Part shown: positions 1-64,000 of the stretch, one piece after another
Layout of the letters: every line of letters starts with the position of its first letter
How positions within the stretch are numbered: position 1 is the first letter of the stretch
Source: Acidimicrobiales bacterium
GTDB taxonomy: Bacteria; Actinomycetota; Acidimicrobiia; Acidimicrobiales; CATQHL01
Length of the DNA stretch: 64,000 nucleotides
Direction of reading: 5' to 3'
Assembly (NCBI GenBank): GCA_965209115.1
Contig: CBDBQD010000001.1
Span: 1,122,071-1,186,070 of the forward strand
The notes under the pieces: model-generated
Told to the model about the DNA's origin: nothing
The model's database searches: none
The model's input: only the letters and a program-made list of their open reading frames with translations
Made by a program: the position numbers and the translations under genes

Positions 1-647
1 AGTTCGTGACTCTGGTCGGGCCGTCGGGTTGCGGGAAGTCCACGCTGCTGCGCATCGCCTCGGATCTCGACGGCGCGACGGGCGGATCCGTGCAGGTGGA
101 CCAGGATCGCATCGGGTACATCTTCCAGGACGCAACGCTGATGCCGTGGCGCACGGTGCTCGGCAATGTGGAGTTGCTGGGCGAGTTGCACGGCCACTCC
201 CGCGAGGAACGGCGCCGCCTGGCAAGGGCTGCCATCAGCACCGTCGGTCTCGACGGGTTCGAGGGTCACTATCCCAAGGCGCTCTCGGGCGGCATGCGCA
301 TGCGCGCCTCGATCGCCCGAACACTCACCCTGAACCCGCCGCTGTTCCTCTTCGACGAGCCCTTCGGGGCGCTCGATGAGATCACGCGCGAGCGTCTGAA
401 CGAGGAGACCCTCTCGCTGTTCATGCGCGAGCAGTTCGCGGCGCTGTTCATCACGCACTCCATCTACGAGGCCGTCTACCTCTCGACGCGGGTGCTGGTG
501 ATGTCGCCGCGGCCGGGGCGAATCGTGGCGAGCTTCGACGTTCCCTTCGATTATCCCCGTGCGCAGAAGCTGCGGTACGAAGCGAAGTTCGCGGAGCTGA
601 CAGGAGCCGTCTCGGCGGCGCTGCGCGGCTCCTTCGGCCACGACTGA
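1..647 (+). CDS. ABC transporter ATP-binding protein (NitT/TauT nitrate/sulfonate/taurine type), 5' end cut by the window edge
   Basis: Frame open from the window start. Walker A GPSGCGKST, signature LSGGMRMR, Walker B LFLFDEPFGALD. Stop at 645-647. Confidence 0.85.
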   Translation, partial: FVTLVGPSGCGKSTLLRIASDLDGATGGSVQVDQDRIGYIFQDATLMPWRTVLGNVELLGELHGHSREERRRLARAAISTVGLDGFEGHYPKALSGGMRMRASIARTLTLNPPLFLFDEPFGALDEITRERLNEETLSLFMREQFAALFITHSIYEAVYLSTRVLVMSPRPGRIVASFDVPFDYPRAQKLRYEAKFAELTGAVSAALRGSFGHD

Positions 648-674
648 CAGCGAACCCAGAGCGTCGCTGCAAGC

Positions 675-698
675 GGCATCCCTCGCCGCCGGGATGCC
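675..698 (+). terminator. GC hairpin downstream of the ABC ATPase gene (GGCATCCC-N8-GGGATGCC)
   Basis: Perfect 8-bp inverted repeat 28 nt after the stop. There is no U-tract, so terminator function is uncertain. Confidence 0.25.
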
Positions 699-728
699 AA
701 CCGACGATCATCCAAGCAGGAGGCAGGC

Positions 729-1880
729 ATGGAGACGGGCGTTTTCTTCTTCGGAGCGGTGGAGATGGACGACGCGGGGGCCGGCCCACCGGTGCCCACC
801 GACCGTCGCTACACCCAGCGGGAGATGTGGTACGCCTCCGAGCGCATGCTGGACATGGGTGTGGCCGCCGAGCAGGCCAACTTCGACGTGTTCTGGCTCA
901 CCGAGCACCACTTCCAGTACGAGGGCTACGAGGTGCTGCCGAACGCGCTGCTGTTCGGCGCCGTGCTGGCCGAGCGCACCGAGCGCATCAAGATCGGGGC
1001 GCTGTTCAACATCGTGCCGCAGTGGCACCCGCTGCGCCTCGCCGAGGACTTCGCCACCATGCACAACCTCTCGGGAGGTCGGGGGGTCCTGGGCGTCGGG
1101 CGGGGCACGGTGCCCCGCGAGGCCGAACCGCTCGGCACCTTCGTCGGCAGCTTCGACAACCCCGACAAGGCCGACGCCGACCGCATCAACCGGGAGATGT
1201 TCGACGAGGCCCTCGACGTGATCGTGGCAGCCTTCGAGAACGAGACGTTCGCCTACCACGGCAAGTACTACGACCTCCCGCCCGAGGGCATTCCCGACCG
1301 GGGCGGCACGGTGCAGCACCTCACCCTGGTGCCGCGGCCGCTGTATCCCTATGACATCTGGCAGGCCGTGACCTCGCCCCCCACGCTGGAGTACGTGCCT
1401 CGCCGCGGCTGGGGCGGGGTGTTCTGGCTGCGCAACCACAGCTTCATGGTCGACTGGTGGGGCCGCTTCGGCGAGCTCTACGAGAAGGAGCACGGCCGTG
1501 CCCTGGAGGCCGGCGAGAACCGCATGCTCGTGCTGAACGTGCGGGTGGCCGACACGTACGAGCAGGCGCTGGTCGACGCACGCGACGGCCACGACGAGTT
1601 CTGGAAGTTCCTCGGCCCCTACGGCTGGAGCCGCGGCTACATGGCCGCCGACGGGCGCCCGGCCGCACCCGGCCTGATCCCCACCCTCGAGGAGTCGTTG
1701 GACCAGAAGGTGTGGATCGTCGGAACGGCCGAGGACGTGGCCGAGGGGATCGCCGACTACGGCGAGCGACTCGGGGGCCTGCAGCACCTCACGCTGTTCC
1801 CCAACTTCCCCGGTGAGACCTACGACGAGGCGGCCGAGCACGTGCTGCGCATCGGCGAGGAGGTGCTCCCGCTGCTATAG
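729..1880 (+). CDS. LLM-class (luciferase-like) flavin-dependent oxidoreductase
   Basis: 383-aa ORF with AGGAGG 6 nt upstream of the ATG. FWLTEHHF and GRGVLGVGRG stretches are typical of luciferase-like monooxygenases. Confidence 0.85.
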   Translation: METGVFFFGAVEMDDAGAGPPVPTDRRYTQREMWYASERMLDMGVAAEQANFDVFWLTEHHFQYEGYEVLPNALLFGAVLAERTERIKIGALFNIVPQWHPLRLAEDFATMHNLSGGRGVLGVGRGTVPREAEPLGTFVGSFDNPDKADADRINREMFDEALDVIVAAFENETFAYHGKYYDLPPEGIPDRGGTVQHLTLVPRPLYPYDIWQAVTSPPTLEYVPRRGWGGVFWLRNHSFMVDWWGRFGELYEKEHGRALEAGENRMLVLNVRVADTYEQALVDARDGHDEFWKFLGPYGWSRGYMAADGRPAAPGLIPTLEESLDQKVWIVGTAEDVAEGIADYGERLGGLQHLTLFPNFPGETYDEAAEHVLRIGEEVLPLL

Positions 1881-1945
1881 CGGAACGCGGCGCGACCCCG
1901 GCGACGAGTTCGACTTATCGGCTTCCCGGTCCTCCCAAGGGTGGC

Positions 1946-1970
1946 TCGCCGGCTGGTGCAGAGCCGGCGA
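1946..1970. terminator. Hairpin between convergent genes (TCGCCGGCT-N7-AGCCGGCGA)
   Basis: Perfect 9-bp stem lying between the stop at 1880 (+) and the stop at 1973 (-). Confidence 0.3.
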
Positions 1971-1972
1971 CG

Positions 1973-2716
1973 CTAGTCGCCCGACGCCTCGTCGAGCAGT
2001 TGCGGATCCTCCTTGTAGATCCACGCGCCGAGGACGACGATCCAGACGGTCGTCAGCAGGAGGAATCCGGCGCCGATCTGCACCAGCGGGGCGTCGAGAT
2101 AGTGGTAGCCGGCGAAGCTCAGCGCCAGGGCAGCCAGTGAGGCCACGGCGATGCCGATGTGCGCGTTCCGGCGCCTGCCGGGTCCGAACCTGATCGCCAG
2201 AGCGGTTGCCAGCGCGAGGTATCCGGCGAAAGCCGTGACGAGTATCACGAAGTCGAATGCCACGTCGAGAACGTTCACGACCGTGGCGTACCCGTGGTAG
2301 TCCTGGTCGGCGATCCCCGGGGTTCGTCCGTACTTGATGACCTCCGTCATCGTCATGTCGCCCAGGGCTCCCGCGATGGCGGCGGCCGCGGCGATCGTGA
2401 TCGACAGCAGCCCGGTCCTCGCCAGCGCGTCGCCGGGGGAGCGGCGGAGACGGTTGGGCCAGAGTGCGACTATCCCTCCGAGCATCAGAATGTGCCCGAT
2501 GACGTAGCCGGCTGCGGTGACGTGGGTCCACTCGTCGTGGTCGACCTTGGCGTAGAGCCGATCGTCCATGAACGTCTCGAGGTCGGCACTGGGTGTCGCG
2601 GCGGCGACCACCCCCTGACCAGGCGCGAGCACGCCCGAGATGAAGGCCAGGAGCATGCCGGTCATGAGCATCAACCCGCACAACTTGTACGAGTTCAGTG
2701 ACTTCAAGTACTTCAT
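1973..2716 (-). CDS. Multi-pass membrane protein of unknown function (C-terminus ...WIYKEDPQLLDEASGD)
   Basis: Start set at the internal ATG (MKYLKSLNSY...), which has GAGGG 8 nt upstream. Several hydrophobic segments. No family recognised. Confidence 0.6.
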   Translation of the reverse strand: MKYLKSLNSYKLCGLMLMTGMLLAFISGVLAPGQGVVAAATPSADLETFMDDRLYAKVDHDEWTHVTAAGYVIGHILMLGGIVALWPNRLRRSPGDALARTGLLSITIAAAAAIAGALGDMTMTEVIKYGRTPGIADQDYHGYATVVNVLDVAFDFVILVTAFAGYLALATALAIRFGPGRRRNAHIGIAVASLAALALSFAGYHYLDAPLVQIGAGFLLLTTVWIVVLGAWIYKEDPQLLDEASGD

Positions 2717-2840
2717 TCCGCTAACCCTCAGCTTGGCATGAGTCGGCTTGGTCCCGTCGTCCCGATGCGGTGAGGGAGCGAATCCCCCAATCTTGACGAG
2801 AAGCTTACACGGCCGGCTGGTGCCGCCGGGGCATTCGCGG

Positions 2841-2975
2841 TCAGCCAACGAGTTCGGCGTCCTCCTTGTAGATCCACAGGCCGAGAGCGATCAGCCAGGC
2901 GGTGATGGGGAAGATGGCGAGCGAGCTGACGGCGGCCAACACATCGACACCTTCGGCGTTGATGCCGATAAGCAT
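2841..2975 (-). pseudogene. 44-codon fragment paralogous to the C-terminus of the 1973-2716 membrane protein
   Basis: MLIGINAEGVDVLAAVSSLAIFPITAWLIALGLWIYKEDAELVG ends with the same WIYKED motif. The 18-bp string TCCTCCTTGTAGATCCAC is identical at about 2009 and 2861. Confidence 0.3.
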
Positions 2976-3056
2976 CACCGGCAGCGCCGCGCCCGGTGTG
3001 GTGCACGCCGGGCGCTCTACGATCGTGGCCGTCAGCGGCGCCGACGATTGCGTGCG

Positions 3057-4256
3057 ATGAGTGACGAACTGCTGCGCCGGATCGTGACCGATCCCGGTGT
3101 GATCGCCGACCCCTACCCGCTGCTGCGGGAACTGCGGGAAACCTCGCCGGTGCACAAGCTCGGCTTCGCCGATTACTGGATCCTGACGCGCTTCGAGGAC
3201 TGCCGGTCCGTGCTACGCGACCAGCGGCTCGGCAACCCCGGCCCGGGCGACCTGGTGCCGTCGCTGCGAGGCGCTTCGAGCCGCGACGCCGGCGGAGATC
3301 GGTCGATGCTGTTCCTGAACCCTCCCGACCACACCCGCATCCGCTCCCTGGTGAGCCGTGCGTTCACCCCCCGGCGCGTCGGGCAGCTCCGAGCGTCCAT
3401 CGAGGCCATGACGGCCGAGTTGCTCGACGATCTTGCCGCAGGCGGTGGGGGCGATCTGATGGCCCGGCTGGCGTTCCCGCTGCCTGCGAACGTCATCAGC
3501 GAACTCGTCGGCATTCCCCGGAGCGAGCGCGACTGGCTGCGGCCGCTGATTCTCGACCTTGCCGCCACGCTGGAGCCGGGACGCGGCACCGAGGATGCCG
3601 AACGGGCCCGGGTCTCACGCAACAAGGTCCGCGACTACCTCGAGGATCTGATCGACCGGCGGCGCGCCGAGCCGGCCGATGACCTGCTGTCGGGGATGAT
3701 CGCGGCCGCCGACGGCACCGACAGGCTCACGCAGGGCGAGATGGTAATGAGCGTGATCCTGATCTACGGCGCAGGGTTCGAGACCACGACGAACCTCATC
3801 GGCAACATGGTGCTCACCCTGCTCCGTAGTCCCGACCAGTTCACCCGCCTGCGTGCCGACCGGTCGCTCGTGCCGGCCACGGTGGAGGAGGTGCTGCGCT
3901 ACGAGCCGCCCGTCCAGGTCGACAGCAGGTACGCGTTCGAGGACGTCGAGATCGCAGGCCACGTCGTGCAGAAGGGTTCCGTCGTGATGACGCTGCTGGG
4001 GGCGGCCAACCGGGACCCGGCGGTCATCGAGGATCCCGATCGCTTCGACGTGGGCCGAAGCGAGATCCCGCTGCTGTCGTTCTCCTCGGGCATCCACTAT
4101 TGCCTCGGGGCCTCGCTGGCTCGCCTCGAGGCGCAGGTGGTGCTGGCCGGGCTGCTCGACAGGTTCTCGACTTGGACGCTCTTGGAGCAATCCCCGCCCT
4201 GGAAGCCCCGCCTGACCCTGCGGGGCCTGGCCCGGCTGCCGCTGGCCCTGTCGTAG
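3057..4256 (+). CDS. Cytochrome P450
   Basis: ExxR motif (EEVLRYEPP) and heme loop FSSGIHYCLGASLA. Start taken at ATG 3057 (MSDELLRRIV...); the upstream extension of the ORF looks non-coding. Confidence 0.9.
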   Translation: MSDELLRRIVTDPGVIADPYPLLRELRETSPVHKLGFADYWILTRFEDCRSVLRDQRLGNPGPGDLVPSLRGASSRDAGGDRSMLFLNPPDHTRIRSLVSRAFTPRRVGQLRASIEAMTAELLDDLAAGGGGDLMARLAFPLPANVISELVGIPRSERDWLRPLILDLAATLEPGRGTEDAERARVSRNKVRDYLEDLIDRRRAEPADDLLSGMIAAADGTDRLTQGEMVMSVILIYGAGFETTTNLIGNMVLTLLRSPDQFTRLRADRSLVPATVEEVLRYEPPVQVDSRYAFEDVEIAGHVVQKGSVVMTLLGAANRDPAVIEDPDRFDVGRSEIPLLSFSSGIHYCLGASLARLEAQVVLAGLLDRFSTWTLLEQSPPWKPRLTLRGLARLPLALS

Positions 4257-4271
4257 TCCCGCGCGGCCCTC

Positions 4272-5174
4272 TCAGATCAGCGACTGGCGCACGTCGAAGC
4301 GGCGCATCAGCGTGTCGCCGATGTAGTTGACCGCCATGAGGGTGCAGAACATCACGATGGCCGGGTAGATCGTCAGGTGCGGAGCGTCTGCGAGCTTGCC
4401 CTTGGCGACCGCCAGGATGCCGCCCCAGGTGATGGCAGGCGAAGGCACGCTCTTGCCGATGAAGCTGAGTCCGCCCTCGCCCACGATCACCAGGCCCAGG
4501 CCCAGGAAGGTGAACGCCACCACGATGGGAATCAGGTTGGGCAGCACTTCGCGGAACAGCAGCCGGGACGTACGCGCCCCCATGCAACGCGCCGCGGTCA
4601 CGAACTCCCGCTCGCGGAAGCGCAGTGTCTGCGCCCTGACGATGCGCGCCACGGCGCGCGCGGCCAGGATCGTGACCGCGATGATGACGTTGCGGGTGTT
4701 CTGCTCGAGCACCGTGACGATGAACAGGGCCAGGATCAGCGCCGGCAGCGACAGCAGGATGTTGATCACGGCGCTGAGGGCCGTGTCGACCCATCCGCCG
4801 AAGAAGCCGGCCAGCAGCCCCATCAGCCCGCCGACGAGGATCCCGACCGCGACGGCGATCGCCGCGATCAGCAACGAGAGGCGACCTCCCCAGACAACCC
4901 GGGCGAACATGTCGCGGCCCAACTCGTCGGTGCCGAACCAGTGTGACCGCCCGACTCCCTGCAGCACGTCCCGGGAGTAGCCGTCGGGGTCGGCGAGAAA
5001 CCCCAGCACCGGAGCGAACAAGACGAAGAAGACCAGTGCCGCCAGCCAGATGGCCGCCAGCCAGAAGCCCAGCGGCTGCTCGGCCAGTCGCGGGCGGCCG
5101 GCGCCCCCGCCGCGGGCCTTTCGTCCCCGCAGGACGGCGAGGCTGTCGCGGCCCGGCAAGGCCGGGACCCTCAT
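4272..5174 (-). CDS. ABC transporter permease, peptide/nickel family (DppC/OppC-like)
   Basis: N-terminal TM segment, HWFGTDELGRD, and EAA-loop region FVTAARCMGARTSRLLFREVLPN. Its ATG overlaps the upstream stop (ATGA). Confidence 0.9.
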   Translation of the reverse strand: MRVPALPGRDSLAVLRGRKARGGGAGRPRLAEQPLGFWLAAIWLAALVFFVLFAPVLGFLADPDGYSRDVLQGVGRSHWFGTDELGRDMFARVVWGGRLSLLIAAIAVAVGILVGGLMGLLAGFFGGWVDTALSAVINILLSLPALILALFIVTVLEQNTRNVIIAVTILAARAVARIVRAQTLRFREREFVTAARCMGARTSRLLFREVLPNLIPIVVAFTFLGLGLVIVGEGGLSFIGKSVPSPAITWGGILAVAKGKLADAPHLTIYPAIVMFCTLMAVNYIGDTLMRRFDVRQSLI

Positions 5175-6139
5175 CGGTTCCGCACCCTGACGCGAGGATC
5201 CAGCAGCGGGTAGGTGGCGTCCACGAGCATGTTCGCGGCCACGAACGCCGCCGCGATGAGGGCGACCAGAGTCTGAACCACCAGGAAGTCCTGGTTGAAC
5301 ACGGCCGAGATGAGATAGGTGCCGACGCCGTCGAGGTCGAAGATGATCTCCACAACCAGAGCGCCGTTGATGAGCTGCGCGGTGTTGAGCCCGGCGACGG
5401 TCACCACCGTGAAGCTCGACGGTCGCAGCACGTGACGCAACAGGATCCACCAGCGGGGCAGCCCCTTGGCTCGGGCCGCCTCCACGTAGTCCTCCTGCAG
5501 CGTGGTTATCACGTCGCTGCGCAGCAGCCGCAGCAGGAACGGCATGATGCCGGCGGTGAGCGTGACCACCGGCAGCACCAGCGACTTCCAGTGCGCCAGG
5601 AGCCCGGCCGTGGGGCTGACGTAGCCGCCCAGGTCGAACCACCCCAGCTTGGCGGCGAAGATCAGCGCCAGCACAACACCCAACACGAACGACGGCAGCG
5701 CCAGCAGCGAGAACGCCCCACCGGTGAGCAGGCGGTCCACCCACGTGTCTCGCCGGACCGCGCTCAGCATCCCCAGCGGGACCGAGATGACGACACTCAG
5801 GACGGTCGTGTACAGCACCAGCCAGACGGTTACCGGGGCCTTGTCGCGCAGGCTCTCGGTCACCTCGATTCCGTTGCGGTAGGACTCGCCGAGATCGCCG
5901 GTGAGCATGTTTCCGAGCCAGGCGCCGTACTGCGCGAACAGGCCGCGGTCGAGTTCCAGGCGCTCGCGGCACTCCGCCAGGAGTTCCTCCGTGGCGCCCG
6001 TGCCCACCGAGAGGAAGCACGGATCACTGGGCAGCAGGCTGAGCATCCAGTAGGTGACGAAGGTGACGACGAGCACCACCACCGCCGTCTGTACGAGCCT
6101 GCCGGCGAGTCGCCGCAGGACCGCCGGCGGCGTCGCCAT
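5171..6139 (-). CDS. ABC transporter permease, peptide/nickel family (DppB/OppB-like)
   Basis: Start at MATPPAVLRRLAGRLV. YVEAARAKGLPRWWILLRHVLRPS is an EAA loop. Six predicted TM segments. Confidence 0.9.
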   Translation of the reverse strand: MATPPAVLRRLAGRLVQTAVVVLVVTFVTYWMLSLLPSDPCFLSVGTGATEELLAECRERLELDRGLFAQYGAWLGNMLTGDLGESYRNGIEVTESLRDKAPVTVWLVLYTTVLSVVISVPLGMLSAVRRDTWVDRLLTGGAFSLLALPSFVLGVVLALIFAAKLGWFDLGGYVSPTAGLLAHWKSLVLPVVTLTAGIMPFLLRLLRSDVITTLQEDYVEAARAKGLPRWWILLRHVLRPSSFTVVTVAGLNTAQLINGALVVEIIFDLDGVGTYLISAVFNQDFLVVQTLVALIAAAFVAANMLVDATYPLLDPRVRVRNR

Positions 6140-6180
6140 GCCGCTGAGGCTCGAACCCCTGGCAGGCGTCGCGGTGCGGG

Positions 6181-8058
6181 TCACTCGTCCAGCCAGGTCT
6201 CGGTCAGGAACGTCCGACCTTCCACCATGTTCAGCACGGGGCGGCCGTCCGGGGGCGGCAGCGTGATCCAGCCCAGGTTCTGGATCTCGTGGTGGTGGGG
6301 GATGAGCCAGCGCACCCAGTGCAGCCAGATGTTGTGCACGCCGCCGGCGAGGGCGCGGTTGACCTCCTCGGCGATCCGGCGCAACTCCTCGCGGTCGTCG
6401 GTGAGCGTGGCGCTCGCGAGGGCGGCGTCGATTTCCGGGTTGTTGATGCGCCCCATGTTGATGGCAATGAATCCCGTGTACGCCGAATCCCACCAGACGC
6501 GCTCGTTCTGGACGGTGGCGCCGTTGTGGTTCCGCCAGACGGCAGCCTGGAAGTTCCCCATGACGGCATTGAGGATCAGCGTTCCCTGATCGAGTTGCTG
6601 GATCTGCACGTCGATGCCGCAGTCGGCCCACATCTGGGCGAGCAGTTCCGCGCCGGTCCGGTAGTGGGCATCGGGAGTCGTGCCGAGGGTGATCGTGCCC
6701 GGATCTCCGATTTCGGCCCACAGCGCCCGACCCGCCTCGAGGTCGTAGCCCGGGAACCCGGTGTCGGGGAGGTAGCCGGGGGTGTTGGGGGCGAACGGGC
6801 CGTTGGCGATGTCGAACTCGCCGGCGGTGCGCAGCAGGTTGTAGGTCTCGTGGTCGGTGCAGTGAGCCAGCGCCTGCCGGGCGCGGATGTCGTCGAACGG
6901 CGCCCTGGCGTTGTTGAGCATCACGTAGAGGGTCTGGAGGAGGCTCTGCTCCTCGATGGTCCTGAAGTTCTCCCGGTAGTGCTCGAAGTCCAGGCCCAAG
7001 TCGTAGTGCGTCACTGTGATGTCACCGGTGTCCAGCGCCAGCCTGCGAGCGTCCGGCTCGACGTACGGGCGGTACACGATGCGATCCAGGTAGGGCAGGG
7101 TGCGGCCCTCGGCATCGGTCCGCCAGTAGTTCGGGTTGCGGTCCACGACGAGCTCGGCGTCGGGAATCCACGACTTGAAGACGAAGGGACCGGTACCGAC
7201 GGGATTGGCCGCCCCGTCGGGATCGTCGTGCTGGCTGGGGGCAGCGAGGTAGCCCATCTGACCGGTCATGCCGGCCGGCAGGCCGGCGAACGGGGCGTTG
7301 CTGTGGAAGTCCAGGGTGAGGTCGTCGATCACCTCCCAACCCTCCACGCGGTCGAACAACTGCTGGGCGAGAGGATTCGACATGACGCCCTGGAAGTGCC
7401 GGGCCAGAGCGTGGGCGTCGGCGGGTGTGCCGTCGTGGAACGAGATGCCCGGGCGCATTTTGAACGTCCAGGTGGTGAAGTCCTCGTTGGCCTCGAAGGA
7501 TTCCAGCAGGTACGGCCGGGGTGTCCCGGTCTCGTCCTCGATGACCAGCGGATCGAAGACCGCTCGCATCACGGCATGGCACGACACGGCACACTGGGTC
7601 GTCGTCGGGTTCCAGCCGTCGGGGGTCTCCGCCTCCACACCGAAGACGATCGTGCCGCCGTAGGCGGGCCCGGAGGTGGGCTCGGGTGCCGCCACGGGGG
7701 CGGGTGGCGGGGGCGGCGGATCACTCGGCGGGGGCGCTGCTTCCTCCGATGCCGGAGGGGGTGCCTCGGGCGGCGCGGCGGGCGCATCCGGTGCTGCCGA
7801 CGGCGCCTCGGGTGACGCCGGCGGGGTGTCGGGCACTGCTGCGGGTGCCTCGGGCGGCGCGGCGGGCGCATCGGGTGCTGCCGGTGGTGCCTCTGGCTCG
7901 GTTGGGGCCAGCGCCTCCGTGGCGTCGGTGGCCTGCGGGGCGGGTGCAAGGCTCGTGGGCGTGTCCTCGCCGCCTCCTCCGCACGCCGAGGCGATCAGCA
8001 GGACTGTGGCGGCCGTGGCGACGAGTCGGCGGACGCCATCCCTTGTGGTGCTGCGCAT
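6181..8058 (-). CDS. ABC substrate-binding lipoprotein, family 5 (peptide/nickel type), paralog 1
   Basis: Lipobox LLIASAC followed by a tether of about 95 aa rich in Pro/Ala, then a family-5 SBP body. GAGGGAGAGAGG lies upstream of the ATG. Confidence 0.9.
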   Translation of the reverse strand: MRSTTRDGVRRLVATAATVLLIASACGGGGEDTPTSLAPAPQATDATEALAPTEPEAPPAAPDAPAAPPEAPAAVPDTPPASPEAPSAAPDAPAAPPEAPPPASEEAAPPPSDPPPPPPAPVAAPEPTSGPAYGGTIVFGVEAETPDGWNPTTTQCAVSCHAVMRAVFDPLVIEDETGTPRPYLLESFEANEDFTTWTFKMRPGISFHDGTPADAHALARHFQGVMSNPLAQQLFDRVEGWEVIDDLTLDFHSNAPFAGLPAGMTGQMGYLAAPSQHDDPDGAANPVGTGPFVFKSWIPDAELVVDRNPNYWRTDAEGRTLPYLDRIVYRPYVEPDARRLALDTGDITVTHYDLGLDFEHYRENFRTIEEQSLLQTLYVMLNNARAPFDDIRARQALAHCTDHETYNLLRTAGEFDIANGPFAPNTPGYLPDTGFPGYDLEAGRALWAEIGDPGTITLGTTPDAHYRTGAELLAQMWADCGIDVQIQQLDQGTLILNAVMGNFQAAVWRNHNGATVQNERVWWDSAYTGFIAINMGRINNPEIDAALASATLTDDREELRRIAEEVNRALAGGVHNIWLHWVRWLIPHHHEIQNLGWITLPPPDGRPVLNMVEGRTFLTETWLDE

Positions 8059-8071
8059 TGCCTCTCTCCCT

Positions 8072-9910
8072 CTAGTCGAGCCAGGTCTCGGTCAGGAATG
8101 CCCGTCCGCGCAGGATGTTGAGAAGCTCGCCGCCGTCGGGCAGCGTGATCCGGGCGAGGTTCTTGACTTCCGGGCGATGGGGCAGGATCCAGCGCACCCA
8201 GTGCAGCCAGATGTTGTGGACCCCGTCGGCGAGGGCCCGGTTCACGTCCTCGGCGATCCGGCGCAACTCGTCGCGATCCGTCGTGACGGTGGCCCTGTCC
8301 AGAGCCGCGTCGAGGGGCTCACTCACGATGCGCCCCAGATTCAGGGCCAGACCGGTGGTGAAGTTGGAGTGCCACCAGACCCGCTCGCTGGCCAGGCTGA
8401 TCCCGTCGTGGTTCCGCCACAGGTTCACCTGGAAGTTCCCCATGACCGCGTTGCGAATCAGGGCGCCCTGGTCGAGTTGGCTGATCCGGACCTCGAGGCC
8501 GCAGTCCGCCCACATCTGGGCGAGCAGTTCCGCCGATGTCCGTTCGAATGGCTCGTTCGTGGTGCCGAGCGCGATGGCTCCGGGGTCCGGTAGCTGCGCC
8601 CAGAGGGCGCGACCGGCCTCGAGATCGAAAGCGGGGAATCCGGTGTCGGCCAGGTGGCCGGGTGTATACGGGGAGAAAGGCCCGTTGGCGATATCGAAGT
8701 TGCCCCCGGTTCGGAGCAGGTTGTAGGTCTCGTGGTCGGTGCAGTGGGCCAGTGCCCGTCGGGCATCGAGGTCGTCGAAGGGCGGCGCACCATTGTTGAG
8801 CAGCAGATGGTGCGTCTGCAGGAAGCTGCGCTCCTCCACCGTGTTGAAGTTCTCCCGGTAGTGGTCGAAATCCAGGCCGATGTCGGAATGGGTGACGTGA
8901 ATGTCGCCGAGTTGCAGAGCCACCTTCCGGGAGTCGGACTCGATGATGGGCCGGAACACGATCCGATCCAAGTAGGGAACGGTGCGGCCGGCGGCATCGG
9001 TCCGCCAGTATTCGGCGTTGCGCTCCACGACCAGTTCCTGATCGGGAATCCACGACTTGAACACGAAGGGGCCCGTGCCGACCGGATTGGCCGCGCCGTC
9101 GGGGTTGGCGTACTGGCTCGGGGCGGCCAGGTAGCCCAGTTGGCCGGTCAGGCCGCCGGGCAGGCCGGCGAACGAGACCTCGGAGTAGAGCACCAGCGTC
9201 AGATCGTCGATCACTTCCCAGCCCGTGAGCCGCCGCAGGGTCTGACCCGGAAGGGCGCCACTCAGCAGATTCTGGAAGTGGGTGGCAAGGGCGGCCGCGT
9301 TCGCAGGGGTGCCGTCGTGGAAGGTGATGCCGGGGCGCATCCTGAACGTCCAGACGGTGAAGTCCTCATTGGCCTCGAAGGACTCCAGCAGGTAGGGCTG
9401 CAGTTCGCCGTCGGTGTCGGTGATGGTCAGCGGATCGAAGACGGCGCGCATGATGGTGTGACACGACACGGCGCAGGACTGGGTTGCCGGATTCCAGCCG
9501 CCGGGCGTCTCGGCCTCGAGGCCAACGAACAGCGTTCCCCCGTAGACGGGTTCCGTGGTCGGCTCCGGCGCTGCCACCGGGGCCGGCGGCGGGGGTGGTG
9601 GGTCGCTCGGCGGCTGAGGCTCGGCCGCGGCCGGCGTGGGCGGTGGGTCGGGGTCGGCCGGTGGATTGGCGGGCTCGGGTGGTTCGCTCGGCGGCTGAGG
9701 CTCGGCCGCGGCCGGCGCGGGCGGTGGGTCGGGGTCGGCCGGCGGAGCGGTGGGCGCCGGCGGTGCGCCGGATTCCGGAGCCGGGCCGTCAGCCGGAACA
9801 GTCGGAGCCGGTGGGTCGTCCTGGCCGCCGCAGGCCGCGGCGAGGAGGAGCACGATGGCCGCTGCGGCGAGCAGGCGGAGGCTCGTTTGCTTTGGCACGC
9901 GTGGTCCCAA
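8072..9910 (-). CDS. ABC substrate-binding lipoprotein, family 5, paralog 2
   Basis: Lipobox LLLAAAC and a Pro-rich tether. The body is collinear with paralogs 1 and 3 (for example ...GRAFLTETWLD at the C-terminus). Start is TTG 9910 or GTG 9898. Confidence 0.85.
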   Translation of the reverse strand: MGPRVPKQTSLRLLAAAAIVLLLAAACGGQDDPPAPTVPADGPAPESGAPPAPTAPPADPDPPPAPAAAEPQPPSEPPEPANPPADPDPPPTPAAAEPQPPSDPPPPPPAPVAAPEPTTEPVYGGTLFVGLEAETPGGWNPATQSCAVSCHTIMRAVFDPLTITDTDGELQPYLLESFEANEDFTVWTFRMRPGITFHDGTPANAAALATHFQNLLSGALPGQTLRRLTGWEVIDDLTLVLYSEVSFAGLPGGLTGQLGYLAAPSQYANPDGAANPVGTGPFVFKSWIPDQELVVERNAEYWRTDAAGRTVPYLDRIVFRPIIESDSRKVALQLGDIHVTHSDIGLDFDHYRENFNTVEERSFLQTHHLLLNNGAPPFDDLDARRALAHCTDHETYNLLRTGGNFDIANGPFSPYTPGHLADTGFPAFDLEAGRALWAQLPDPGAIALGTTNEPFERTSAELLAQMWADCGLEVRISQLDQGALIRNAVMGNFQVNLWRNHDGISLASERVWWHSNFTTGLALNLGRIVSEPLDAALDRATVTTDRDELRRIAEDVNRALADGVHNIWLHWVRWILPHRPEVKNLARITLPDGGELLNILRGRAFLTETWLD

Positions 9911-10013
9911 TGATCCATTCCACCCGGGCGTCGGTGCTGACTGACTGTCCTTCGAGCACGATCAGTATTTCACGTCCATCCCGTGGAGGGGTGACGATCC
10001 CGCGCCTGGTCGG

Positions 10014-11864
10014 CTACTCGGTCCAGGTCTCGGTGACGAACGCCCGTCCTTCGATGAGGTTGAGGATCTCGCGCCCGTCGGGAAGTGTCAGCAGCGCCAG
10101 GTTTTGGACGTGGTCCTGATGTGGCAGCATCCAGAGCGACCAGTTCAGCCAGACGTTGTAGACGCCCGCGGCGAAGACCCGGTTGATCTCCTCGGCGAGT
10201 GCTCGCAACTCGTCGAGGTCGGTGGTCCGGGCGGCTGCATCCAGTGCCGCGTCGAGCGCGGGATCCACGATTCGTCCGAAGTTGACGGCCAGACCGGCGG
10301 CGTACTCCGAATGCCACCAAGTGCGCTCGTTCTCGAGGCTGGCGCCGTTGTGGTTCCGCCACAGGAACGTCTGGAAGAGCCCGAAGACGGCGTTGGTGAT
10401 GAGGGTTCCCTGGTCCACCTGGGTGATCTGGGTGTCGATGCCGCAGTCGTTCCACATCTGTGAGATCAGCTCGGTGGTCGTCCGGTTGAAGGAGTCGTTC
10501 GTCGTGCCGAGTTCCACCACGCCCGGATTGTCCAGCTGGCTCCAGAGGGCACGTCCTGTGTCGGGGTCGAAGGTGGGGAACCCGGAGTCGGCGAGGTAGC
10601 CGGGCGTGTTCGGCCCGAAGGGGCCGTTGGCGATGGGAGTGTTGCCGCCGACTCGCAGAAGGTTGTAGGTCTCGTAGTCGGTGCAGTGGGCCACCGCCTG
10701 CCGGGCGCGAATGTCGTTGAAGGGCGGGTTGGCGGCGTTCAGCATCATGTAGGTGGTCTGGAAGTAGCTTCCCTCCTCCACCACCTTGTAGCGCTCCCTG
10801 TACTCGTTCGCCTTGAGGGCGGAGTTGATGTGATGGACGTCCAGGTCGCCCGACGCCAGGGCCAGATCGCGGGTCTCCTGGTCGGGGATGGGGCGGAACA
10901 CCACGCGGTCGAGATACGGGAGTCGGCGTCCTTCGGCGTCGGTCTTCCAGTAGTTGGGGTTGCGGTCCGCCACCAACTCCCTGTCGGGCGTCCAGGACGT
11001 GAAGATGAAGGGACCGGTGCCGACCGGCCTGATGGCCCCGTCGGGGTCGGCGTACTGGCTCGGCGCGGGCAGGTAGCCCAACTGGCCGGTCAGCAGCGCG
11101 GGCAGACCGGCGAGGGGACCGGCGGTTCGCACTTCCACGGTCAGGTCGTCGATCACCTCCCAGCTCTCCCAGCGGCGCACGATCAGGCCGGTGAGGGTTC
11201 CCCCCTTCAGATTGTCGAAGTGGACGGCGAGGGCGGCGCCGTCGGCCGGCGTGCCGTCGTGGAACGTGATGCCGGGCCGCATCTTGAGCGTCCAGACGGT
11301 GAAGTCCTCGTTGGCCTCGAAGGACTCGAGCAGGAAGGGCTCGGGTGCACCGGACGGGCCTTCGATCGTGAGCGGGTCGAAGATAGCGCGCATCACGGTG
11401 TGGCAGGCCACGGCGCACTGCGTGGTCGCCGGATTCCAGCCCTGGCCGGTCTCAGCCTCCAGGCCGAACACCAGCGTTCCCCCGTAGACCGGCTCGGCGA
11501 CGGGCTCGGGTGCTGCCACCGGCGCGGGTGGGGGCGGTGCCGGCGGGTCGTCCGCTGCCGGCGGTGGTGCGGGCGGGTCGCCGGGGGCCGGTGGCGGTGC
11601 CGGCGGGTCGCCGGGTGCGGGTGGCGGTGGGGGCGGGCCGTCTGCTGCCGGCGGCGGTGGGGGCGGGTCGCCGGGTGCGGGAGGCGGTGGGGGCGGGTCG
11701 CCGGGCGCGGGCGGTGCCGGAACCCCGACGGTCTCGGTCACCGGCGCCGCAACGTCTCCAGAGTCCCCCCCGCAGGCGGCGGCCACGAGGATAACGATCA
11801 GCGCCACCGCCGGCAGGCGTCGGGTCCGGCGCCTGCGAGCGTTACGCAGCGAAGTGGTCGTCAT
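10014..11864 (-). CDS. ABC substrate-binding lipoprotein, family 5, paralog 3
   Basis: Start at ATG 11864 (MTTTSLRNARRRRTRRLPAVALIVILVAAAC) with GGAAGGGGGAG upstream. PAPGDPPxPP-type tether. Confidence 0.85.
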   Translation of the reverse strand: MTTTSLRNARRRRTRRLPAVALIVILVAAACGGDSGDVAAPVTETVGVPAPPAPGDPPPPPPAPGDPPPPPPAADGPPPPPPAPGDPPAPPPAPGDPPAPPPAADDPPAPPPPAPVAAPEPVAEPVYGGTLVFGLEAETGQGWNPATTQCAVACHTVMRAIFDPLTIEGPSGAPEPFLLESFEANEDFTVWTLKMRPGITFHDGTPADGAALAVHFDNLKGGTLTGLIVRRWESWEVIDDLTVEVRTAGPLAGLPALLTGQLGYLPAPSQYADPDGAIRPVGTGPFIFTSWTPDRELVADRNPNYWKTDAEGRRLPYLDRVVFRPIPDQETRDLALASGDLDVHHINSALKANEYRERYKVVEEGSYFQTTYMMLNAANPPFNDIRARQAVAHCTDYETYNLLRVGGNTPIANGPFGPNTPGYLADSGFPTFDPDTGRALWSQLDNPGVVELGTTNDSFNRTTTELISQMWNDCGIDTQITQVDQGTLITNAVFGLFQTFLWRNHNGASLENERTWWHSEYAAGLAVNFGRIVDPALDAALDAAARTTDLDELRALAEEINRVFAAGVYNVWLNWSLWMLPHQDHVQNLALLTLPDGREILNLIEGRAFVTETWTE

Positions 11865-12007
11865 GCTCCCCCTTCCGGTCCGGCCGCGGCGGGTCCACCC
11901 ACGACGGGCCGCGGCCCGGCTGACCGTCGTCTCCCCGATGCTAGCTAGTCGCCCGGTGCCGAGCTTGGTAGGCACCCGTCTCGAGCGGGGCACATTTCTT
12001 GGGGCAG

Positions 12008-12032
12008 GTTTTGTGGCCCTACTCCACAAAAC
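12008..12032. promoter_or_regulatory. Perfect AT-rich inverted repeat GTTTTGTGG-N7-CCACAAAAC upstream of the SBP operon
   Basis: 9-bp arms in the 240-bp gap between the ligase stop (12105) and the SBP3 start (11864). No U-tract, so it looks like an operator. Confidence 0.3.
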
Positions 12033-12104
12033 TCGGCCAAGAAAGGTGGCTCGGCCTGATTCCTGTCGGTTGCCGGGGTTCCCCAGCCGTCAGGAGAACG
12101 GCGG

Positions 12105-13769
12105 TCAGGTCGCTGCGGGGCCGGTGGCGTCGCGGCGAGCGGCGAGGGCGGCGCCGCGTTCGATGAGTTCGCTGCGCAAGACCTTGCCCATGTGGTTCCG
12201 GGGAAGCTCGGCGACGGGGTGGAGCCGCTTCGGCACCTTGTAGGCGCTGAGGTTCCGGCGCGCCCAGCGGCGCAGTTCGTCGGGATCGAAGCCGGCCGAG
12301 CTGACCACGAAGGCCGTGACCTCCTCGCCCCAGCGCGTCGACGGCACTCCCGCCACGGCCACGGCGTCGACGGCGGGGTGGCCGGCCAGCGCCTCCTCCA
12401 CCTCGGTCGGATGCACGTTCATGCCGCCGGTGATGATGATGTCCTTGAGACGCCCGACGATGGTGACCGCCCCTGTGGCCGGGTCGGCTTCGGCCTGATC
12501 GCCGGTGGCGAACCAGTCACTTTCGGCGAGGGGTGCTTGCCCGGCGTAGCCGCCGAAGAGTTGCGGACCGCGGACCGATAGTTCGCCGGTTGCCTCGTCG
12601 ATGCTGATCTCGACCCCCGGCAGCGGGAAGCCCACGCCGCCGGGCCGGCGCGCTCCGTCGTGGAGGTTCGAGATGTTCAGCCCCGACTCGGTTGTGCCGT
12701 AGCGCTCCAACGGCGGCATGCCCAAGGTGTTCTGGATCCGTTCGAAGAGGGCCGCCGGCAGAGGCGCCGAGCCGGAGATCGCCAGACGCAGCGCGGGCGC
12801 CTGCACCGTGGGGTGGGTGGCGACGATGCGTTCCCATATGGCGGGAACGGCCAGGAGGATCGAGGCGCTGCGCCGTTTCGCCTCGTCGATGAGCTGTTCG
12901 GGGTCGAATCGTGAAAGGCAGTGGAGGGACGACCCCGACAGCACCGAGGCGTGCAGGGCGCCGAGACCGTGCTGGTGGTGCATCGGCAGGGCGTGCACCA
13001 CGACGTCGCGGCGCATCCAGCGCCAAGCCGACATGACGCCGCGGATCGAGGCCTGCACGTCGCCGTGGCGCAGCGGCGCCATCTTGGGTTCGCCGGTCGT
13101 GCCGGAGGTGAACGCGCCGATCGCCACGTCGCCGCTGCGGGGCAGCCGCGCCAGCGGCACGCCAGTGGTGCCGGTGGCGGCGGCCGGCAGCCCGACCGGC
13201 AGGTGCAGGACGCCGCCGGTGCCGCGCCCGTCGGGCCGTTCCCGCACCGGGTCGCCGCCGGCCGTCGAGCCGTGTGACGACTCGGCGATCTCCTCGGCGA
13301 GGTCGTCGACCAGGAGATCCGAGACGGTGTCGGTCGCCTGACCGCCGGTGATCGCCGCGGCGGCCTCCGCCCGGACCATCCGGGCGCGCAGCTCGGTGGC
13401 GGTGGCGTCGGGGCCCGAGAGCACCACCGGCGAGCGCAGGGTGAGCAGTGCCAGGTAGCAGCGGATGAAGTCGAGCGAGTTGGGTGCCGCCAGCAGGCTG
13501 GCCGACCCCTCCCTGACACCCAGCGACGCCAGATGCGAGGCCAGGGCGTCCACCTGGCGGGCGAGGACCGCCAAGCTCACCTGCTGGTCGTCCACGCCGA
13601 TGAGGGTGCGCTCGCCGCCGGCGTAGGCCCGCCGTCGCAGCGCCCGCGGCAACGAACCGCCCCGCAGCCTGCGGGCCAACTCCCGGCGGTCCACCAGCGG
13701 CGGGAGCCTCGGGTCGTGCAGCCTCCAGGCGCGCGCCGTGGCCTCGTCCACAGGTTCCGTCGGCGCCAT
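12105..13769 (-). CDS. AMP-dependent synthetase/ligase (acyl-CoA synthetase family)
   Basis: AMP-binding motif FTSGTTGEPK. Start set at MAPTEPVDE, 7 bp after the upstream crotonase stop. Confidence 0.85.
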   Translation of the reverse strand: MAPTEPVDEATARAWRLHDPRLPPLVDRRELARRLRGGSLPRALRRRAYAGGERTLIGVDDQQVSLAVLARQVDALASHLASLGVREGSASLLAAPNSLDFIRCYLALLTLRSPVVLSGPDATATELRARMVRAEAAAAITGGQATDTVSDLLVDDLAEEIAESSHGSTAGGDPVRERPDGRGTGGVLHLPVGLPAAATGTTGVPLARLPRSGDVAIGAFTSGTTGEPKMAPLRHGDVQASIRGVMSAWRWMRRDVVVHALPMHHQHGLGALHASVLSGSSLHCLSRFDPEQLIDEAKRRSASILLAVPAIWERIVATHPTVQAPALRLAISGSAPLPAALFERIQNTLGMPPLERYGTTESGLNISNLHDGARRPGGVGFPLPGVEISIDEATGELSVRGPQLFGGYAGQAPLAESDWFATGDQAEADPATGAVTIVGRLKDIIITGGMNVHPTEVEEALAGHPAVDAVAVAGVPSTRWGEEVTAFVVSSAGFDPDELRRWARRNLSAYKVPKRLHPVAELPRNHMGKVLRSELIERGAALAARRDATGPAAT

Positions 13770-13776
13770 TCCGGCT

Positions 13777-14583
13777 CTACCGCTGGAGGCCTTCGAGGCT
13801 GCCTGTCCAGTTCTCACGGTTCCCGGTCCGCTCGCGCTCCAGCGGTTCGTGGAGGTCGGCGTTCAGGAGCTCCTTGAGGCGGGCGCGGGCCTCGGGATGG
13901 GTGCGGGTGATCTCGGCGAGCAGTTCCTCCCGCCTGGGGGTGGCGATCCCCAGCCGGATGGCCTCCGGCGCGTCCACCCGGCGCGTCGTGAGGCACATGT
14001 CGGCCGCCGCGTGGCGCCCGGCGATGTGAACCAGTGCCCACGCACCGACGGCCAAGCCGTGCCCGGCGCCCGCGAAGCGGAACCAGGCCTCGGACGTGGC
14101 CATGCAGACGTCGGCGGCGAGGCACAGTTGGGCGCCCCCGCCCACGGCCGCACCGGCGACATCGGCCACGAAGATGACAGGCGACTCGAGCATTCGCTGG
14201 TACGTGGCGTAGAGCCGGTCCGACACGAGGGCCCGCTCGGCGTCGGGCAGGGTGAGGTCGGCGCCGGAGCAGAACACCCCGTCGAGCGAGGAGCGGATCA
14301 CGAGCGCCGCGTCCTGCCGTGCCTCGGCGCGATCGATGGCCTCGTGCAGCCTGACCAGGAAGGCATCGTCGACGGCGTTGCGACGCTTCTCGTCGGACAT
14401 CAGGAACTCGGAACAACCGTCGGGGATCGGTCGTCGGACCCCCGGGGTGGGTGCGGGCCGAGGCCCGGTCCGCCGTCGCCGCCGTGGCTTCGGAGGCAGC
14501 GGCATCCCCTGAGCCCCAAAGGCCCCGGAATAGTCCCGTGGGTCAACGGGTGCGCCCCAGTCGGGATTGCGGCGACCGATCAT
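13777..14583 (-). CDS. Enoyl-CoA hydratase/isomerase (crotonase) family protein, start uncertain
   Basis: FCSGADL and GGGAQLCLAADV motifs. Starting at ATG 14400 would delete the first crotonase strand (CSEFLMSDEKRRNAV), so ATG 14583 is preferred. Confidence 0.7.
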   Translation of the reverse strand: MIGRRNPDWGAPVDPRDYSGAFGAQGMPLPPKPRRRRRTGPRPAPTPGVRRPIPDGCSEFLMSDEKRRNAVDDAFLVRLHEAIDRAEARQDAALVIRSSLDGVFCSGADLTLPDAERALVSDRLYATYQRMLESPVIFVADVAGAAVGGGAQLCLAADVCMATSEAWFRFAGAGHGLAVGAWALVHIAGRHAAADMCLTTRRVDAPEAIRLGIATPRREELLAEITRTHPEARARLKELLNADLHEPLERERTGNRENWTGSLEGLQR

Positions 14584-14628
14584 GTGGTTCACGATAGATG
14601 ACGTGCCGGCGGTCCTCGACGCCTGGAG

Positions 14629-15543
14629 GTGATGGCAGTGGCGACTGAATCCGAGACGTCCACGCTGGCGGTCAAGACCGCTGACGGGGTGGCGCTGCAC
14701 ACAGAAGCAGTCGGCAGCGGCGATCCGATCCTGTTCATCCATGAGTTCGCCGGCGACCATCGCACCTGGGAGCCGCAGATGCGGCGGTTCTCACGCAGTC
14801 ACCGCTGCATCACCTACGGCGCGCGCGGCTATCCCCCGTCCGAGGTTCCGCCCGATCCCGCCGCGTACTCCCAGCAGCACGCCGTCGGCGACGCCGTCGC
14901 GGTGCTTGACGCCCATTCGGTCACCGAGGCGCACGTTGTCGGGATCTCCATGGGAGGTTTCGCCGGGCTGCACCTCGCCATGCAGCATCCGGAGCGTGTC
15001 AGGTCGGTGGTCGCGGCGGGCACGGGTTACGGCGCCCGCCCCACCGAAGTTGACCGCTTCCGCTGGGAGTGTGATGCCATCGCGGAGGTGATCGAGACCG
15101 CGGGAATCGCTGCGTTCGCCGAGCAGTACATGTCCGGGCCGTCGCGGGTGCAACTGCAGAACAAAGATCACCGCGCCTGGCAGGAGTACACCAGGTGGGT
15201 GAGCGAGCATTCGGCGGAAGGCTCGGCCGCCACGATGCGCGGCGTGCAGCGGGAAAGGCCGTCGCTGTACGCCCTGGAGGCTGAACTGGCGGCGATCGCG
15301 GCCCCGGTGCTCGTTCTGGCCGGCGACGAGGACGACGGCTGCCTGGAGACGAGCGTGTGGCTGAAGAGGGTGGTCCCGACGTCCGGCCTCGCCGTCCTCC
15401 CCAAGTCGGGGCACACGCTGAACGTCGAGGAGCCGGATCTTGTGAACACGCTCATCGCGGACTTTCTGCACCGGGTCGAGGCCGGCGTTTGGGGACCGCG
15501 AGATCCGCGCGCCGATCCGGGAGCCATCACCGGCTTCTCGTGA
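14629..15543 (+). CDS. Alpha/beta hydrolase
   Basis: Nucleophile elbow GISMGG and an HEFAGDH oxyanion region. Start is GTG 14629, ATG 14632 or GTG 14638. Confidence 0.85.
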   Translation: MMAVATESETSTLAVKTADGVALHTEAVGSGDPILFIHEFAGDHRTWEPQMRRFSRSHRCITYGARGYPPSEVPPDPAAYSQQHAVGDAVAVLDAHSVTEAHVVGISMGGFAGLHLAMQHPERVRSVVAAGTGYGARPTEVDRFRWECDAIAEVIETAGIAAFAEQYMSGPSRVQLQNKDHRAWQEYTRWVSEHSAEGSAATMRGVQRERPSLYALEAELAAIAAPVLVLAGDEDDGCLETSVWLKRVVPTSGLAVLPKSGHTLNVEEPDLVNTLIADFLHRVEAGVWGPRDPRADPGAITGFS

Positions 15544-15574
15544 GGCCGTCCAGGCGGGGGTGTGACATCATTTC

Positions 15575-16402
15575 GTGCAGGATGACGAATCAGGGAGAGC
15601 GCCCGTGGACCTACAACTGACCGACAAGGCCGCCATCATCACCGGCGGGAGCATGGGTATCGGCAAGGCCGTCGCCGAGGGGCTGGCCGCCGAGGGTTGC
15701 GATGTCGCCATCGTGGCTCGGGGGCAGGAGTTGCTGGAGGATGTGGCGGCGGACATCGCCGCGGCCAGCGGCAGGCGCTGCCTCCCGCTGGTGGGCGACA
15801 TGAGCAGCACTGAGGACGCCAACCGGGTGGTGGATGCCGCCGCCGAGGCGTTCGGCGGGCTGGACATCTGCGTGCCGAACGCAGGCAGCTCGCCCGGCGG
15901 GCTCCTCGAGGAGCTGACCGACGACCAGTGGAACGCCAGCCTCCAGCTCAAGTTCATGGGCCACGTGCGGACGGTGCGCGCCGCGGTGCCGCACCTGCGA
16001 GCCCGCGGCGGGGGCTCCATCGTCATGGTGGTCGGGAACGACGGTCTCAAGCCCTCGTACTGGGAGATGACCGCCGGCGTCGCCAATGCCGCCGACATCA
16101 ACTTCGCCTCCTCGGTTGCCGAGCAGTACGGCCGCATCGGCATCCGCTGCAACACCGTCAACCCCGGGCCTGTGGCGACCACCCGTTGGGACTACTTGGA
16201 GGAGGCCATGGCCCGCGACAAGAAGATAAGCCGGGAGCGGGCCCACGAGATCACCATCGACAGCCTGCCGCTGGGGACGATCTGCACGGCCCAGCAGGTG
16301 GCGGACGTGGTCGTCTTCCTGGCCTCACCACGCGGCGGCTACGTCAACGGCGCGCACATCCTCCTGGACGGAGGCCAGCGCAAGGCGCTGATGGACGTCT
16401 GA
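15575..16402 (+). CDS. SDR family oxidoreductase
   Basis: Rossmann motif TGGSMGIGKA; length typical of an SDR. Confidence 0.85.
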   Translation: MQDDESGRAPVDLQLTDKAAIITGGSMGIGKAVAEGLAAEGCDVAIVARGQELLEDVAADIAAASGRRCLPLVGDMSSTEDANRVVDAAAEAFGGLDICVPNAGSSPGGLLEELTDDQWNASLQLKFMGHVRTVRAAVPHLRARGGGSIVMVVGNDGLKPSYWEMTAGVANAADINFASSVAEQYGRIGIRCNTVNPGPVATTRWDYLEEAMARDKKISRERAHEITIDSLPLGTICTAQQVADVVVFLASPRGGYVNGAHILLDGGQRKALMDV

Positions 16403-16414
16403 GCCAAGCTCGGA

Positions 16415-16525
16415 CCCGGATCCGTCATCCCGGCGGAAGGCCCCGTCATCCCGGCCTGCCCCGTCATCCCGGCCTGCCCCGTCATCCCGGCCTGCCCCGT
16501 CATCCCGGCGCAGGCCGGGATCCAT
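16415..16525 (+). repeat. Tandem array of 5 CCGTCATCCCGGC half-sites (period 18-20 bp) ending in the full hairpin CCCGGC-GCAG-GCCGGG + ATCCAT
   Basis: Read directly from the sequence. Begins 13 bp after the SDR stop. Same architecture as 52607-52677. Confidence 0.9.
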
Positions 16526-16591
16526 GCTTGCCAACGGCTGGGTTGCTTCCTCCCAGCGCCGAGATCGAAACTGCCCGTCCGCTGCGGAGGC

Positions 16592-17275
16592 CTACGCCGA
16601 TCGCTTGTCCCGCCGCGCCCAGATACGGTCGATGTACGCCACCGCCTCGGGTGTCTTGCAGGAGGTCTCGCCGTGGTCCACGGCGACGGGGCCGATCCGC
16701 CGGGCGGAGGCGGTCGCGCTCTCCCGCAGTGACTCGTTGCGGCCGCCGATGGCGATGAGGGCGCCGTTCATGCAGTGACGGACCCGGTTGGCGGCCGTCG
16801 CGATGCCGGATTCGATGCTCTCGAGTCGCATCTCGAAGTACCCGTCAGGCAAACCCTTGCCGGCGAGGGCCTGTTGCGCCACGAGGGTCCAGCCGGCCGC
16901 GACCAGCCACTCGCCGTCATCGGCGGTCCAGTCCTCCGCGCAGCCGTCCAGGAACGGCGTGCGGGCGACGAACGCGGCCATCTCGTCGATCAGGACATAG
17001 TTGCCGAGGTCCGCAACCCAGGCCTCGATCTCGGACCGCCCGGCCTGCGCCGGGTCGGCGACGGCAAGAGCCAGCACGCGGGCGTCGTGGTTCCCGCTCG
17101 CCCACAGCGCCCTTGCCAGGTCGTGATCGGGCCCGAGCTTCTTCCCCATCTTGCGGAGGTGGGCGAAGCTGACGCCGAACATCGGCTCGTTCACGCCGTG
17201 ACGGGCGTAGACCTTGCGGTTCTGGGCCGTGCCCAGCGCCTCCAACTCCGCCAACACGCGGCCGGGATCGCTCAT
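16592..17275 (-). CDS. DNA alkylation repair protein (AlkD-like HEAT-repeat family)
   Basis: Start at MSDPGRVLAELEALG. NRKVYARHGV...FGVSFAHLRKMGKKLG...LARALWASGNHDARVLA resembles the DNA-alkylation-repair family. Confidence 0.6.
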   Translation of the reverse strand: MSDPGRVLAELEALGTAQNRKVYARHGVNEPMFGVSFAHLRKMGKKLGPDHDLARALWASGNHDARVLALAVADPAQAGRSEIEAWVADLGNYVLIDEMAAFVARTPFLDGCAEDWTADDGEWLVAAGWTLVAQQALAGKGLPDGYFEMRLESIESGIATAANRVRHCMNGALIAIGGRNESLRESATASARRIGPVAVDHGETSCKTPEAVAYIDRIWARRDKRSA

Positions 17276-17627
17276 CGCCGATGCCGCTCCTTCCGGGTGC
17301 GCCGTTTCGCGGCGTGTACCACTCGGTCCTGTGCAGACCTCTCGCCTGCGCACCAGGCACCACGATATGTGATCGCCCTGAGGCCGCCGCAGCCGAGCGG
17401 CGTACGTCTGCCGAGGCCGTGGCGGATCGGGCCGACGAGGACCCCCACGCCGAGCCGACCGTCCGCTACCTCATCGACCCGTTCCGCGACTACACCCTCC
17501 ACTTCGCCGAAGCCAAGATCACCCTCAACGTCGCCGACCTCCTCACCGCCGCCGGCCAGCCTTGCTGAGCGTCGCTCGGCACCGTCCCGCGGGTCGGCCG
17601 CCAGAAGCGCGGGCTATCCTTACATCG

Positions 17628-18710
17628 ATGGACAGTGTCTGCCCGCAGCGAGCGTGGGTGGAGGCGCTGCGCCCGGGTACGTTCTTCCGGACGCGCGACG
17701 TCCCTGGTCCGACGCGTGGCGCGGTGTCGACGTTCCTGAGCCGGGAGGCGTCCAAGCCCGCGGGTCGGGCCGTTTGCCGGCGGGTCGCGCCGAACCTGTA
17801 CTGGAAGCCCCGTCGTAACGAGCGTGGCGTGCCGATCGAGCCGGACTACCTGGCCCTTGCGGGGGCCATCGCCGGCCGCGGTCACGGGATGGCGGGCCAC
17901 GACGCCGGAATCGTCGCCGGGTGGCTGACGCACACCGTCTCGGCGACCGCGACGGTGGCTGTGGTGGGTGAGCCGAGCGTGCGCAGGCCGCTGCCGACGC
18001 TCCTCCTGCGGGCGCGGGCGAACACGCGCCGGCGCGCCCTCACTCCTCTCGAGGTCACGTATCTCGAAGCGATCGCCTCCTTCGACGAGTGTGCGGAGGT
18101 TGACTGGCCTGCCGCGCTGCGGATCACCGAACGGCAGGTCGGGCATCGCGGCCGGTTGCGCACACGGCTCATGCTGGCGGTCGCTGCGGCCGAGCGCGGT
18201 CCGGGCTCGCTCGGGCTGCGTGGACGACTGGGCGAGTTCTGCGACGTGGTCTCGGGCCTGCCGCCTCCGGCCGCACCGGTTCTGCCCCCGCCGCCGCGGC
18301 CGGTGTTGGATCGCCGCTTGGTGACCGCCGCCGATCTGCCGTCGTGGATGGCGGAGTCGCCCGGATCGCGCATCGGCGCGCTCTCCACGTTCGTCAACCA
18401 CTGGGCGCATTATCCGCACCATCGCGCCGCGTTGTGCGCCGCGCCGCCGCGGGGGGAGAACCGTCTGGATCTGGCGCGGATCGCCGCCACGGTGCACGCC
18501 CTCTGCGACAGGGACGCCGTCGAGGTTCCACACTGGGTGTGGGCGAACCGTTGGCACGAGGACGTCGCGGTGCACAGCGCCGGCACGGTCACCCCGGAAC
18601 TCCGGGAGATCGCGCCGGCCGCCTGTCGCCTTCACCGGGTCTGGTTCGCCGATGACCACATCATGTGCATCTCCGTCCACGGATTCTGGAACCGTCGGCA
18701 CGCCGCATGA
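17628..18710 (+). CDS. AbiEi-like winged-helix protein with an extra C-terminal domain of unknown function
   Basis: The N-terminus WVEALRPGTFFRTRDVPGPTRGAVSTFLSREASKPAGRAVCRRVAPNLYWKP has the AbiEi-antitoxin N-domain pattern. The last 150 aa or so are W/H-rich and unrecognised. Confidence 0.5.
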   Translation: MDSVCPQRAWVEALRPGTFFRTRDVPGPTRGAVSTFLSREASKPAGRAVCRRVAPNLYWKPRRNERGVPIEPDYLALAGAIAGRGHGMAGHDAGIVAGWLTHTVSATATVAVVGEPSVRRPLPTLLLRARANTRRRALTPLEVTYLEAIASFDECAEVDWPAALRITERQVGHRGRLRTRLMLAVAAAERGPGSLGLRGRLGEFCDVVSGLPPPAAPVLPPPPRPVLDRRLVTAADLPSWMAESPGSRIGALSTFVNHWAHYPHHRAALCAAPPRGENRLDLARIAATVHALCDRDAVEVPHWVWANRWHEDVAVHSAGTVTPELREIAPAACRLHRVWFADDHIMCISVHGFWNRRHAA

Positions 18711-19375
18711 CGGAAGTGAGGTTCACGCGCGACGAACTGCTCGCGCTGTTTGCCGCCGTCGATGAGCTTCTGCCGGAGGGCGATCCGCTCCGGGTTCCCG
18801 TCGGCGGCGCCGTGGCGATCATGGCGGTCCAGCCGGGGCGCGTATCCAGCGACGTGGACGTTTTCCTGCCCACGCTGCCGCCAGACCTGCGCCAGGCGGT
18901 CACCGCCGTGACCGAGCGCCATCGACTGCCCGAGGGATGGTTCAACACCACCGCCGGCGAGATGGGGCTTCCGCCGTTCGAGTTGGACGACGAGCCGTTC
19001 TTCGAGGGGAATCGGCTGGTGGTCGAAGTCGTCGATCCCACCTCGAAGCTCCTGCTCAAGCTCAACGCAGCACGGGCCAAGGACCGCGAAGACATTCTCG
19101 TACTGATGGAAGCGACAGGGTTCACCTCACAGGACGATCTGCTTCTGTTGATAGATGCGCACTTCGACGAGTATCCCGGGTCCAGCCTTGACCGCCTCTG
19201 GATGCAGGGAGTCGCCCGGGAAGCGGCGCTCGAGTTCCGGCGGCGGGCGTGGAATATCGAGGGCCCTGACGACACCGGCGGCGCGGCCCCAAGTCCTGTC
19301 GACGAGGAGGAGTTGCTGCGCCAATGGGGCCTCGAAGTCGATTCCCCGCCGGACGGACCTCAACCCGATCGGTGA
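18707..19375 (+). CDS. Nucleotidyltransferase-fold protein (minimal NTase; AbiEii/DUF6036-like)
   Basis: ATGA overlap with the upstream gene. VGGAVAIMAVQPGRVSSDVDVF matches the G-x-x...S-x-D-x-D NTase motif. KLLLKLNAARAKDREDILVL is a helix typical of these NTases. Confidence 0.5.
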   Translation: MTEVRFTRDELLALFAAVDELLPEGDPLRVPVGGAVAIMAVQPGRVSSDVDVFLPTLPPDLRQAVTAVTERHRLPEGWFNTTAGEMGLPPFELDDEPFFEGNRLVVEVVDPTSKLLLKLNAARAKDREDILVLMEATGFTSQDDLLLLIDAHFDEYPGSSLDRLWMQGVAREAALEFRRRAWNIEGPDDTGGAAPSPVDEEELLRQWGLEVDSPPDGPQPDR

Positions 19376-19661
19376 CCGATGCAGCGGGTGTGTCTGCTGG
19401 TCAGCGAGGGTTGTCGGCGTCGGCGGGGAGGATGCGCAGGGGACGGCCGCTGAACGACCGCCGTGCCGCAGTTCGACAGGACATGAGGCATCGCATAAGG
19501 CTGGGAGGCCTCGCGGGCGATGCTGATTGATCTCGAGATGAGGAGCCGCATCCGAGACTTGGTAGGGGGAATTCGGAAGGCCGGGATCGAGTTCGCGTTT
19601 GAGCGAGACGCAGGACATGATAAGGCAGATTCGCGTGATGGGGTTGGTACGGTGAGCGGCC

Positions 19662-20528
19662 GTGGCTGGGTATCGGCCGAAGCTGATTGAGGTGGCGCTG
19701 CCTCTGGCCGCGATCAATGCGGAGGCGGCTCGGGAGAAGTCGATACGGCACGGGCACCCGTCGACATTGCATCTGTGGTGGGCTCGGCGGCCGTTGGCGG
19801 CGGCCCGGGCGGTGATCTGGGCTTCGCTGGTGGACGATCCGTCCGGGGACGAGTCGCTGACCGCTGCCGAGCAGGACGCTGAGCGGGCTCGGCTGTTCGG
19901 CATTCTCACGCAGCTCGTGCAGTGGGAGAACTCGAACAACCCGGACGTGCTGCCGGCGGCTCGGGCCGAGATCGACCGGTGCTTCCCGGATGGGCCGCCG
20001 GCGGTCCTGGACCCGTTCGCCGGGGGCGGTGCGCACGATGCAGCAGGGCAGCATCGCCCCGGTCGACATGGCACAGTCGACAATCGGGCCGGGGATGAAG
20101 GTGTTCTCCCGCTACAGCAAGGTCGTGGAGGCCGCCGAGTCGGCGATGTCGGTGTCGACGGCTCTGGCGATCATCAACGACGTGCTGGGCGGGATCCTCG
20201 ATGGGGCGGAGGCCGAACTCGACGCCCCGACGCGGTTCGCGCTGACTTGGTACTCGCAGTACGGCTACGAAACCGCGCCGTCGGGTGACGCCGACATCCT
20301 GGCTCGGGCCAAGGGCACGTCACTGGAGGGGATCGAGGAGGCAGGCATCGGCCAGAGGCTCGTGCCGGTCAGACTCGCCTCTACGAGCGTTCGGAGCTGG
20401 CCGAGGGTTGGTCGCCGGCGAGCGACAACGGCTGGGCCGCCGAGGCCGGCACCTACAACGCCCTCATCGCCGCCTGGCCTGCCCTGCGGGCCGCCGACTC
20501 GGTCCCCGAGGCCCCCACGCTCCTCTAA
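19662..20528 (+). pseudogene. DUF1156-type DNA methyltransferase remnant (large internal deletion plus frameshifts)
   Basis: N-terminus [45 protein letters not shown]...DPFAGGG, then a jump at about 20031-20055 into the C-terminal region ([21 protein letters not shown]...) in another frame. A third frame ends ...LYERSELAEGW...TLL*. Confidence 0.7.
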
Positions 20529-20613
20529 TGCACCTGTTCGGGCAGGTGAGAACGTCGGGCCGCTGCCCGGATCGAGATCATCGGTCGGTCGGGCTGACCT
20601 ATTCGCGCACACT

Positions 20614-20993
20614 CTAGTCCCAGCGGACGAGGATCGGCCCTCCGCGTCCCAGGCTGCCCACCAGTGCGGCGAAATCACCGGTGTCCGCCGTGAGAATGTC
20701 ATCGGCAAGCTGTGTTGCGAGCACCACGAGGTGCGCGTCCACCACATCGGTACCGCCGGACCTCCGGAGCAGGCCGCCAACTCGTGTCGCGTCGGCATGC
20801 TCAAACGGGTGCACATCCACGGATCGGAGGAACCGGCCGAGCCGGACCTGTTGAGGAGGGCTTCGCAGGACCTGTGCCACGACTGGAGCGCTCGTTCGAA
20901 GCGGCTCCCCTCGTGCGACGGCCTGATTTACGACCGCAGAGACCTCGGCCTCACCGCGGTCTACGCGATCAGCGGTCCCGCGTCGAGGATCAC
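20614..20993 (-). pseudogene. PIN-domain toxin (VapC-like) with an N-terminal frameshift
   Basis: The GTG overlaps the antitoxin stop (GTGA). It reads VILDAGPLIA, then an in-frame TAG at 20961-20963. The rest of the PIN domain (VDRGEAEV...DVVDAHLVVLA...ILTADTGDF) is in the -1 frame. Confidence 0.6.
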
Positions 20994-21223
20994 CTATTGA
21001 AGTAGCGGCGCCCCGCCTCGGCGACCGCTTCGGGATCGGGATGTCCGAACTCCTCGATCCATTCCTGTTCGAACTCGCGAAGCGCCTGCCGCCGGCGGCT
21101 GTGGGCTGCGAGCAGTCGGAGGCCTTCCCGGACCGCAGCTGACTGGCTGCCGAACTCCGCGGCCAACTCCTCAAGCAGCCGGGAATCGTCGCCGTTCAGT
21201 CGGATCGTGGTGGCCTTGGCCAT
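20990..21223 (-). CDS. Ribbon-helix-helix (CopG-like) antitoxin
   Basis: 77 aa. MAKATTIRLNGDDSRLLEELAAEFG fits a beta-strand followed by a helix, the RHH pattern. It lies directly upstream of the PIN gene. Confidence 0.7.
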   Translation of the reverse strand: MAKATTIRLNGDDSRLLEELAAEFGSQSAAVREGLRLLAAHSRRRQALREFEQEWIEEFGHPDPEAVAEAGRRYFNR

Positions 21224-21351
21224 GGCTCCAGGATACTTGGATGTGACGTTGCGAGACTACGCGGCCCCGCTCGGGCGGGCGCTGTCGCAGGGGCGGTCAT
21301 AGTGTCTGCGGCGCGGCCTCGCCGCTGCCTCAGGAGGTTCGCCGCATCGTC

Positions 21352-22582
21352 ATGAGCAACAGCGAGCGCGTCGGGCGGGCGCTGCCGGCGGCGGCGGGGA
21401 GGGCGGCAGCGGTGGGCAGCGCCTTCCCGGTGGTGACTTCGACACGCAGTTCACGTTCGCGCAGGCGCTGACCGAGGCCGCGGCGGCGGTGCCGAACGTG
21501 GTGGTGCTGGTGACGGTCCCGGCGTCGGACATCGAGGCGGGCGGCGACCGGGGGCGCACGGCGTTGGAGCGGCTGAAGAACGTGGTGACCCGCACGGCGG
21601 CGCAGTGGCAGCCGGCGTCGCCGGACGAGTCGTTCGAGATCGTGCGGCGGCGGCTGTTCGATCCGGTGCCGGCGGAGCGGGCGAGGGTGCGCGACGGGGT
21701 CGTCCGGGCGTTCAGCGAGATGTACCGGGACCGGCCCGGCGATTTCCCGTCGGGCGCCGGCGAGGTCGACTACCGCAAGCGGATGGAGCTGTCGTACCCC
21801 CTGCACCCCGAACTGTTCGACCGGCTGTTCGGGGACTGGTCGGCGCTGGACCGCTTCCAGCGCACCCGGGGGGTGCTGCGGCTCATGGCGCTGGCGATCT
21901 CGCAGCTCTGGCAGCGCGGCGACCGGTCGCTGCTGATCATGCCCTCCAGCCTGCCCATGGACTCCGGCACGCTCGTGAGCGAGTTGAGGAAGTACCTGGA
22001 GGAGGGCTGGGACCCGGTCATCAAGGCCGATGTGGACGGCGCGAACTCCCTGCCGCTGCGCATCGACAACGAGACGCCGCACTTCGGGCGCCTGTCGGCC
22101 ACCCGGCGCGCCGCACGCACCGTCTACGTGGGCTCGGCGCCCCGGCCCGACGCCAAGCGGGGCGTGGACCTGCGCTCGGTGGTGCTGGGGTGCGCCCAGC
22201 CCGGCGAGCCGACCGGCCAGTTCGCCGACGCGCTGAAGCGGCTGTCGGGCGAGGCGACGCACCTGCGCACCTGTACGTGGACGGCAACCAGTACTGGTAC
22301 TCGCTGCAGCCCAACGTCACCCAGGTGCTGATCCCCACACAGAAGCCGGGCACCCCAGAGGTGGACTGGCAGACCGCCAGGGCGAGCACCGACGGCGACA
22401 TCGGCGCCCGCGTGAGTCGCAAGCTCGCCAGCAGCGAAGAACTGATCGCCCGCCTCGGCTCCGACCTCGAACTCTCCCTCGAACTCCGAGCCAACAAGCC
22501 CGACGGCTACGACGACGCCACCCAACGAATCGTCTCCGAGAACGCCGCCAACCTCGGCGCCACCGCAAGCGAGTTCGAGTAG
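21352..22582 (+). pseudogene. DUF499-type ATPase remnant (5' truncated, frameshifted, internally deleted)
   Basis: Lacks the Walker region. Carries FDTQFTFAQALTEAA...FEIVRRRLF...HPELFDRLF...TRGVLRLMA. Frameshifts at about 21428 and 22258-22273. The C-terminal ...IVSENAANLGATASEFE* follows shortly after YVDGNQYWYSLQPNVT. Confidence 0.7.
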
Positions 22583-22625
22583 GCGCCGGCGTCAATCGCA
22601 GACGCTGGCCGGTTCGCTGATCGTT

Positions 22626-22674
22626 GGATTCCGGCCCTGGATCGAGTCCGGGGCCGGCTCTGCGCCGGAATGAC
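22626..22674. repeat. REP-like compound element GGATTCCGGCC-N27-GCCGGAATGAC
   Basis: Read directly. Near-identical to 24424-24472 and related to 25787-25837. Confidence 0.85.
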
Positions 22675-22698
22675 GTCGGGTTCGGCGTGCCGGAGCCA

Positions 22699-22821
22699 GT
22701 CGGAGACCGCGCGGCGGGGGATGCAGAGGGCGGGCGGTCCGGGAGGCGGGCTCGGCTCCTCGGCGGTCTCTGCCGCCGGCGAACCGGACGTGGCGGCACC
22801 TTCGGGTAGCCGCGGGCCGCC
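22699..22821 (-). pseudogene. 3'-terminal fragment of a YHYH-lipoprotein gene
   Basis: GGPRLPEGAATSGSPAAETAEEPSPPPGPPALCIPRRAVSD parallels the C-terminus of the intact gene (GGPQLPEGAVTSGSPAAQTADD...PPALCLPRLGVCD). Confidence 0.6.
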
Positions 22822-22948
22822 GGCCGGTATTGCTGTCGTCGAGGAGTTCCGACGCAGCGGCCGAGGCATCGACGACCGATGGCCGGGGCCGTCCTCGCGG
22901 GAACTCGACGCTCTGAGCCGCGTGGATTCGACATCCTGCACTCCTCAC

Positions 22949-22985
22949 GGGTGCAAATCGTAGGTAGCACTTACGGATCGCACCC
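22949..22985. promoter_or_regulatory. Imperfect palindrome GGGTGCAAATCGTAGGT-AGC-ACTTACGGATCGCACCC upstream of the ATPase gene
   Basis: 13 of 17 arm positions pair. Low-GC patch ending 19 bp before GTG 23004. Confidence 0.3.
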
Positions 22986-23003
22986 ACGAGGTAGGATGCG
23001 GGA

Positions 23004-24224
23004 GTGATCGAGCGCGAGATAACACCGCATCTGGTGCGCCTGTTCGGGCAGTATCCGTTCGTGACGGTGACCGGACCGCGCCAGTCCGGCAAGACCACAC
23101 TGTGCCGCTCAGCGTTCGGCGAGTTGGCGTACGCGAACCTCGAGGATCCTCAGGTGCGCGCCTATGCGGAGCGTGACCCGCGCGGCTTCTTGGCGGAGTT
23201 CCCCGACGGCGCGGTCCTCGACGAGGTCCATCGCGTGCCGGACCTGCTGTCGTACCTGATGGTGCTGGGCGATGAAGCGGGCCGGCCCGGCATGTTCGTG
23301 CTGACCGGCAGTGAGCAGTTCGGCCTGACAGGGGCGGTGAGCCAGTCACTCGCCGGCCGCACGGCACTGCTGCGGCTGTTGCCGTTCTCGCTGGCCGAGT
23401 GCCGCCGGGCCGGCGCCTCCGGACGGATCGAGGAAATCCTCTACGACGGCTGCTACCCGCGGATCCACGATCGGGGCCTCAACCCCACCGAGGCGCTCGG
23501 CGCCTACTGGGAGACCTATGTCGAGCGCGACGCGCGCCGGATCGGGCGGATCCGCAACCTCAGCCAGTTCCGGGACTTCGCCGGCCTGTGCGCGGGCCGC
23601 GTCGGCCAGCTGCTCAACCTGACGAGTCTCGGCGGCGACGCCGGTGTGTCGCACCCCACAGCGGCCGAATGGATCGCCGTCCTCGAGGCCAGCGACATCG
23701 TCTTCCGGCTCCGGCCCCACCACGCCAACACCCGCAAGCGCCTCACGCGCTCGCCGAAGCTCTACTTCCATGACGTCGGCCTGGCCGCCTACCTGTTGGG
23801 GATCAGCGATCCGGACCAGCTGGTCCGCCACCCCCTGCGCGGCGCCCTGTTCGAGAACGCGGCCATTGTGGAGGCCGTCAAGCACCGCTACAACAGGGGC
23901 ACCACCGCGTTCCTTCCCGACATCGCCTTCTACCGGGACCACAAGGGGTTCGAGGTCGACCTGCTCTACCCGACGGGCGACGGGCTTGCCGCCATCGAGA
24001 TCAAGTCCGGCCGCACTGTCGCCTCGGACTGGTTCGCCGGCCCCGCCCGGCTCGCGGGCACCCTGCCGGGAATCACCGCGCAGGCCGTCGTGTACGGCGG
24101 CACGGAGCGCCAGCACCGCACCGCTGGCGACGTCGTGCCGCTCGGGCAGTTCGCGGAGTTCCTGGCCAACCTGGACGTGCCGTCCTCGCATCTCGCACCA
24201 GACGGCCTCGACCTCCTGCCCTGA
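23004..24224 (+). CDS. AAA-family ATPase with DUF4143 C-terminal domain (AAA_14/DUF4143 type)
   Basis: Walker A GPRQSGKTTL and Walker B AVLDEVH. LTGSEQF...LAGRTALLRLLPFSLAE is typical of this family. GAGGTAGGA lies upstream of the GTG. Confidence 0.85.
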   Translation: MIEREITPHLVRLFGQYPFVTVTGPRQSGKTTLCRSAFGELAYANLEDPQVRAYAERDPRGFLAEFPDGAVLDEVHRVPDLLSYLMVLGDEAGRPGMFVLTGSEQFGLTGAVSQSLAGRTALLRLLPFSLAECRRAGASGRIEEILYDGCYPRIHDRGLNPTEALGAYWETYVERDARRIGRIRNLSQFRDFAGLCAGRVGQLLNLTSLGGDAGVSHPTAAEWIAVLEASDIVFRLRPHHANTRKRLTRSPKLYFHDVGLAAYLLGISDPDQLVRHPLRGALFENAAIVEAVKHRYNRGTTAFLPDIAFYRDHKGFEVDLLYPTGDGLAAIEIKSGRTVASDWFAGPARLAGTLPGITAQAVVYGGTERQHRTAGDVVPLGQFAEFLANLDVPSSHLAPDGLDLLP

Positions 24225-24235
24225 TCGTTCGTCCG

Positions 24236-24381
24236 GATCGTCGTCGCCGAGAGCAAGATCACTCTCACCGTCGCCGACATCCATGTGCGAAGTCGGCCGT
24301 GGTGCCGTTTTTGCCTCCTCCGCGTTGAATCGTCTCGGAGACCGCCTCCAACCTCGGCGCCCCGCAAGCGAGTTCGAGTAG
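24236..24381 (+). pseudogene. Second, more degraded DUF499 3'-end remnant
   Basis: Reads ...KITLTVADI... and then, across frames, IVSETASNLGA / ASEFE*. This parallels ...IVSENAANLGATASEFE* at 22527-22582. Confidence 0.45.
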
Positions 24382-24655
24382 GCCTGGCGGCAGTCGCAGA
24401 TGCTGGCCGGTTCGCTGATCGTTGGATTCCGGCCCCGGATCGAGTCCGGGGCAGGCTCTGCGCCGGAATGACGTCGGGTGGGGCGCGCCGGCGTCAGTCG
24501 CAGACGCCGAGGCGGGGGAGGCAGAGGGCGGGCGGTTCGGGCGGTCGGGTGGGTGGTTCGGACGGTGAGGTCGGTGCCTTGGCGGGATCGTCGGCGGTCT
24601 GCGCCGCCGGCGAACCGGACGTGACGGCGCCCTCGGGGAGTTGCGGGCCACCGGC
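24327..24655. repeat. Right copy of the approximately 300-bp direct repeat
   Basis: See 22527-22825. By eye, identity is roughly 80-90% with several indels. Confidence 0.85.
24424..24472. repeat. REP-like compound element
   Basis: GGATTCCGGCCCCGGATCGAGTCCGGGGCAGGCTCTGCGCCGGAATGAC. Confidence 0.85.
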
Positions 24656-25783
24656 GTGCGGGTCGCCGGGGCGCAGCTCGCCGCGGAACCAGGGGCCGAG
24701 GATGTAAGGGAAGGTGTCGGTGAAGCTGCCGTCGCCGTTCTGGATGCGGGTGACGTGGTAGTGGTAGCCCAGGTCGTCGTGGGAATGTCCGTTGAAAGCA
24801 TCGAGGGCGTGCGGCGCCCCGTCGTCGAGGCCGATGTCGAACCAGTAGTCCTCGAAGAATGCGCCCGCAGGGACCTCCGCGGTGGTGGGTCCGGGGGCAG
24901 GCGCCGGCACCACGCCGCCGGCGGGGTCCAGCGAATCGGCCAGGCGGCAGGTCCGGCGGCCGGCTTCGGCGCACCCTGTCGCCGATCCCGCCGTGTCGTA
25001 GTCCCGGAGCCGCCAGGAGCTGCGCGCCAGGAGTTCCAGGTCGGCCCAGGGGCCGTGCACCGGGTAGCCGTCGGCGGCGAAGCCGTAGACGGGGGAGTGC
25101 CGGGCGCCGTCGTCGCCGAGGTGCAGCGCCAGGCACTCCGGGTAGACGTGCGGTGAGGACTCGTCGGCCGCCGGCCCGGCACAGGAGAACCCGTCGTCGC
25201 CCACCGCGCCGGGCGCCACCGTGCGCCAGACGCCCTCGCCGCGGTAGGTCCCGCCGTTGCTCCAGTTGGCGATGGGGGCGCCGGTCACCCACAGGCCGAT
25301 CGGGGCCCGCCCGGTGGCTGTCGGTGCCGTTGCCGGGGACGGTTCGAGGGGGAACAAGCCCGCCGTCACCTCCCCGCTGCCCGCTTCCCTCGCCACCCGA
25401 ACCGCCACGTAGAGCTCGGCGTCGATCCGCAGCACCTCCAGCGCTGTCGCCCGCACCGCCACCTCCGTCGGCGCCGGCGGCTCGGGAGTGCCTTCCAGCA
25501 CGATGAAGTCGCCGGTGTCGATGGGCTCGTAGTCCTCCCGCAGGTCGAAATGGTGGTTGCGGCGCCACCACGGCGCCGCCGGCTCGCCTCCGAAGCCCGC
25601 CAGGGCGTCGGCGGGAACGAGCCAGGCGGTCAGCAGAGGCCCGCCGGTCGCCGGGTCGCTGAGGGCAGAAGGCCCCGAGGCCGCGGCGCAGCCGGCGGCC
25701 GCCACCATCCCGACGACGGCGAGCGCTCGCGTCAGACGGGCCAGCGAGTCACGGGACCGCTGTGATGCGGGTCTCATCTCCAT
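24494..25783 (-). CDS. YHYH-domain lipoprotein
   Basis: Lipobox VAAAGC. HSHDDLGYHYHVT motif near the C-terminus, followed by a Pro-rich tail ending CLPRLGVCD. Confidence 0.75.
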   Translation of the reverse strand: MEMRPASQRSRDSLARLTRALAVVGMVAAAGCAAASGPSALSDPATGGPLLTAWLVPADALAGFGGEPAAPWWRRNHHFDLREDYEPIDTGDFIVLEGTPEPPAPTEVAVRATALEVLRIDAELYVAVRVAREAGSGEVTAGLFPLEPSPATAPTATGRAPIGLWVTGAPIANWSNGGTYRGEGVWRTVAPGAVGDDGFSCAGPAADESSPHVYPECLALHLGDDGARHSPVYGFAADGYPVHGPWADLELLARSSWRLRDYDTAGSATGCAEAGRRTCRLADSLDPAGGVVPAPAPGPTTAEVPAGAFFEDYWFDIGLDDGAPHALDAFNGHSHDDLGYHYHVTRIQNGDGSFTDTFPYILGPWFRGELRPGDPHAGGPQLPEGAVTSGSPAAQTADDPAKAPTSPSEPPTRPPEPPALCLPRLGVCD

Positions 25784-25786
25784 AGT

Positions 25787-25837
25787 CTGGATTCCGGCCC
25801 CGGATCGAGTCTGGATTCCGGCTTTCGCCGGAATGAC
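25787..25837. repeat. REP-like compound element containing the full hairpin GGATTCCGGC-TTTC-GCCGGAATGAC
   Basis: Read directly. Lies between the YHYH gene start and the stop of the glutamate-synthase-family gene. Confidence 0.85.
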
Positions 25838-25859
25838 GGGTGTTCATGGCTTGGAATTA

Positions 25860-27389
25860 TCAGTCGGTGGTGCTCACCAATCCGCGCATGCTCTGGCCGG
25901 CGAGTTCCGCCTGTTCGGTGCTGAGGGTGTCGAGATCGGGTGGGTAGCGGTAATGCTGGCAGAGGTCCACCCTCTTCGCCGGTTCCTCATACAGCAACTC
26001 CAGCGCGGTCGGCGGGACCAGCGCCGGATGAGCCACCCCGCAGGCGTGGGCCAGCTGCAGCAGTTCGGCCCGCAGGCTCATGATGTAGTTGGCGCAGCGC
26101 ACCGACTTGAGCGCCGGATCCAGGCCACGCGTCAACCAGCGGCTGTGGGTGGTGATGCCGGTGGGGCAGCGCCCGGTGTGACAGCGCTGGGTCTGGACGC
26201 AGCCGATCGCCAGCAGCGCCTCGCGCCCCACGTTCAGGAGATCGGCGCCCATGTTCATGGCCGCTAGGCCCTCGGCGCCGAATCCCAGCTTGCCGCCGCC
26301 GACGAAGGTCACCTTGTGGTGCAGGTCGTGGCCGGCGAAGGTGAGGTACACCCGGGCGAATCCCCGCCGGAAGGGCAGCGCCACGTTGTTGGTGAACACC
26401 AGCGGCCCCGCGCCGGTGCCGCCCTCGCCGCCGTCCACGTTGACGAAGTCGGGGCCCTCACCCCGCTCGGCCATGCGGCGGGCCAGCTCGTCCCAGAATC
26501 GGGCGCCGCCGACGGCGGACTTGATGCCCACCGGCAGGCCGGTCGTGTCGGCGAGCAGCTCGGTGAAGTCGATGAGGCCGTCCACGTCGCCGAAGGCGCT
26601 GTGCGCGTTGGGGCTCTTCACCGTCTTGCCGACCGGCACGCCTCTGGCGGCGGCGATCTCCGGTGTCACCTTCACGCCGGGCAGCATGCCGCCGAGGCCG
26701 GGCTTGGCCCCCTGGCTGAGCTTGACCTCGATGGCCCGGACCGGCGCCCCGGCGACGGTCTCAGCCAGCCTCGGCAGGCTGAAGGTGCCGTCGGGGTTGC
26801 GGCAGCCGAAATAGCCGGTGCCTATCTGGTAGATGAGCTCGCCGCCGTTGCGGTGGAAGTTGGAGATGCCGCCCTCGCCGGTGTTGTGCAGGCAGCCGGC
26901 GAGCCGCGCGCCGATGTTCAGGGCCTCAACCGCCGGGCCGCTGAGCGAGCCGTAGCTCATCCCCGAGATGTTCACGACCGACGCCGGCCGGAAACGTCCC
27001 GGGCGGTCCCGCCAGGCGCCCAACTCCTTGGCGCACGGCAGCGTGGCCGCCTCATCGATCCCCTCGGTGTGCGGGAAGGCGGCGTGCTTGATGATGAGGT
27101 AGCCGGTCCGGTCAACGTCCTGGTCGGTCCCGAAGCCGAAGTTGGGGTTCTGGCGCTTGGCCGAGGCGTAGACCCAGCGGCGCTGCGCCCGGTCGAAGGG
27201 CCGCTCCTCGTCGTTGCTGGCGACGATGTACTGGCGCAGTTCGGGGCCGATGCTCTCCAGCAGGTAGCGGAGATGTCCGATGATCGGGAAGTTGGCCAGG
27301 ATGGTGTGCCGGCGCTGCACCACGTCGTGGACAGCCACCGCCAGCAGGAACCCCCCGATGACGATCACGGCGATGAGCCAGCCGGCCAT
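25860..27389 (-). CDS. FMN-binding glutamate synthase family protein (GltB domain-2-like), N-terminal TM anchor
   Basis: Start at MAGWLIAVIVIGGF. NVDGGEGGTGAGP and GLGGMLPG motifs. Confidence 0.85.
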   Translation of the reverse strand: MAGWLIAVIVIGGFLLAVAVHDVVQRRHTILANFPIIGHLRYLLESIGPELRQYIVASNDEERPFDRAQRRWVYASAKRQNPNFGFGTDQDVDRTGYLIIKHAAFPHTEGIDEAATLPCAKELGAWRDRPGRFRPASVVNISGMSYGSLSGPAVEALNIGARLAGCLHNTGEGGISNFHRNGGELIYQIGTGYFGCRNPDGTFSLPRLAETVAGAPVRAIEVKLSQGAKPGLGGMLPGVKVTPEIAAARGVPVGKTVKSPNAHSAFGDVDGLIDFTELLADTTGLPVGIKSAVGGARFWDELARRMAERGEGPDFVNVDGGEGGTGAGPLVFTNNVALPFRRGFARVYLTFAGHDLHHKVTFVGGGKLGFGAEGLAAMNMGADLLNVGREALLAIGCVQTQRCHTGRCPTGITTHSRWLTRGLDPALKSVRCANYIMSLRAELLQLAHACGVAHPALVPPTALELLYEEPAKRVDLCQHYRYPPDLDTLSTEQAELAGQSMRGLVSTTD

Positions 27390-27440
27390 GTCTCTCACGC
27401 TAGTGAGCCGTTCCTCCACCTTGGCGCGCTCGCCGGTCTG

Positions 27441-27522
27441 GTCCGGTCGGGGCCGGGGCGCCGTTCGCTCTTTCGACTCCCGAGTCGTCGCGAATCGGCC
27501 CCCGGTCCCCTCCCTCGGTTGT
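27441..27522. repeat. Modular C-rich element: GTCCGGTCGGGGCC ... TCGTCGCGAATCGG ... GTCCCCTCCCTCGGTTGT
   Basis: The same modules recur at 33883-33995. Located in a divergent intergenic region. Confidence 0.7.
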
Positions 27523-27616
27523 GTGGTCACTCCTGTCGGCGCGGCGGCTGGTGCCGAATCACGCGGCACCGCGGGCATCTACACTCAGCCGCCGGCCGAC
27601 CGGAGGGAGCGAGACG

Positions 27617-29395
27617 ATGACCGACAACGCTCTGCCAGCTGACGAGCAGACCACCAGCGAGGTGCGCGACGGGATGCGCATCGACTGGGACGTGCCCATC
27701 CCGATGGACGACGGCCTGGTGCTGCGTGCCGACGTGTACCGCCCCGACGACGCCGGGCGCTACCCGGTGCTGCTCTCCTACGGCCCCTACGCCAAGGGAC
27801 TGGCGTTCCAGGAGGGTTATCCCAGCGCCTGGAACCGGATGGCCGAAGAGCATCCCGACGTGGTCGCCGGCTCCACGAACAAGTACCAGAACTGGGAGGT
27901 CTGCGACCCCGAGAAATGGGTGCCCGACGGCTACGTGTGCCTGCGGATCGACGCCAGGGGCTGCGGCCGCTCGCCCGGCTACATCGATCACTTCTCGCCT
28001 CGGGAGACCCAGGACCTCTACGACTCCATCGAGTGGGCGGCCGTCCAACCCTGGAGCGACGGCAAGATCGGGCTCTCGGGGGTCTCGTACTACGCCATGA
28101 ACCAGTGGGCGGTGGCCTCCCGCCAGCCGCCGCACCTCGCGGCCATGATCCCCTGGGAGGGCGCCGCGGAGTGGTACCGGGACTCCACCCATCACGGCGG
28201 CATGGTCAGCACCTTCTGGGACAACTGGTACGACATGCAGGTCAAGACCGTGCAGCACGGCCTGGGGACCCGGGGTTCGGTCAACCCCAACACGGGGGAG
28301 CTGACCTCGGGGCCTCCCACGCTCAGCGACGAGGAGCTGGCCGCCAACCGCTGCGCCTTCGGGGACGACATCCTGGCGCATCCCTTCGACGACCAGTACC
28401 ACGCCGACCGCTCGCCGGTCTGGGACAAGGTGGTGGTGCCGTTCCTGTCCTCGGCCAACTGGGGCGGCCAGGGTCTGCACCCGCGGGGGAACTTCGAGGC
28501 CTACACCCGCTCGGCGTCGCCGGAGCGCTGGCTGGAGGTGCACGGCATCGAGCACTGGACCGAGTACTACACCGACTACGGCGTGACGCTCCAGAAGCGG
28601 TTCTTCGGGCACTTCCTGAAGGGGGCCGACACCGGTTGGGACAGCCAGCAGCGGGTGTTGCTGCAGGTGCGCCACGTGGACCGCTTCGTGGAGCGGGCCG
28701 AGGACGACTGGCCGATCCCGCGCACCGACTGGCAGCGCTGGGGCCTGCACGCCGACGGCACCCTGCGCCGCAACAAGGAGCAGTGCGCCCGCGCCGGCGA
28801 GTTGAGCTACGAGGCCACCGGCGACGGGCTGACGTTCCTCACGACGCCACTGGCGGCAGAGACCGAGATCACCGGCCCGCTGGCGGCCAAGCTGTTCGTG
28901 TCATCCTCCACGGCTGACGCCGACCTGTTCGCAGTGTTCCGGGTGTTCGACCCCGACGGCGACGAGGTCACCTTCATGGGGGCGATCGACCCGCACACGC
29001 CGATCGCCCAAGGCTGGCTGCGGGCGAGCCATCGCAAACTCGATGCCGAACTGTCGCTGCCGTGGCGCCCCTACCACACGCACCTCGAGGCGGACCACCA
29101 GCCGCTGGTGCCCGGCGAGGTCTGCGAGTTGGACATCGAGATCTGGCCGACGTGCATCGTGGTGCCGGCGGGCTACCGCATCGGCTTCAGCGTGCGCGGG
29201 CGCGACTACGAGTACGGCGGCGACACATCGGGGCTGATGCTCTCCAACTTCAAGAACGAACTGCGCGGCTGCGGGCCGTTCCTGCACAACGACCCCCGCG
29301 ACCGCCCGCCGGAGATCTTCGAGAACGAGGTGACCCTGCACTTCGGGCCCGACCGCCCGAACCACGTCCTGGTCCCGGTCATCCCCCGGGCCTGA
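27617..29395 (+). CDS. CocE/NonD family hydrolase (S15 X-Pro dipeptidyl-peptidase-like)
   Basis: Start at ATG 27617 with GGAGGGAG upstream. YPVLLSYGPYAKG, the nucleophile region GLSGVSYYA, and a C-terminal beta-sandwich region. Confidence 0.85.
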   Translation: MTDNALPADEQTTSEVRDGMRIDWDVPIPMDDGLVLRADVYRPDDAGRYPVLLSYGPYAKGLAFQEGYPSAWNRMAEEHPDVVAGSTNKYQNWEVCDPEKWVPDGYVCLRIDARGCGRSPGYIDHFSPRETQDLYDSIEWAAVQPWSDGKIGLSGVSYYAMNQWAVASRQPPHLAAMIPWEGAAEWYRDSTHHGGMVSTFWDNWYDMQVKTVQHGLGTRGSVNPNTGELTSGPPTLSDEELAANRCAFGDDILAHPFDDQYHADRSPVWDKVVVPFLSSANWGGQGLHPRGNFEAYTRSASPERWLEVHGIEHWTEYYTDYGVTLQKRFFGHFLKGADTGWDSQQRVLLQVRHVDRFVERAEDDWPIPRTDWQRWGLHADGTLRRNKEQCARAGELSYEATGDGLTFLTTPLAAETEITGPLAAKLFVSSSTADADLFAVFRVFDPDGDEVTFMGAIDPHTPIAQGWLRASHRKLDAELSLPWRPYHTHLEADHQPLVPGEVCELDIEIWPTCIVVPAGYRIGFSVRGRDYEYGGDTSGLMLSNFKNELRGCGPFLHNDPRDRPPEIFENEVTLHFGPDRPNHVLVPVIPRA

Positions 29396-29462
29396 GGCGG
29401 CGGCCCATAGTTCCCTGTGCTATGACTCCAGCAGGCAAGGCGGATCCTGGGAGGTAGGACAG

Positions 29463-29774
29463 GTGTCGAACGAGGTGCGCAAGGACAGCTATGCCGTTGG
29501 CACGGTGGTGATCCACCGTGCCAACGCGATCGGAATCGTCGCCGCGGGCGTGATCAACGCCCTGGGTGCCGCGGCGCTGAGTCTGATCAGCGCCATGGGA
29601 CTGGTCACCGTCGGCGGCGTGAACTCGATCGGCATCGTGGCGCTCGGCGGGGTGAACTCGATCGGGTTGGTGGCGGTCGGCGGGGTGAACTCGGTCGGCG
29701 TCGTCGCCATCGGCGGCTTGAACGCCGTGGGCCTCGTCGCCATCGGCGGCGGCAACGTCACCAGCATGCTGTAG
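29463..29774 (+). CDS. Small hydrophobic protein built from seven 11-residue repeats ([VIL]-N-[SA]-x-G-x-V-A-x-G-G)
   Basis: GTG start with GGGAGG about 9 nt upstream. 103 aa. 33-bp DNA periodicity at about 29590-29750. No family recognised. Confidence 0.55.
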   Translation: MSNEVRKDSYAVGTVVIHRANAIGIVAAGVINALGAAALSLISAMGLVTVGGVNSIGIVALGGVNSIGLVAVGGVNSVGVVAIGGLNAVGLVAIGGGNVTSML

Positions 29775-29806
29775 CCCGCGGGCCGGCCCCGCCGGCCGGG
29801 CGCCCC

Positions 29807-30481
29807 TCAGCCGTCGCCGAAGCGGGCCGCGAACCAGGCCTTGGCGCGCACCAACTCGGGGGCGCTGCTGCTGAGGCGCTCCGCCCAGGCCCCTTCCGGT
29901 TGCTCCACCGGGCCGGCCTCGACGGCCACCCGGCAGCGCTCCTCCAGGTACCACAGGCGCGTGGCGGCCTCCAGCAGGTCGTCACCCACAGCCACTCCGC
30001 CGTTGGCCAGCAGCAGCATCGACTTGTTGTCCTCCAGCGTGGCCGCCATGCGGTCACCCGATTCGAGCGTGGTGATGAGCGCCAGGTCACCGTGGACGGG
30101 GACCGTCTCGCCTGCCAGGCCACCCATGCCGTGCAGCAGCGGGACCGGCTCGCCGCGCACGCCCCAGGCCGCCATGGCGGCGCCGTGGCCCCGGCAGATC
30201 GCCCCCACGTCGGGACGCGCCCGGTAGATCCCGGCGTGGATGACGATCTCCAGCGGCTTGCCGGCGGGGGCGTCGATCGCTTTGCCCTCGTCGTCGCAGG
30301 TGAGGACCTCCTCAGCGGTGTGTGCGAGCAGCGGCGCGGTGGAGCTCATCAGGAACCCGCCCCCGGCCAGCCGCGCCGACGCATGGCCGAATCCCTCCAC
30401 CAGCCGCGCCGCCGCCATCATCCGGGCCGTCGCCGCCACCTCCGCCTTGAGCCGATCGATCTCGCTAAGCATGGCTCGCAT
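29807..30481 (-). CDS. Class II aldolase/adducin family protein
   Basis: HAGIYRARPDVGAICRGHG, the typical H...H metal-site region. Start is ATG 30481 or 30472. Confidence 0.8.
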   Translation of the reverse strand: MRAMLSEIDRLKAEVAATARMMAAARLVEGFGHASARLAGGGFLMSSTAPLLAHTAEEVLTCDDEGKAIDAPAGKPLEIVIHAGIYRARPDVGAICRGHGAAMAAWGVRGEPVPLLHGMGGLAGETVPVHGDLALITTLESGDRMAATLEDNKSMLLLANGGVAVGDDLLEAATRLWYLEERCRVAVEAGPVEQPEGAWAERLSSSAPELVRAKAWFAARFGDG

Positions 30482-30697
30482 CCTCTCTCGTTCGCCCTTC
30501 GGCCCGCCGTACCTCCGACGCGTCGCCGAGATTCTGCCAGGAAGCGCTGCCCCACGGGCGCGCCGAGTGGCGCACCACCGCCTGACCAACTCGTCGGCGC
30601 ACAGATCGCGCGAGTCAGGCCCTGAAATTCGCGCAGGTTATGATGTGCAAAACGCGCATCTTAGACTCTCCAGAATGCGTAGGAAGGAGTTTCGACG

Positions 30698-32050
30698 TTG
30701 CGCAGGCCGAATGCCCAGCGGCGCCGGCCGCCTGACGTGACCGATCCGACCCGCGCTCGAGGGCGCGGTGCCAGACTCTCGGTCGAGCTGCCGGTGCTCA
30801 CCTCGGCGGCACCCGGCGGGACCGACGCGTACATCCCCCGGTTCGTGGACACCCACCTCGAGCAAGCCCTGTCGAGGTCGGGCGCGGTGGAACTGCGCGG
30901 CCCGCGCGGCGTCGGCAAGACCACCACCGCCCTGCAGGTCGCGCGCACAGTCTTCGCCTGCCAGAACGCCGACACCGCGGCCGCCATCCGCCAGGATCCG
31001 CGCTCGGCTCTGCTCGGACAGCGCACTCCCGTGCTGATCGACGAGTGGCAGGAGGTGCCCGAGGTGCTTTGGGCGGTGAAGGAGCACCTCGACACGTCGA
31101 ACGATCCTGGGCGGTTCATCATCACGGGGTCACTTCGTGGCCACCAGGGGGAGCAGTCGCCGCTCACGGGGCGGGCCGAGGCGATCGACATGTTCCCGTT
31201 CAGCGTGGCCGAGCGCCGCGGTGTTCGGACAGCGCCGCTCGCGGAGAGGTTGTTCGATGTCCACGACATCGAGGTCGGCGACACCGACCTCGGCATCAAC
31301 GACTACGTCGCCATCGCTCTGGAGAGCGGCTACCCGAACACGATGAGCGAAGTCGATCCGGGGGCGCGTGCGGCTCGGCTGCGCAACCGGATCGACGGAA
31401 CTGTCAACGTGGACGGCCTCGTCGGCCGGCACGACCGATCGAAGCTGGCCGACTTCGTCGCCGCCTACGCGCTGCACTCCGGCGGTGTCGTCCCCCTGCA
31501 GCGACTCTGCGACGACGTGGGCATCTCCCCCAACACCGGTCGGGCGTACGAGGCCTTACTGTCGAGGACCTACCTCGTGGCCGACGCCCCGTCGTTCCAC
31601 CATAACCGCATAAGTCACCTGCGCCGGTCGCCCAAGCGCCTGCTGGTGGACGCCGGTCTGCTCGCCGCGGCCTGGGGCGTGGGCGCCGACGTCATCTCCC
31701 GCAGCGCCGATCTGCGTGGGCGGTTGCTCGAGACGTTCGTGGCGGCGCAACTTCGTGCCGGCGCCCTTGCCTCCAGTGTGCGATACAGCCTCGGGCATCT
31801 CCGCCGCAACGGGCGCGAAGTGGACTTCGTGCTGGACGGCGGTGTCCGTGGCGTCGTGGCCGTGGAGGTGAAGGCGGGCATCCACGGCGGCCGCAAGGAG
31901 GCGAGGCATCTCTTCTGGCTCCGGGACCAACTCGGGGACTCCTTCGCCGGGGGCGTGGTTCTACACACCGGGCGCCGCCCCCCGCACCCCCTGGACGGCG
32001 CGCCGACGGGCCGCATCTGGTCGGTGCCGGTCTCCGTCCTCTGGGCCTGA
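30698..32050 (+). CDS. AAA-family ATPase with DUF4143 C-terminal domain (second copy)
   Basis: TTG start with AGGAAGGAG 8 nt upstream. Walker A GPRGVGKTTTA, Walker B VLIDEWQ, and ITGSLRG...LTGRAEAIDMFPFSVAE. Confidence 0.8.
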   Translation: MRRPNAQRRRPPDVTDPTRARGRGARLSVELPVLTSAAPGGTDAYIPRFVDTHLEQALSRSGAVELRGPRGVGKTTTALQVARTVFACQNADTAAAIRQDPRSALLGQRTPVLIDEWQEVPEVLWAVKEHLDTSNDPGRFIITGSLRGHQGEQSPLTGRAEAIDMFPFSVAERRGVRTAPLAERLFDVHDIEVGDTDLGINDYVAIALESGYPNTMSEVDPGARAARLRNRIDGTVNVDGLVGRHDRSKLADFVAAYALHSGGVVPLQRLCDDVGISPNTGRAYEALLSRTYLVADAPSFHHNRISHLRRSPKRLLVDAGLLAAAWGVGADVISRSADLRGRLLETFVAAQLRAGALASSVRYSLGHLRRNGREVDFVLDGGVRGVVAVEVKAGIHGGRKEARHLFWLRDQLGDSFAGGVVLHTGRRPPHPLDGAPTGRIWSVPVSVLWA

Positions 32051-32198
32051 ACTTGCCGGGCGCCTCGGTGCTGCCACGCCCCGGGGTGAGCAGGATCCCG
32101 TGGACCTCGCGGATGAGCCGGTTCGACAGTGGGAAGCCGTCCTCTCGCAGCCGCTTCAGCCCGTGCTCCAAGGCCGCCAGGTAGTCGGATTCCGCAGC
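32046..32198 (-). pseudogene. Fic/DOC family gene fragment (about 50 codons upstream of the Fic core)
   Basis: SDYLAALEHGLKRLREDGFPLSNRLIREVHGILLTPGRGSTEAPGKFR. Homology stops at the PGxFR motif, exactly at the stop codon of the ATPase gene. Confidence 0.5.
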
Positions 32199-32235
32199 CG
32201 GATTCCGGGGAACTGAGACTTCAGGCCCGACTCTT
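32199..32235 (+). repeat. 37-bp repeat CGGATTCCGGGGAACTGAGACTTCAGGCCCGACTCTT, copy 1
   Basis: Identical to 36897-36933, in the same orientation. Confidence 0.9.
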
Positions 32236-32257
32236 GGTCGTCTGGTCTCTTGTGGGG

Positions 32258-32638
32258 TCAGGCGGGGTGGTAGCGGGTGATCTCGATCATGTTGCCCCAC
32301 GGGTCGCGGAAGAAGATCTGCCGGTCGGCGGCCGGCGAGTCAGGCAACTCCCACCACTCCACGTCCGCCTCGGTGAGTTCGTCGGTCATCTCCTCGAGGT
32401 CGTCGACGAGGAACGCCAGATGCCCGTCGTTGGGTCGCAACTCGGGGTTGCCGCTCCGCGTGAAGCCACCGGTCGTGAGATGGACCGGCGTGCCGCCGGC
32501 GTCGAACCAGGCGCCGGGGAACCCGAAGTCCGGTCGGGGCAGCGGCTCCAATCCCAGCAGGTCACCGTAGAACCACACCGCCTTGTCGATGTCGCCCACG
32601 CAGAGGCTGCCGTGATCCAACTTCGTCAGCTTCGCCAT
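32258..32638 (-). CDS. VOC family protein (glyoxalase/bleomycin-resistance/dioxygenase fold)
   Basis: 126 aa. The KLDHGSLCVGDIDKAVWFYGDLLG ... HLAFLVDD ... FFRDPWGNMIEI pattern. Confidence 0.85.
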   Translation of the reverse strand: MAKLTKLDHGSLCVGDIDKAVWFYGDLLGLEPLPRPDFGFPGAWFDAGGTPVHLTTGGFTRSGNPELRPNDGHLAFLVDDLEEMTDELTEADVEWWELPDSPAADRQIFFRDPWGNMIEITRYHPA

Positions 32639-32657
32639 GATCTCCTCCTGGTCTGGA

Positions 32658-33842
32658 TCACTCGAACTCGATCGTCTTCGCGGGCAGGCCGAGAGCGAGC
32701 TTGCCCACGGTCTCCAGGCAGCGCTCGTTGGCCGGCGGCATGACCAGTCCCGCCATGGCGTCGCGCAGGTAGCGCTCCATGGGCTGGGAGCGGTGCAGGC
32801 CCCGGCCGCCCAGCAGCCGCATGCCCTGGGTGGTGATGTCGTGCGCCGCCTCGGTGGCGAGGTACTTGGCCTGGTTCAACACGTAGGCCAACGCCTCGGG
32901 CTCGAGTTCGCCGCTGAGGTAGCCCAACGTGTCGCGGGCCCGGCGGGCGCCCTCGAGTTGCATCGACAGGCGGCCGATCTCCTGCCAGGTGAGGGGATCC
33001 TCGCTGCGCGGCGGGCTGCCGTCGGAGCGCGGTGCGCGCATGGCGTTGACGCAGTACTCGAACGCCGCCTCGGCGATGCCGATGTAGACGGCGGTGTACC
33101 CCACCGACCAGATGCTCATGTTCTGGCCGAGGATGGCCCCGACCTCGCCGACCACGTCGTCGGGTTCGATGCGGACGTTCCGGAAGTCGATGGAGTTGGA
33201 GGCCGTCGCCCGCATGCCGATGGTGTTCCAGTCGTCCAGGATCACGATGCCGTCCCGGTCGGTGGGGATCAGCACCGTCAGCAGCCCGTCGGCGAGGCTC
33301 TCGGCGCCCTCGAGGAAGCTCCAGGTGAAGTAGTAGGTGGCGCCGGTGGAGAGCGAGCAGAAGATCTTCCGCCCGGTCAGCCGGTAGCCGTCGCCGTCGC
33401 GCTCGATGTGGGTCCGGACCTTGCCCTTGTGGCGGAACGAGATGCCCGGCTCGCTGGTGATGGACGAGAAGACGGCGCCGTCGGTCACCACCTCGCCGAA
33501 GTAGCGCTCCTGCTGCGCGGGCGTGGCGATGTACCGCAGGAAGTACAGGATCGCCGAGTGCATGTTGAACGTGAGCCCCGTGCTGGCGCAGCCCTGGGCG
33601 ATCTTGCCCAGCACAGTGGCGTAGGTGAACGAGTCGGCGCCGATGCCTCCGAAGCTCTCGGGAACCATCAGCGCCAGTAGGCCGCTGGCGCGTAGGTCGT
33701 CGTAGTTCTCGAACGGGAACCTGTTCTCGGCGTCCAGCATCGCGGCCCGGGGGGCGAAGGCGTCTCGCCCCAACTCCTCGGCGATGTCCACCCACTTGCG
33801 GTGGCGCTCGGGCACCTTGAACGGGGACACCTTGGGTTCCAT
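32658..33842 (-). CDS. Acyl-CoA dehydrogenase family protein
   Basis: 394 aa with N-terminal alpha, middle beta and C-terminal alpha domains. SSITSEPG and the C-terminal LGGRGL...YLRDA region. Confidence 0.9.
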   Translation of the reverse strand: MEPKVSPFKVPERHRKWVDIAEELGRDAFAPRAAMLDAENRFPFENYDDLRASGLLALMVPESFGGIGADSFTYATVLGKIAQGCASTGLTFNMHSAILYFLRYIATPAQQERYFGEVVTDGAVFSSITSEPGISFRHKGKVRTHIERDGDGYRLTGRKIFCSLSTGATYYFTWSFLEGAESLADGLLTVLIPTDRDGIVILDDWNTIGMRATASNSIDFRNVRIEPDDVVGEVGAILGQNMSIWSVGYTAVYIGIAEAAFEYCVNAMRAPRSDGSPPRSEDPLTWQEIGRLSMQLEGARRARDTLGYLSGELEPEALAYVLNQAKYLATEAAHDITTQGMRLLGGRGLHRSQPMERYLRDAMAGLVMPPANERCLETVGKLALGLPAKTIEFE

Positions 33843-33882
33843 GCCCCAATCCTAACGACGGCCGGCGCGCCCTTGCCCCGGC

Positions 33883-33995
33883 GTCCCCTCCCTCGGTTGT
33901 TCGCGGCTGTCCGGTCGGGGCCGCCGACGGGCGTCGGCGGATCGTCGGGCGAAATCGCTCCGCCGGCCGTCCCCCCGGGCGTCCCCTCCCTCGGT
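33883..33995. repeat. Modular C-rich element, second locus (GTCCCCTCCCTCGGTTGT, GTCCGGTCGGGGCC, TCGTCGGGCGAAATCG, GTCCCCTCCCTCGGT)
   Basis: An 18-bp and a 14-bp string are identical to those at 27505-27522 and 27441-27454. Confidence 0.7.
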
Positions 33996-33998
33996 CCG

Positions 33999-34021
33999 CT
34001 GCGTCAGGCGTCCTGACGCAG
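33999..34021. promoter_or_regulatory. Perfect hairpin/palindrome CTGCGTCAGG-CGT-CCTGACGCAG
   Basis: 10-bp arms in the divergent ACAD/vWA intergenic region. Confidence 0.35.
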
Positions 34022-34047
34022 CCTTGCGGGTGCCGGGTTCCTCCGAC

Positions 34048-34074
34048 GTCATTCCGGCGTAGGCCGGAATCCAG
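34048..34074. repeat. REP-like hairpin GTCATTCCGGC-GTAG-GCCGGAATCCAG
   Basis: Read directly. Opposite orientation to the copies at 22.6, 24.4 and 25.8 kb. Confidence 0.85.
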
Positions 34075-34169
34075 TCTCCGGTGCGGCCGGCCGGGAACTT
34101 TCCGCCCCGGCGCGGCGTCGGAGGGGTGATCGAACGCGCAGGGCGCGTGCAAACGAAGGAGGAGCGATC

Positions 34170-36077
34170 ATGCAACAGTTCGACTCGAAACGCCGGATCT
34201 CGACGGCGACGCGGTTGAGGATCGGCGCCGTGGTGGTGGCCAGCCTGCTGGTGACCGCCTGCGCGGCCGACGACGGCGCCACAGCTCCGGCCGCCTCGGC
34301 TCCGGTGCCCGCACCGGCTCCGGCGCCCGCACCCGAGCCCGCGCCGCAGCCACCGCGGGTCGCTGCGCCGCAACCGGCGCCGGCGACGGCGCCGGCGGCA
34401 GAGGCGGACGCGGCCGCGATGCCGCCACCGGCGATGGCGACGGCGCCGGCGGCAGAGGCGGACGCGGCCGACGACTCCGGCTCGCTCCCCGTGGCGGCGC
34501 CTCCCGCCGCGGCGGCGGAGGGCGGTCTGGCCGAGGCGCAGGCCGCCGCCGACGCCGCGCGGAGCGCGTCCGCCCCGCCGCGCGCACCGGAGGCCGCGCC
34601 CGACAGGACCCGGGCGTCGGAGAAATCGGCCTGGGGTTCGGTCGAGCCGACCCGGCCGGGGGAGTGCTGGGGATGCTCGTCCAACATCTTCAGGGACTAC
34701 GGCGTGAACCCGTTCGTGGACGCGCTCCGCGATCCGCTGTCGACCTTCGCCCTCGACGTGGACACTGCCTCCTACGTGGTGACGCGCAACTACCTGGAAG
34801 GGGGCTCGCTGCCGCCGATGGAGGCCGTGCGTGTGGAGGAGTTCGTCAACTACTTCGACGGTGGCTACGAGCCGGAGTGGGACGAATTCGCCATCCACGT
34901 GGAGGCGGCGCCGTCACCGTTCTCCCGTGACGGATACGTGCTGATGCGAGTCGGCGTGCGGGCGCCCGACGTGCTGGCCGACGTCGTGATCCCCGACAGC
35001 GTGATCGTGGTGATGGACCGCTCGGGTTCCATGGGCGAGCAGGCCGGCTACGGCGGCGAATGGCTCGATCGCATCGAACTGGCGCACGAGGCCGTGGACC
35101 TGCTGCTGGACGGCCTGCCGGACGGCACCCGCGTCGGCATCGTGGCCTATGACGACCGGGTCGCCACCGTGGTCGAACCCTCCGACGTGGCCGGCAACCG
35201 GGACTGGATGATGCGCCGGATCCGCGACGAGGTCTACCCGAGGGGCAGCACCAACGCCGGGGCCGGCCTGGAGCGCGGTTTCGACCTGGCACTGGACGAG
35301 GCCCGCCGGGGACGGGACGTGCTGGTGATGCTGCTCTCCGACGGCGTGGCCAACGTGGGCGCCACCCGCACCGAGGAGATCCTCCGGGACATCGGCGACC
35401 GCGGCGACATCGGCCTGACCACGATCGGCGTGGGGCTCGGGCCGTTCAACGACGTGCTCATGGAACAACTCGCCAATTCGGCCGACGGCACCTACCACTA
35501 CATCGACAGCACCCACGAGGCGCGTCGCATCTTCGGCTCCAACATCGTGAGCCTGCTGGCGCTGGCCGCGCGGGACGCCAAGATCCAGGTGGAGTTCAAC
35601 CCCGACACGGTGCTCTCGTACCGGCTGCTGGGCTTCGAGAACCGCGATGTGGCCGACGAGGACTTCCGCGACAACACCGTGGACGCCGGTGAGGTGGGTC
35701 TCGGCCAGAGTTCCACCGCCCTGTACGAACTGGAGCTGGCCGGTCGCTCTCGAGACCGGAGCAGCCGGGACTGGCTGGCGACCGCCACCCTGCGCTACCA
35801 GCGGCCCCGCCGGGGCTCGATCACCGAGATCGAGCAGAGCGTCACCGGCGCCGACATCGCCCGCTCGTTCGCCTCGGCAAGCCCGCACTTCCGCCTGGCG
35901 GCTGTGGCGGCGGAGTTCGCCGAGGTGTTGCGGCGCAGCCCGTTCGTGGAATACCGGGACGCCGACATGGCGGTGCTGGTTGACGAGGCCTGGTACGCCT
36001 CCGACGACCTGCGCCGAAACCGCGACGCCGAGGAACTGGCCGAGCTGATCGAGGACGCCCGCCGCCTGACCCGCTAG
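34170..36077 (+). CDS. von Willebrand factor type A domain lipoprotein (YfbK-like vWA protein)
   Basis: Lipobox LLVTAC and an Ala/Pro-rich region of about 120 aa. FALDVDTASY...VRVEEFVNYF N-domain. MIDAS motif VVMDRSGSMG. Confidence 0.85.
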   Translation: MQQFDSKRRISTATRLRIGAVVVASLLVTACAADDGATAPAASAPVPAPAPAPAPEPAPQPPRVAAPQPAPATAPAAEADAAAMPPPAMATAPAAEADAADDSGSLPVAAPPAAAAEGGLAEAQAAADAARSASAPPRAPEAAPDRTRASEKSAWGSVEPTRPGECWGCSSNIFRDYGVNPFVDALRDPLSTFALDVDTASYVVTRNYLEGGSLPPMEAVRVEEFVNYFDGGYEPEWDEFAIHVEAAPSPFSRDGYVLMRVGVRAPDVLADVVIPDSVIVVMDRSGSMGEQAGYGGEWLDRIELAHEAVDLLLDGLPDGTRVGIVAYDDRVATVVEPSDVAGNRDWMMRRIRDEVYPRGSTNAGAGLERGFDLALDEARRGRDVLVMLLSDGVANVGATRTEEILRDIGDRGDIGLTTIGVGLGPFNDVLMEQLANSADGTYHYIDSTHEARRIFGSNIVSLLALAARDAKIQVEFNPDTVLSYRLLGFENRDVADEDFRDNTVDAGEVGLGQSSTALYELELAGRSRDRSSRDWLATATLRYQRPRRGSITEIEQSVTGADIARSFASASPHFRLAAVAAEFAEVLRRSPFVEYRDADMAVLVDEAWYASDDLRRNRDAEELAELIEDARRLTR

Positions 36078-36278
36078 ACGGCCGCACCGGCCGCAGGAGG
36101 CTGCGGCGACGCCTCAACCCGCAAATCTGTTCCCGTCGATGCACGACGCCAAGGCGGAACTTCGAGAAGCGACACTTCACCCGGTCGTGCGGGCTCGGCT
36201 GCGGTATCCTGCAACCAATCGAGGTGCCTCGATAGGCAACTCCTTGAAACATCAGGTTATGTGCGCTCGAGGTGTGAG

Positions 36279-36836
36279 ATGACCGCAACATCAACTAAAC
36301 TGGTGACAGCAGATGAACTCTTGCTGCTCTACAGCCAGGGTGTACGAGGCGAGTTGATCAGGGGGGTGCTGACCGAGGTGACGCCGGTGGGGCAGGAGCA
36401 CGGCGAGATCGTCACGAACCTCGTACTCGCGCTCGGAAACTTCGTCAAGCCCCGCGGGCTGGGGCGGCTGACGGCCTCCGACGCGGGCGTCTGGCTGGAG
36501 CGTGACCCCGACACGGTGCGCGAGCCGGACATCGCCTTCTTCTCCGCGGCGCGGATGCCGCCGGGGGTCCGCGTCACCGGCTATTCCGAGATCGCTCCGG
36601 ACCTCGTCGTGGAGATCGTCTCGCCGGGCGACAGCCGCCGGGAGGTCCGCGACAAGGCGCGGATGTGGCTCAGCCACGGTGTTCGCCTGGTGTGGGTGGT
36701 GCATCCCGGCACGCGCACCGTAGACGTGCACCGCCCCGGCGAACCGGTGGTGACGCTCGCCGCCGGCGGCGCCCTCGACGGCGCCGACGTACTTCCCGGC
36801 TTCTCCTGTCCCCTCAGCGCAGCCTTCGACACATAG
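36279..36836 (+). CDS. Uma2 family endonuclease (DUF820)
   Basis: GELIRGVL...PVGQEHGEI...REPDIAFF...APDLVVEIVSPGD...VLPGF pattern. An alternative upstream start exists at 36261. Confidence 0.8.
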   Translation: MTATSTKLVTADELLLLYSQGVRGELIRGVLTEVTPVGQEHGEIVTNLVLALGNFVKPRGLGRLTASDAGVWLERDPDTVREPDIAFFSAARMPPGVRVTGYSEIAPDLVVEIVSPGDSRREVRDKARMWLSHGVRLVWVVHPGTRTVDVHRPGEPVVTLAAGGALDGADVLPGFSCPLSAAFDT

Positions 36837-36896
36837 CCGCAGTGCCGCCGCGCGGGGCACCCTCATCCGGCCGCGGCTGACACATCTCACCTCACT

Positions 36897-36933
36897 CGGA
36901 TTCCGGGGAACTGAGACTTCAGGCCCGACTCTT
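36897..36933 (+). repeat. 37-bp repeat, copy 2
   Basis: Identical to 32199-32235. Confidence 0.9.
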
Positions 36934-36966
36934 ATTCGTCCCGTTGTCGCAACTGGAGTGCTTTTC

Positions 36967-37722
36967 TCAGTCCGACCAGCCGTACCATCCGCTCTGCCAG
37001 GTCTTGCCGGGCGGGTTGCTTGCGGCGTCGTGGTGGAAGCATCCCCAATGCCCCGCCGCGAAGCAGGCGTCTTTCGTGCCGTAGGGACCGCCGTTCGCGT
37101 CGCTCGGCAGGTTCGTCTCCGGCAGTGTGGGTTCGGGATCGGGGTCCCAGCTGGCCTGCTCTGCGACCAAGTCCGCGGTGGTGGGGTATAGCTGCTCGCC
37201 GGTGCTGGTCCAGCTGAGGCTCTCGCCGGCGCCGTCGGGCCACAGGTCGCCGGGCTGGGTGGTCGTCGTCGGCGGGACGTAGGCGCCCAGGGTGGCCTCC
37301 CAGTGCACTGTGCCGGCGGTGATCCTGATCGTGTCGTACCCGCCACTGCGGAGTTCTCCCTGGTTGACCCACACCTCCCACGCCGATCCGAACCAGTACA
37401 TCATCACCGAACTGTCACAGAACCGCCAACGGCGGCCGGCGCTGCAGCTGACTGCGGTGTGGCTTCCGGCGGTCGATGCGCGCACCGAGATCGTGTCGCT
37501 GTCGCTCGTTCCGCTGACCGTCAGCTCGCAGTAGCCCCGGCCCGTGAGCTGGTTCGGGCTGCCGCCGGTCGGGCATGGGGTTCCGTACTTGTCCAGCCCG
37601 CTGAACGTCACCGTCTGGGCGTGGGCCGGGGCGACGAGTATCGCAGCCAGTGGAACCGCCGCCAGTGCGACCGCGGCCAGTGCCGCCACGAACGCCCGTC
37701 TCCTGTGCCTCCCCCGATTCAT
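36967..37722 (-). CDS. Secreted protein of unknown function with a Tat-like signal peptide
   Basis: MNRGRHRRRAFVAALAAVALAAVPLAAILVAPAHA-QT. Cys- and Trp-rich mature part (251 aa in total). No family recognised. Confidence 0.6.
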   Translation of the reverse strand: MNRGRHRRRAFVAALAAVALAAVPLAAILVAPAHAQTVTFSGLDKYGTPCPTGGSPNQLTGRGYCELTVSGTSDSDTISVRASTAGSHTAVSCSAGRRWRFCDSSVMMYWFGSAWEVWVNQGELRSGGYDTIRITAGTVHWEATLGAYVPPTTTTQPGDLWPDGAGESLSWTSTGEQLYPTTADLVAEQASWDPDPEPTLPETNLPSDANGGPYGTKDACFAAGHWGCFHHDAASNPPGKTWQSGWYGWSD

Positions 37723-38221
37723 GTCGAAACCCCTCCCGTGGTGCTGCTCCAGACCTGTTGAGTTCCGCAGGCACGTCCCCGTCGCCGATGCGAGAGGCCG
37801 CATCCGTAACTCGCACCACCATATGCCCGATCGCGGGCGGTAAAGGGGGTCAACCAATTCGCTGCGCCTGCGCCGTCTCGCCGAGCTGCTATGCCCGATC
37901 GCGGGGTGTCGACCCTCGTCTCGGAGCCGATCGGGCGCGTCCTCCACAGGTGCCGCTAGGTCCGGCGACGCGCACGGCGCCTGTCCCCTTCGGTCCTCGT
38001 CGGCGAGGGCGTCGTGGCGCTCGGCGGGGCGGGTGGCCGCCGACTCGTACGCCTCGGCGGTGTTGCGGTACGTGCCGAGCCACTTGTCGAGGGGGACAGT
38101 GAGCTTGCCGTCGTTGCCCTCGAAGTAGCGGAGGTGCAGCCAGTGGAAGTCGTCGCCCACCGGCAGTCTCCCCGTGACGGTCTTGCCCGGGAAGCCGGTG
38201 TGGCCGTGTGCGGACGCCAGG

Positions 38222-39976
38222 TCAGCCTGGGGGCGACAGTCGTTCGCGCAGCTCGCGCTTGAGGAACTTGCCGTTGGCGTTGCGGGGCAGCGGCTCGTCC
38301 AGGAACCAGACGTGGCGGGGGTGCTTGAAGCGTGCCAGCCTGCCAGCGAGATGGGCGGTGAGGTCGTTCGCTGTCAGCGAGGCGCCGGACCCCAGCACAA
38401 CGGCTGCCGCGACCTCCTCGCCGAGGCGGTCGTCGGGCACGCCGAACACGGCCACCTCGGCGATCTCGTCGAGTTCGTGCAGGGCGGCCTCCACCTCGGC
38501 GCAGTGGACGTTCTCGCCGCCGCGGATGACGACGTCCTTGGCCCGATCCTTGATGTGGATCCAGCCGTCGGCGTCGATCTCGGCGATGTCGCCGGTGCGG
38601 AACCAGCCGTCGACGATGGCTTCGGCGGTGGCTTCGGGCTGGTTGAGGTAGCCCTTGATGACGTTCGGGCCGCGCAGCAGCAACTCGCCCTGCCTGCCGG
38701 TCGCCAACTCGCCGCCGTCGGCGTCGACCACCTTGGCCTCCATGCACGGCACCACCGGTCCGACCGACGCCGGCTTCGCCACGTAGTACTCGCTGCCGAT
38801 TGCCGTGGCGATACCGGTCGTCTCGGTGAGCCCGTAGCCGGTGACCGGCTCACCGTGCCGGAGGGAGGTGTCGATGCGGACGACCAGATCGGGTTGCAGC
38901 GCGGCCCCGCCGCCGCCCATGGAGCGCAGCGAGGAGGTGTCGGTTCGGCCCCAGGCGGGATGCCGCAGCAGTTCCCGGGACAGTGCCGGCACGCCGGTGA
39001 ACGTGGTAACGCGCTCGCGCTCGATGATGCGCAGGGCCTCGGCGGGATCCCAGTGGTGCATGAGAACCAGCCGGCCGCCCGTCGCCGTGACGGGGTGCAG
39101 GACACACGTGCAGCCGGTCACGTGGAACAGCGGCACCGGCAGCAGCGCCACCCGCGGGCCGGGATCCTCGCCGGTTCGTGGCAGACCCTGCACGGCCAGC
39201 CGGCGGGCGCGCGCCGCGTTGCCGCAGTGCCGGACGAAGGCCAGATTGAGCAGGTTGTGGATCGAACCCCGGTGCGTGGTCTGCGCCCCCTTGGGCGGGC
39301 CGGTGGTGCCCGAGGTGTAGAAGATGCCGACATCGTCGTCGGGTTCGATCTCGGCCGCGGGCAGTCTCGCGGGTGCGCCGGCGACGTCGACCACGTCGTC
39401 CCACCGGGAGGCCCCAACAGGCAGGTTGCCGTCGTGGCGTGTGACGATGAGAGCCAAGGTTCCGGCACTCGAGGACAGGCGCTCCAGGCGTTCGCCGTCG
39501 ACGATCGCCACCGCCGGAGAGGAGTCGCGTAGCGCGAACTCCAACTCGGGTCCTGTCCACCACGAGTTCATGGCCACCGCGGCGGCGCCCAGCGACGTGA
39601 TCGCCCAGTACGACAGGACCCACTCCGGATAGTTCCGCATGGCGATCGCCACGCGGTCGCCGCGACCCACGCTGTGGCCGTCGCGCAGGTGATGTGCCAG
39701 CGACCGCACCCGGGCAGCGGCATCCCCGTAGCTGTAGCGCTCGGTGCCGTAGACGAGGTACTCGGCGTCGCCCTTGGCCCCCGCCAATTCCCAGATCACC
39801 CGCATGTTGGGCGGTGCGCGGTCGAATATCCGCGTCGGTATGCCGAGCACGTCGCGCACCGTCCAGGCGAAGGGGGCGCCGGGAGAGGTCAGCTCGGCGT
39901 AGGCGCGGTTGAAGTCGGCGGTCAGGGCATCCGAAACGGAATCCCCGGTCCCGAACGCTTCCTCGACCCCGGTCAC
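38222..39976 (-). CDS. AMP-binding acyl-CoA synthetase (long-chain-fatty-acid-CoA ligase-like)
   Basis: IFYTSGTTGPPKGA motif; 584 aa. Confidence 0.85.
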   Translation of the reverse strand: MTGVEEAFGTGDSVSDALTADFNRAYAELTSPGAPFAWTVRDVLGIPTRIFDRAPPNMRVIWELAGAKGDAEYLVYGTERYSYGDAAARVRSLAHHLRDGHSVGRGDRVAIAMRNYPEWVLSYWAITSLGAAAVAMNSWWTGPELEFALRDSSPAVAIVDGERLERLSSSAGTLALIVTRHDGNLPVGASRWDDVVDVAGAPARLPAAEIEPDDDVGIFYTSGTTGPPKGAQTTHRGSIHNLLNLAFVRHCGNAARARRLAVQGLPRTGEDPGPRVALLPVPLFHVTGCTCVLHPVTATGGRLVLMHHWDPAEALRIIERERVTTFTGVPALSRELLRHPAWGRTDTSSLRSMGGGGAALQPDLVVRIDTSLRHGEPVTGYGLTETTGIATAIGSEYYVAKPASVGPVVPCMEAKVVDADGGELATGRQGELLLRGPNVIKGYLNQPEATAEAIVDGWFRTGDIAEIDADGWIHIKDRAKDVVIRGGENVHCAEVEAALHELDEIAEVAVFGVPDDRLGEEVAAAVVLGSGASLTANDLTAHLAGRLARFKHPRHVWFLDEPLPRNANGKFLKRELRERLSPPG

Positions 39977-40036
39977 GGCTGCGATCCTACGATTACCACC
40001 GGGAAGCCATCAGGATTCGATCGAGGAGGTCGGGAC

Positions 40037-40804
40037 ATGAGCGAGCGACGACTCGAGGGCCGGCGCTGCCTGGTGACCGGAGCCGCCGGTGGGCAGGGCG
40101 CCGCCGTGAGCCGCAGGTTCGCGGCCGAGGGGGCCTCGGTGGCTGTGACCGACCTCCACGATGACGGCGTGCAGGAGCTCGCCGCCGAACTGCGCGACGG
40201 CGGCGCCACCGCGGTCGGCGTCGCCGCAGACGCGCGCGACGAGGCGCAGGTGGCCGGCGTCGTGGAGGTCGCCGTTGGATCTCTCGGCGGGTTGGACGTG
40301 CTGTACAACAACGCCGGCGTCCTGTTGCTCGACGACGACCGCCCGAGCGAGGACCTGGAACTCGACACCTGGAACAAGGTGCTGGCCATCAACGCCACCG
40401 GGATGTTCCTGTTCTGCAAGCACGCCCTGCGCCCGTTGCTCGACGCGGCCCCCGGGTCGGTGATCCTGAACGTCGGCTCGGCTGCCTCGTACCGCGGTGA
40501 TCCCCACTTCCACGCCTACGCCGCCGCCAAAGGGGCACTGCTGTCCTACACGGCGTCGCTGGCGCAGTGTTACGGGCCGCGCGGGTTGCGTGCCAACCTG
40601 ATCTGTCCCGGATTCATCGAGACGCCCATGATCGAGTCTCTGCTCACCGACGAGGACCTCGTGGCAGCGGTCACCGGCGCCACGGCGCTACGGCGCATGG
40701 GCCGGCCGGAGGAGATCGCCGCCTACGCCGCCTTCCTGGCCTCCGACGACGCCTCGTTCGTAACCGACGCCGTTGTCACGGTGCACGGCGGATTCGTCAA
40801 GTAG
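40037..40804 (+). CDS. SDR family oxidoreductase
   Basis: GAGGAGG upstream of the ATG. VTGAAGGQGAA, and catalytic YAAAKGAL. Confidence 0.85.
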   Translation: MSERRLEGRRCLVTGAAGGQGAAVSRRFAAEGASVAVTDLHDDGVQELAAELRDGGATAVGVAADARDEAQVAGVVEVAVGSLGGLDVLYNNAGVLLLDDDRPSEDLELDTWNKVLAINATGMFLFCKHALRPLLDAAPGSVILNVGSAASYRGDPHFHAYAAAKGALLSYTASLAQCYGPRGLRANLICPGFIETPMIESLLTDEDLVAAVTGATALRRMGRPEEIAAYAAFLASDDASFVTDAVVTVHGGFVK

Positions 40805-41354
40805 GAGGGTACGGAAGCGGCGCGACGGGGAGCACGCCGGGCATGTCGACGAAGCCGGGCAGGCGTTGGACACGCTCGGCCCACCGCCGGAGGGCGGGAT
40901 AGTCCTCGTGTGAGATCCCTCCCTCCCCGGAGAGGGCGACGTCGGGGCAGACGGCGATGTCGGCGACCGTGGCGATGCACGGCCCGCAGGCGCCTTGCTC
41001 GCAGGACGACGGCAGGTCGACTCCGGCGTTCCGCAGGCCGTCGAGCAGCGACATGCCGCCGGCGATCAGCACCGTCCTGGCCGCGTCCCGCCGGAGGGGG
41101 AAGTTGTTGCAGGGCTCGGAGAGGTCCAGGAGGTCGCCGACCTTGACGCTGTCATGCATGTACCGCGATCCGCCGCCGGCCGAGCAGGCGGCTCCGGACC
41201 ACGTGGCGCGGCACCAGTCGGCACCGGCGGCGACATCCCTGTCGAGCAGCTTGGTCCGCATGGTCTCGCCTGCGCGGAGATCGTCGAGGATCGCCACGGG
41301 ATGCCAGAGATCCAGGATCGCCGGACCGGGCTCCTGCGGAGCCGATGCATTCAT
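40797..41354 (-). pseudogene. Mosaic ORF joining fragments of a Rieske oxygenase, a PDR/VanB-type reductase (FAD/NAD part and 2Fe-2S part) and a GST C-terminal domain
   Basis: LWHPVAILDDLRAGETMRTKLL (Rieske N-terminus); GGGSRYMHDSVKVGDLLDLSEPCNNFPLRRDAARTVLIAGG (reductase); LLDGLRNAGVDLPSSCEQGACGPCIATV (ferredoxin C-x4-C-x2-C); ADIAVCP...DYPALRRWAERVQRLPGF (GST-C). Every domain core is missing. Confidence 0.5.
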
Positions 41355-41364
41355 GTCGTCCGTC

Positions 41365-43125
41365 CTACCAGCCGCTGATCCAGCCCTCCAAGAGGCCGCG
41401 AGGCTCGGTTTCCTCCTCGCCGGGGCGGTGCCGCAGCACGTCGAAATCGGCTCCGGCGTCGGCCTGCAGCACATGGTCCAGGTAGATGCTGCCGTAGCCA
41501 CGGCGATAGGGGCGATCGGGGAGCGGGCGCTGCGCGAGGCGCCGGCTGATCTCCTGCGGTGCCACGCACAGGTCGAGCCGCCGGGCGCCCACGTCGAGGA
41601 GGATCTCATCGCCGTCGTTCACGGCTCCCAGCGGTCCCCCGACGGCGCTCTCGGGGGCGGTGTGCAGCACGACGGTTCCGTAGCCCGTACCGCTCATGCG
41701 TGCGTCTGAGATGCGCACCATGTCGGCTACCCCCTGCGCCAGCAGCTTGCGAGGGATGGGCAGCATCCCCCACTCGGGCATGCCGGGCGCCCCCTTCGGA
41801 CCGGCGCCACGCAGCACGAGCACGGTGTCGGCCACCACCGGCAGGTCGGGATCGTCGATGCGGTCCAGGAGATCGTCGATGCCCTCGAACACCAGAGCCG
41901 GCCCCCGATGCCGGAGCAGGCCTTCGGTGGCGGCGCTCACCTTGATGACCGCGCCGTCAGGGGCGAGCGAGCCGCGCAGCACCGCCAGCCCACCTGCCGG
42001 CTGCAGCGGCGCGTCCAGTGGGCGGAGCACGTCCCGATCCCAGACCTCGGCGCTCGCGATGTTCTCCCCCATGGTCCGACCCGTCACTGTGCGAGCGTCG
42101 AGGTGAAGCAGGGGCGCCAACTCGCCGAGCAGCGCGGTGACGCCACCCGCCCGCTGCAGGTCCTCGAACAGGTACTCGCCCGCCGGCTGGATGTTGGTGA
42201 GCACGGGGGTGCGGGCGGCGATCCGGTCGAACCGGTCCAGCGGCAGATCCACGCCGAGGCGTCCCGCCAGGGCGATGAGGTGCAGCACGGCGTTCGTGGA
42301 TCCCGCGACCGCCGCCAGAGCCGTCACGGCGTTCTCGAGAGCCTCGAGTGTGAGGATGTCGGCGGGTCGCAGTCCCTCCTTCGCGATCTCGACGGCACGG
42401 CGCCCGGTCTCCTCGGCGAGAGCACCCCGGCGGGCATCGGTGGCGGGGACGGCCGCTGAGCCGGGGAGAGACATGCCGAGCGCCTCGGTGAGGGTGGCCA
42501 TGGTGGAGGCGGTGCCCATCTCGCTGCAGTGGCCGACGCCGGGGCGCGTGGCGGCCTCCAACTCGGCGTACTCGCCGGCTGACATGCGCCCCGCCCGCAG
42601 GTCGTCGGTGTAGCGCCAGATGTCGGTGCCGGCCCCGATGCGCCGCCCCCGGAAGTTGCCCGGCTGCATGGGGCCGCCGGTCAGTGCGATGGCAGGTACG
42701 CCGGCGCTGGCGGCGCCCATGAGTTGCGCCGGGACGGTCTTGTCGCAGCCTCCCACCAGCACCACCGCGTCGAGCGGGCTGGAGCGGATCATCTCCTCGA
42801 TGTCCATCGACATGAGGTTGCGATACAGCATCGTGGTGGGCTTCGTCAGCATCTCGCTGAGCGAGATCGTGGGGAACTCCAGTGCCAGCCCGCCCGCGGC
42901 CTGCACGCCGCGCTTGACCGCCGCCACGAGCGTGTCGAAATGGAGGTTGCAGTTCACCAACTCGGAGTGCGAGTTGGCGATACCGATCACCGGTCGGCCC
43001 GAGACGGCGACGTCCGAGAGTCCTTCTGATCGGAGCGCCGTGCGGTGCAGGAAGCCGAAGAGATCCTTCGGCGCGAACCATCGGCTGCTGCGCAGCATCA
43101 CCGGCGCTTCCCGGCTGGCGGTCAT
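41365..43125 (-). CDS. IlvD/Edd family dehydratase (dihydroxy-acid or sugar-acid dehydratase)
   Basis: VLVGGCDKTVPAQLMGA and the N-terminal LRSSRWF... pattern. 586 aa. Confidence 0.9.
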   Translation of the reverse strand: MTASREAPVMLRSSRWFAPKDLFGFLHRTALRSEGLSDVAVSGRPVIGIANSHSELVNCNLHFDTLVAAVKRGVQAAGGLALEFPTISLSEMLTKPTTMLYRNLMSMDIEEMIRSSPLDAVVLVGGCDKTVPAQLMGAASAGVPAIALTGGPMQPGNFRGRRIGAGTDIWRYTDDLRAGRMSAGEYAELEAATRPGVGHCSEMGTASTMATLTEALGMSLPGSAAVPATDARRGALAEETGRRAVEIAKEGLRPADILTLEALENAVTALAAVAGSTNAVLHLIALAGRLGVDLPLDRFDRIAARTPVLTNIQPAGEYLFEDLQRAGGVTALLGELAPLLHLDARTVTGRTMGENIASAEVWDRDVLRPLDAPLQPAGGLAVLRGSLAPDGAVIKVSAATEGLLRHRGPALVFEGIDDLLDRIDDPDLPVVADTVLVLRGAGPKGAPGMPEWGMLPIPRKLLAQGVADMVRISDARMSGTGYGTVVLHTAPESAVGGPLGAVNDGDEILLDVGARRLDLCVAPQEISRRLAQRPLPDRPYRRGYGSIYLDHVLQADAGADFDVLRHRPGEEETEPRGLLEGWISGW

Positions 43126-43203
43126 CGGACGCTCACGCTAGAACATTCGGGTCACGGGGGATCGCTGTCCGTCTCTCCGGGATCGGCGGAGGAGGTTCGG
43201 AGC

Positions 43204-43983
43204 GTGTCGGAGGACCCGATCGGCAGGCTTGCCGGCAAGATCAGCATCGTCACCGGTGCCGGGCGCGGCATCGGTCACGCCATCGCCACGCGGTTCGGCG
43301 CCGAGGGGGCGATCGTGGTGGCCGCCAATCGCAACGAGCGCGAGGGTGAGGCCGTCGTGGCCGAGATCGCCGCCGCCGGGGGCGAAGCCGTGTTCGTGCG
43401 CACCGACATCCGTTGCCTCGAGGACTGCGAGCGGCTGGTGGCGGAGACCGAAGCCCGTTTCGGACGCATCGACGTGCTCTGCAACAACGCGGGGGTGGGG
43501 ATCCTGCGGTCGGTCGAGGACACGTCGCTCGACGAGTACGACTACATCATGGACACGAACGTGCGGGGGGCCTTCTGGCTGACCAAGCACGCCGTCGGGG
43601 GCATGGCTGGGCGGGGGTCGGGCTCGATCATCAATCTGGCCTCGGTGGCCAGCTTCGTGGGCTTCGAGAACGACGCCGCCTACTGCGCCTCGAAGGGCGC
43701 GCTCCTGATGCTCACGCGCCAGGTGGCGCTGGAGTACGCGGCGGCTGGGGTGCGCGTGAACGCCATCTGCCCCGGCTTCATCGAGACGCCGGAGATGCAC
43801 CACTACTGCGAGCAGCAGCCCGACCCGGAGGCGGCCCTCGCCGCCTGCCACGCCGCCCATCCCATGGGCAGGGTCGGCCAACCCCACGAGGTCGCCGCTG
43901 CCGCCGTGTTCCTGGCCGCCGACGAGTCCTCCTTCGTGACCGGCGCCTCGCTCGTGGTCGACGGCGGTCTGCTGATCCGCTAG
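43204..43983 (+). CDS. SDR family oxidoreductase
   Basis: GTG start with GGAGGAGG upstream. VTGAGRGIGHA, and YCASKGAL. Confidence 0.85.
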   Translation: MSEDPIGRLAGKISIVTGAGRGIGHAIATRFGAEGAIVVAANRNEREGEAVVAEIAAAGGEAVFVRTDIRCLEDCERLVAETEARFGRIDVLCNNAGVGILRSVEDTSLDEYDYIMDTNVRGAFWLTKHAVGGMAGRGSGSIINLASVASFVGFENDAAYCASKGALLMLTRQVALEYAAAGVRVNAICPGFIETPEMHHYCEQQPDPEAALAACHAAHPMGRVGQPHEVAAAAVFLAADESSFVTGASLVVDGGLLIR

Positions 43984-44187
43984 GCACCCTCGATCGCCCG
44001 AGTCCGGCGGCCCTGATCTGTCGGCCTGCCTCTCGAACGGGTCGCTCAGCGGCGGGCGGTGCGGTCGACGCGACCTGCTGCAGGAGCAGGTCCAGCAGCC
44101 AAGGTCCGCTCCCCTTGAGGGGACTACAGTGAGCGCACCCATCGAGGTCGATCACCGATCTCGGCCGTCTGTTCTCGAGGGGGGAAC

Positions 44188-45765
44188 ATGAGACGAAAAC
44201 TGTCCCTGCTAGTCGCGTTGCTTGCCGTATTCGGTCTAGTGGCGGCCGCCTGTGGAGCCGATGACGACGATTCCGCAGCAGCGCCGCCACCGCCGCCGGC
44301 AGCAGAACCGGAGGCGCCGCCTCCGCCGCCCGCAGACGAACCACCGCCGCCTCCACCGGCTGACGAGCCGCCTCCGCCGCCTCCACCCGCGGACGACATG
44401 GACGAGGACATGGGCGAGGACACGCCCGCCACGCGGGCCATCGCCGGCATCAAGGCGCTGAACCTGCCGCCGGACACCACGATCACGGTGTTCACCGAGG
44501 ACCTGTCGATCCTGGGACCGGAGGTCACCAAGGACGCCTTCGAGGCCCAGTCCGGCATCAAGCTGGACATCCAGAAGGCGCCGTTCGGGGAGTACGCGTC
44601 CAAGATCCTCGCCGACGCAGCCACCCAGGCCGGCACGTTCGATGTCGTCCTCGTCGAGACGAACCGGCTCGGCGACCTGGACAACGCCGGCTACCTGGTC
44701 GACGTGACCGAATGGGTGGAGAAGTACGACCCGGACATCGAGGACTTCATCTTCCCGATCAGCCACACCGCCTCGCAGTACAACGGGCGCTACGTGGGTC
44801 TGCCCACCGACGGCGACGTGTTCATCTTCTACTACCGCAAGGACCTGCTGGAGGATCCCGCCGAGCAGGCGGCCTTCCAGGAGCAGTACGGCCGTGAGCT
44901 GACCGTGCCGGTGAGTTACGACGAGTACATGGAGGTGCTGGAGTTCTTCACCCGTCCCGAGGACAACCTGTACGGCGCCGCCGAGTGGCGCATCACCGCC
45001 GTCAACTACTGGTGGTTCTGGCAGCGACTCTGGTCAGGTGGAGGCACCTACTTCAACGACGACATGTCGGCCACCGTCAACAGCCCGGCAGGCGTGCAGG
45101 CGCTCGAGGACATGATCGCCATGGAAGCCGTCATGTCGCCCGACGCCCTCAGCTACGGCTACGTGGAGACGGTGGAGGCCATGACCAGCGGCACTGCCTT
45201 CTCCAACATCACCTGGCCGGCGGCGGGCAAGAACGCCAACGACCCGGAGACCTCCTCCACCGTCGGCGCCTGGGGCTACGCCACCGTGCCCGGTTATGTC
45301 GTGAATGGAGAGGTCAACCAGAGGTCCATGTCGGCGCCCGGCTACACGATCCTCGTGTCGAACTACGCCGACGTCAACAAGGAGGCCGCCTACCTCTACA
45401 CGCAGTGGTTCACCAGCCCGGAGAACCTCATCCAGGCCAACCAGAACCTGGGTGGCAACACGGACGTGGTGCGCGCCTCCATCTTCGCCGACCCGTCGAT
45501 GGCAGAACTCTTCCCGGGCGCGGATGAGTACCTGGACGCCCAGAAGGCGAATCTGGCCCAGGCCGTTCCCGACCCGGTGCTGCCCGGCTACGGCGAGTAC
45601 GCCCAGGCGCTCGAGATCGAGCTCTCCAACGCCCTCACCGGCCAGAAGTCGCCCCAGGAGGCCCTGGACGACGCCGCCGAGGCGTGGGACGAGATCACCG
45701 ACAGCTACGGGCGCGAGGAGCAACTGCAGGTCTGGCAGAACTTCCTGGCTTCGATCGCCGGCTAG
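44188..45765 (+). CDS. Sugar-type ABC substrate-binding lipoprotein (family 1)
   Basis: Lipobox LVAAAC followed by a Pro-rich acidic tether (PPPPPADEPPPPPPADEPPPPPPPADD), then an SBP body. It heads the permease genes. Confidence 0.85.
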   Translation: MRRKLSLLVALLAVFGLVAAACGADDDDSAAAPPPPPAAEPEAPPPPPADEPPPPPPADEPPPPPPPADDMDEDMGEDTPATRAIAGIKALNLPPDTTITVFTEDLSILGPEVTKDAFEAQSGIKLDIQKAPFGEYASKILADAATQAGTFDVVLVETNRLGDLDNAGYLVDVTEWVEKYDPDIEDFIFPISHTASQYNGRYVGLPTDGDVFIFYYRKDLLEDPAEQAAFQEQYGRELTVPVSYDEYMEVLEFFTRPEDNLYGAAEWRITAVNYWWFWQRLWSGGGTYFNDDMSATVNSPAGVQALEDMIAMEAVMSPDALSYGYVETVEAMTSGTAFSNITWPAAGKNANDPETSSTVGAWGYATVPGYVVNGEVNQRSMSAPGYTILVSNYADVNKEAAYLYTQWFTSPENLIQANQNLGGNTDVVRASIFADPSMAELFPGADEYLDAQKANLAQAVPDPVLPGYGEYAQALEIELSNALTGQKSPQEALDDAAEAWDEITDSYGREEQLQVWQNFLASIAG

Positions 45766-45900
45766 GCCATCGAACCGGGATCCGCTGCTCCAGCGGCGCC
45801 GGCTGACGCAGCCGCACCCCCGGGCCCTGCGGGGCTCGGGGGTCGGCGCGCCCGGCGCCGCAGCCGGGCCCTGCGGCGGCCGCGCAGCCGCTGGCTCTTC

Positions 45901-46740
45901 GTGGCGCCGGCGGTGCTGCTCCTGCTGGGGCTCACCGCCTACCCCTTCGGGTACGCCGTCTACATCAGCCTGCACACCTGGAAGGTCACGCGCCCCGCGC
46001 GACCTTTCATCGGCTTCGACAACTTCCGGGAGTTGCTCTTCGACGACGAGCGGTTCATCAACTCCATCGAGCAGACGCTGATCATCGCCTCCTCGGCGCT
46101 CGTGCTGGAGTTCCTGTTCGGCCTGGTCATGGCGCTGCTGTTCTGGACGGCCTACCAGCGGGTCCGCTGGGTGGCCACCGGGATCCTGGTCCCCATGATG
46201 ATCGCCCCGGTGGTGGTGGGCTTCACCGCCCGCATGGCGTTCAACAACAGCTTCGGGTTCCTGAACCAGATCCTGAGCCTGCTGTGGCCGGGCGACGTCA
46301 ACATCCAATGGCTCAGCGCCCCGACGCTGGCGCCCGTCGTGATCATCCTCGCCGACACCTGGCAGTGGGGCCCGTTCATGTTCCTGATCCTGCTGGCCGG
46401 GCTGCTCGCCACCGAGGGCGACCAACTCGAGGCGGCGGTGGTGGACGGCGCCAGGGGGTTCCGGCTCTTCTGGCACGTGGTGCTGCCGTCGATCAAGCCG
46501 ATCCTCCTGATCGCCCTCGTGTTGCGCGGGCTGGACCTGCTGCGGACCTTCGACCTGGTGGCGCTGGCGACGCGTGGCGGACCGGGCATCAATTCCGAGA
46601 CGATCACGTATTACATCTACAACCTCTCCTTCAAGTTCTTCGACCTCGGTAAGGGCGCGGCGGCCGCGCTGCTGATGCTCGGCGGGCTCAGCATCGTGGT
46701 GTTCTTCGCCGTGCGCTCGGTCGTGAGGGCTGCCCGATGA
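45901..46740 (+). CDS. Sugar ABC transporter permease (MalF/UgpA-like), start uncertain
   Basis: EAA loop LEAAVVDGARGFRLFWHVVLPSI. The frame is open upstream (RSRWLF) but contains no canonical start before GTG 45901. Confidence 0.85.
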   Translation: MAPAVLLLLGLTAYPFGYAVYISLHTWKVTRPARPFIGFDNFRELLFDDERFINSIEQTLIIASSALVLEFLFGLVMALLFWTAYQRVRWVATGILVPMMIAPVVVGFTARMAFNNSFGFLNQILSLLWPGDVNIQWLSAPTLAPVVIILADTWQWGPFMFLILLAGLLATEGDQLEAAVVDGARGFRLFWHVVLPSIKPILLIALVLRGLDLLRTFDLVALATRGGPGINSETITYYIYNLSFKFFDLGKGAAAALLMLGGLSIVVFFAVRSVVRAAR

Positions 46741-47591
46741 GCCGGGTCCGCACCCGCCGCTCGCCGCTGCGCCGCGCCGGCACCAACACCGGCCTCACCG
46801 CCGCGCTGCTGCTGGCGCTGTTGCTGGCGCTGCTTCCGGTCGTGTGGGTGGTGCTCACGTCGTTCAAGCCGGAGGCGGAGTGGGTATCCGACCCGCCGGT
46901 CTGGATACCCGGCGATTGGACGACCGCCAGCTATTCGCAGATGTGGACCGCCGACGACGGCGCCGGCGCGCTGTGGAACAGCCTCATCATCGTGGGAATC
47001 GCCACGGTGGCGGCCGTGACGATCGGTTCGCTGGCGGCCTACAGCTTCTCGCGTTTCCGCACGGGCGGGCGCCACATCGTGACGTGGATCCTGTCGATCA
47101 AGTTCCTGCCACCGGTGGTGTTCGCCGTGCCGCTGCTGATCATGTTCACCGACGTCGGGCTGTACGACTCGTACCGGGGCCTGATCCTGCTGTACACGGC
47201 ATTCCAGTTGCCGTTCGTGGTGTGGTTGATGAAGGGGTTCTTCGACGAGATCCCCCTGGAGATCGAGGAATCGGCGCGCGTGGACGGCTGCTCGTGGTTC
47301 TCGATCTTCACGCGGTTCGCGCTTCCACTGAGCGCGCCCGGACTGGCCGCCACCACGCTGCTGACGTTCATCTTCGGTTGGAGCGAGTATTTCGTGCCGC
47401 TGGTGTTCGCCAGCCACGAGCACTTCACGGTTCCCGTGCAACTGTCGGCCTACTTCAGCGAGGCCGTGGGCCTGGAATGGGGGCCACAGGCCGCCCTCAG
47501 CGTCGTGGGGGTGCTGCCGGTCGTGCTGCTGGCGCTGGTGATCCAGAAGTACCTGATCCGTGGTATGACCTTCGGCGCGGTGAAGGGATAG
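46737..47591 (+). CDS. Sugar ABC transporter permease (MalG/UgpE-like)
   Basis: ATGA overlap with the previous gene. EAA loop IEESARVDGCSWFSIFTRFALPL. Confidence 0.9.
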   Translation: MSRVRTRRSPLRRAGTNTGLTAALLLALLLALLPVVWVVLTSFKPEAEWVSDPPVWIPGDWTTASYSQMWTADDGAGALWNSLIIVGIATVAAVTIGSLAAYSFSRFRTGGRHIVTWILSIKFLPPVVFAVPLLIMFTDVGLYDSYRGLILLYTAFQLPFVVWLMKGFFDEIPLEIEESARVDGCSWFSIFTRFALPLSAPGLAATTLLTFIFGWSEYFVPLVFASHEHFTVPVQLSAYFSEAVGLEWGPQAALSVVGVLPVVLLALVIQKYLIRGMTFGAVKG

Positions 47592-47645
47592 GCGGAACCG
47601 TCCGAGGCAGGACGACTGGGCATCGAAGACGGGAGACGGTCACGA

Positions 47646-47861
47646 ATGGCGATACAGGTCAAGCAGGAGTTCCCCCACTGCGAGCGGTGCGGGATCATGA
47701 TCCACGACCGTCAGCGGCGCATCGAAGCCGACGGCGGCGGGCGCGATCCGCTGGTCTACTGCTCGGAGATCTGCCGCGACGAGTACGTCGAGATGAACGG
47801 CCTGGCCGACAGGGGCAGCTGGGTGACCGGCGCCGGCGCCGGCATCGGCCGGAGGAGGTGA
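47646..47861 (+). CDS. 71-aa Cys4 protein with TRASH/zinc-ribbon-like spacing (C-x2-C-x23-C-x3-C)
   Basis: GGGAGA upstream of the ATG and high GC3. HCERCG...LVYCSEICRDEY. It ends 7 bp before the hydantoinase A start. Confidence 0.55.
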   Translation: MAIQVKQEFPHCERCGIMIHDRQRRIEADGGGRDPLVYCSEICRDEYVEMNGLADRGSWVTGAGAGIGRRR

Positions 47862-47868
47862 CGCAGCG

Positions 47869-49908
47869 GTGGCTGTTCGCATGGGAATCGACATAGGCGG
47901 GACGTTCACCGACCTGGCGCTGTTCGACGAGGAGTCGGGTCACGTACGGGTCACCAAGGCGGCCAGCACCCCGGGAGAACCCCACCGGGCCGTGAACGAC
48001 GTCATCGGCCGAGCCGCGATCGACAACGGCACGATCCGCGACCTGGTGCACGGCACCACCGTGGCGACCAACGCGCTGCTGGAGCGCAAGCACCAGCTGC
48101 CGGGCTTGATCACCACGCGGGGTTTCAGCGACATGGTGTTCATCCAGCGCATGAACCGCAAGCACCACTACGACCTGCAGTGGGACAAACCCATCCCGTT
48201 CGCGGAGCGGCGGCACTGCCTCGAGGTGGACGAGCGCTGCAACTACAAGGGGGAGATCATCGAGCCCCTGGACGAGGAGGGCGCGCGGGAGGCGGCCCGG
48301 CGGTTGCGCGGCGAGGGGCTCTCGGACATCGCCGTCTGCTTCCTGTTCTCCTACGTGAACCCCGCCAACGAGTTGCGCATGCGGGAGATCATCGCCGAGG
48401 AGTACCCGGGTGCGCGGGTCTCGCTGAGCCACGAGGTGTATCCCCGCTGGCGGGAGTACGACCGGATGAGCACGACGCTCGCCGACGCCTTCCTGAAGAC
48501 CCTCGTCGGCGAGTACATCGAGGACGTGGCCTCCGGCCTGGCGCCAATCGGCGTGGACGCCAACTTCCTGATGATGAAGTCCAACGGCGGTCTCGTGGAT
48601 CACAGGGCGGCGTCGGCCAAGCCGGTGGACCTGCTGGTGTCGGGGCCGGTCGGCGGCGTGCTGAGCGCTCTGTACTTCGGGAGCCTCGTGGGGCGGGAGA
48701 ACCTCATCTCGATGGACATGGGGGGCACCAGCTTCGACGTGAGCCTCATCGAAGGAGGCGAGGCCAACCGCACCGCCGAGTTCGAGATCGAATGGGGGCT
48801 CCCGGTGTACGCGCCGATGGTGGACGTGCGCACCATCGGGGCGGGCGGCGGCTCGGTGGCCTGGATCGACAAGGGCGGCCTGCTGCGGGTGGGGCCGCGC
48901 TCGGCGGGCGCCAACCCCGGACCGGCCTGCTACCGGCGCGGCGGCACCGAGGCCACCGTCACCGACGCCAACGTGGCGCTGGGACGCATCAACCCCGACA
49001 GCTTCTTCGGAGGCGAGATGCAGTTGGACGCGGCGGCGGCGCGCGCCGCCCTCGGAAGGCTGGGCGACGAACTGGACATGACGCCCGAGGAGGTGGCCAC
49101 GGCGGTGGTGGATCTCGTGGACTTCAACATGGTCAACGCCATCCGGCTGGTGTCCATCGACCGGGGCCTGGACCCGCGGGACTTCACGCTCGTCTCCTTC
49201 GGGGGCGCCTGCTCGCTGCACGCCAACGCCCTGGCCCGGATCATCGGGGCGCGCGATGTCCTCGTGCCGGTCTACCAGGGGGTGTTCTCGGCCTTCGGTC
49301 TGATGACGGCCGACATGCGGGTGGACGAGTCGGTGACCACCAGCTTCCGCTCGGATCTGGTGGACTTCGAGCGCGCCACCGGGTTGGTGCAGCGCCTGCG
49401 CGACACGGCGCTGCAGCGGATCGCCACCGAGGGTTACACCGGCACGCCGGTGCTGGAGCCGACGGTGGAGATGCGCTACAGCGGCCAGAACTACGGCACC
49501 TCGGTCCTGCTGTCCCTGGCCGACTGGGCCTTCGGTCCGGAGAACCTCGCCGAGACGATCGACCGGTTCGAGTCCGAGCACCGCCGGCTGTACGGCTACG
49601 ACATCCCCGGCGAGATCGTGGAGTTGGTGCTGTTCACCATGACAGCGGTCGGGGTGAACGAGAACCCCGGCCTGGCCCCGCTCTCGCCCGGCGGGTCCGC
49701 CGCGCCGATCGACGAGCGGCCGGTCTACTTCAGCGAGGCCGGCTGGGTGCCGACGAAGATCTACCGCCGCGAGCAGTTGCCGCCGGACGCCGAGTTGGTC
49801 GGGCCCGCCGTCATCGAGGAGGCCATGTCCACCACCCTCGTGCATCCCGGCGAGCGGGTGGACGTCGACGACTACGGCAACCTGTTGATCCACGTGGCGC
49901 CGGCCTGA
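47869..49908 (+). CDS. Hydantoinase/oxoprolinase family protein, A-type (HyuA-like)
   Basis: N-terminal MGIDIGGTFTD and a second ATPase-fold motif DMGGTSFDV. 679 aa. Confidence 0.9.
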   Translation: MAVRMGIDIGGTFTDLALFDEESGHVRVTKAASTPGEPHRAVNDVIGRAAIDNGTIRDLVHGTTVATNALLERKHQLPGLITTRGFSDMVFIQRMNRKHHYDLQWDKPIPFAERRHCLEVDERCNYKGEIIEPLDEEGAREAARRLRGEGLSDIAVCFLFSYVNPANELRMREIIAEEYPGARVSLSHEVYPRWREYDRMSTTLADAFLKTLVGEYIEDVASGLAPIGVDANFLMMKSNGGLVDHRAASAKPVDLLVSGPVGGVLSALYFGSLVGRENLISMDMGGTSFDVSLIEGGEANRTAEFEIEWGLPVYAPMVDVRTIGAGGGSVAWIDKGGLLRVGPRSAGANPGPACYRRGGTEATVTDANVALGRINPDSFFGGEMQLDAAAARAALGRLGDELDMTPEEVATAVVDLVDFNMVNAIRLVSIDRGLDPRDFTLVSFGGACSLHANALARIIGARDVLVPVYQGVFSAFGLMTADMRVDESVTTSFRSDLVDFERATGLVQRLRDTALQRIATEGYTGTPVLEPTVEMRYSGQNYGTSVLLSLADWAFGPENLAETIDRFESEHRRLYGYDIPGEIVELVLFTMTAVGVNENPGLAPLSPGGSAAPIDERPVYFSEAGWVPTKIYRREQLPPDAELVGPAVIEEAMSTTLVHPGERVDVDDYGNLLIHVAPA

Positions 49909-49969
49909 GCCCGCGCGACCGAGACATCCCGAACAATCACAACGAGACGACACGACCTAGGAGCCAACC

Positions 49970-51796
49970 GTGACACAGACACTTCCCGCTCCCGAGGGCA
50001 CCGCCGGAGAGGCGCCCGCGCCCGCCATCGACGAGGTGGATCAGATCACCCTGCAGGTGGCCAACAACTTCCTCGTCACGACCGCGCGCGAGATGGGCAT
50101 CGCCATGCGCAACACGGCCTACTCGCCGCTGTTCAACGAGGGTCTGGACTTCTCCTGCGCCATCTTCGACGCCGGCGGCGAGATGATCGCGCAGGCCGAG
50201 TTCTGCCCCGCGCAGCTCGGCGCCATCCTCTTCGTCGTCGAGTGGACGATCAACGAGGTCGGCACCGAGAACTTCAACCCCGAGGACGTGGTGTTCCACA
50301 ACGACCCGTTCCGGGGCGGCTGCCACCTGCCGGAGTACTGCGTGATCAAGCCGGTGTTCTACGACGACGAGTTGGTGGGCTTCGTGTCCTGCATCGGGCA
50401 CATGACCGAGGTGGGTGGCAAGGTGCCCGGCGGCTTCGCCGGCGACGCCACCGAGGTGTTCCAGGAGGGGCTGCGCATCCCGCCGCTGAAGATCGTGGAC
50501 CGCGGCGAGGACGTGGAGGCCATCTGGAACATCATCATGGCCAACGTCCGCACGCCGCGGATGTCCTACGGCGACCTGAAGTCGATGATCGGGTCGCTGT
50601 ACGTGGGGGAGCGGCGGGTGCTGGAACTCGTCGACAAGCACGGTCCGGAGCGGTTCGCGGTCCTCGGCAGGGCCATCAAGGACTACTCCGAGCGCCGCAT
50701 GCGCGCCGAGATCTCCGAGATGCCCGACGGCGTCTACGACTTCTCCGACATCGTCATCGACAACGACGGCGTGACCGAGGAGTCCTCGCTGCTGCAGGTG
50801 CGGGTCACCATCGCCGGAGACAGCATGACCGTGGACTACACCGGCAGCGGCGAGCAGCGGCTGGGACCGGTGAACTGCACCTACGGCGTCACGGCGTCGG
50901 CCACCTACAACGCCTTGCTGCACCTCACCGACCACTCCATCCCGTCCAACCACGGGTGCTTCCGGCCCGTGCGCATCATCGCCCCGTACGGGACCATCGT
51001 GAACGTGGCGTATCCGGGCGCCAGCGTGGGCGGCAACTCCGAGATTCACCCGCACCTGGTGATGGCCATCTACGGAGCGCTGGCCGACGCCCTGCCCGAG
51101 CGGGTGTCGGCGCACGACGGCGGCACCTCGGCACTGGTCGGCATCGGCGGCCACCACCCCGACACGGGTGAGATCTTCGCCAACCTCACCAACGAGGGCT
51201 GTGGCTGGGGTGGCCGCGCCACCAAGGACGGTAACAGTGCTTGCTGCATCCCCAACGGCAACTGCGCCCTGCAGCCCGTGGAGATCCTGGAGACCCGCTA
51301 CCCGATCCTGCACGAGGCGCTCGCCATCCACGAGGGCTCAGCGGGCGCCGGCCGCAACCGCGGCGGGTTCGGCTACTACCGCCAGTTCAGGGTGCTCGGC
51401 GACTACCTGCGGGTCTCGTGCTTCATCGAGAAGGAGAAGACCCGCCCGTGGGGGCTATTCGACGGTGATTCCGGCAAGACCGCCGCCATGTTGGTGCAGC
51501 GCAGCAGCGACGAGGACTGGACCACGTTCACCGAGGCGTTCGGAGTGGCCTGCAACGGGAAGTTCTCCGACGTGCGCCTGCAGGCGGGCGACCGGATCCG
51601 CACCGTGACCTCCGGAGGCGGCGGCTATGGAGACCCGCTGGACCGGGACACGGATCGCGTGGCCGAAGACGTCCGCCAGGGGTTCATCAGCCCTGCCATG
51701 GCTGCGGAGGAGTACGGCGTGGTCTGCGCCGCCGACGGGAGCGTGGACGAGTCGGCGACCGCCGCACTCCGGACGGAGTTGCGGACGGGCTCGTGA
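49970..51796 (+). CDS. Hydantoinase B/oxoprolinase family protein (HyuB-like)
   Basis: AGGAG 6 nt upstream of the GTG. 608 aa with typical HyuB regions (NDPFRGGCHLPE, GGGGYGDPLDRD). Confidence 0.9.
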   Translation: MTQTLPAPEGTAGEAPAPAIDEVDQITLQVANNFLVTTAREMGIAMRNTAYSPLFNEGLDFSCAIFDAGGEMIAQAEFCPAQLGAILFVVEWTINEVGTENFNPEDVVFHNDPFRGGCHLPEYCVIKPVFYDDELVGFVSCIGHMTEVGGKVPGGFAGDATEVFQEGLRIPPLKIVDRGEDVEAIWNIIMANVRTPRMSYGDLKSMIGSLYVGERRVLELVDKHGPERFAVLGRAIKDYSERRMRAEISEMPDGVYDFSDIVIDNDGVTEESSLLQVRVTIAGDSMTVDYTGSGEQRLGPVNCTYGVTASATYNALLHLTDHSIPSNHGCFRPVRIIAPYGTIVNVAYPGASVGGNSEIHPHLVMAIYGALADALPERVSAHDGGTSALVGIGGHHPDTGEIFANLTNEGCGWGGRATKDGNSACCIPNGNCALQPVEILETRYPILHEALAIHEGSAGAGRNRGGFGYYRQFRVLGDYLRVSCFIEKEKTRPWGLFDGDSGKTAAMLVQRSSDEDWTTFTEAFGVACNGKFSDVRLQAGDRIRTVTSGGGGYGDPLDRDTDRVAEDVRQGFISPAMAAEEYGVVCAADGSVDESATAALRTELRTGS

Positions 51797-52554
51797 GCGG
51801 CGACCGGGTCGCCCTGGTGACCGGGGCGAGCAGGGGCATCGGCCGGGCCATCGCTGAGGCATTGGCGAACGCCGGGTACGCCGTCGGCATTTGCGCTCGT
51901 TTGGAGGGAATCGGCGAAGTGGCCGCCGAGCTGCGCGAGGCCGGGGCGACCGCGGAGTCTTGGCGGGTCGATGTCACCGACTCCCTGGGGCTGAGGCGCT
52001 TCGTCGACGGAGCGGCCGAGCGGTTCGGCCGCATCGACGTGCTCGTGAACAACGCCGGCATGAATCGTGCCGGCTACATCCGCGAGGTGTTTGCGAACGA
52101 GGTCGACGCCATGTTCGCCGTCAATGCGCGCGCCCCGCTGGTGGCCATGCAGGCGGTCGTTCCACACATGGCCGCGGCCGGCGGCGGGCGCATCGTCAAC
52201 ATCGCCTCGTGGGTGGCGCGCTCACCCCGGCCCGGGTTCGTGGCGTACTCGGCCTCCAAGGCCGCTCTGGTGGCGCTGACCCAAGGTGCGGCTCTGGAGT
52301 TCGCCGACAGCGCCATCACGGTCAATGCGGTCTGTCCCGGCAACGTTCTCACCGACATCTGGGAGACGTGCATCGCCGGCACGTCGCTCGAGGACGGCAC
52401 CGACGTCGAGACGCTGTACGCCGAGTCCGTCGCCGCCCAGCCCATCAAGCGAGGCGTGACCGCCGGGGAGGTCGCCGGGGCCGTGCTGTTCCTGTGCAGC
52501 GACGCGGCGGCGAGCATCACCGGCGAGGCCCTGACCGTGGCAAGCGGGCTCTGA
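51793..52554 (+). CDS. SDR family oxidoreductase (FabG-like)
   Basis: GTGA overlap with HyuB. VTGASRGIGRA, and YSASKAAL. Confidence 0.85.
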   Translation: MSGDRVALVTGASRGIGRAIAEALANAGYAVGICARLEGIGEVAAELREAGATAESWRVDVTDSLGLRRFVDGAAERFGRIDVLVNNAGMNRAGYIREVFANEVDAMFAVNARAPLVAMQAVVPHMAAAGGGRIVNIASWVARSPRPGFVAYSASKAALVALTQGAALEFADSAITVNAVCPGNVLTDIWETCIAGTSLEDGTDVETLYAESVAAQPIKRGVTAGEVAGAVLFLCSDAAASITGEALTVASGL

Positions 52555-52606
52555 GCCGGCTGGGCGGGGATTCCGGAAGGCTGCCGAGTGAAGCCGCGAA
52601 CTGTTT

Positions 52607-52677
52607 CCGTCATCCCGGCGGAGGCCCCCGTCATCCCGGCGAAGGCCCCCGTCATCCCGGCGAAGGCCGGGATCCAT
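52607..52677 (+). repeat. Tandem array of 3 CCGTCATCCCGGCG half-sites (period 21 bp) ending in the full hairpin CCCGGC-GAAG-GCCGGG + ATCCAT
   Basis: Read directly. Lies 53 bp after the SDR stop. Same architecture as 16415-16525. Confidence 0.9.
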
Positions 52678-52747
52678 TGGCCGGCGGTCCGTGCCGCATT
52701 GCTGACGGCTGTTCCGGCGCGGATCCGATCGAGGGGGAGGAGCACTC

Positions 52748-54781
52748 GTGTCGAATGATCGACCCACAACGCTGATCGGGGTGACGTCCGGCTTCGGTCG
52801 ACTCACCTTCGACCCGGACACGGGAAGCGTCGAGGTCGAAGGGCTCGGCGCGCTGGACGTCGGGGTGTCGGTGAACGGGTCCCGGCTGCGCCACGTGCGC
52901 ACCGAGACGCCGATCCAGAGCCCGCTGATGGGTCGCATCGTCCAGCACCTCGCCGGGGACGGTGTGACGGCGCGCCTGTGCTGGGACGCCCACACCACCG
53001 GGAATCTCCACCTGTACGTCAGCGTCTGCGCCGATCGCTCGCTCCGACTCGACAGCGTCGAGATGCCCCGGGTGGCGCTGGGCTCCGGTGCCACCGGCGC
53101 GGCGGTCGACCGCGCTGACGCTTCGGGGGTGTTGCTGGGGGATTCCACCGTCGTCGGCGTGGCGGTCAAGAAGTACCCGTGGCTCGCCTCCTGGAACGAT
53201 GTGGGCGCCCATGGCCATCGCACGCTCGCCGACAGCGTGCTCGCGGCCGGCCCCGATGGTGACGCACTGGCTGTGACGACGGCGTTCCCGGTCGAGATGT
53301 CGGCCGGCCAGACCCTGGAGGCAGGCATCTTCCTGCGTCTCGGGCCCGCCGACAGCGAGGAGTTCCGTTCCGCGCTGCGTCACGAGGTGCGCTACGACCA
53401 CCGTGACGAGGTCCGGTACATTCCCGAAGGCGAGTTCGCCGAGCAGCGGGTCTGGGAGATCGAGGATCGCTGGCTGGGGCCGCCGATCACCGAGGGCGCC
53501 CTGCATCGTCCCTACGACCAGCTCATCACCCGGCCGCTCGGTTTGAACGTGCTGGCTCGCCGCCGCTTCACTTGGAGCAACGAGGACTTCTCTCTCTGGC
53601 GCCTCACCGGCAAGGAGCACTACCGCGACTCGGGAATCAAGAAGGCGTTCGCTCTGATCGACACGCAGAACCGCCACGGGGGCTGGTACGAGGGGGTCGA
53701 ATTCATGAACCTCCCACCGAAGCATCACCACATGTACGACACCTACATCTCGGGCATGTTCCTGCTCGACGCCTACGACGCCACCGGCTACGACGGTTTC
53801 CTGCAGGCGGCCGAGCGGGCCGTGCACTTCTGGGTGTCGAACCCGCCGCCTGCCAACGGCCACGTGGAGGTTGCCGACGGGGCCTGGTGGTACCGCTGGG
53901 GCGGCTACATCAACGAGTTCGGCTACACCGACGAGCGCTGCGTCCTGAACACCCACTCCGGCGCCACCGCCTTCCTGGCCATGTACGCAGAGCGGACCGG
54001 CGACCCGGACGCCCGCCGCGGTGCCGAGGCCGGCCTGAAGGCGATGCGCTGGGGCTTGGAGCGGGGCATCCAGCGCGGTGACGGTCAGTTCCTCTACTGC
54101 CTCAGCCAGATCGACCCCACACTGGAGCGTCCGGGCGACCCGCCGTACATCAGGCTCGACTTGGTGCCGCAGATCGAGGACGTCTACACGGTGGCGTCCA
54201 GCTACAGGCTGATGATGGCGCTGCGCAGCATCCCCGATCCGGTCGTCACCGCCGCCATCGGGCGGGCCCTGGACTACTGGTGGGTGGGCCACCGTGCCGG
54301 AACGGTCTATACGTACCGCGCCTACTCGGCCATCGCCTTCGGCGTGGCTGCGGGGGAGATCGACATGCGTTACGCCATGGCGCTGCCGGAGATCCTGCGC
54401 GACCGCGAGCAGTTCACGTCCATGCAGCGCGGCCTGTCCTCGTTCATCGCCCCGCACGGGTTGCCGATGCCCTACGTCCGGGCGCGCGGGCGGCCCGGCC
54501 GGTTCGTCGAGCCGGTCTTCGTGCGCCGCCGCCGCGGCGAGTGCCTGTTCGCGCTGGTCAACACCGAGCAGCCGATGCGCAACATCCCCATCGAGGTCGG
54601 CCTGCCTGCGGGCATCTCGCTGCGGGGCGCCTCACTCATCGACCCCGCGGCTGCCCCCATCACCGAGGTTCCGACATCCTGGGTATCCGGAGGCGAGCGG
54701 ACCGCCATCGTGGGCGTGGAGGAGCTGCAGGAGTTCGCCTTGGTGGTCGTGCGCCTGGAACTCGACGAGCCCGATGGCTGA
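52748..54781 (+). CDS. Large uncharacterised protein, possibly alpha/alpha-toroid (glucuronyl C5-epimerase / heparinase-like C-terminal half)
   Basis: GGGGGAGGAG upstream of the GTG. 677 aa with a strong coding signal. The only weak family hint is RCVLNTHSGATAFLAMYAERTGDPDA. Confidence 0.6.
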   Translation: MSNDRPTTLIGVTSGFGRLTFDPDTGSVEVEGLGALDVGVSVNGSRLRHVRTETPIQSPLMGRIVQHLAGDGVTARLCWDAHTTGNLHLYVSVCADRSLRLDSVEMPRVALGSGATGAAVDRADASGVLLGDSTVVGVAVKKYPWLASWNDVGAHGHRTLADSVLAAGPDGDALAVTTAFPVEMSAGQTLEAGIFLRLGPADSEEFRSALRHEVRYDHRDEVRYIPEGEFAEQRVWEIEDRWLGPPITEGALHRPYDQLITRPLGLNVLARRRFTWSNEDFSLWRLTGKEHYRDSGIKKAFALIDTQNRHGGWYEGVEFMNLPPKHHHMYDTYISGMFLLDAYDATGYDGFLQAAERAVHFWVSNPPPANGHVEVADGAWWYRWGGYINEFGYTDERCVLNTHSGATAFLAMYAERTGDPDARRGAEAGLKAMRWGLERGIQRGDGQFLYCLSQIDPTLERPGDPPYIRLDLVPQIEDVYTVASSYRLMMALRSIPDPVVTAAIGRALDYWWVGHRAGTVYTYRAYSAIAFGVAAGEIDMRYAMALPEILRDREQFTSMQRGLSSFIAPHGLPMPYVRARGRPGRFVEPVFVRRRRGECLFALVNTEQPMRNIPIEVGLPAGISLRGASLIDPAAAPITEVPTSWVSGGERTAIVGVEELQEFALVVVRLELDEPDG

Positions 54782-55841
54782 CGCATCCACCGCAGCGGGC
54801 TCGGCGTCCGGGGGAGCCGTGGTCGTCGCAGGAGCCTCCTTCCCCAGCCTCGAGGTCGAGCGCTCGTTCCTGGAGCCGCTGGGCTGCACTGTCGTCGACA
54901 AGCGCTTCGCCGCCGACCCCGAGGTGCTGGAGGTCTGCCGGGAAGCGGTGGCGGTGATGACCGACTACTTCGTCTGCGACGCGGCGCGCATCGCCACCTT
55001 CGAGCGCTGCAAGGTGATCTGCCAGTACGGCGCCGGCCTGAACCAGGTGGACGTGGCGGCCGCCACGGCCGCGGGCATCTACGTCACCCACACCCCCGAC
55101 TACTGCAGCGAGGAGCTCGGCGACCACACGATGGCGCTGATCCTGGCCTCGATGCGGCGCATCGTGCGCTTCGACCGGAACATCCGGGCCGGACGCTGGG
55201 ACTACAACGACGGTATGCCGATGCGCCGCCTGGCGAACTGCACCCTCGGGCTCGTGGGCTTCGGCAGGGCGGCGCGGGCGGTGGCGGTGCGTGCCCAGGG
55301 GTTCGGGATGACGGTCATCGCGCACGATCCGCTCGTCGATGACACCACGTTCGCGGCCGCCGGTGTGGCGCGCGCCGGCGAACTCGCCGACCTGCTGGCC
55401 ACCGCGGAGGTGGTCAGTGTCCACGTCCCGCTCGTGCAGTCCACGCGGCACCTCATCGGCGCCGAGCAGTTGGCCCTGCTGCGCGATGGGACGTTCCTCG
55501 TGAACACATCCCGTGGCGGGGTCATCGATCAGCGGGCCCTGCACGCCGAGCTGGCCACGGGGCGACTGGGCGGGGTCGGCCTCGACGTGCTCGAGCAGGA
55601 GCCGCCGGCCACCGACGAACCCCTCCTGTCGTGCGAGGATGCCGTGCTCACACCCCATACCGCGTTCCTGTCGGTCGAATCGCTGGAACTCGTGCAGACA
55701 CGCGCCGGCTCCGAGGTGGCGCGCGTGCTCACCGGCGAGGCGCCGGTCTACGGCGTGAACGTCGCGGGCGTCCGCGACGGCAGGACCGGCGACGGAGCAG
55801 CAGGCCCCGACGACGTGGCTCTATTCTGGCGAGAGAACTGA
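54774..55841 (+). CDS. D-isomer-specific 2-hydroxyacid dehydrogenase family protein
   Basis: 8-nt overlap with the previous gene. NAD motif GLVGFGRAARAVA, plus NTSRG, DVLEQEP and TPHTAF. Confidence 0.85.
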   Translation: MADASTAAGSASGGAVVVAGASFPSLEVERSFLEPLGCTVVDKRFAADPEVLEVCREAVAVMTDYFVCDAARIATFERCKVICQYGAGLNQVDVAAATAAGIYVTHTPDYCSEELGDHTMALILASMRRIVRFDRNIRAGRWDYNDGMPMRRLANCTLGLVGFGRAARAVAVRAQGFGMTVIAHDPLVDDTTFAAAGVARAGELADLLATAEVVSVHVPLVQSTRHLIGAEQLALLRDGTFLVNTSRGGVIDQRALHAELATGRLGGVGLDVLEQEPPATDEPLLSCEDAVLTPHTAFLSVESLELVQTRAGSEVARVLTGEAPVYGVNVAGVRDGRTGDGAAGPDDVALFWREN

Positions 55842-55854
55842 TCTGGAGAACGCA

Positions 55855-57021
55855 ATGGGCGCAATCACCCTTGACCACTGCACGAAGGTGTACCCGAACG
55901 GGGTGCGCGCCGTGGACGACCTGTCGTTGCAGATCAACGACGGCGAGTTCATGGTTCTCGTGGGCCCGTCGGGCTGCGGCAAGTCCACGATGTTGCGCAT
56001 GATCGCCGGGCTGGAGGAGGTCACCGAGGGGACCATCACCATTGGGGATCGGGACGTGACCGATCTGGCGCCGCCCGAGCGCGACATCGCCATGGTGTTC
56101 CAGAACTACGCCCTCTACCCGCACATGTCGGTGCGGGAGAACCTCGGCTTCGGGTTGCGGATGCGCAAGGTCTCCAAGGCTCAGCGCGCCGAGCAGGTGA
56201 ACGCCGTGGCGCGGACGCTGGGCCTCGGCGAGTTGCTGGATCGCAAGCCGGCGGCACTCTCCGGCGGGCAGCGCCAGCGGGTGGCGATGGGGCGGGCAAT
56301 GGTCCGTGAGCCCGCGGCCTTCCTGATGGACGAGCCGCTGTCGAATCTCGACGCCAAGTTGCGGGTGGCGATGCGCTCGGAGTTGGTGCGCCTGCACGGC
56401 CGGTTGCAGACCACGTCGCTGTTCGTGACCCACGACCAGACCGAGGCGATGACGTTGGGCCAGCGGGTGGCGGTGCTGCGGGACGGGGTGTTGCAGCAGT
56501 GCGACACGCCCCAGCAGCTCTTCAGCGACCCCGTGAACCTGTTCGTGGGCGCCTTCATCGGCTCGCCGAGCATGAACTTCGTGGAGGCCGCCGTCGCCGG
56601 TGACAGTGTCGTCTTCCCCGGCCTGCAGATGCCTCTGCCAGCCGATTCACCGCTGCGGAGCCAGGAGCGGTCTGTGATCCTGGGCATCCGACCCACCGAC
56701 TTCGCCCACAGCGACGACGCGGCGACAGACCTGCCGCGGATGCGGGTGGTGCCCTCGGTGGTGGAGGAGTTGGGCGCCGAGACCTATGTGGTGTTCACCA
56801 TCGAGGCTCCCCGCGTCGACACCGAGGCGACGCGCGCCGCCGCGGAGGCCGAACGCACCGACGAGATGACGCTGCTGGCCGACGAGGAGGGGGCGGTCTT
56901 CACCGCCCGCATCGACCCGCGCCGCGCTCCCCGCGTCGGCGAACCCTTGGAACTGGCCGTCGACAGCGAGCGGGTCCACTTCTTCGACCCGGACACCGGC
57001 GACGCCATTCGCGCCACCTAG
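55855..57021 (+). CDS. Sugar ABC transporter ATP-binding protein (MalK/UgpC/MsiK-like)
   Basis: GPSGCGKST, LSGGQRQRVA and FLMDEPLSNLD, plus a C-terminal regulatory (TOBE-like) domain. Confidence 0.9.
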   Translation: MGAITLDHCTKVYPNGVRAVDDLSLQINDGEFMVLVGPSGCGKSTMLRMIAGLEEVTEGTITIGDRDVTDLAPPERDIAMVFQNYALYPHMSVRENLGFGLRMRKVSKAQRAEQVNAVARTLGLGELLDRKPAALSGGQRQRVAMGRAMVREPAAFLMDEPLSNLDAKLRVAMRSELVRLHGRLQTTSLFVTHDQTEAMTLGQRVAVLRDGVLQQCDTPQQLFSDPVNLFVGAFIGSPSMNFVEAAVAGDSVVFPGLQMPLPADSPLRSQERSVILGIRPTDFAHSDDAATDLPRMRVVPSVVEELGAETYVVFTIEAPRVDTEATRAAAEAERTDEMTLLADEEGAVFTARIDPRRAPRVGEPLELAVDSERVHFFDPDTGDAIRAT

Positions 57022-57062
57022 CGCCGGCTTCCGTGGTGACGCCCCGGCCAACCGGGGACCGG

Positions 57063-57980
57063 TCAGAAGTCGGGTTCTCGTAGTTCGGCGTAGCCGGCCT
57101 CGGCTTCGAGGGAGCGGCGCCGCCACAGGCCGCCCAGCCAGACGGCGAAGATGGTGAGGACGAACGGGATCATCAGCACGAACTCACGCGGCACGCGCTC
57201 GGTGATGTTGATCTGTGACTGGATGCCGATGGCGTCCGCGAACCCGAAGAACAGCCCGGCGAATGCCGCGCCGATGGGGTGCCAGGCGCCGAAGATGACC
57301 GCCACGAAGGCGATGAAGCCCCGCCCGTTGGTCATGTTCTCGGTGAAGTTGCGGAGCGCGCCGACCGAGAGTTCTGCACCGCCGAGGGCGCACAGCGCGC
57401 CGCCGATGAGCAGTGCCTGCAGCCGCACCATCGATGGGTTCACGCCGGCCGAGCGGGCCGCGAAGGGATACTCGCCCACCGCGGCGAGGCGGAGCCCGAA
57501 ACGGCTCCGGCGCAGCACCACCCAGGCGGCGAGCACGATCACCGGCGTGATCCAGACGAAGATGGAGTGCTCGGAGATGATGACGCCGGCCCCCGAAGTG
57601 CTCCCCGTGACGGGTCGCGGCAGCACGACGTCGGTGAACAGCGAGCCGCGCACGTCGAAGATGGCCCCCAAGGCGTAGGCCGTGCCCCCTAAGCCGATGG
57701 ATGTGAGCCCCAATCCGGCGATGATGACGTTGGCGCCCAGCGGACCGATCACCCACCAGTACAGCGCCGAGAGCAGCAGGCAAACGCCGATGGCGGCCAG
57801 CACCCCGAGTTCCACCGAGCCGGTCGTGTCACCCACGGCCACGGTGGCGAAGGCGCCCGCGATCATCAGTCCCTCCAGCCCCAGGTGGAAGATGCCGGCG
57901 CGGAAGGCGAACACGCCGGCCATGGCGACCAGCACCAGCGGGGCCGCCGAGCGCAGCGTGGTGGCCAGGATCTGTTCCAT
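57063..57980 (-). CDS. ABC transporter permease (BMP/nucleoside-type system, second permease)
   Basis: Start at MEQILATTLRSAAPLVLVAMAG with an ATGA overlap to the upstream gene. Polytopic membrane protein. Confidence 0.85.
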   Translation of the reverse strand: MEQILATTLRSAAPLVLVAMAGVFAFRAGIFHLGLEGLMIAGAFATVAVGDTTGSVELGVLAAIGVCLLLSALYWWVIGPLGANVIIAGLGLTSIGLGGTAYALGAIFDVRGSLFTDVVLPRPVTGSTSGAGVIISEHSIFVWITPVIVLAAWVVLRRSRFGLRLAAVGEYPFAARSAGVNPSMVRLQALLIGGALCALGGAELSVGALRNFTENMTNGRGFIAFVAVIFGAWHPIGAAFAGLFFGFADAIGIQSQINITERVPREFVLMIPFVLTIFAVWLGGLWRRRSLEAEAGYAELREPDF

Positions 57981-59023
57981 CAGCCCGCCTGGGCCTCGGC
58001 CTGTGCGGCCCGTCGCCGCCGCACGGCCCGGAACTTGATGGTGACCAGGAAGGCCACCATGCCGTGCAGCAGCACCAGGGCGGGCGGCGGCAGGTCGGTC
58101 ACGATCGGCAGGAACAGGATGGCCGCCTGCAGGCCGCCGAAGAAGATGGCGGCCACCACCGTGCCCCACACGTTCAACAGGCCGACGAGTGCCACCACGA
58201 CGGCGGTGAAGCCGACCTCGGGCGAGAACCCGGTGACCAGCCGCGCCGCCGGGCCGTAGAGCTCCACGGCGCCGGCCAGCCCGGCCAGCGCTCCCGACAG
58301 GGCGAAGGCACCCAGGCCCACGCGGCGTACGTTGATACCCTGCCAGCGGGCCATCGTGGCGTTGCGTCCCACCAGCGTCATGGTGAGCCCGAAGCGGGTG
58401 CGCTCCAGCACCAGCCAGACGAGCACCGTGACGCCCGCCACCAACAGCAGCACGGTGAGCGACACGCCCGAGCCGCCGGTGAGGCGGAAAGCCTCGGGGA
58501 TGCGCTCGCTGGCAGCGGTCTGGCCGGTGCCCTGCGGGTTGCGCATCGGCCCGGCGGTCAGGTACTGCAGCACCAGAGCGCCGATGAAGCTCATCATCAG
58601 CGTGGTGAGCACCTCGTCGGTCCCGAAACGCACCCGCAGCCAGCCCGGGAACAGCGACCACAGCACCCCGGCGAGCATCGCGGCGAGCGTCCCGCAGAGG
58701 ATCACCAGCCCGGCCGGGCCCTCGCGCCAACCCAGCGAGATGGCCAGCGCCGAGCAGGCCCCCATGTAGAACTGCCCCTGGCCGCCGATGTTGAAGAACC
58801 CGGCCCGGAAGCCGATCACCACGCCGAGCGCGATCAGCAGCAGCGGGATCGCCCAGCGGATCGACGAGGTGGACGCTCCGGTGGCGGTGATGGCGCCCTG
58901 GATGATCCCCGAGAGGACGTCGCCCACGCTGTAGCCGCTGACCCGCAGGATCAGCGCGGTGATCAGGAACGACACGACGACGAGGACCACTGTCGAGGCG
59001 GCGCGCCGCAGCCCGCTGGTCAT
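57980..59023 (-). CDS. ABC transporter permease (BMP/nucleoside-type system, first permease)
   Basis: 347 aa, polytopic. FNIGGQGQFYMGA motif. Confidence 0.85.
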   Translation of the reverse strand: MTSGLRRAASTVVLVVVSFLITALILRVSGYSVGDVLSGIIQGAITATGASTSSIRWAIPLLLIALGVVIGFRAGFFNIGGQGQFYMGACSALAISLGWREGPAGLVILCGTLAAMLAGVLWSLFPGWLRVRFGTDEVLTTLMMSFIGALVLQYLTAGPMRNPQGTGQTAASERIPEAFRLTGGSGVSLTVLLLVAGVTVLVWLVLERTRFGLTMTLVGRNATMARWQGINVRRVGLGAFALSGALAGLAGAVELYGPAARLVTGFSPEVGFTAVVVALVGLLNVWGTVVAAIFFGGLQAAILFLPIVTDLPPPALVLLHGMVAFLVTIKFRAVRRRRAAQAEAQAG

Positions 59024-59092
59024 CGCACGGCCCCTGTCATGACCTCACCGGCGACGTCGGCGCCGCGCCGGCGGCCCTCAGTTGGCCGCCGG

Positions 59093-60754
59093 TCATCGCA
59101 CAGCCCCGGTCATGGCATCACCAACCGCTCGCCGGTCGTACGGCCCGTCGAATCGGGCGACGATCTGTCCGCCGTACATCACCAGCAGCCGATCGGACAG
59201 CTCGAACAGCTCGTCGAGGTCCGAGGAGATCAGCAGCACGCCGGCGCCGGCGTCGCGCAGGCCCCGCAGCGAGCGACGCACGAACTCGGTGGCGGCGAAG
59301 TCCAGGCCGCGGGTCGGCTGCGCGGCCACCAGCGCCTCCAGCCCCGAGTCCAGTTCGCGGGAGAGGATCAACCGCTGAATGTTCCCTCCGGAGAGGCTCT
59401 CGGCGGGTTGGGTGACGTTGTCGTAGCGCACCCGCCAGCGGTCCATCGCCTGGGTCGCCTGCCACTTGTACTGGCGTAGCGAGATCAGCGGGCTGCGCCG
59501 CTGCCACCAGTCGTTGAGAAGTCGCGCCATCTGCCGCGGACCGCGGTCAGACGACCCGGGCGAATGGACTGCATGCACCCATCCGCGGCGAGGCGGATAA
59601 AGGGTTTCCAGCCCTTCTCGACCGATTAGACGCAGCGCCGACTGGTTCAGCCACAGCGGCGCGCTCTGGCTGACGCCCTCCGTGTTGCGGTCGAAGGGCA
59701 CCAGGCGCAATCCCCGCATCCGCCGCCGCGCAGGTGCCGCGGCGGTCATCTCGTCGCCGTCGATGTGGATGGATCCCTCGCTGAGCGGGCTCAGGCCCGC
59801 GATCACCGACACGAGGCTGCGCTGCCCGTTGCCCTCCACGCCGGCGACCCCGACGATCTCGCCTGCCTCAACCCGGAGGTCTACGCCGCTCAGACCCGGT
59901 TCGAAGGCCGACTCACCGCTCGATACGCCCGCCAATTCGAGGAGCGTCTCCTGGTCGTGGGCTATAGCCCGCACGCCGACTTCGTCGTCGGCGTGATCCG
60001 CCGGGCCGACGATCGCGTCGCTGAGGCGACCTTGAGACACTTCGGACATCTCGGCGGGGCCCAGTACCAGTTCGCCGTCGCGCAGCACGCTGACGGTGTC
60101 GGCCACCGCCGCAACCTCGCGGAGCTTGTGCAGGACGACGAGGACCGTGACGCCGCTGTCGCGCAGGTGCCGCAGCCGCTCGAAGAGCGCGTCGGTGGCC
60201 ACCGGCGTCAACAGGGCCGTGGGCTCGTCCAGCAGCAGCACGGACGCCTCCGTGGCCAGGGCGCGGACGATCTCGAGGGACTGGCGGGCCTCGACGGGCA
60301 GGTCGCGGATGCGCGTCGACAGCGCGGCGGTCCCGCCGATCTCGGCCACGTCGTCGCGCCAACGTTGCTGGAGGTCGCCGCGGCGGTAGACGGCGCGGCC
60401 CCCCGGCCGGGCCGCGGTCAGCTCAAGAGCCTCCGCCACGGTGAAGGAGGGCGGCAGCGAGAAGTGCTGGTGCACCATCGCCAGGCCGGCGGCCTTGGCG
60501 GCGCTCACGTCGCCCGGCGGGATCTCCTTCCCGGCGATGTGGACGTCGCCGGTGTCGGGCACCTGCAGGCCGCCAAGCACTTTGGCGAGGGTGGTCTTGC
60601 CGGCACCGTTCTGGCCGACGAGGGCGTGGATGCGCCCGGGCGCCAACTCCAGGCTGACGCCGTGCAGCGCCCGGACGGCGCCGAAGGAGACGCCGAGCGA
60701 CCGGCAGCGAACCGCCGGGGCCCCGGCGGGAGCCGGTCCGCTCGGCGCCGTCAT
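59093..60754 (-). CDS. ABC transporter ATP-binding protein with two fused ATPase domains
   Basis: Start at MTAPSGPAPAG. First Walker A GQNGAGKTTL. Second-domain signature LSGGNIQR followed by AAQPTRGLD. Confidence 0.85.
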   Translation of the reverse strand: MTAPSGPAPAGAPAVRCRSLGVSFGAVRALHGVSLELAPGRIHALVGQNGAGKTTLAKVLGGLQVPDTGDVHIAGKEIPPGDVSAAKAAGLAMVHQHFSLPPSFTVAEALELTAARPGGRAVYRRGDLQQRWRDDVAEIGGTAALSTRIRDLPVEARQSLEIVRALATEASVLLLDEPTALLTPVATDALFERLRHLRDSGVTVLVVLHKLREVAAVADTVSVLRDGELVLGPAEMSEVSQGRLSDAIVGPADHADDEVGVRAIAHDQETLLELAGVSSGESAFEPGLSGVDLRVEAGEIVGVAGVEGNGQRSLVSVIAGLSPLSEGSIHIDGDEMTAAAPARRRMRGLRLVPFDRNTEGVSQSAPLWLNQSALRLIGREGLETLYPPRRGWVHAVHSPGSSDRGPRQMARLLNDWWQRRSPLISLRQYKWQATQAMDRWRVRYDNVTQPAESLSGGNIQRLILSRELDSGLEALVAAQPTRGLDFAATEFVRRSLRGLRDAGAGVLLISSDLDELFELSDRLLVMYGGQIVARFDGPYDRRAVGDAMTGAVR

Positions 60755-60773
60755 CGGTTGGAGATTAGTTCTC

Positions 60774-61943
60774 TCAGAGTTCGGGGTTGAAGGGGACCTC
60801 CAGCGACCCGTCCTTGATGGCCGAGCGTGCCGCATCGACCTCGCCGAGCGTGGCGTTGATGATGTCCACCATCTCGGCTGGCCCGCTCTCGAGGAAGTTG
60901 GGGCTGACGACGAGGTCCACCCCGCCCTCGGCCACACCGGCCCCGACGTAGCCGGGGGTGTAGTCGTCGCTGATTGCGTGCTCCACCTGGGCGTGGAGAA
61001 TTTCGGCCCAGTACAGCAGAACGCCGGCGATCACGTTCGGGCTGTCGAAGTAGTTCACCGAGCCGCCGATCACGTAGCCGCCCTTCTCCTCGGCGGCCTG
61101 GATGACGCCGAGGTCGGTGGCCGCGGCGTCGGTCATGATGATGTCCACGCCGCCGTCGTACAGCGCCGCACCCAGCTCGCGTCCCTTGGCGGGATCCTCG
61201 AAGGAGTCGGCGAAGGCGGCCTCACCGGTGATGGCGGAGTTCTTGGTCTGCGCCGCCGCCACGAAGGCGTTGTAGTCGGCGTTCAGCGGCGGGATGGACA
61301 CACCGCCCACGAAGCCGACCTTGCCCGTGGTGTTGAGCGCCCCGGCCAGGATGCCGGCCAGATAGGTGCCCTTGTAGTAGTCGAACCCAATGGAGACCAG
61401 GTTGTCGATGCCGCCCTCGAACCCGAAGATGTGGATCCAGCGGGTGTCGGGGAAGTCGGGCGCCACGAGCGTGACGACCTCCTGCATGGGCGGGAACGTC
61501 ACGGCGATGATGTCGGTGCCCTGGTTGGCGAGGTTGCGCAGGATCGTCTCGAAGGTCGACGGGTCCGTCGCCTCGATGAAGGTGGTTTCGGCGCCGAAGT
61601 CGGCCTCCACCAGTCCCAGTCCTCGAACGAGGTCGTCGATGGGTCCCAGGTCGCCGGCGCGCTGGTTGGCCACGAGGGCGACCGTGAGCGGCTCCTCCGG
61701 TGCCGGTGCCGGTGCGGGCTCGGGCGGGGGCGGCGGCTCGGGCGCCGGTGCGGGCTCGGGCGCCGGTGCAGGCTCAGGTGGGGGCGGCGGCTCGGGTGCG
61801 GGCTCCGGCGAGGGTGCCGGTGCCGGAGCGGGTTCGGGAGCGGGCGCCGGTGCTGCGGTCGTCCCGCCGTCGTCCCCGCCGCAGGCTGCCGCAACCAGTG
61901 CGACGGCCACCAAGAGGGCCAAGAAAGTGCGTCGATGTCTCAT
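60774..61943 (-). CDS. BMP family (Med/PnrA-like) ABC substrate-binding lipoprotein
   Basis: GGGAGGA upstream of the ATG. Lipobox LVAAAC and an (E)PAP-repeat tether, then a BMP-family body. Confidence 0.85.
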   Translation of the reverse strand: MRHRRTFLALLVAVALVAAACGGDDGGTTAAPAPAPEPAPAPAPSPEPAPEPPPPPEPAPAPEPAPAPEPPPPPEPAPAPAPEEPLTVALVANQRAGDLGPIDDLVRGLGLVEADFGAETTFIEATDPSTFETILRNLANQGTDIIAVTFPPMQEVVTLVAPDFPDTRWIHIFGFEGGIDNLVSIGFDYYKGTYLAGILAGALNTTGKVGFVGGVSIPPLNADYNAFVAAAQTKNSAITGEAAFADSFEDPAKGRELGAALYDGGVDIIMTDAAATDLGVIQAAEEKGGYVIGGSVNYFDSPNVIAGVLLYWAEILHAQVEHAISDDYTPGYVGAGVAEGGVDLVVSPNFLESGPAEMVDIINATLGEVDAARSAIKDGSLEVPFNPEL

Positions 61944-62054
61944 CGGATCCTCCCTGTTCGACACGGTGTGTTCACGATAGTACAGATTTTCAATTCATAG
62001 AAGTGAAGCGGACTCGCCACAGACAGGGCAACTCACCGGGATCTGACGCTCATT

Positions 62055-62828
62055 TCAGCGTCCCCGCCAATGGGGGGCTCGCTTCTCGATGAAGGCCTGC
62101 ACACCCTCGTCCCCGTCCTCGGAGTTCAGCACCTCGATGAGCGCCGGGAGGTTGGCCATGCGGGCGTCGGCGGCGGTCATGTGGGCGGTGCGGCGGATGA
62201 TCTGCTTGATTGCCCGCAGCGAGAGCGGGGCGCAGGCCAGCAGGTTCTCCAGCCAGCGGTCGACCGTGGCGTCCAGGTCGGCAGCGGGGACCACCTCGTT
62301 GAGGAGGCCCAGCGCCAGCGCCTCGGTCGCGGTGAAACGGCGGCCGGTCAGCAGCACCTCCATGGCCCACTTGGCCGGCAACTGGCGCGCCAGCGAGACG
62401 ATCCCGCCGTCGAGGGGCAGGCGCCCCAGCCGCGGCTCGACGAAGCCCATCTCGGCGTTCTCCGAGGCCACCGCCAGGTCGCAACCCACCACCAGTTCCA
62501 GGCCGCCGCCGAGGGCGTAGCCGTTGACCCTGGCCAACACCGGCACGTCGAGGGATTCCCGCAACGTCAGGTGCCCGAAGCCGTCGGGGCGGGCCTGTAG
62601 CCAGTGGTCCATGCCGGTGCGGCCCTCGGCCTGCATGTCGTCGCCGGCGCAGAACGCCCGGTCGCCGGCGCCGGTGAGCACCACGACCCGCACCGAGCGA
62701 TCGGCCTCGATCGCCTCCCAGGCACGCCGCAGGTCCTCCTGGTGGGCCTCGTCGATGGCGTTCAGCCGCTCGGGGCGGTTGATGGTGACCCGGGCGACGT
62801 GGTCGCTGACACTCAGATCGATGCTCAC
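62055..62828 (-). CDS. Enoyl-CoA hydratase/isomerase family protein
   Basis: VARVTINRPERLNAI, FCAGDDM and GYALGGGLELVVGCD. Confidence 0.85.
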   Translation of the reverse strand: MSIDLSVSDHVARVTINRPERLNAIDEAHQEDLRRAWEAIEADRSVRVVVLTGAGDRAFCAGDDMQAEGRTGMDHWLQARPDGFGHLTLRESLDVPVLARVNGYALGGGLELVVGCDLAVASENAEMGFVEPRLGRLPLDGGIVSLARQLPAKWAMEVLLTGRRFTATEALALGLLNEVVPAADLDATVDRWLENLLACAPLSLRAIKQIIRRTAHMTAADARMANLPALIEVLNSEDGDEGVQAFIEKRAPHWRGR

Positions 62829-62859
62829 CGCGTCGCTCCTCGGACCCTCGGGTCGATGT

Positions 62860-64000
62860 TCATGCCAGCACCCCCGCGGCGGTCAGGGCCTCGATCCACT
62901 CGGGCGCGATGCCGTAGTCGGCCAGCGCCTCGGCGGCGCCCTCTCCGAGGCCGGGCGGCGGGCGGTGCGGCGTCGGCGGCGTGTCGGGCAGGTGCACCGG
63001 TGACGCCACCGACCGCAGCGGCGCCCGCCCGTTGCGGGGCATCTCGGTGATCATGGGCGCCGTGTGCGGATCCGACAGCGCCTCGGGGAGGGTCCGCACG
63101 GGGGCGCAGAGCACGTCGGCGGCCTCCAGTCGCTCGATCACCTCGGCGGTGCTGAAGCGCCCGATGGCATCGGTCAGCAGCGCCTGCAGGCGGCCCTTGT
63201 TGGCGGCCTGCGCCTCCATACCGGCGAAGTCCGGGTGCTCGGAGAGGTCCTCCAGACCCAGGGCCGCGCAGATGTCGCGCAGCGGATTCGGCTTGAAGGC
63301 GCCGACCAGCACGATCTCGCCGTCGCTGGTGGCGAACGTCCCCACCATCGGCATGCGCGCCCAGTTCAGGGTGGGGCGATCCATCAGCGCCATGGTGGCC
63401 TCGAGGATCTGCATCGCTAGCAGCGAGTCGTACAGCGACACCTCCACCCGCTGGCCGCGGCCGGTCCGCTGACGCTGCAGCAGGGCCATGAGGATGCCCT
63501 GCACCATGTTCATCCCGGCGGTGTAGTCGGCGAGGGAGATGGGATAGATGGCAGTGGGGTGATCTTCGTGGGCTTTGTGCGACATCGCTCCCGTCAGCGC
63601 CTGCGCCAGGATGTCCTGGCCGCCCTTGCGCACGTAGGCCCCCTTGCTGCCGAAGCCGGTGCCCTGCGCCCAGACGATGCGCGGGTTCAGGCCGGCCAGT
63701 CGCTCGTAGCCCAGCCCCAGGCGCTCCATGACCCCGGGTCGGTAGTTGTTGACCACCACGTCGGCGGTTCGCACGAGGTCGTCGATCAGCGCCAGGCCAT
63801 CGGGCGCACGCACGTCGATGACGAGGCTGCGCTTGTTGCGGTTCACGGCCCCGAAGGCGGGGTGCTGGGTGCCGTCGGGGTCGACGAGGGCGTGGCGGAA
63901 GATGTCGCCGGTGCCGGGCCGCTCGATCTTCAGCACGTCAGCGCCGTGGTCGGCCAGGAGTTGAGTCGCGACCGGGCCCATCATGATCTGGGAGAAGTCC
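62860..64000 (-). CDS. CoA transferase, family III (CaiB/BaiF-like), N-terminus beyond the window edge
   Basis: GADVLKIERPGTGD motif. The frame is still open at base 64000. Confidence 0.85.
   Translation of the reverse strand, partial: DFSQIMMGPVATQLLADHGADVLKIERPGTGDIFRHALVDPDGTQHPAFGAVNRNKRSLVIDVRAPDGLALIDDLVRTADVVVNNYRPGVMERLGLGYERLAGLNPRIVWAQGTGFGSKGAYVRKGGQDILAQALTGAMSHKAHEDHPTAIYPISLADYTAGMNMVQGILMALLQRQRTGRGQRVEVSLYDSLLAMQILEATMALMDRPTLNWARMPMVGTFATSDGEIVLVGAFKPNPLRDICAALGLEDLSEHPDFAGMEAQAANKGRLQALLTDAIGRFSTAEVIERLEAADVLCAPVRTLPEALSDPHTAPMITEMPRNGRAPLRSVASPVHLPDTPPTPHRPPPGLGEGAAEALADYGIAPEWIEALTAAGVLA

Follow-up and report, generated by a model that had tools for sequence, protein, structure and literature searches.

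Two extragenic repeat arrays in the window, by which we mean the whole 64-kb stretch of DNA analysed here, are on the whole best explained as Ssn-related motifs (SRMs) in which the 5' half has undergone tandem duplication in place, a reading to which we assign a probability of roughly 60%. In each array, incomplete copies of an oriented hairpin motif, all of them consisting of its 5' half, precede a single complete hairpin. The assignment to the family is the firmest part of this reading: judging from the sequence match to the published motif, both arrays are very probably SRMs, that is, extragenic hairpin repeats of the NTS/dRS3 type, with the terminal complete hairpin CGTC-ATCCCGGC-GNAG-GCCGGGAT-C as the working unit. 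The half-site array is, as far as could be found, a common variant architecture of a known motif family that has apparently not been described before.

Both arrays follow the same design (Table 1). Array 1 contains five exact copies of the 13-mer CCGTCATCCCGGC between 16422 and 16509, starting at 16422, 16443, 16461, 16479 and 16497 with spacings of 21, 18, 18 and 18 nt, and the last of these copies runs on into CCCGGC-GCAG-GCCGGG and ATCCAT (16504-16525). Array 2 contains three exact copies between 52607 and 52661 (starts 52607, 52628 and 52649; spacings 21 and 21), the last of which continues into CCCGGC-GAAG-GCCGGG followed by ATCCAT and ends at 52677. Seen from 16420, the plus strand of array 1 is laid out as ATC CGTCATCCCGGC GGAAGGCCC, three consecutive units of CGTCATCCCGGC CTGCCC, and finally CGTCATCCCGGC GCAG GCCGGGAT CCAT; the corresponding layout of array 2 is TTC CGTCATCCCGGC GGAGGCCCC, CGTCATCCCGGC GAAGGCCCC and CGTCATCCCGGC GAAG GCCGGGAT CCAT. 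The sequence thus reads as given in the preliminary description, which had reported an extragenic palindromic repeat with a tandemly repeated 5' arm and one complete hairpin as a cap, formed by five half-sites in the first array and by three half-sites with a 21-bp period in the second, each with the last copy completed into a hairpin and followed by ATCCAT. The stem has to be corrected, from the 6 bp given there (CCCGGC/GCCGGG) to 8 bp (ATCCCGGC/GCCGGGAT), so that the single complete hairpin at the terminus of both arrays is ATCCCGGC-GNAG-GCCGGGAT followed by CCAT.

Table 1. SRM elements in the window and the genes next to the two arrays (positions are those of the window).
Feature	Position	Strand	Details
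SDR gene (adh_short)	15575..16402	+	Upstream of array 1; context only
Array 1, four incomplete units	16423..16497	+	CGTCATCCCGGC starts at 16423, 16444, 16462, 16480
Array 1, spacers	within 16423..16497	+	GGAAGGCCC first, then CTGCCC three times
Array 1, complete hairpin	16498..16525	+	CGTC, ATCCCGGC (16502-16509), GCAG, GCCGGGAT (16514-16521), CCAT
DNA-alkylation-repair gene	16592..17275	-	Convergent, downstream of array 1; context
Second long-loop SRM variant	22624..22675	-	Direct orientation with 24422-24473
Long-loop SRM variant	24422..24473	-	Same arms around inner hairpin CCCCGGAC-TCGA-TCCGGGG
Single SRM hairpin, T-variant	25811..25838	-	CGTCATTCCGGC-GAAA-GCCGGAATCCAG, then a second copy of its own 3' part
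Single SRM hairpin, T-variant	34047..34074	+	CGTCATTCCGGC-GTAG-GCCGGAATCCAG, without half-sites
SDR gene (adh_short)	51793..52554	+	Upstream of array 2; 30% identical to the first SDR; context only
Array 2, two incomplete units	52608..52649	+	CGTCATCCCGGC starts at 52608, 52629; spacers GGAGGCCCC, GAAGGCCCC
Array 2, complete hairpin	52650..52677	+	CGTC, ATCCCGGC, GAAG, GCCGGGAT, CCAT
677-aa gene, unknown family	52748..54781	+	Co-oriented, downstream of array 2; context

The incomplete units of array 1 keep the 5' flank CGTC together with the 5' arm ATCCCGGC and are devoid of the 3' arm, and each spacer of array 2 continues from the loop into the 3' arm for 3 nt and closes with CC. The three identical internal spacers of array 1 open with CTGC, which is complementary to GCAG in the terminal loop, and for this reason the penultimate unit pairs with the 3' arm over 12 bp in the predicted fold of the single strand; an inversion of the loop with subsequent expansion is a possible origin of these spacers. 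Tandem Repeats Finder reported array 1 at 16440-16509 with period 18 (3.9 copies, 100% matches) and array 2 at 52607-52668 with period 21 (3.0 copies, 97% matches). All eight exact occurrences of the 13-mer in the 64-kb window fall inside the two arrays, and with up to two mismatches it is found 20 times against 8.4 expected, a number that 0 of 100 shuffles reached. A CRISPR array was considered and rejected: repeats of 12-13 nt are separated here by spacers of 5-9 nt that are identical or nearly identical within an array, whereas CRISPR repeats measure at least about 23 nt and alternate with unique spacers of similar length.

The family to which the hairpin belongs was defined recently. The Neisseria Transformation Sequence (NTS), CGTCATTCCCGCGMAVGCGGGAATCYRG, encompasses the dRS3 repeat, and for its relatives in other phyla a degenerate pattern, the SRM, has been put forward (Chenal et al., Nat Commun 2025, PMC11893778). 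Turned into a regular expression, this pattern, HGTCWYN(0-2)YYVSBRHN(0-5)WNVSBRGN(0-2)RNCYNB (PMC11893778), matches the terminal hairpins of both arrays and the two single T-variant hairpins of Table 1 exactly, and the window hairpin therefore belongs to a known family. Over the whole window the pattern has 5 matches, compared with a mean of 1.06 and a maximum of 4 in 100 dinucleotide shuffles. Both terminal hairpins have the form CGTC-ATCCCGGC-loop-GCCGGGAT-C, with an oriented CGTC(AT) head and a C past the palindrome. In total, the 64 kb hold four canonical and two long-loop SRM copies, all located outside long ORFs. The two long-loop copies flank an AAA_14/DUF4143 gene (23004-24224). Rfam had no match anywhere in the window at gathering thresholds, and a permissive search of the surroundings of array 1 gave chance-level matches only (E > 6).

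The motif is read by a small nuclease. SsnA, a 94-aa single-domain GIY-YIG protein (cd10448), binds the hairpin only as ssDNA and recognizes neither the reverse strand nor dsDNA or RNA; it cuts a few bases 5' of CGTCAT, and binding depends above all on the C directly past the palindrome, cleavage on the three bases that precede the palindrome on its 5' side (PMC11893778). The loop is not required and may be lengthened, Ssn still cleaves the motif when its halves are supplied on two separate strands, and in vitro a concatemer of first halves combined with a second-half oligonucleotide is cut into unit lengths (PMC11893778). Ssn proteins occur mainly in Gram-negative bacteria, and strand-specific binding and cleavage of ssDNA have been published for the Neisseria and Wolbachia homologs only (PMC11893778). 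The preliminary description had thought of a protein recognizing the half-site; with the exact match of the SRM pattern to both terminal hairpins, Ssn becomes the candidate for this role.

The window copies share with the NTS and the SRMs (PMC11893778) the succession of CGTCAT, an 8-bp arm, a loop of about 4 nt, the second arm and a C, in an oriented element that, within the 64 kb, is extragenic and present in several copies, and in other genomes the same motif flanks small GIY-YIG genes, as do its published relatives. In contrast to the NTS, the window stem is ATCCCGGC whereas the Neisseria stem is ATTCCCGC (PMC11893778), and the host is an uncultured high-GC bacterium. What sets the window apart from the published NTS and SRM copies is the tandem repetition of the 5' half ahead of one complete hairpin. 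In this context, a comparison with NIMEs is instructive, which are intergenic arrays around dRS3 (ATTCCC-N8-GGGAAT), the palindromic core of the NTS. The units of NIMEs are segments of 50-150 bp that are bounded by complete dRS3 hairpins in Neisseria. Similarly, loci in Micropruina contain modules of about 150-230 nt that hold half-site arrays; unlike NIMEs, however, the unit of the half-site array measures 16-24 nt and comprises one arm only.

A different family had been suggested by the label REP-like that was initially attached to the hairpin. A REP, REPIN or BIME element mobilized by a RAYT would also be a short GC-rich extragenic palindrome in multiple copies, and the parallel goes further, since in REP/BIME-RAYT and IS200/IS605 systems extragenic hairpins that cluster at gene 3' ends are likewise read as ssDNA by a small nuclease cutting beside the hairpin. 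The enzyme in those systems is of the HUH type and not GIY-YIG, and the GTAG head and inverted pairs (REPINs) found there contrast with the direct half-repeats found here: every copy carries the head CGTC(AT) instead of GTAG (GT[AG]G), and the units repeat directly on one strand without forming inverted or alternating doublets. A tblastn search of the 64-kb window with approximate probes returned no Y1-transposase-like ORF. Moreover, many phyla share the motif in identical form, in agreement with membership in the SRM family. Because there is no GTAG head, no inverted pair and no Y1-transposase-like ORF in the window, we do not regard the hairpin as a RAYT-type REP, an origin that we consider extremely improbable.

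Half-site arrays are by no means restricted to the window. A scan of genomes for CGTCATCCCGGC-N4-12-CGTCATCCCGGC, with one genome per species, found them at no fewer than 118 places. The matches listed come from Micropruina (many places), Nocardia, Propionicimonas, Acidimicrobiales, Streptomyces, Sphingomonadales and several Gammaproteobacteria, and further from Burkholderiales, Chloroflexi, Planctomycetes, Bacteroidota (Pedobacter) and Elusimicrobia. Among these listed matches, 103 of 126 arrays run directly into a complete hairpin, the other 23 mostly reach one through at least one degenerate half-site, and the largest arrays consist of 8 exact units, or of 13 if one mismatch is allowed. In metagenome contigs, the canonical and experimentally characterized Neisseria-type stem CGTCATTCCCGC forms half-site arrays at 120 places or more, with a complete hairpin at the end of 108 of the 121 arrays among the matches listed. 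Since the CGTCATCCCGGC and CGTCATTCCCGC arrays behave alike, the succession of n 5' halves and one hairpin is a property of the motif family, whatever the stem. The array periods, searched from 16 to 24 nt, take all values in this range and are most often 19-21 nt. Arrays of one arm that end in a single complete hairpin had appeared unusual from the window sequence, yet the number of genome places and their spread across phyla show the design to be common.

We found no half-site arrays in the main text of Chenal et al., where the words 'tandem' and 'slippage' do not occur and 'array' and 'duplicat' appear in unrelated senses only (PMC11893778), and a shallow search of the literature returned no earlier description. 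In viral contigs, searches for repeated 5' halves and repeated 3' halves gave 10 and 11 matches, respectively, all of them chance or coding repeats without a CGTCAT head or a terminal hairpin, and half-site arrays seem to be absent from phage contigs.

The repetition is strikingly one-sided. If hairpins belonging to an array that had led to the selection of its locus are set aside, 249 remain in the listed loci, and 42 of them (17%) are preceded by one or more 5' half-sites. Both sides were compared in a symmetric test that looked upstream of every hairpin for its own 12-nt 5' part and downstream for its own 12-nt 3' part; repeats of the 5' part turned up in 53 cases and apparent repeats of the 3' part in 26. 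However, 23 of these 26 are 5' arrays read on the opposite strand, visible as repeated GCCGGGATGACG, which leaves at most three weak candidates: true 3'-half arrays are almost absent. As the hairpin is an almost perfect palindrome, a process driven by structure should duplicate either arm, and this is not seen. Apart from the flanks that Ssn reads, nothing in the motif is oriented.

The spacers between the half-sites reveal how the units came about. They are usually identical or nearly identical within an array and unrelated between arrays, and each can be split into the loop head of the terminal hairpin, in some cases extended by as many as 3 nt of the 3' arm, and, after it, the tail of the local 5' flank. 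This composition explains 73.5% of spacer positions, compared with 54.2 ± 1.2% when flanks are swapped between arrays. Built as they are from the local flank and the loop head, the units were made in place by tandem duplication and were not inserted. Junctions could be reconstructed exactly in only 42 of 212 arrays; in these, the right boundary most commonly falls on the last base of the 5' arm and otherwise at some point up to the third base of the 3' arm, which it never passes, and the left boundary lies 0-12 nt upstream of CGTCAT, with only 7 of the 42 fitting a distance of exactly 3 nt. The extra units are thus probably local tandem duplications of the sequence between these limits, and it follows from the boundaries that every unit keeps CGTCAT and the 5' arm and that the 3' arm is found in the last unit only. 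Array 2 of the window and the orthologous array of a relative described below have spacers of the type 'loop + GCC + C(C)', with a left boundary at -1 or -2; on the right, the duplicated unit extends 7 nt beyond the 5' arm and so reaches 3 nt into the 3' arm. Two further regularities were looked for and rejected. A fixed left boundary at the published cut distance (~3-4 nt) was not seen, the boundary ranging over 0-12 nt, and a polarity with more decayed distal units, which amounted to 60 versus 7 in the selected set, was gone in 13 unselected arrays.

Replication slippage had been named as a possible source of the arrays. This idea survives in so far as local duplication makes the units, with spacers derived from the local flank, whereas plain slippage between direct repeats fits poorly, since microhomology at the junctions is mostly 0-1 nt and the restriction to the 5' half is left unexplained. 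In the 42 arrays, microhomology is 0 nt in 18, 1 nt in 11, 2 nt in 5, 3 nt in 5, 4 nt in 2 and 7 nt in 1. The chief rival to a role of Ssn is a neutral process of stalling and slippage, in which the GC-rich hairpin stalls synthesis, the nascent end realigns upstream and the arrays are mutational debris. Such a process explains the turnover of the arrays and agrees with the complete identity (100%) of the units in array 1, with copy numbers that vary between relatives, with the GGC or CCG microhomology of 2-4 nt at some junctions and with the local origin of the spacers. It does not explain the one-sidedness: a near-perfect palindrome provides no cause for repeats of the 5' half alone, arrays of the 3' half being almost absent, and the strongly oriented features are only the flanks that Ssn reads. 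Only 0-1 nt of microhomology is present in 29 of the 42 clean junctions, and the arrays cluster beside ssn genes, neither of which such a process would lead one to expect. Overall, we consider slippage independent of Ssn rather unlikely.

The arrays evolve rapidly at a conserved site. The nearest relatives of the window appear to be uncultured high-GC bacteria, and one of them, a MAG contig about 88-91% identical to the window (L038), carries an orthologous array in the same place, immediately past the stop codon of the shared SDR gene and ahead of the gene that follows in the window. At this site of array 1, L038 has three units with GCAGGCCC (GCAG-type) spacers and a 20-nt period, and the window has five; a comparison of array lengths, as proposed in the preliminary description, therefore reveals a difference already between these two. 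We conclude that the site is old and that copy number and spacer type change quickly.

Collapsed or expanded assemblies had been raised as a trivial explanation of such arrays. Array 2 is unchanged in three Logan assemblies (one contig each) from different runs, and array 1 recurs in one JGI metagenome contig, its three CTGCCC units and terminal hairpin preserved, with a nearby SNP as a difference. With four independent assemblies carrying them, the arrays are not an assembly artefact. The exact-protein look-up of the first SDR had none on record for further assemblies, and a neighbouring gene was successfully used in its place; a metagenome scan for strain variants with the conserved 49-nt flank of array 1 gave 0 matches.

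Within the window, the arrays are nothing out of the ordinary: members of a known repeat family that lie at the 3' ends of two genes and bear no special relation to SDRs. Array 1 sits between the 3' ends of two convergent genes, an SDR and a DNA-alkylation-repair gene, and array 2 lies between co-directional genes 193 nt apart. The observation that both arrays come after plus-strand SDR genes is correct as to position, the first half-site following the stop codon after 20 nt in array 1 and after 53 nt in array 2, but the link to SDRs is coincidental, because the two SDRs are only 30% identical and arrays elsewhere adjoin gene 3' ends in either orientation. By the same low identity, a segmental duplication of an SDR gene with its array was ruled out, and the arrays were thus not copied along with a gene. 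Context statistics were derived from crude ORF-based gene calls and their figures are approximate; by these calls, half-site arrays are intergenic in 82% of the matches listed. The position of the window arrays past stop codons accordingly follows the general placement of such repeats and is not specific to SDRs.

This placement invites a function at the RNA level, as a terminator or 3'-end stabilizer of SDR mRNAs that is tuned by the half-sites. Both arrays lie on the sense strand shortly past stop codons, the 8-bp GC stem is stable, and among the 238 loci in the matches listed arrays are found more frequently next to the 3' ends of genes than next to their 5' ends (196 versus 116, approximate counts). 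However, they are sense to the gene whose end they follow about as often as antisense (103 versus 93), which argues against a role of the oriented half-sites in transcripts. A terminator scan had no match at either array, the hairpins being followed by the tails ATCCATGCTTGCC and ATCCATTGGCCGG without a T-run. The missing Rfam match and the location of array 2 between co-directional genes 193 nt apart also speak against an RNA element, and Ssn does not bind RNA (PMC11893778). Altogether, such a function is improbable.

Another possibility is that the arrays are read as dsDNA, with the 12-nt half-site as the recognition unit of an iteron-like regulator and the units about two helical turns apart. 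Periods that cluster at 18-21 bp and a perfectly conserved half-site next to variable spacers would suit such a regulator. Against it stand the spacers, which are merely copies of the local flank, the terminal complete hairpin, which is almost always needed, and the location of the arrays at gene 3' ends and not at promoters; a promoter scan at both arrays found nothing, and there are no promoter-like sites nearby. We regard iteron-like sites as highly improbable.

Returning to SRMs duplicated in place, the association with ssn genes can be followed in other genomes. There is no ssn-like ORF in the 64-kb window itself. Among the matches listed, an ORF of about 95 aa was found in 6 of 238 array-selected loci (1.74 Mb in total), and it encodes a GIY-YIG-only protein (PF01541, E = 1.7e-15). 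The ORFs are 54-63% identical to that of one of the loci, L080, over their whole length or a truncated part. The GIY-YIG gene of each of the six loci has a half-site array no more than about 150 nt away, upstream, downstream or on both sides, and in L080 an identical array with its spacer is present on both sides of the ssn gene. The family of GIY-YIG homologs is very large, with at least 8000 clusters.

A mechanism by which Ssn could produce the arrays can be outlined as follows. On the single-stranded CGTCAT strand, the hairpin would be bound by a GIY-YIG Ssn of about 95 aa and nicked a few bases upstream of CGTCAT; extrapolating from published homologous motifs and assuming a cognate enzyme, Ssn would be inactive on the opposite strand, on dsDNA and on RNA. 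The duplications would then be by-products of repairing Ssn nicks on the 5' side, which would restrict them to this side. In a first route, a staggered break between the nick and the apex of the hairpin would be filled in and rejoined, which would require little microhomology, as is observed. In a second route, the polymerase would run off at the nicked template and restart or re-prime in the exposed loop, so that the stretch would be copied again. Ordinary slippage could afterwards alter the copy number. Once an array exists, the half-sites could, in ssDNA, take turns in pairing with the one 3' arm, which would create a ladder of alternative cut sites.

We put forward only tentatively, at clearly less than even odds, that the restriction to the 5' half arises from the repair of Ssn nicks. 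Somewhat more doubtful is the ladder of alternative cut sites offered through a shared 3' arm, which is modelled on the split motifs studied in vitro. To the same degree, we hesitate to view the arrays of 5' halves as genomic scars of Ssn nicking the chromosome's own motifs, with the stretch from nick to apex occasionally re-copied in repair. Comparable products are known from the expansion of hairpin-protected flaps and from the fill-in of staggered nicks (target-site duplication), which resemble the proposed mechanism in yielding short tandem duplications that are delimited by a nick at one end and by a hairpin at the other, with little microhomology at the junctions. For the mechanism proposed here these systems are a pure analogy. 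The weak points of a role of Ssn are the assumed cognate enzyme and a left boundary that departs from the published cut distance, and stalling at the hairpin combined with slippage could yield similar products. The prevalence of Ssn in Gram-negative bacteria also counts against such a role, as the closest relatives of the window appear to be uncultured high-GC bacteria.

The Ssn family was first described in 2025. What the present analysis adds is a reproducible one-sided duplication on the side where Ssn cuts, found across phyla and stem variants and beside ssn genes, and turning over between relatives. This leads to the testable hypothesis that Ssn nicks its own genome and that repair leaves duplicated half-sites. 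If the arrays are indeed such scars, Ssn activity would for the first time be visible in vivo in a setting other than Neisseria transformation, and hundreds of intergenic sites would be subject to rapid length polymorphism arising from the arrays. The arrays might in that case also seed the multiplication of the motif, because whole arrays have been copied on both sides of the ssn gene in L080, and each array would be a natural split substrate with one guide and many targets, in which the first halves compete for one second half. The general pattern is moderately interesting as a possible in-vivo footprint, open to testing, of a newly discovered nuclease.

The arrays also have practical consequences for annotation and assembly. 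The periods in the window are multiples of 3 and give rise to spurious ORFs, as had been pointed out; both statements are true here and do not amount to a rule, all periods from 16 to 24 nt being found elsewhere. Array 1 produces RRDDGAG and MTGQAG repeats on the minus strand, and array 2 produces AFAGMTG repeats on the minus and VIPAKA repeats on the plus strand; the spurious ORFs created by such arrays contain VIPAKAGI, AFAGMTG and RRDDG repeats. In short-read assemblies, the arrays likely cause contig breaks and errors in copy number, and they could act as fast strain markers.

Array 1 is a run of tandem 5′ halves of the Ssn-related motif that ends in one complete hairpin; three of its internal spacers are identical, and each of these opens with CTGC (16456-16497). 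Because CTGC is complementary to GCAG, the loop of the terminal hairpin, an alternative 12-bp stem with the penultimate unit of the array is predicted. The orthologous array in L038, a related MAG contig, carries GCAG-type rather than CTGC-type spacers, and one possibility is that the CTGC spacers of array 1 arose by loop inversion followed by expansion.

Half-site arrays also occur inside larger arrangements in other genomes. In L080, an Elusimicrobia contig, a full cassette (1250-1900) surrounds a gene for a 96-aa GIY-YIG protein, and the arrays on its two sides have the identical spacer GCGTATTGTT; an array can therefore be copied in its entirety. Loci L064 (6063-6456), L010, L023 and L017 (Micropruina MAG) contain arrays within tandem modules of ~150-230 nt, present in two to three copies and reminiscent of the Neisseria intergenic mosaic elements. 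Among the matches listed for the small GIY-YIG protein (P0001-P0120, of at least 8000 clusters), most close homologs lie on very short contigs of ~0.5-3 kb, as would be expected if flanking hairpin repeats break short-read assemblies.

Within the window, two long-loop T-variant hairpins in direct orientation bracket an AAA_14/DUF4143 ATPase gene, giving a motif-gene-motif arrangement; their inner hairpin is also found within a C-variant motif of L015 (Acidimicrobiales MAG). The stretch 17270-24604 (~7.3 kb) has no counterpart in L038, where the flanking segments are 138 nt apart, and one end of this indel adjoins the hairpin at 24422-24473. After the single hairpin at 25811-25838 (-), its 3′ part appears once more, giving two copies of GCCGGAATCCAGAC with TCGATCCGGG between them. 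This sole 3′-side duplication in the window looks like a hybrid of the short-loop and long-loop hairpin forms.

Features of the window and of the L080 cassette
Feature	Position	Strand	Remark
Long-loop T-variant hairpin	22624-22675	-	inner hairpin CCCCGGAC-TCGA-TCCGGGG
AAA_14/DUF4143 ATPase gene	23004-24224
Long-loop T-variant hairpin	24422-24473	-	inner hairpin CCCCGGAC-TCGA-TCCGGGG
Hairpin with duplicated 3′ part	25775-25838	-
GC-rich tandem repeats	7760-7897, 9597-9796, 11533-11746
GC-rich tandem repeats	29591-29751, 34367-34470, 61697-61853
Half-site array and further hairpins	L080, upstream of GIY-YIG gene
Two inverted T-variant hairpins and same array	L080, downstream of GIY-YIG gene

Elsewhere in the window, six long GC-rich tandem repeats have periods of 18-90 nt, in multiples of 3, and probably encode Gly/Ala/Pro-rich protein repeats. 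The first is abutted by a predicted tRNA-Arg(CCG) at 7886-7966.

What the first reader, a model, noticed from the sequence alone, without database searches (positions are those of the whole stretch)
19662..22582. Decayed DUF1156-methylase / DUF499-ATPase defence-type module, split by a toxin-antitoxin cassette
The plus strand carries the unmistakable N-terminus of a DUF1156 DNA methylase ([45 protein letters not shown] ... DPFAGGG). At about 20031-20055 this is fused directly, and out of frame, to the last 170 residues or so of the same family ([21 protein letters not shown] ... [10 protein letters not shown] ... LYERSELAEGW). Several hundred codons of the catalytic body are therefore missing. 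About 0.8 kb downstream lies a DUF499 ATPase with no Walker region, at least two frameshifts and a shortened C-terminal third. An RHH-PIN cassette on the opposite strand sits between the two remnants. Intact DUF1156/DUF499 gene pairs are a recurrent, still poorly characterised restriction-modification-like module of defence islands. Here it can be seen mid-decay, which marks 17-25 kb as an old defence island.
Basis: partly seen in the sequence, partly recalled or inferred. Interest (0 to 1): 0.6.

Follow-up and report, generated by a model that had tools for sequence, protein, structure and literature searches.

The report
Decayed Hma anti-phage defence operon
This stretch holds the wreck of a known three-gene anti-phage system (Hma, also called a type-1 BREX-related system), cut down by at least six deletions and two small duplications, with a toxin-antitoxin pair between two of its genes; it is an ordinary dead defence system.

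Summary
Window 17437-22582 (+) is the colinear relic of an hmaA-hmaB-hmaC operon (PADLOC "Hma", also called a type-1 DUF499-centred BREX-related system).

What survives:
- The last 43 codons of the helicase-nuclease gene hmaA.
- About 30% of the DUF1156 methylase gene hmaB. SAM motif I is kept and catalytic DPPY is lost.
- About 37% of the DUF499 ATPase gene hmaC. HEPN, Walker A and Walker B are lost.

I mapped the breakpoints against the intact genes of a relative that shares the window's right flank (L002). Three of the five junctions lie in 6-15-nt microhomologies. Nine independent metagenome contigs (96-99% identical) carry the same hmaB junctions, so these are not assembly errors. Window-specific substitutions show relaxed constraint (omega about 0.6, against about 0.13 in three intact orthologues).

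The RHH/VapC-like cassette sits exactly in the hmaB-hmaC spacer and damages neither gene end. Of 61 relatives, 46 carry insertions at that spot, many of them toxin-antitoxin pairs and mostly beside intact genes. The cassette therefore marks a known insertion hotspot and did not cause the decay. In this window the PIN toxin itself has a 1-nt frameshift.

An AbiE-like pair and a PDC-S01 candidate gene complete a 17.4-24.4 kb defence island. The kind of system is known and interest is low.

The parts
17437..17568 (+). hmaA 3' relic: the last 43 codons plus the stop of the SNF2 helicase / NOV_C nuclease gene. About 3.5 kb of the gene is missing upstream.
   Evidence: tblastn with L004 HmaA aa 1158-1200 gives 65% identity, E=4e-13. 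blastn matches the hmaA 3' ends of L003, L004 and L025.
17562..18710 (+). AbiEi-like ORF (382 aa) in the hmaA-hmaB gap; looks intact.
   Evidence: PADLOC AbiEi E=1.3e-12. 100% identical in metagenome contig L081. No Pfam or NCBIfam hit.
18665..19375 (+). Possible nucleotidyltransferase (AbiEii/DUF6036-like) ORF of 236 aa, the putative partner of the AbiEi-like gene.
   Evidence: Pfam DUF6036 E=0.0064, below the curated cut-off. 99.6% identical in L081.
19662..20033 (+). hmaB N-terminal relic (aa 1-124): DUF1156 helical domain plus SAM motif I (FAGGG).
   Evidence: Pfam DUF1156 E=3.8e-28 and PADLOC HmaB E=2e-43. 90% aa identity to L002 HmaB 1-124.
20019..20033 (.). Junction of the 1781-nt out-of-frame hmaB deletion, inside an imperfect 15-nt microhomology (8 nt exact: GCCGGGGG).
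   Evidence: Three-way alignment with both L002 flanks. The same junction is present in nine metagenome contigs, L081-L089.
20034..20528 (+). hmaB C-terminal relic (L002 aa about 714-922). It has a window-specific 2-nt AG duplication at 20354-20357 (frameshift), a 150-nt in-frame deletion at 20417, and a stop at the native position (20526-20528).
   Evidence: PADLOC HmaB positions 745-853, E=5e-34. Mapping by tblastn and blastn. The 2-nt insertion is absent from all nine related contigs.
20614..20993 (-). VapC-like PIN toxin gene, frameshifted in this window by a 1-nt deletion in a G/C run at 20964, after codon 7. This separates the first catalytic Asp from the rest of the protein.
   Evidence: All nine related contigs have the extra base and an intact ORF of about 126 aa. 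Six homologues carry PF01850. AlphaFold model pLDDT 94; best Foldseek match VapC15 4chg_A, TM 0.78. Invariant D4, D83, D86, D104, D107.
20990..21223 (-). RHH/ParD-like antitoxin gene (77 aa), intact. Its stop overlaps the PIN start by 4 nt.
   Evidence: Pfam ParD_antitoxin E=0.011 and NCBIfam ParD-family E=2.5e-5, both below the curated cut-offs. 98.7% identical in seven contigs. Gene layout in L081.
21352..21413 (+). hmaC start relic: native ATG plus 11 codons (MSNSERVGRAL, 21352-21384), then 29 nt of filler (21385-21413). This replaces about 1.07 kb that encoded HEPN, Walker A and Walker B.
   Evidence: blastn-short: window 21357-21384 matches L002 8818-8845, 93% identity. Motif positions in L002 HmaC. 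Junction alignment.
21414..22265 (+). hmaC middle relic (L002 aa 373-656), frame 3.
   Evidence: PADLOC HmaC E=5e-99. 90-93% aa identity to L002 and L004 HmaC.
22266..22273 (.). 8-nt tandem duplication (CGCACCTG) that shifts hmaC into frame 2.
   Evidence: The gap analysis against L002 shows an 8-nt insertion in the window, placed by blastn at 22258. Sequence read directly.
22274..22582 (+). hmaC C-terminal relic with two in-frame deletions and the native stop. The 474-nt deletion joins at 22317-22322 (microhomology TCACCC). The 504-nt deletion joins at 22447-22459 (microhomology GCCCGCCTCGG).
   Evidence: blastn and tblastn blocks. Junction alignments. PADLOC HmaC positions 894-940.
23004..24224 (+). 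AAA_14/DUF4143 ATPase gene, a PADLOC candidate defence gene (PDC-S01). It is an insertion relative to L002 and is bracketed by a direct duplication of about 300 nt (22527-22824 and 24327-24655).
   Evidence: Pfam DUF4143 E=4.5e-43 and AAA_14 E=1e-22. PADLOC PDC-S01 E=2e-83. Repeats D1-D3. Synteny with L002.

Best explanation
Window 17437-22582 is a dead copy of an hmaA-hmaB-hmaC anti-phage operon (Hma, also called a type-1 DUF499-centred BREX-related system, HEPN-fused DUF499 variant).

In intact systems the published model, which is inferred and not fully tested, runs as follows. The DUF1156 N6-adenine methylase marks self DNA. The DUF499 AAA+ ATPase scans for and recognises invaders. The SNF2 helicase-nuclease HmaA cuts them.

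Here none of these activities can remain:
- hmaA is reduced to 43 codons.
- hmaB lacks its catalytic and target-recognition core.
- hmaC lacks HEPN, Walker A and Walker B.
- None of the three genes keeps its full reading frame; hmaB and hmaC are each split across frames.

Shown: at least six deletions plus two short tandem duplications (2 nt and 8 nt). Five deletions are mapped at the junction: 1781, 150, about 1070, 474 and 504 nt. Three of them lie in 6-15-nt microhomologies. The sixth is the loss of about 3.5 kb of hmaA.

Inferred: this pattern is what replication slippage or illegitimate recombination produces.

Timing: the decay happened after the lineage split from the relative L002, which shares the window's right flank and still has intact hmaB and hmaC. 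It happened before the 1-4% diversification of the natural population, because all nine related contigs share the hmaB junctions.

The RHH/VapC-like cassette lies in the hmaB-hmaC spacer. This spacer is a recurrent landing site for small toxin-antitoxin cassettes in relatives, usually beside intact genes, so the cassette is a passenger and did not cause the decay. In this genome its toxin gene is also frameshifted.

An AbiE-like pair in the hmaA-hmaB gap and a PDC-S01 candidate gene downstream make 17.4-24.4 kb a small defence island in turnover.
For: - Profile hits to HmaB and HmaC.
- Intact reference operon in L004: HmaA 1200 aa, HmaB 913 aa, HmaC 1083 aa with HEPN_Swt1 plus DUF499.
- L002 has intact, adjacent hmaB and hmaC and about 90% nt synteny with window 24485-33994.
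- Residue-level map of what is kept and lost.
- Junction alignments with microhomologies.
- Nine contigs from separate assemblies, 96-99% identical and colinear across 19916-21003. They therefore span the hmaB junctions and the PIN gene. The frameshifts at 20354-20357 and 20964 are window-specific.
- Lineage-specific substitutions: window N36:S21 (omega about 0.6); L003+L004+L025 N47:S129 (about 0.13), Fisher p=1e-6; against L002 p=0.012.
- Survey of 80 relatives: hmaC is intact in most. The hmaB-hmaC spacer is compact in 15, 0.6-2 kb in 25 and over 2 kb in 21 of 61 loci.
- Spacer ORFs hit PIN (7), DUF4160 (3), DUF2442 (2), Fic/Doc (2), Phd (1) and ParE (1).
- Literature: Hma definition, HmaA activity and 66.5% of hma loci with inserted genes (PMC11232893). 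BR type-1 model (PMC12839542).
Against: - No independent contig covers the hmaC relic. The junction-specific metagenome scan gave only a chance hit, so its three deletions and the 8-nt duplication rest on this assembly alone.
- The relic frames contain no premature stop codons, and omega is 0.5-0.8 and not 1. The pseudogene phase is therefore short, or some constraint persists.
- In the population, the 162-aa C-terminal hmaB ORF keeps its own ATG and is unbroken in all nine contigs. Polymorphisms are N9:S8 after removing a recombinant tract. That is weakly fewer nonsynonymous changes than neutral expectation. The sample is too small to decide.
- Expression and methylation were not testable.
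Confidence: 0.87

Rival explanations
1. The retained fragments are domesticated. The 162-aa hmaB C-terminal ORF (part of the HTH-like triad), the DUF1156 N-terminal ORF or the 280-aa hmaC middle ORF may still be expressed. They could serve as a DNA-binding regulator, as a decoy, or as a partner of the embedded toxin-antitoxin or AbiE genes.
For: - The 162-aa ORF has its own ATG and is intact in all nine population contigs.
- Polymorphisms in the hmaB relic are not strongly enriched for nonsynonymous changes (N9:S8 after cleaning).
- There are no in-frame stops in 672 aligned relic codons.
- Three of the five mapped deletions are in frame.
- Independent in-frame "mini-HmaB" proteins of 371-376 aa exist elsewhere: P0171, P0175 and P0205.
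Against: - The window strain itself breaks the 162-aa ORF with a 2-nt insertion and adds two nonsynonymous changes there.
- Lineage omega for the hmaB pieces is about 0.8.
- A 50-codon deletion cuts the HTH region.
- Three of five in frame is not unusual by chance (p about 0.2, my binomial calculation).
- The mini-HmaB hits were selected by an N+C-fusion query with a length cap, so they say nothing about frequency.
- There are no expression data.
Confidence: 0.07
2. The embedded toxin-antitoxin cassette shaped the decay. As an addiction module it made any deletion crossing it lethal. Only deletions internal to each flanking gene were tolerated, which left gene ends and the cassette in place. 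The PIN frameshift in this strain then removed that barrier.
For: - All the deletions spare the cassette and the gene ends next to it.
- PIN is intact in nine of nine population contigs and broken only in the window.
- TA cassettes recur in this spacer in many relatives.
Against: - This is compatible with the best explanation and is not exclusive of it.
- With only five or six events, sparing an 0.8-kb segment is not statistically remarkable.
- L002, the relative that shares the window's right flank, has a compact spacer. The order of TA insertion and decay is therefore unknown.
- Toxicity of this VapC and neutralisation by the 77-aa protein are untested.
Confidence: 0.04
3. Assembly or sequencing artefact: the genes are full length and the gaps and frameshifts are errors.
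For: - The two small indels at 20354-20357 and 20964 are unique to this assembly. One lies in a homopolymer.
- The hmaC relic has no independent confirmation.
Against: - The 1781-nt and 150-nt hmaB deletions and the TA insertion are reproduced in nine contigs from ENA, JGI and Logan assemblies.
- The flanking genes shared with L002 show few indels.
- The hmaC junctions lie in microhomologies, and relaxed constraint is also seen in the hmaC pieces.
Confidence: 0.02

Closest known systems
Hma system (PADLOC; HmaA SNF2 helicase-NOV_C nuclease, HmaB DUF1156 methylase, HmaC DUF499 ATPase), also called the type-1 DUF499-centred BREX-related (BR) system, HEPN-fused variant
   Same: - Same three gene families in the same order and on the same strand.
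- Strong HMM matches for the surviving parts (HmaB 2e-43 and 5e-34; HmaC 5e-99).
- L002, which shares the window's right flank, has intact hmaB and hmaC.
- Close relatives carry the N-terminal Swt1-like HEPN on HmaC.
   Different: - Only about 4%, 30% and 37% of hmaA, hmaB and hmaC remain.
- All catalytic motifs that could be checked are deleted (DPPY, HEPN RxxxxH, Walker A, Walker B), and so is nearly all of the helicase-nuclease.
- It is a pseudogenised descendant and not a working member.
Defence-gene insertion hotspot inside hma operons (Halomonas meridiana study, PMC11232893)
   Same: Foreign small cassettes sit between hmaA and hmaB and between hmaB and hmaC. That paper reports gene insertions in 66.5% of hma loci. 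Here 46 of 61 Acidimicrobiales loci have an occupied hmaB-hmaC spacer.
   Different: In these actinobacterial relatives the short insertions are mostly type II toxin-antitoxin pairs: PIN, Doc, ParE/Phd and DUF4160/DUF2442. In Halomonas they were Septu, PARIS, Ppl and AAA_21 genes. In the window the host operon around the insert is dead.
VapBC type II toxin-antitoxin modules
   Same: - A 126-aa PIN-fold toxin with conserved acidic residues. The predicted fold matches VapC15, VapC1 and VapC2 (TM 0.72-0.78).
- A small upstream gene with RHH/ParD-like signals whose stop overlaps the toxin start.
   Different: - A divergent PIN family: the Pfam score is just below the gathering threshold, and PDB sequence searches gave only a weak VapC match (E=0.058).
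- The toxin is frameshifted after codon 7 in this window.
- The antitoxin assignment is weak.

Membership tests
Hma / type-1 BR system | SNF2-family helicase with a C-terminal NOV_C (PD-(D/E)XK) nuclease (HmaA), the demonstrated effector | tested here: not met
   Only the last 43 codons survive, at 17437-17565. No other HmaA match exists in the 64-kb window.
Hma / type-1 BR system | DUF1156 N-terminal domain on the methylase (HmaB) | tested here: met
   Pfam DUF1156 E=3.8e-28, full model length.
Hma / type-1 BR system | Complete N6-adenine methyltransferase core in HmaB (motif I FxGxG and motif IV DPPY, plus the TRD insert) | tested here: not met
   Motif I is kept at the junction. L002 aa about 125-713, which includes DPPY at aa 543, are deleted and the fusion is out of frame.
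Hma / type-1 BR system | DUF499 AAA+ ATPase with Walker A and B (HmaC), optionally HEPN-fused | tested here: not met
   The middle region matches HmaC at E=5e-99. L002 aa about 14-372 are deleted; these hold HEPN RNRWAH, Walker A GGGKT and Walker B VVLIDE.
Hma / type-1 BR system | Colinear hmaA-hmaB-hmaC arrangement on one strand, derived from an intact operon | tested here: met
   The relic order A, B, C on the + strand matches L004. L002 shares the right flank and has intact hmaB and hmaC.
Hma / type-1 BR system | Anti-phage activity and self-methylation | not testable with these tools
   This needs a methylome and phage assays. The anatomy predicts both are absent.
VapBC type II toxin-antitoxin | PIN-fold toxin with conserved acidic active-site residues | tested here: met
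   This holds for the population allele. AlphaFold pLDDT 94; Foldseek 4chg_A VapC15 E=5e-6, TM 0.78; invariant D4, D83, D86, D104, D107; PF01850 on six homologues.
VapBC type II toxin-antitoxin | Intact toxin reading frame in this genome | tested here: not met
   A 1-nt deletion at 20964 relative to all nine related contigs. The N-terminal VILDAGP is in a different frame from the rest.
VapBC type II toxin-antitoxin | Adjacent upstream antitoxin with a DNA-binding (RHH/AbrB-type) domain | tested here: inconclusive
   A 77-aa ORF overlaps the toxin start by 4 nt. Pfam ParD_antitoxin E=0.011 and NCBIfam ParD-family E=2.5e-5 are both below the curated cut-offs.
AbiE (AbiEi/AbiEii) system | AbiEi antitoxin-like protein followed by an AbiEii nucleotidyltransferase | tested here: inconclusive
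   AbiEi PADLOC E=1.3e-12 for 17562-18710. The partner at 18665-19375 gives only DUF6036 E=0.0064 and no AbiEii hit.

The most novel reading that the evidence does not exclude
The hmaB-hmaC spacer of Acidimicrobiales Hma operons may be a dedicated docking site for type II toxin-antitoxin cassettes that work with the system. They could act as addiction modules that anchor the defence operon against loss, or as a back-up abortive-infection layer. On this reading the window shows the predicted end state: flanking genes eroded only by internal deletions that never cross the cassette, with the final release coming through a toxin frameshift.
Probability: 0.12. Interest if true: 0.5.

Novelty: already known. 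Interest (0 to 1): 0.2.

Why it matters
The main value is for annotation. These ORFs should be labelled as pseudogene fragments of an Hma / type-1 BR system, and not as a DUF1156 methylase and a DUF499 ATPase. This genome should not be credited with that defence.

Two modest points go beyond that:
- The locus is a base-resolved example of how a large defence operon is dismantled. The steps are several deletions, three of them microhomology-bounded, and short tandem duplications. They are dated between a split from a relative that shares the right flank and a within-population diversification.
- In sponge-associated and other Acidimicrobiales, the hmaB-hmaC spacer is very often occupied by small toxin-antitoxin cassettes. 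This extends the published idea of an hma insertion hotspot to a new clade and a new cargo type.

Neither point changes how these systems are thought to work.

Tried and rejected
1. The search for homologous proteins returned only hits shorter than about 1.75 times the query length, so no full-length HmaB or HmaC came from it. I took intact references from genome contigs instead.
2. An exact-match metagenome scan for the 474-nt hmaC deletion junction gave one unrelated chance hit. The hmaC relic therefore has no independent confirmation.
3. The first population N/S count for the hmaB relic (N14:S17) looked like purifying selection. Inspection showed that 13 of the changes are one recombinant tract at the left end of L083. 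After removing it the count is N9:S8, which is inconclusive. The values for the AbiE-like ORFs were corrupted by non-homologous contig ends and were discarded.
4. The match of relatives to query residues 2-278 first suggested that they share the hmaC frameshift. ORF lists and tblastn show L002 to L004 are intact, so this was an out-of-frame HSP effect.
5. PDB sequence searches did not identify the PIN protein: phmmer found nothing relevant, and the profile gave VapC at E=0.058. The fold search did identify it.
6. Rfam found nothing in 16-26 kb. No tRNA or integrase marks the island borders; the only tRNA is at 7886-7966.
7. The window's RHH-PIN cassette has no close copy in the 80 relatives. 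Only L034 has a 32%-identical PIN in the same spacer.
Full report
**Observation**

The window is about 70% G+C. Its nearest relatives are uncultured Acidimicrobiales, many from sponge-associated lineages according to their record titles.

- 19662-20033 (+, frame 3) matches Pfam DUF1156 (E=3.8e-28) and PADLOC HmaB positions 10-116 of 967 (E=2e-43).
- The other-frame continuation, 20020-20355, matches HmaB positions 745-853 (E=5e-34).
- 21489-22328 matches PADLOC HmaC positions 237-495 of 941 (E=5e-99; Pfam DUF499 E=4e-7).
- 22440-22579 matches the last 47 positions of HmaC.

The module is therefore a relic of the Hma system, which consists of a helicase, a methylase and an ATPase.

**Reference loci**

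A genome-contig scan gave 80 related loci.

L004 carries an intact operon:
- HmaA, 1200 aa (SNF2 plus NOV_C).
- A UvrD-like helicase.
- HmaB, 913 aa.
- HmaC, 1083 aa, with an N-terminal Swt1-like HEPN domain plus DUF499.

L002 (OZ220687.1) has intact hmaB (942 aa) and hmaC (1084 aa) only 19 nt apart. Downstream it is syntenic with the window: window 24485-33994 aligns to L002 12062-20731 at about 90% nt identity. The left flank is not shared. L002 was used as the reference for mapping the breakpoints.

**Anatomy of the relic**

- hmaA: only aa 1158-1200 plus the stop remain, at 17437-17568.
- hmaB, N-terminal part: aa 1-124 (19662-20033) are kept, including SAM motif I (FAGGG).
- hmaB, main deletion: 1781 nt (about aa 125-713) are lost, including DPPY at aa 543. 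The deletion joins inside GCCGGGGG(C/T)GG(T/G)GCG at 20019-20033 and is out of frame.
- hmaB, C-terminal part: it runs to the native stop at 20526-20528. It carries a 2-nt AG duplication at 20354-20357 and a 150-nt in-frame deletion at 20417.
- hmaC, start: the native ATG and 11 codons (MSNSERVGRAL, 21352-21384) are followed by 29 nt of filler. About 1.07 kb is missing here. That stretch encoded HEPN (RNRWAH), Walker A (GGGKT) and Walker B (VVLIDE).
- hmaC, middle: aa 373-656 are kept (21414-22265).
- hmaC, frameshift: an 8-nt tandem duplication (CGCACCTG, 22266-22273) shifts the frame.
- hmaC, C-terminal part: in-frame deletions of 474 nt (microhomology TCACCC) and 504 nt (microhomology GCCCGCCTCGG) precede the native C-terminus and stop at 22582.
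- Overall, about 4%, 30% and 37% of the three genes survive.

**Is it real?**

Nine contigs from ENA, JGI and Logan assemblies are 96-99% identical to the window. All nine are colinear with it across 19916-21003, so they span both hmaB junctions and the PIN gene. The hmaB lesions and the insertion are therefore real and are shared by a natural population.

Two indels are unique to the window: the 2-nt insertion in the hmaB C-terminal relic, and a 1-nt deletion at 20964 in the PIN gene. No independent contig covers the hmaC relic. Its lesions rest on this assembly. The flanks shared with L002 show few indels.

**Selection**

I aligned the relic codons with four intact orthologues and counted changes private to each sequence.

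| Sequence | Nonsynonymous | Synonymous | Approx. omega |
|---|---|---|---|
| Window | 36 | 21 | 0.6 |
| L003 + L004 + L025 | 47 | 129 | 0.13 |
| L002 | 27 | 40 | 0.24 |

Fisher p is 1e-6 for the window against the three pooled orthologues, and 0.012 against L002. Constraint is relaxed on the window lineage but not for long: there are no in-frame stops in 672 codons.

Within-population polymorphism in the hmaB relic is inconclusive, at N9:S8 after removing a recombinant tract in L083.

**The toxin-antitoxin cassette**

The 823 bp between the hmaB stop and the hmaC start (20529-21351) carry two genes on the minus strand. One is a 77-aa RHH/ParD-like gene, with weak profile support. The other is a PIN gene.

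For the PIN gene:
- The population allele is 126 aa.
- Homologues carry PF01850.
- An AlphaFold model (pLDDT 94) matches VapC15, VapC1 and VapC2 (TM up to 0.78).
- D4, D83, D86, D104 and D107 are invariant.
- In the window the gene is frameshifted after codon 7.

The cassette damages neither flanking gene end.

**The spacer as an insertion hotspot**

Among 61 relatives where the spacer can be measured, it is compact (under 250 nt) in 15, 0.6-2 kb in 25 and over 2 kb in 21. Most of these loci have intact hmaB and hmaC.

ORFs in the 0.6-2 kb spacers hit PIN (7), DUF4160 (3), DUF2442 (2), Fic/Doc (2), Phd (1) and ParE (1).

This matches, and extends to toxin-antitoxin cargo, the published finding that 66.5% of hma loci contain inserted genes (PMC11232893). 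The cassette is a passenger at a hotspot and did not cause the decay.

**Surroundings**

- The hmaA-hmaB gap holds an AbiEi-like ORF (PADLOC E=1.3e-12) and a possible nucleotidyltransferase partner (DUF6036, E=0.0064).
- Downstream of hmaC lies an AAA_14/DUF4143 gene. It is a PADLOC PDC-S01 candidate (E=2e-83) and an insertion relative to L002. A direct duplication of about 300 nt brackets it.
- The island is bounded by a DNA-alkylation-repair gene (16592-17353) and a YHYH-family gene (24494-25783).

**Comparison with known systems**

- Hma was defined by PADLOC.
- HmaA alone protects against T4 in Halomonas meridiana through its nuclease (PMC11232893).
- A 2026 analysis renames these loci type-1 DUF499-centred BREX-related systems and proposes an RM-like mechanism: the methylase marks self DNA, the ATPase scans, and the helicase-nuclease restricts. 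HEPN acts as a back-up suicide effector in the HEPN-fused variant (PMC12839542).

The window descends from such a HEPN-fused variant. It fails every functional membership criterion that can be read from sequence.

**Verdict**

This is a correctly spotted, well-documented and ordinary pseudogenised defence operon of a known type. It is useful for annotation and as a clean example of defence-system turnover. It is not novel.

Noticed in passing
window 16423-16509, 22664-22675, 24462-24473, 25827-25838, 34047-34058, 52608-52661: A REP-like intergenic element with the core GCCGG(A/G)ATGACG occurs 13 times against 0.8 expected. One site is a perfect 18-nt x 3.9 tandem array at 16440-16509. Copies sit at both ends of the PDC-S01 insertion.
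   Followed up: partly
window 22527-22824 and 24327-24655: A direct duplication of about 300 nt (85-91% identity) brackets the DUF4143/PDC-S01 gene. It covers the hmaC 3' end, the intergenic element and the 3' end of the downstream YHYH gene. The second copy holds another tiny hmaC 3' relic at 24327-24361. The divergence suggests insertion by recombination with a diverged allele and not a fresh target-site duplication.
   Followed up: partly
proteins P0171, P0175, P0205 (other metagenomes): These are independent in-frame "mini-HmaB" proteins of 371-376 aa. Each joins the DUF1156 N-terminus to the complete C-terminal region without the methyltransferase core, and each has a different junction near motif I. 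My fused query with its length cap probably selected for them.
   Followed up: no
L003 18193-20797 vs window 13080-15544: Homologues of the genes to the left of the window's island lie inverted, downstream of hmaC, in L003. This suggests a rearrangement breakpoint at or near the hma locus.
   Followed up: no
L012, L014, L015, L018, L028, L030, L036, L038, L042, L066, L076, L077, L079; proteins P0002, P0014, P0056: In other relatives hmaB or hmaC aligns in fragments. Examples are a roughly 1.2-kb insertion in hmaB of L018, split frames in L015 and L077, and a truncated hmaC in L030 and L066. This suggests decay of this operon may recur in the clade, although hmaC is intact in most loci.
   Followed up: partly
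L083 1-420 vs window 19659-19730: Contig L083 changes context just upstream of hmaB. Its first 70 nt or so of hmaB carry a dense cluster of mostly synonymous differences. This looks like a recombination tract from another allele at the island's internal boundary.
   Followed up: no

Follow-up and report, generated by a model that had tools for sequence, protein, structure and literature searches.

The window analysed here, a 64,000-bp stretch of the genome of an uncultured, sponge-associated (symbiont) Acidimicrobiales bacterium, contains a variable islet (17276-24493) that extends from a conserved 227-aa gene (16595-17275) to a gene for a YHYH-domain lipoprotein. This region (17.3-24.5 kb) is a defence islet in which AbiE-like genes and a VapBC-like pair accompany a decayed Hma system (Table 1); its contents vary between relatives, and it is a mosaic with many deletions and replacements. 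Of hmaB and hmaC only fragments are left, neither gene being intact at the islet. Compared with the 942-aa orthologue of a relative (L002), hmaB consists of residues 1-119 fused to residues 714-825, followed by a weak match to residue ~930. Compared with the 1,084-aa L002 orthologue, hmaC retains residues 376-674, 825-876 and 1037-1084 and carries one frameshift and two internal deletions (~150 and ~160 codons). The VapC-like/ParD-like pair occupies the place of the missing hmaB 3′ part and hmaC 5′ part. The YHYH gene is a core gene, in synteny with a glutamate-synthase-like gene in 12 relatives, and its tail-to-tail junction with hmaC (DUF499) is the insertion point of the DNA described below.

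Table 1. Features of the islet and of the duplicated hmaC/YHYH junction (positions in the window).
Feature	Position	Strand	Basis or location
AbiEi-like gene	17562-18710	+	islet left part
DUF6036 nucleotidyltransferase-like gene	18665-19375	+	islet left part
hmaB (DUF1156 methylase) pseudogene	19662-20522	+	comparison with L002 orthologue
VapC(PIN)-like and ParD/RHH-like toxin-antitoxin pair	20614-21223	minus	weak family matches
hmaC (DUF499) pseudogene	21423-22582	+	comparison with L002 orthologue
Left repeat copy	22527-22825	none	blastn, tblastn, alignment
Left repeat: last 17 codons and stop of hmaC/DUF499 pseudogene	22527-22582		
Left repeat: 23-bp block	22583-22605		
Left repeat: REP-containing insert	22606-22687		
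Left repeat: degenerate second 23-26-bp block	22688-22713		
Left repeat: 42-codon YHYH-tail fragment, stop lost (TCA to CCA)	22699-22824	minus	tblastn
Insert left part (UL)	22826-23003	+	contig comparison
AAA_14 and DUF4143 ATPase, 406 aa, intact	23004-24224	+	Pfam, PADLOC
Insert right part (UR)	24225-24326	+	contig comparison
Right repeat copy	24327-24655	none	blastn, alignment
Right repeat: frameshifted 17-codon DUF499 end	24327-24381		
Right repeat: degenerate 22-bp block			between DUF499 end and REP-containing insert
Right repeat: REP-containing insert	24404-24485		
Right repeat: intact 23-bp block including functional YHYH stop TCA	stop 24494-24496		
Right repeat: functional YHYH tail with gained 33-nt tandem duplication			
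YHYH-domain lipoprotein gene, intact	24494-25783	minus	Pfam YHYH
Third REP-type copy (TGGATTCCGGCC...GCCGGAATGACG)	25788-25838	+	between YHYH start and glutamate-synthase-like gene stop

The duplicated junction and the DNA it encloses

Self-comparison by blastn (E=1e-85, left copy to 22824) returned two collinear direct repeats of ~300 bp with the same limits that a first-pass annotation, made from the letters alone, had given them. The copies are identical at 264 of 296 aligned bases overall (89%) and differ in addition by one 33-34-nt indel, a tandem duplication within the right, functional YHYH tail. Homology covers the whole 300 bp and not merely a core, and identity is uneven along the length: 52/55 in the hmaC/DUF499 3′ end (with a 1-nt deletion in the right copy), 18/22 in the 23-bp spacer, 78/82 in the REP-containing insert, where it peaks, 19/26 in the second 23-26-bp block and 97/111, apart from the indel, in the YHYH tail. 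The longest perfect runs in the REP patch are ~33 and ~26 nt, as judged by eye for that patch and not for the whole repeat. Because the ~300-bp junction was duplicated with the insertion, each flanking gene retained a complete 3′ end, and the redundant halves (left YHYH tail, right DUF499 end) are decaying. The same is seen in the 23-bp blocks, of which the left one beside hmaC and the right one at the YHYH stop each match the ancestral sequence at ~22/23 positions and their partner blocks are degenerate. The annotation had likewise described a YHYH end complete only in the right copy, which is the 3′ end of the intact gene, and a degraded DUF499 end there, which is frameshifted; its ~41 YHYH codons in the left copy are present and number 42 by tblastn.

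The spacer that had been called the same in both copies is shared but is itself nested. Inside each repeat lies an older insert of ~82-86 bp with the palindrome GGATTCCGGCC...GCCGGAATGAC. This insert is bordered by direct 23-bp copies of the ancestral sequence GCGCCGGCGTCAGTCGCAGAC, which includes the YHYH stop. The palindrome is of a dispersed, REP-like type: GCCGGAATGAC with at most one mismatch occurs 15 times (2.2 expected), the copies fold as hairpins, further copies are found in L007, L012, L018 and L043, and another species carries the 51-nt core at 98% identity. The minus strand bears a short form of the palindrome near 34048. In L043, whose YHYH gene is 82% identical, the REP insert adjoins the YHYH stop, indicating that the REP event predates the ATPase event.

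Two observations bear on the relationship of the repeat copies. The YHYH-tail part is identical at 107/130 positions between the two copies and at 105-110/130 to other species, a star-like pattern from short sequences. Both copies nevertheless carry three adjacent derived bases (GAACCGGACGTG, versus GAGCGGGAGGTG in 6/6 outgroups), and the REP insertion is common to both. These distances and shared derived bases would fit a foreign homologous copy and an in-situ duplication followed by decay or gene conversion equally well.

Between the repeats lie exactly 1,501 bp with one intact gene, confirming the annotation's reading of the ATPase as the only such gene. Over its full length, its product matches Pfam PF13173 (1e-22) and PF13635 (4.5e-43) and the PADLOC profile PDLC04790 (2.2e-83) of PDC-S01, a candidate defence family, and its C-terminal domain is of the PD-(D/E)XK type (nuclease-like). 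In alignments with homologues 24-77% identical, the Walker A residues G29/K30 and the D319/E332/K334 of the PD-(D/E)XK-type D...E-x-K motif are invariant. The dN/dS ratio of 0.16 against 90%-identical orthologues shows that the gene is under purifying selection, and copies in the population differ by a dS of only ~0.02.

The DNA on either side of the gene is partly specific to this lineage. The first part of UL (22826-22946) was found only in the window, L019, L037 and L039, all of the same lineage, and the stretch 22947-23003, upstream of the ATPase gene, is conserved and has a GC content of 58% (~70% elsewhere). An imperfect palindrome at ~22934-23004 overlaps the start codon and is more stable as folded DNA than any of 200 shuffled sequences (z=-2.8; 0/200 equally stable). 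The low GC and the palindrome of the promoter region that the annotation had described are thus present, but the upstream region has no sigma-70-type promoter consensus. On the right, the first 21 bp of UR are common to an alternative, L019-type context, and the remaining 81 bp occur only in window-type contigs (L039, L040). Neither insert end resembles the continuation of either flanking gene, with no YHYH or DUF499 remnant.

The sole ORF of the insert is the ATPase gene, which leaves no transposase gene, and the insert has no terminal inverted repeats (p ~0.5 and ~0.9). An IS or transposon insertion is ruled out by these two absences and the 300-bp duplication, in agreement with the earlier argument that the repeats are no transposon target-site duplication. 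Pfam, PADLOC and NCBIfam scans that covered the insert and the main ORFs of the 7-kb islet likewise detected no recombinase.

Accessory DNA entered the hmaC/YHYH junction

Comparison with three relatives (L002, L005 and L041) gave the empty site, with the DUF499 stop directly before the YHYH stop, separated by 9 bp in L002, 11 bp in L041 and ~160 bp in L005. The insertion that had been proposed at this junction is borne out: 1.5 kb of accessory DNA with one candidate defence gene and its palindromic upstream region entered the hmaC/YHYH junction. The nesting suggests an order of events in which an ancestral arrangement of hmaC-TAG, 9 bp and TCA-YHYH would first have received the ~82-bp REP-bearing insert with its 23-bp target duplication and then the ATPase insertion with its 300-bp duplication, after which the Hma genes would have decayed through deletions.

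The arrangement recurs outside the source assembly. L039, which comes from a different sample and assembler run, is collinear with 22662-24370 at 99.2% and includes both novel junctions; L040 spans 22881-24310 and supports the right side (L039/L040 junction identity 98.5-99.2%). A mis-join or expansion of the repeat during assembly, the artefact against which the annotation had warned, is accordingly extremely improbable: short-read contigs with the ATPase gene are all 1.2-2.3 kb and end inside the repeats, but indels and an 11% difference set the repeat copies apart, the source contig has a length of 1.7 Mb, and L039 and L040 reproduce the arrangement independently, L039 with both novel junctions at 99%.

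A second context is seen in contigs of the L019, L037 and L038 types, where the order is ATPase 3′ end, ~97-100 bp, YHYH-tail fragment, UL and ATPase start. In the L019-type junction there is no DUF499-end and REP part. The same YHYH-tail/UL junction recurs in each of the four contexts, and no contig among them has UL and the ATPase gene without the YHYH-tail fragment on the left.

Possible routes of insertion

One explanation for these results, and our leading model, which we favour only tentatively, is a Campbell-type single crossover. A circularised ATPase segment with a diverged copy of the junction would have recombined once, homologously, with the chromosomal junction; the circle could have looped out of a related strain in which a copy was already bracketed by repeats. 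The crossover would most likely have fallen within the REP-containing patch, apparently the site of the longest perfect matches. Repeats that were ~11% diverged from the start would resist loop-out deletion, which would explain the persistence of the insert, and a divergence between the YHYH-tail parts like that between species, together with the low dS between ATPase copies, fits repeats already diverged at arrival. The head-to-tail-like junction of the L019-type contigs is the order expected from a looped-out or tandem unit. Because the REP insertion and the derived bases occur in both copies, either the donor belonged to the same lineage or gene conversion blurred the record.

The annotation's proposal of a circular or foreign segment joined by homologous recombination is consistent with the position of the insert exactly between complete repeat copies and with the empty sites, but neither a circle nor a donor turned up, an exact-pattern search through metagenome contigs gave nothing, and the YHYH-tail distances do not distinguish a foreign from an in-situ copy. 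The DUF499-end/REP part expected on the circle is also absent from the L019-type junction. The ~11% divergence is compatible with an old in-situ duplication as well (YHYH dS to L043, the nearest lineage, is 0.19), and such divergence over 300 bp makes a poor substrate for RecA-dependent recombination. Furthermore, the Campbell-type model covers the spread and not the origin of the first junction-plus-ATPase unit.

It is conceivable, though on the whole unlikely, that the insertion was instead duplicative in one step, by staggered breaks ~300 nt apart or by replication template switching, with two copies that were identical at first and have since diverged by ~11%, chiefly in the non-functional halves. 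The insert's exact position between complete copies would follow, and the functional repeat halves are indeed better conserved, including the intact 23-bp blocks; derived bases and the REP insert common to both copies also speak for this route. Other duplications are known at this junction, the 23 bp of the REP insert and a tandem duplication of the YHYH 3′ end with a 69-bp period in L004. Similar geometry occurs elsewhere: two inserts lie side by side in L012, with a separate duplication for each (82 bp or 110 bp), in the order A-X1-A-B-X2-B and involving PIN and NTase genes, and L024 has a 59-bp duplication of the smpB 3′ end. However, the other insert-bracketing repeats are 88-94% identical, and none of the six pairs seen in all is young (near 100%), whereas identical 300-bp repeats 1.5 kb apart should vanish fast by recombination. 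The repeat divergence is, moreover, ~10 times the ATPase divergence in the population, and to our knowledge no bacterial enzyme makes duplications of variable length between 20 and 300 bp.

We consider it unlikely that several steps without a circle produced the structure, either by tandem duplication of the junction and later unrelated insertion at the join, or by exchange, with one join homologous and the other illegitimate, between a strain with an intact Hma system and one in which the ATPase gene adjoins a 17-codon DUF499 remnant. Tandem duplications do occur here (that of L004, and the 33-nt one in the YHYH tail of the window), the islet has a mosaic structure and variable content, and gene remnants beside replaced genes are common, as with the Fic-like remnant described below. 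A random insertion into a ~400-bp redundant zone would, however, seldom fall on the join itself, yet the insert ends contain no leftover repeat, and the predicted intermediate, UL-ATPase without the left YHYH-tail fragment, is in no contig, the YHYH-tail/UL junction being common to four of four contexts.

It is doubtful that the repeats are attL and attR of a small integrase-less element that is mobilised in trans by a recombinase encoded elsewhere, targets gene 3′ ends and brings a replacement 3′ end. Repeats derived from the 3′ end of an adjacent convergent gene are the classic signature of integrase islands, the geometry recurs at smpB (L024) and at the PIN gene (L012), and a highly conserved patch lies inside otherwise diverged repeats. 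Against this, the insert and islet have no recombinase, the homology extends beyond a core, orthologous ATPase genes elsewhere share no conserved ends past the gene, and a second DUF4143 insertion has no repeats.

That second gene (30698-32050) lies within a clean 1.78-kb insertion relative to four relatives, with no flanking repeat; a Fic-like remnant lies beside it. Orthologues of the ATPase that are 85-91% identical lie in unrelated contexts and have in common only the gene and 35-57 bp upstream, and a survey of 22 DUF4143 genes gave only 3 with bracketing repeats, of which 2 are additional to the index case (~0.5 expected). DUF4143 genes as a rule lack bracketing repeats. The annotation had suggested that they travel as cargo of an unrecognised insertion process, a claim that is weak in view of the missing repeat at the second insertion, the survey and the short sequence common to orthologues. 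It is improbable that an undescribed, dedicated duplicative process places single-gene defence cassettes (e.g. PDC-S01) and other islet genes into tight gene junctions, copying 20-300 bp of target on both sides, possibly through the cassette's ATPase-nuclease or REP-associated machinery; its footprints would be the duplications at YHYH, at L024 smpB, at the L012 PIN and NTase genes, of the REP insert (23 bp) and in L004 (69 bp).

Significance and comparison with known systems

We conclude that the locus is one well-documented insertion of an accessory gene and not a new class of element; it is ordinary in kind and moderately interesting in detail. It provides a clean worked example of defence-gene embedding: three relatives show the empty site, the nesting of events is dated, both novel junctions are confirmed in an independent sample, and the structure preserved both neighbouring genes at a place where they come within 9 bp of each other. 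Should such long duplications turn out to be a common footprint, they would make it easy to delimit and date the acquisition of single genes in defence islands and would point to the recombination route.

As in Campbell-type integration (suicide plasmids, merodiploids), a contiguous segment that relatives have once is present in two direct copies with the insert exactly between them, and the insert needs no recombinase or transposase; here, in contrast, there is no sign of a circle or replicon, and homology is limited to ~300 bp, with ~11% divergence between the copies. Integrase-mediated islets sit in gene 3′ ends, and integrase-less derivatives are mobilised in trans. Such islets share with the locus repeats from the neighbour's 3′ end, an intact target and a displaced 3′ fragment on the far side, but here there is no integrase, homology runs through the whole repeat, only one gene is carried and the cassette ends are not conserved among orthologues. 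The nested palindrome resembles REP-type dispersed palindromes (the 'IPAFAGMT'-coding GCCGGAATGAC family) in being a short GC-rich hairpin, intergenic between convergent genes and present in many copies, and differs in its 23-bp target duplication and ~25 nt of extra flanking sequence.

Candidates such as PDC-S01 were nominated from settings like that of this gene by 'guilt-by-embedding' (PMC12988326; bioRxiv 10.1101/2024.01.29.577857); PDC-S01 is a candidate family whose phage protection is still to be assayed (PMC12988326), and the entry route of embedded defence genes was left for future work (bioRxiv 10.1101/2024.01.29.577857). The ATPase described here agrees with PDC-S01 (AAA_14-DUF4143, COG1373) in its strong profile matches, in its domain order, with the P-loop ATPase ahead of the PD-(D/E)XK-type domain, and in the position of its gene beside an Hma system within a defence islet, and the protein itself shows no difference from that family.

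Anatomy of the repeats and of the segment between them

A 1.5-kb insert carrying an AAA_14-DUF4143 ATPase gene lies between the end of hmaC, the DUF499 ATPase gene of the Hma defence system (with HmaA helicase and HmaB methylase), and the end of a YHYH lipoprotein gene. The first-pass annotation had described collinear direct repeats on either side of the ATPase gene, and blastn (E=1e-85) confirmed both the arrangement and its coordinates. The two copies are 264/296 identical (89%), lie exactly 1,501 bp apart and consist of the same five parts in the same order, the third of which, with a REP-type palindrome, is called the REP insert below. As the annotation had stated, the YHYH end is complete only in the right copy, with which the intact gene actually terminates; the left copy is a fragment of 42 YHYH codons that no longer has a stop. 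It was also right that the ATPase gene is the only intact gene between the repeats. No remnant of a YHYH or DUF499 continuation was found in the two ends of the insert, which therefore sits precisely where two complete copies of the repeat meet.

Positions and composition of the features discussed (window positions unless another genome or contig, L-number, is named)
Feature	Position	Details
Left repeat copy	22527-22824/5
Right repeat copy	24327-24655
Repeat part 1		last 17 codons and stop of DUF499 gene; 52/55 identical; 1-nt deletion in right copy
Repeat part 2		23-bp block; 18/22 identical
Repeat part 3		~82-bp insert with palindrome TGGATTCCGGCC...GCCGGAATGACG; 78/82 identical
Repeat part 4		second 23-26-bp block; 19/26 identical
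Repeat part 5		YHYH gene 3′ tail, minus strand; 97/111 identical plus 33-34-nt indel
23-bp duplication of hmaC/YHYH spacer and YHYH stop	22583-22713, 24382-24511	long for an insert of ~82 bp
UL, left part of insert	22826-23003	includes conserved region upstream of ATPase
ATPase gene	23004-24224	406 aa; AAA_14 + DUF4143
Intact YHYH lipoprotein gene	24494-25783
Empty site, L002		hmaC TAG, GCGCCGGCG, then TCA of YHYH
Empty site, L041		11-bp spacer
Empty site, L005		~160-bp spacer, unrelated sequence
Gap between 227-aa gene and YHYH	17276-24493	7.2 kb
Hma remnants	19662-22582	deleted: hmaB residues 120-713; hmaC residues 1-375, 675-824, 877-1036; frameshift
VapC/ParD-like pair	20614-21223	occupies gap between hmaB and hmaC remnants
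Second DUF4143 gene	30698-32050	PDC-S01 type; 29% identical to the first
Insertion with second DUF4143 gene	30490-32269	1.78 kb, clean
Fic-like gene remnant	~32050-32260	minus strand; adjoins second DUF4143 gene; recognised by eye
Repeat pair, L024	5598-5656 / 7204-7262	59-bp copy of smpB 3′ end upstream of ATPase; intact convergent smpB downstream
Repeat pair, L012	14998-15079 / 17307-17388	82-bp copy of PIN gene 3′ end around DUF4143 gene and dtd
Repeat pair, L012	12231-12340 / 14808-14917	110-bp copy of NTase-HEPN gene 5′ end around N6-methylase and NspV
Tandem duplication, L004	~11296-11365	~69-bp period; YHYH 3′ end including stop region; no inserted DNA
Alternative right-hand context	L019 1461-2335	likewise in L037, L038
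Truncated ATPase orthologue	L022 4565-5884	85% identical; residues 36-403 (5′ truncated), then inverted fragment of same gene (residues 136-182)
REP copy plus ~50 bp	25784-25885; L012 5309-5410	82.5% identical; includes last glutamate-synthase-like codons
GTCATCCCGGC tandem array	16424-16509	18-21-nt unit containing GTCATCCCGGC, a relative of REP core; 5 copies between dehydrogenase and 227-aa genes
GTCATCCCGGC tandem array	52609-52661	same unit; 3 copies
Three tandem paralogous genes	6184-11651	~1.6 kb each; 71-75% DNA identity
tRNA-Arg	7886-7966	within the paralogue stretch

Empty sites, order of events and age

Three relatives with Hma at the same place (L002, L041 and L005) have an empty site. 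This comparison shows that the ATPase segment is an insertion, and it answers in favour of the observation whether the two-copy arrangement might be ancestral. Secondary deletion between repeats was rejected as the source of the empty sites, because all three relatives also lack the REP insert.

The REP insert is common to the window and L043 (YHYH 82% identical), where it directly adjoins the YHYH stop at the contig end. It is accompanied by a 23-bp duplication of GCGCCGGCGTCAGTCGCAGAC, and the block on each gene's functional side matches the ancestor at ~22/23 positions. Independent entry of the REP insert into each repeat copy was rejected, the conserved blocks being the two functional ones; conservation of the left block in the left copy and of the right block in the right copy is what a single ancestral REP event would leave once the redundant blocks had decayed. 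The nesting therefore gives the order: an ancestral 9-bp junction, then the REP insert with its 23-bp duplication, then the ATPase with the 300-bp duplication.

At the 130 YHYH-tail sites that can be aligned, the copies agree with each other at 107/130 and either copy agrees with L043, L041 or L002 at 105-110/130, a star-like pattern. Only the two copies share three adjacent derived bases (GAACCGGACGTG, versus GAGCGGGAGGTG in six outgroups) together with the REP insert. Synonymous divergence (dS) is ~0.2 to L001, L002 and L041 in the glutamate-synthase-like gene, 0.19 to L043 in YHYH, and ~0.02 among ATPase copies in the population. Two readings fit these short sequences: the insert may have come in by recombination with a related strain's DNA, the repeats being diverged from the outset; alternatively, the duplication may date from about the time of the L043 split, with the shared patch either ancestral or a gene-conversion tract.

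All YHYH relatives come from MAGs of Acidimicrobiales/Acidimicrobiia, and several of these have sample names of the sponge type. Most have the order glutamate-synthase-like gene, YHYH, 227-aa gene, short-chain dehydrogenase, and the ~50 bp that usually separate YHYH from the 227-aa gene are replaced in the window by a gap that holds an AbiEi-like gene, a DUF6036 nucleotidyltransferase-like gene, hmaB (DUF1156) and hmaC remnants, a VapC/ParD-like pair and the ATPase. Relative to the intact L002 orthologues, only residues 1-119 and 714-930 of HmaB (942 aa) survive, and only residues 376-674, 825-876 and 1037-1084 of HmaC (1,084 aa), frameshifted; the window's Hma genes are dead.

Other settings of the unit and other DUF4143 genes

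The unit at window 22710-24245 recurs at 99% in L019, L037 and L038, which part from the window 21 bp past the ATPase stop. Beyond that point come 76 unrelated bp, then a second YHYH-tail fragment (117/117 identical to the left copy of the window), UL (96% identical), the opening 42 bp of an ATPase gene and finally a leucine-rich-repeat-type lipoprotein gene. This arrangement shows that the unit was recently duplicated or moved along with its captured YHYH fragment, and the head-to-tail order at the junction is what a unit that had looped out, or lay in tandem, would give. When metagenome contigs were scanned for an exact 25-nt match to the YHYH-tail/UL junction, nothing was returned, and the lipoprotein fragment had no database match. 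The 76-bp L019 spacer, tested for similarity to nearby sequence, and the insert's ends, tested for gene remnants, both gave negative results; one 16-nt match (p ~0.02) in these tests was taken as chance.

ATPase orthologues of 85-91% identity (L012-L018, L020-L023) occur in quite different contexts and have no more in common with the window than 22947/22969 to 24184/24216, that is, the gene and 35-57 bp upstream; no conserved element therefore extends past the gene. Scanning metagenome contigs at the protein level likewise found only 85-90% orthologues in unrelated contexts. The truncated and partly inverted orthologue of L022 shows that these cassettes also decay and rearrange. The REP copy that separates YHYH from the glutamate-synthase-like gene recurs in L012 together with its adjacent ~50 bp, directly downstream of a different DUF4143 gene; either the REP element extends beyond its core, or a piece of a gene end moved along with it.

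The first-pass annotation had proposed that DUF4143 genes travel as cargo of an unrecognised insertion process. This generalisation proved weak: the second DUF4143 gene of the window does lie in an insertion, standing in place of a 30-80-bp intergenic spacer of L001, L002, L004 and L010, but no direct repeat flanks it, and only 3 of 22 DUF4143 genes with adequate flanks are repeat-bracketed (the index case, L024 and L012). The L024 repeats, 90% identical, have the same geometry as ours; this is an unrelated low-GC organism whose DUF4143 gene is 48% identical, and 2 kb upstream it has a Tn7/Mu-like transposase (rve + Mu-transpos_C, 905 aa) accompanied by a TniB-like ATPase. No bracketing repeats were found around nine DUF4143 genes in viral contigs. 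Four bracketing pairs were counted (two around the index gene) versus ~0.57 expected if the genes were placed at random among the existing repeat pairs (P ~0.003); with the index gene left out, the two cases versus ~0.4-0.5 expected (P roughly 0.06, our own estimate) make an excess that is suggestive but not significant. Genes of other kinds are bracketed as well, such as the N6-methylase and NspV of L012, and all bracketing pairs seen are 88-94% identical. A 183-bp pair around an uncharacterised 533-aa ORF in L007 was uninformative. The displaced fragments of the two adjacent inserts in L012 are separated by 81 bp, as though they had kept an earlier adjacency, and the L004 duplication, downstream of the YHYH stop, repeats 45 nt with 4 mismatches.

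Route of insertion and the ATPase family

The geometry requires a single-step process that both brings in DNA and copies the junction. Where two genes lie within 9 bp of each other, an insertion without a junction copy would truncate one of them, and selection probably filters the outcomes whatever the route. The Campbell-type single crossover put forward in the first-pass annotation is viable, in that the insert lies exactly at the join, and is our leading model, held tentatively. A circle carrying the ATPase and a diverged copy of the junction would recombine once with the chromosomal junction, most likely in the REP patch, apparently the site of the longest runs of perfect identity; loop-out of any repeat-bracketed copy would be a natural source of such circles. 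The model needs no dedicated enzyme and accounts for persisting repeats never being near-identical, but no circle was seen and the first origin of the unit is left unexplained.

Somewhat less probable is a one-step duplicative insertion with later decay, which is favoured by duplications of variable length, both here and at other junctions, and by the functional halves being better conserved; it has no known enzyme and no young example. Histories of several steps are unlikely, and site-specific recombination acting in trans is more doubtful still; the insert itself was found to hold no transposase or recombinase and no terminal inverted repeats. An assembly artefact is hardly credible: L039, from a different metagenome, is collinear with 22662-24370 at 99.2% and therefore spans both novel junctions, which settles that question in favour of the observation, and a second independent contig (L040) covers 22881-24310.

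Upstream of the ATPase gene, which had been credited with its own low-GC promoter and palindrome, an imperfect palindrome (fold z=-2.8) does lie within a 58%-GC stretch, but consensus scans yielded neither promoter nor terminator, and Rfam gave no match within 22000-26200. The protein retains the Walker A lysine and a D...E-x-K motif and is under purifying selection (dN/dS 0.16 versus 90%-identical orthologues); there was no solved-structure relative and no PHROG match. What is new about the locus is only how clearly it displays the acquisition of a single gene. The ATPase matches PADLOC candidate family PDC-S01 (2e-83), a very common fusion of an ATPase to a PD-(D/E)XK domain that was nominated through its embedding in defence loci, with validation pending (PMC12988326; PMC3424549); the arrival route of such embedded genes "remains to be explored" (bioRxiv 10.1101/2024.01.29.577857). 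We conclude that the ATPase is a member of a known candidate defence family and that it sits in a typical defence islet undergoing decay.
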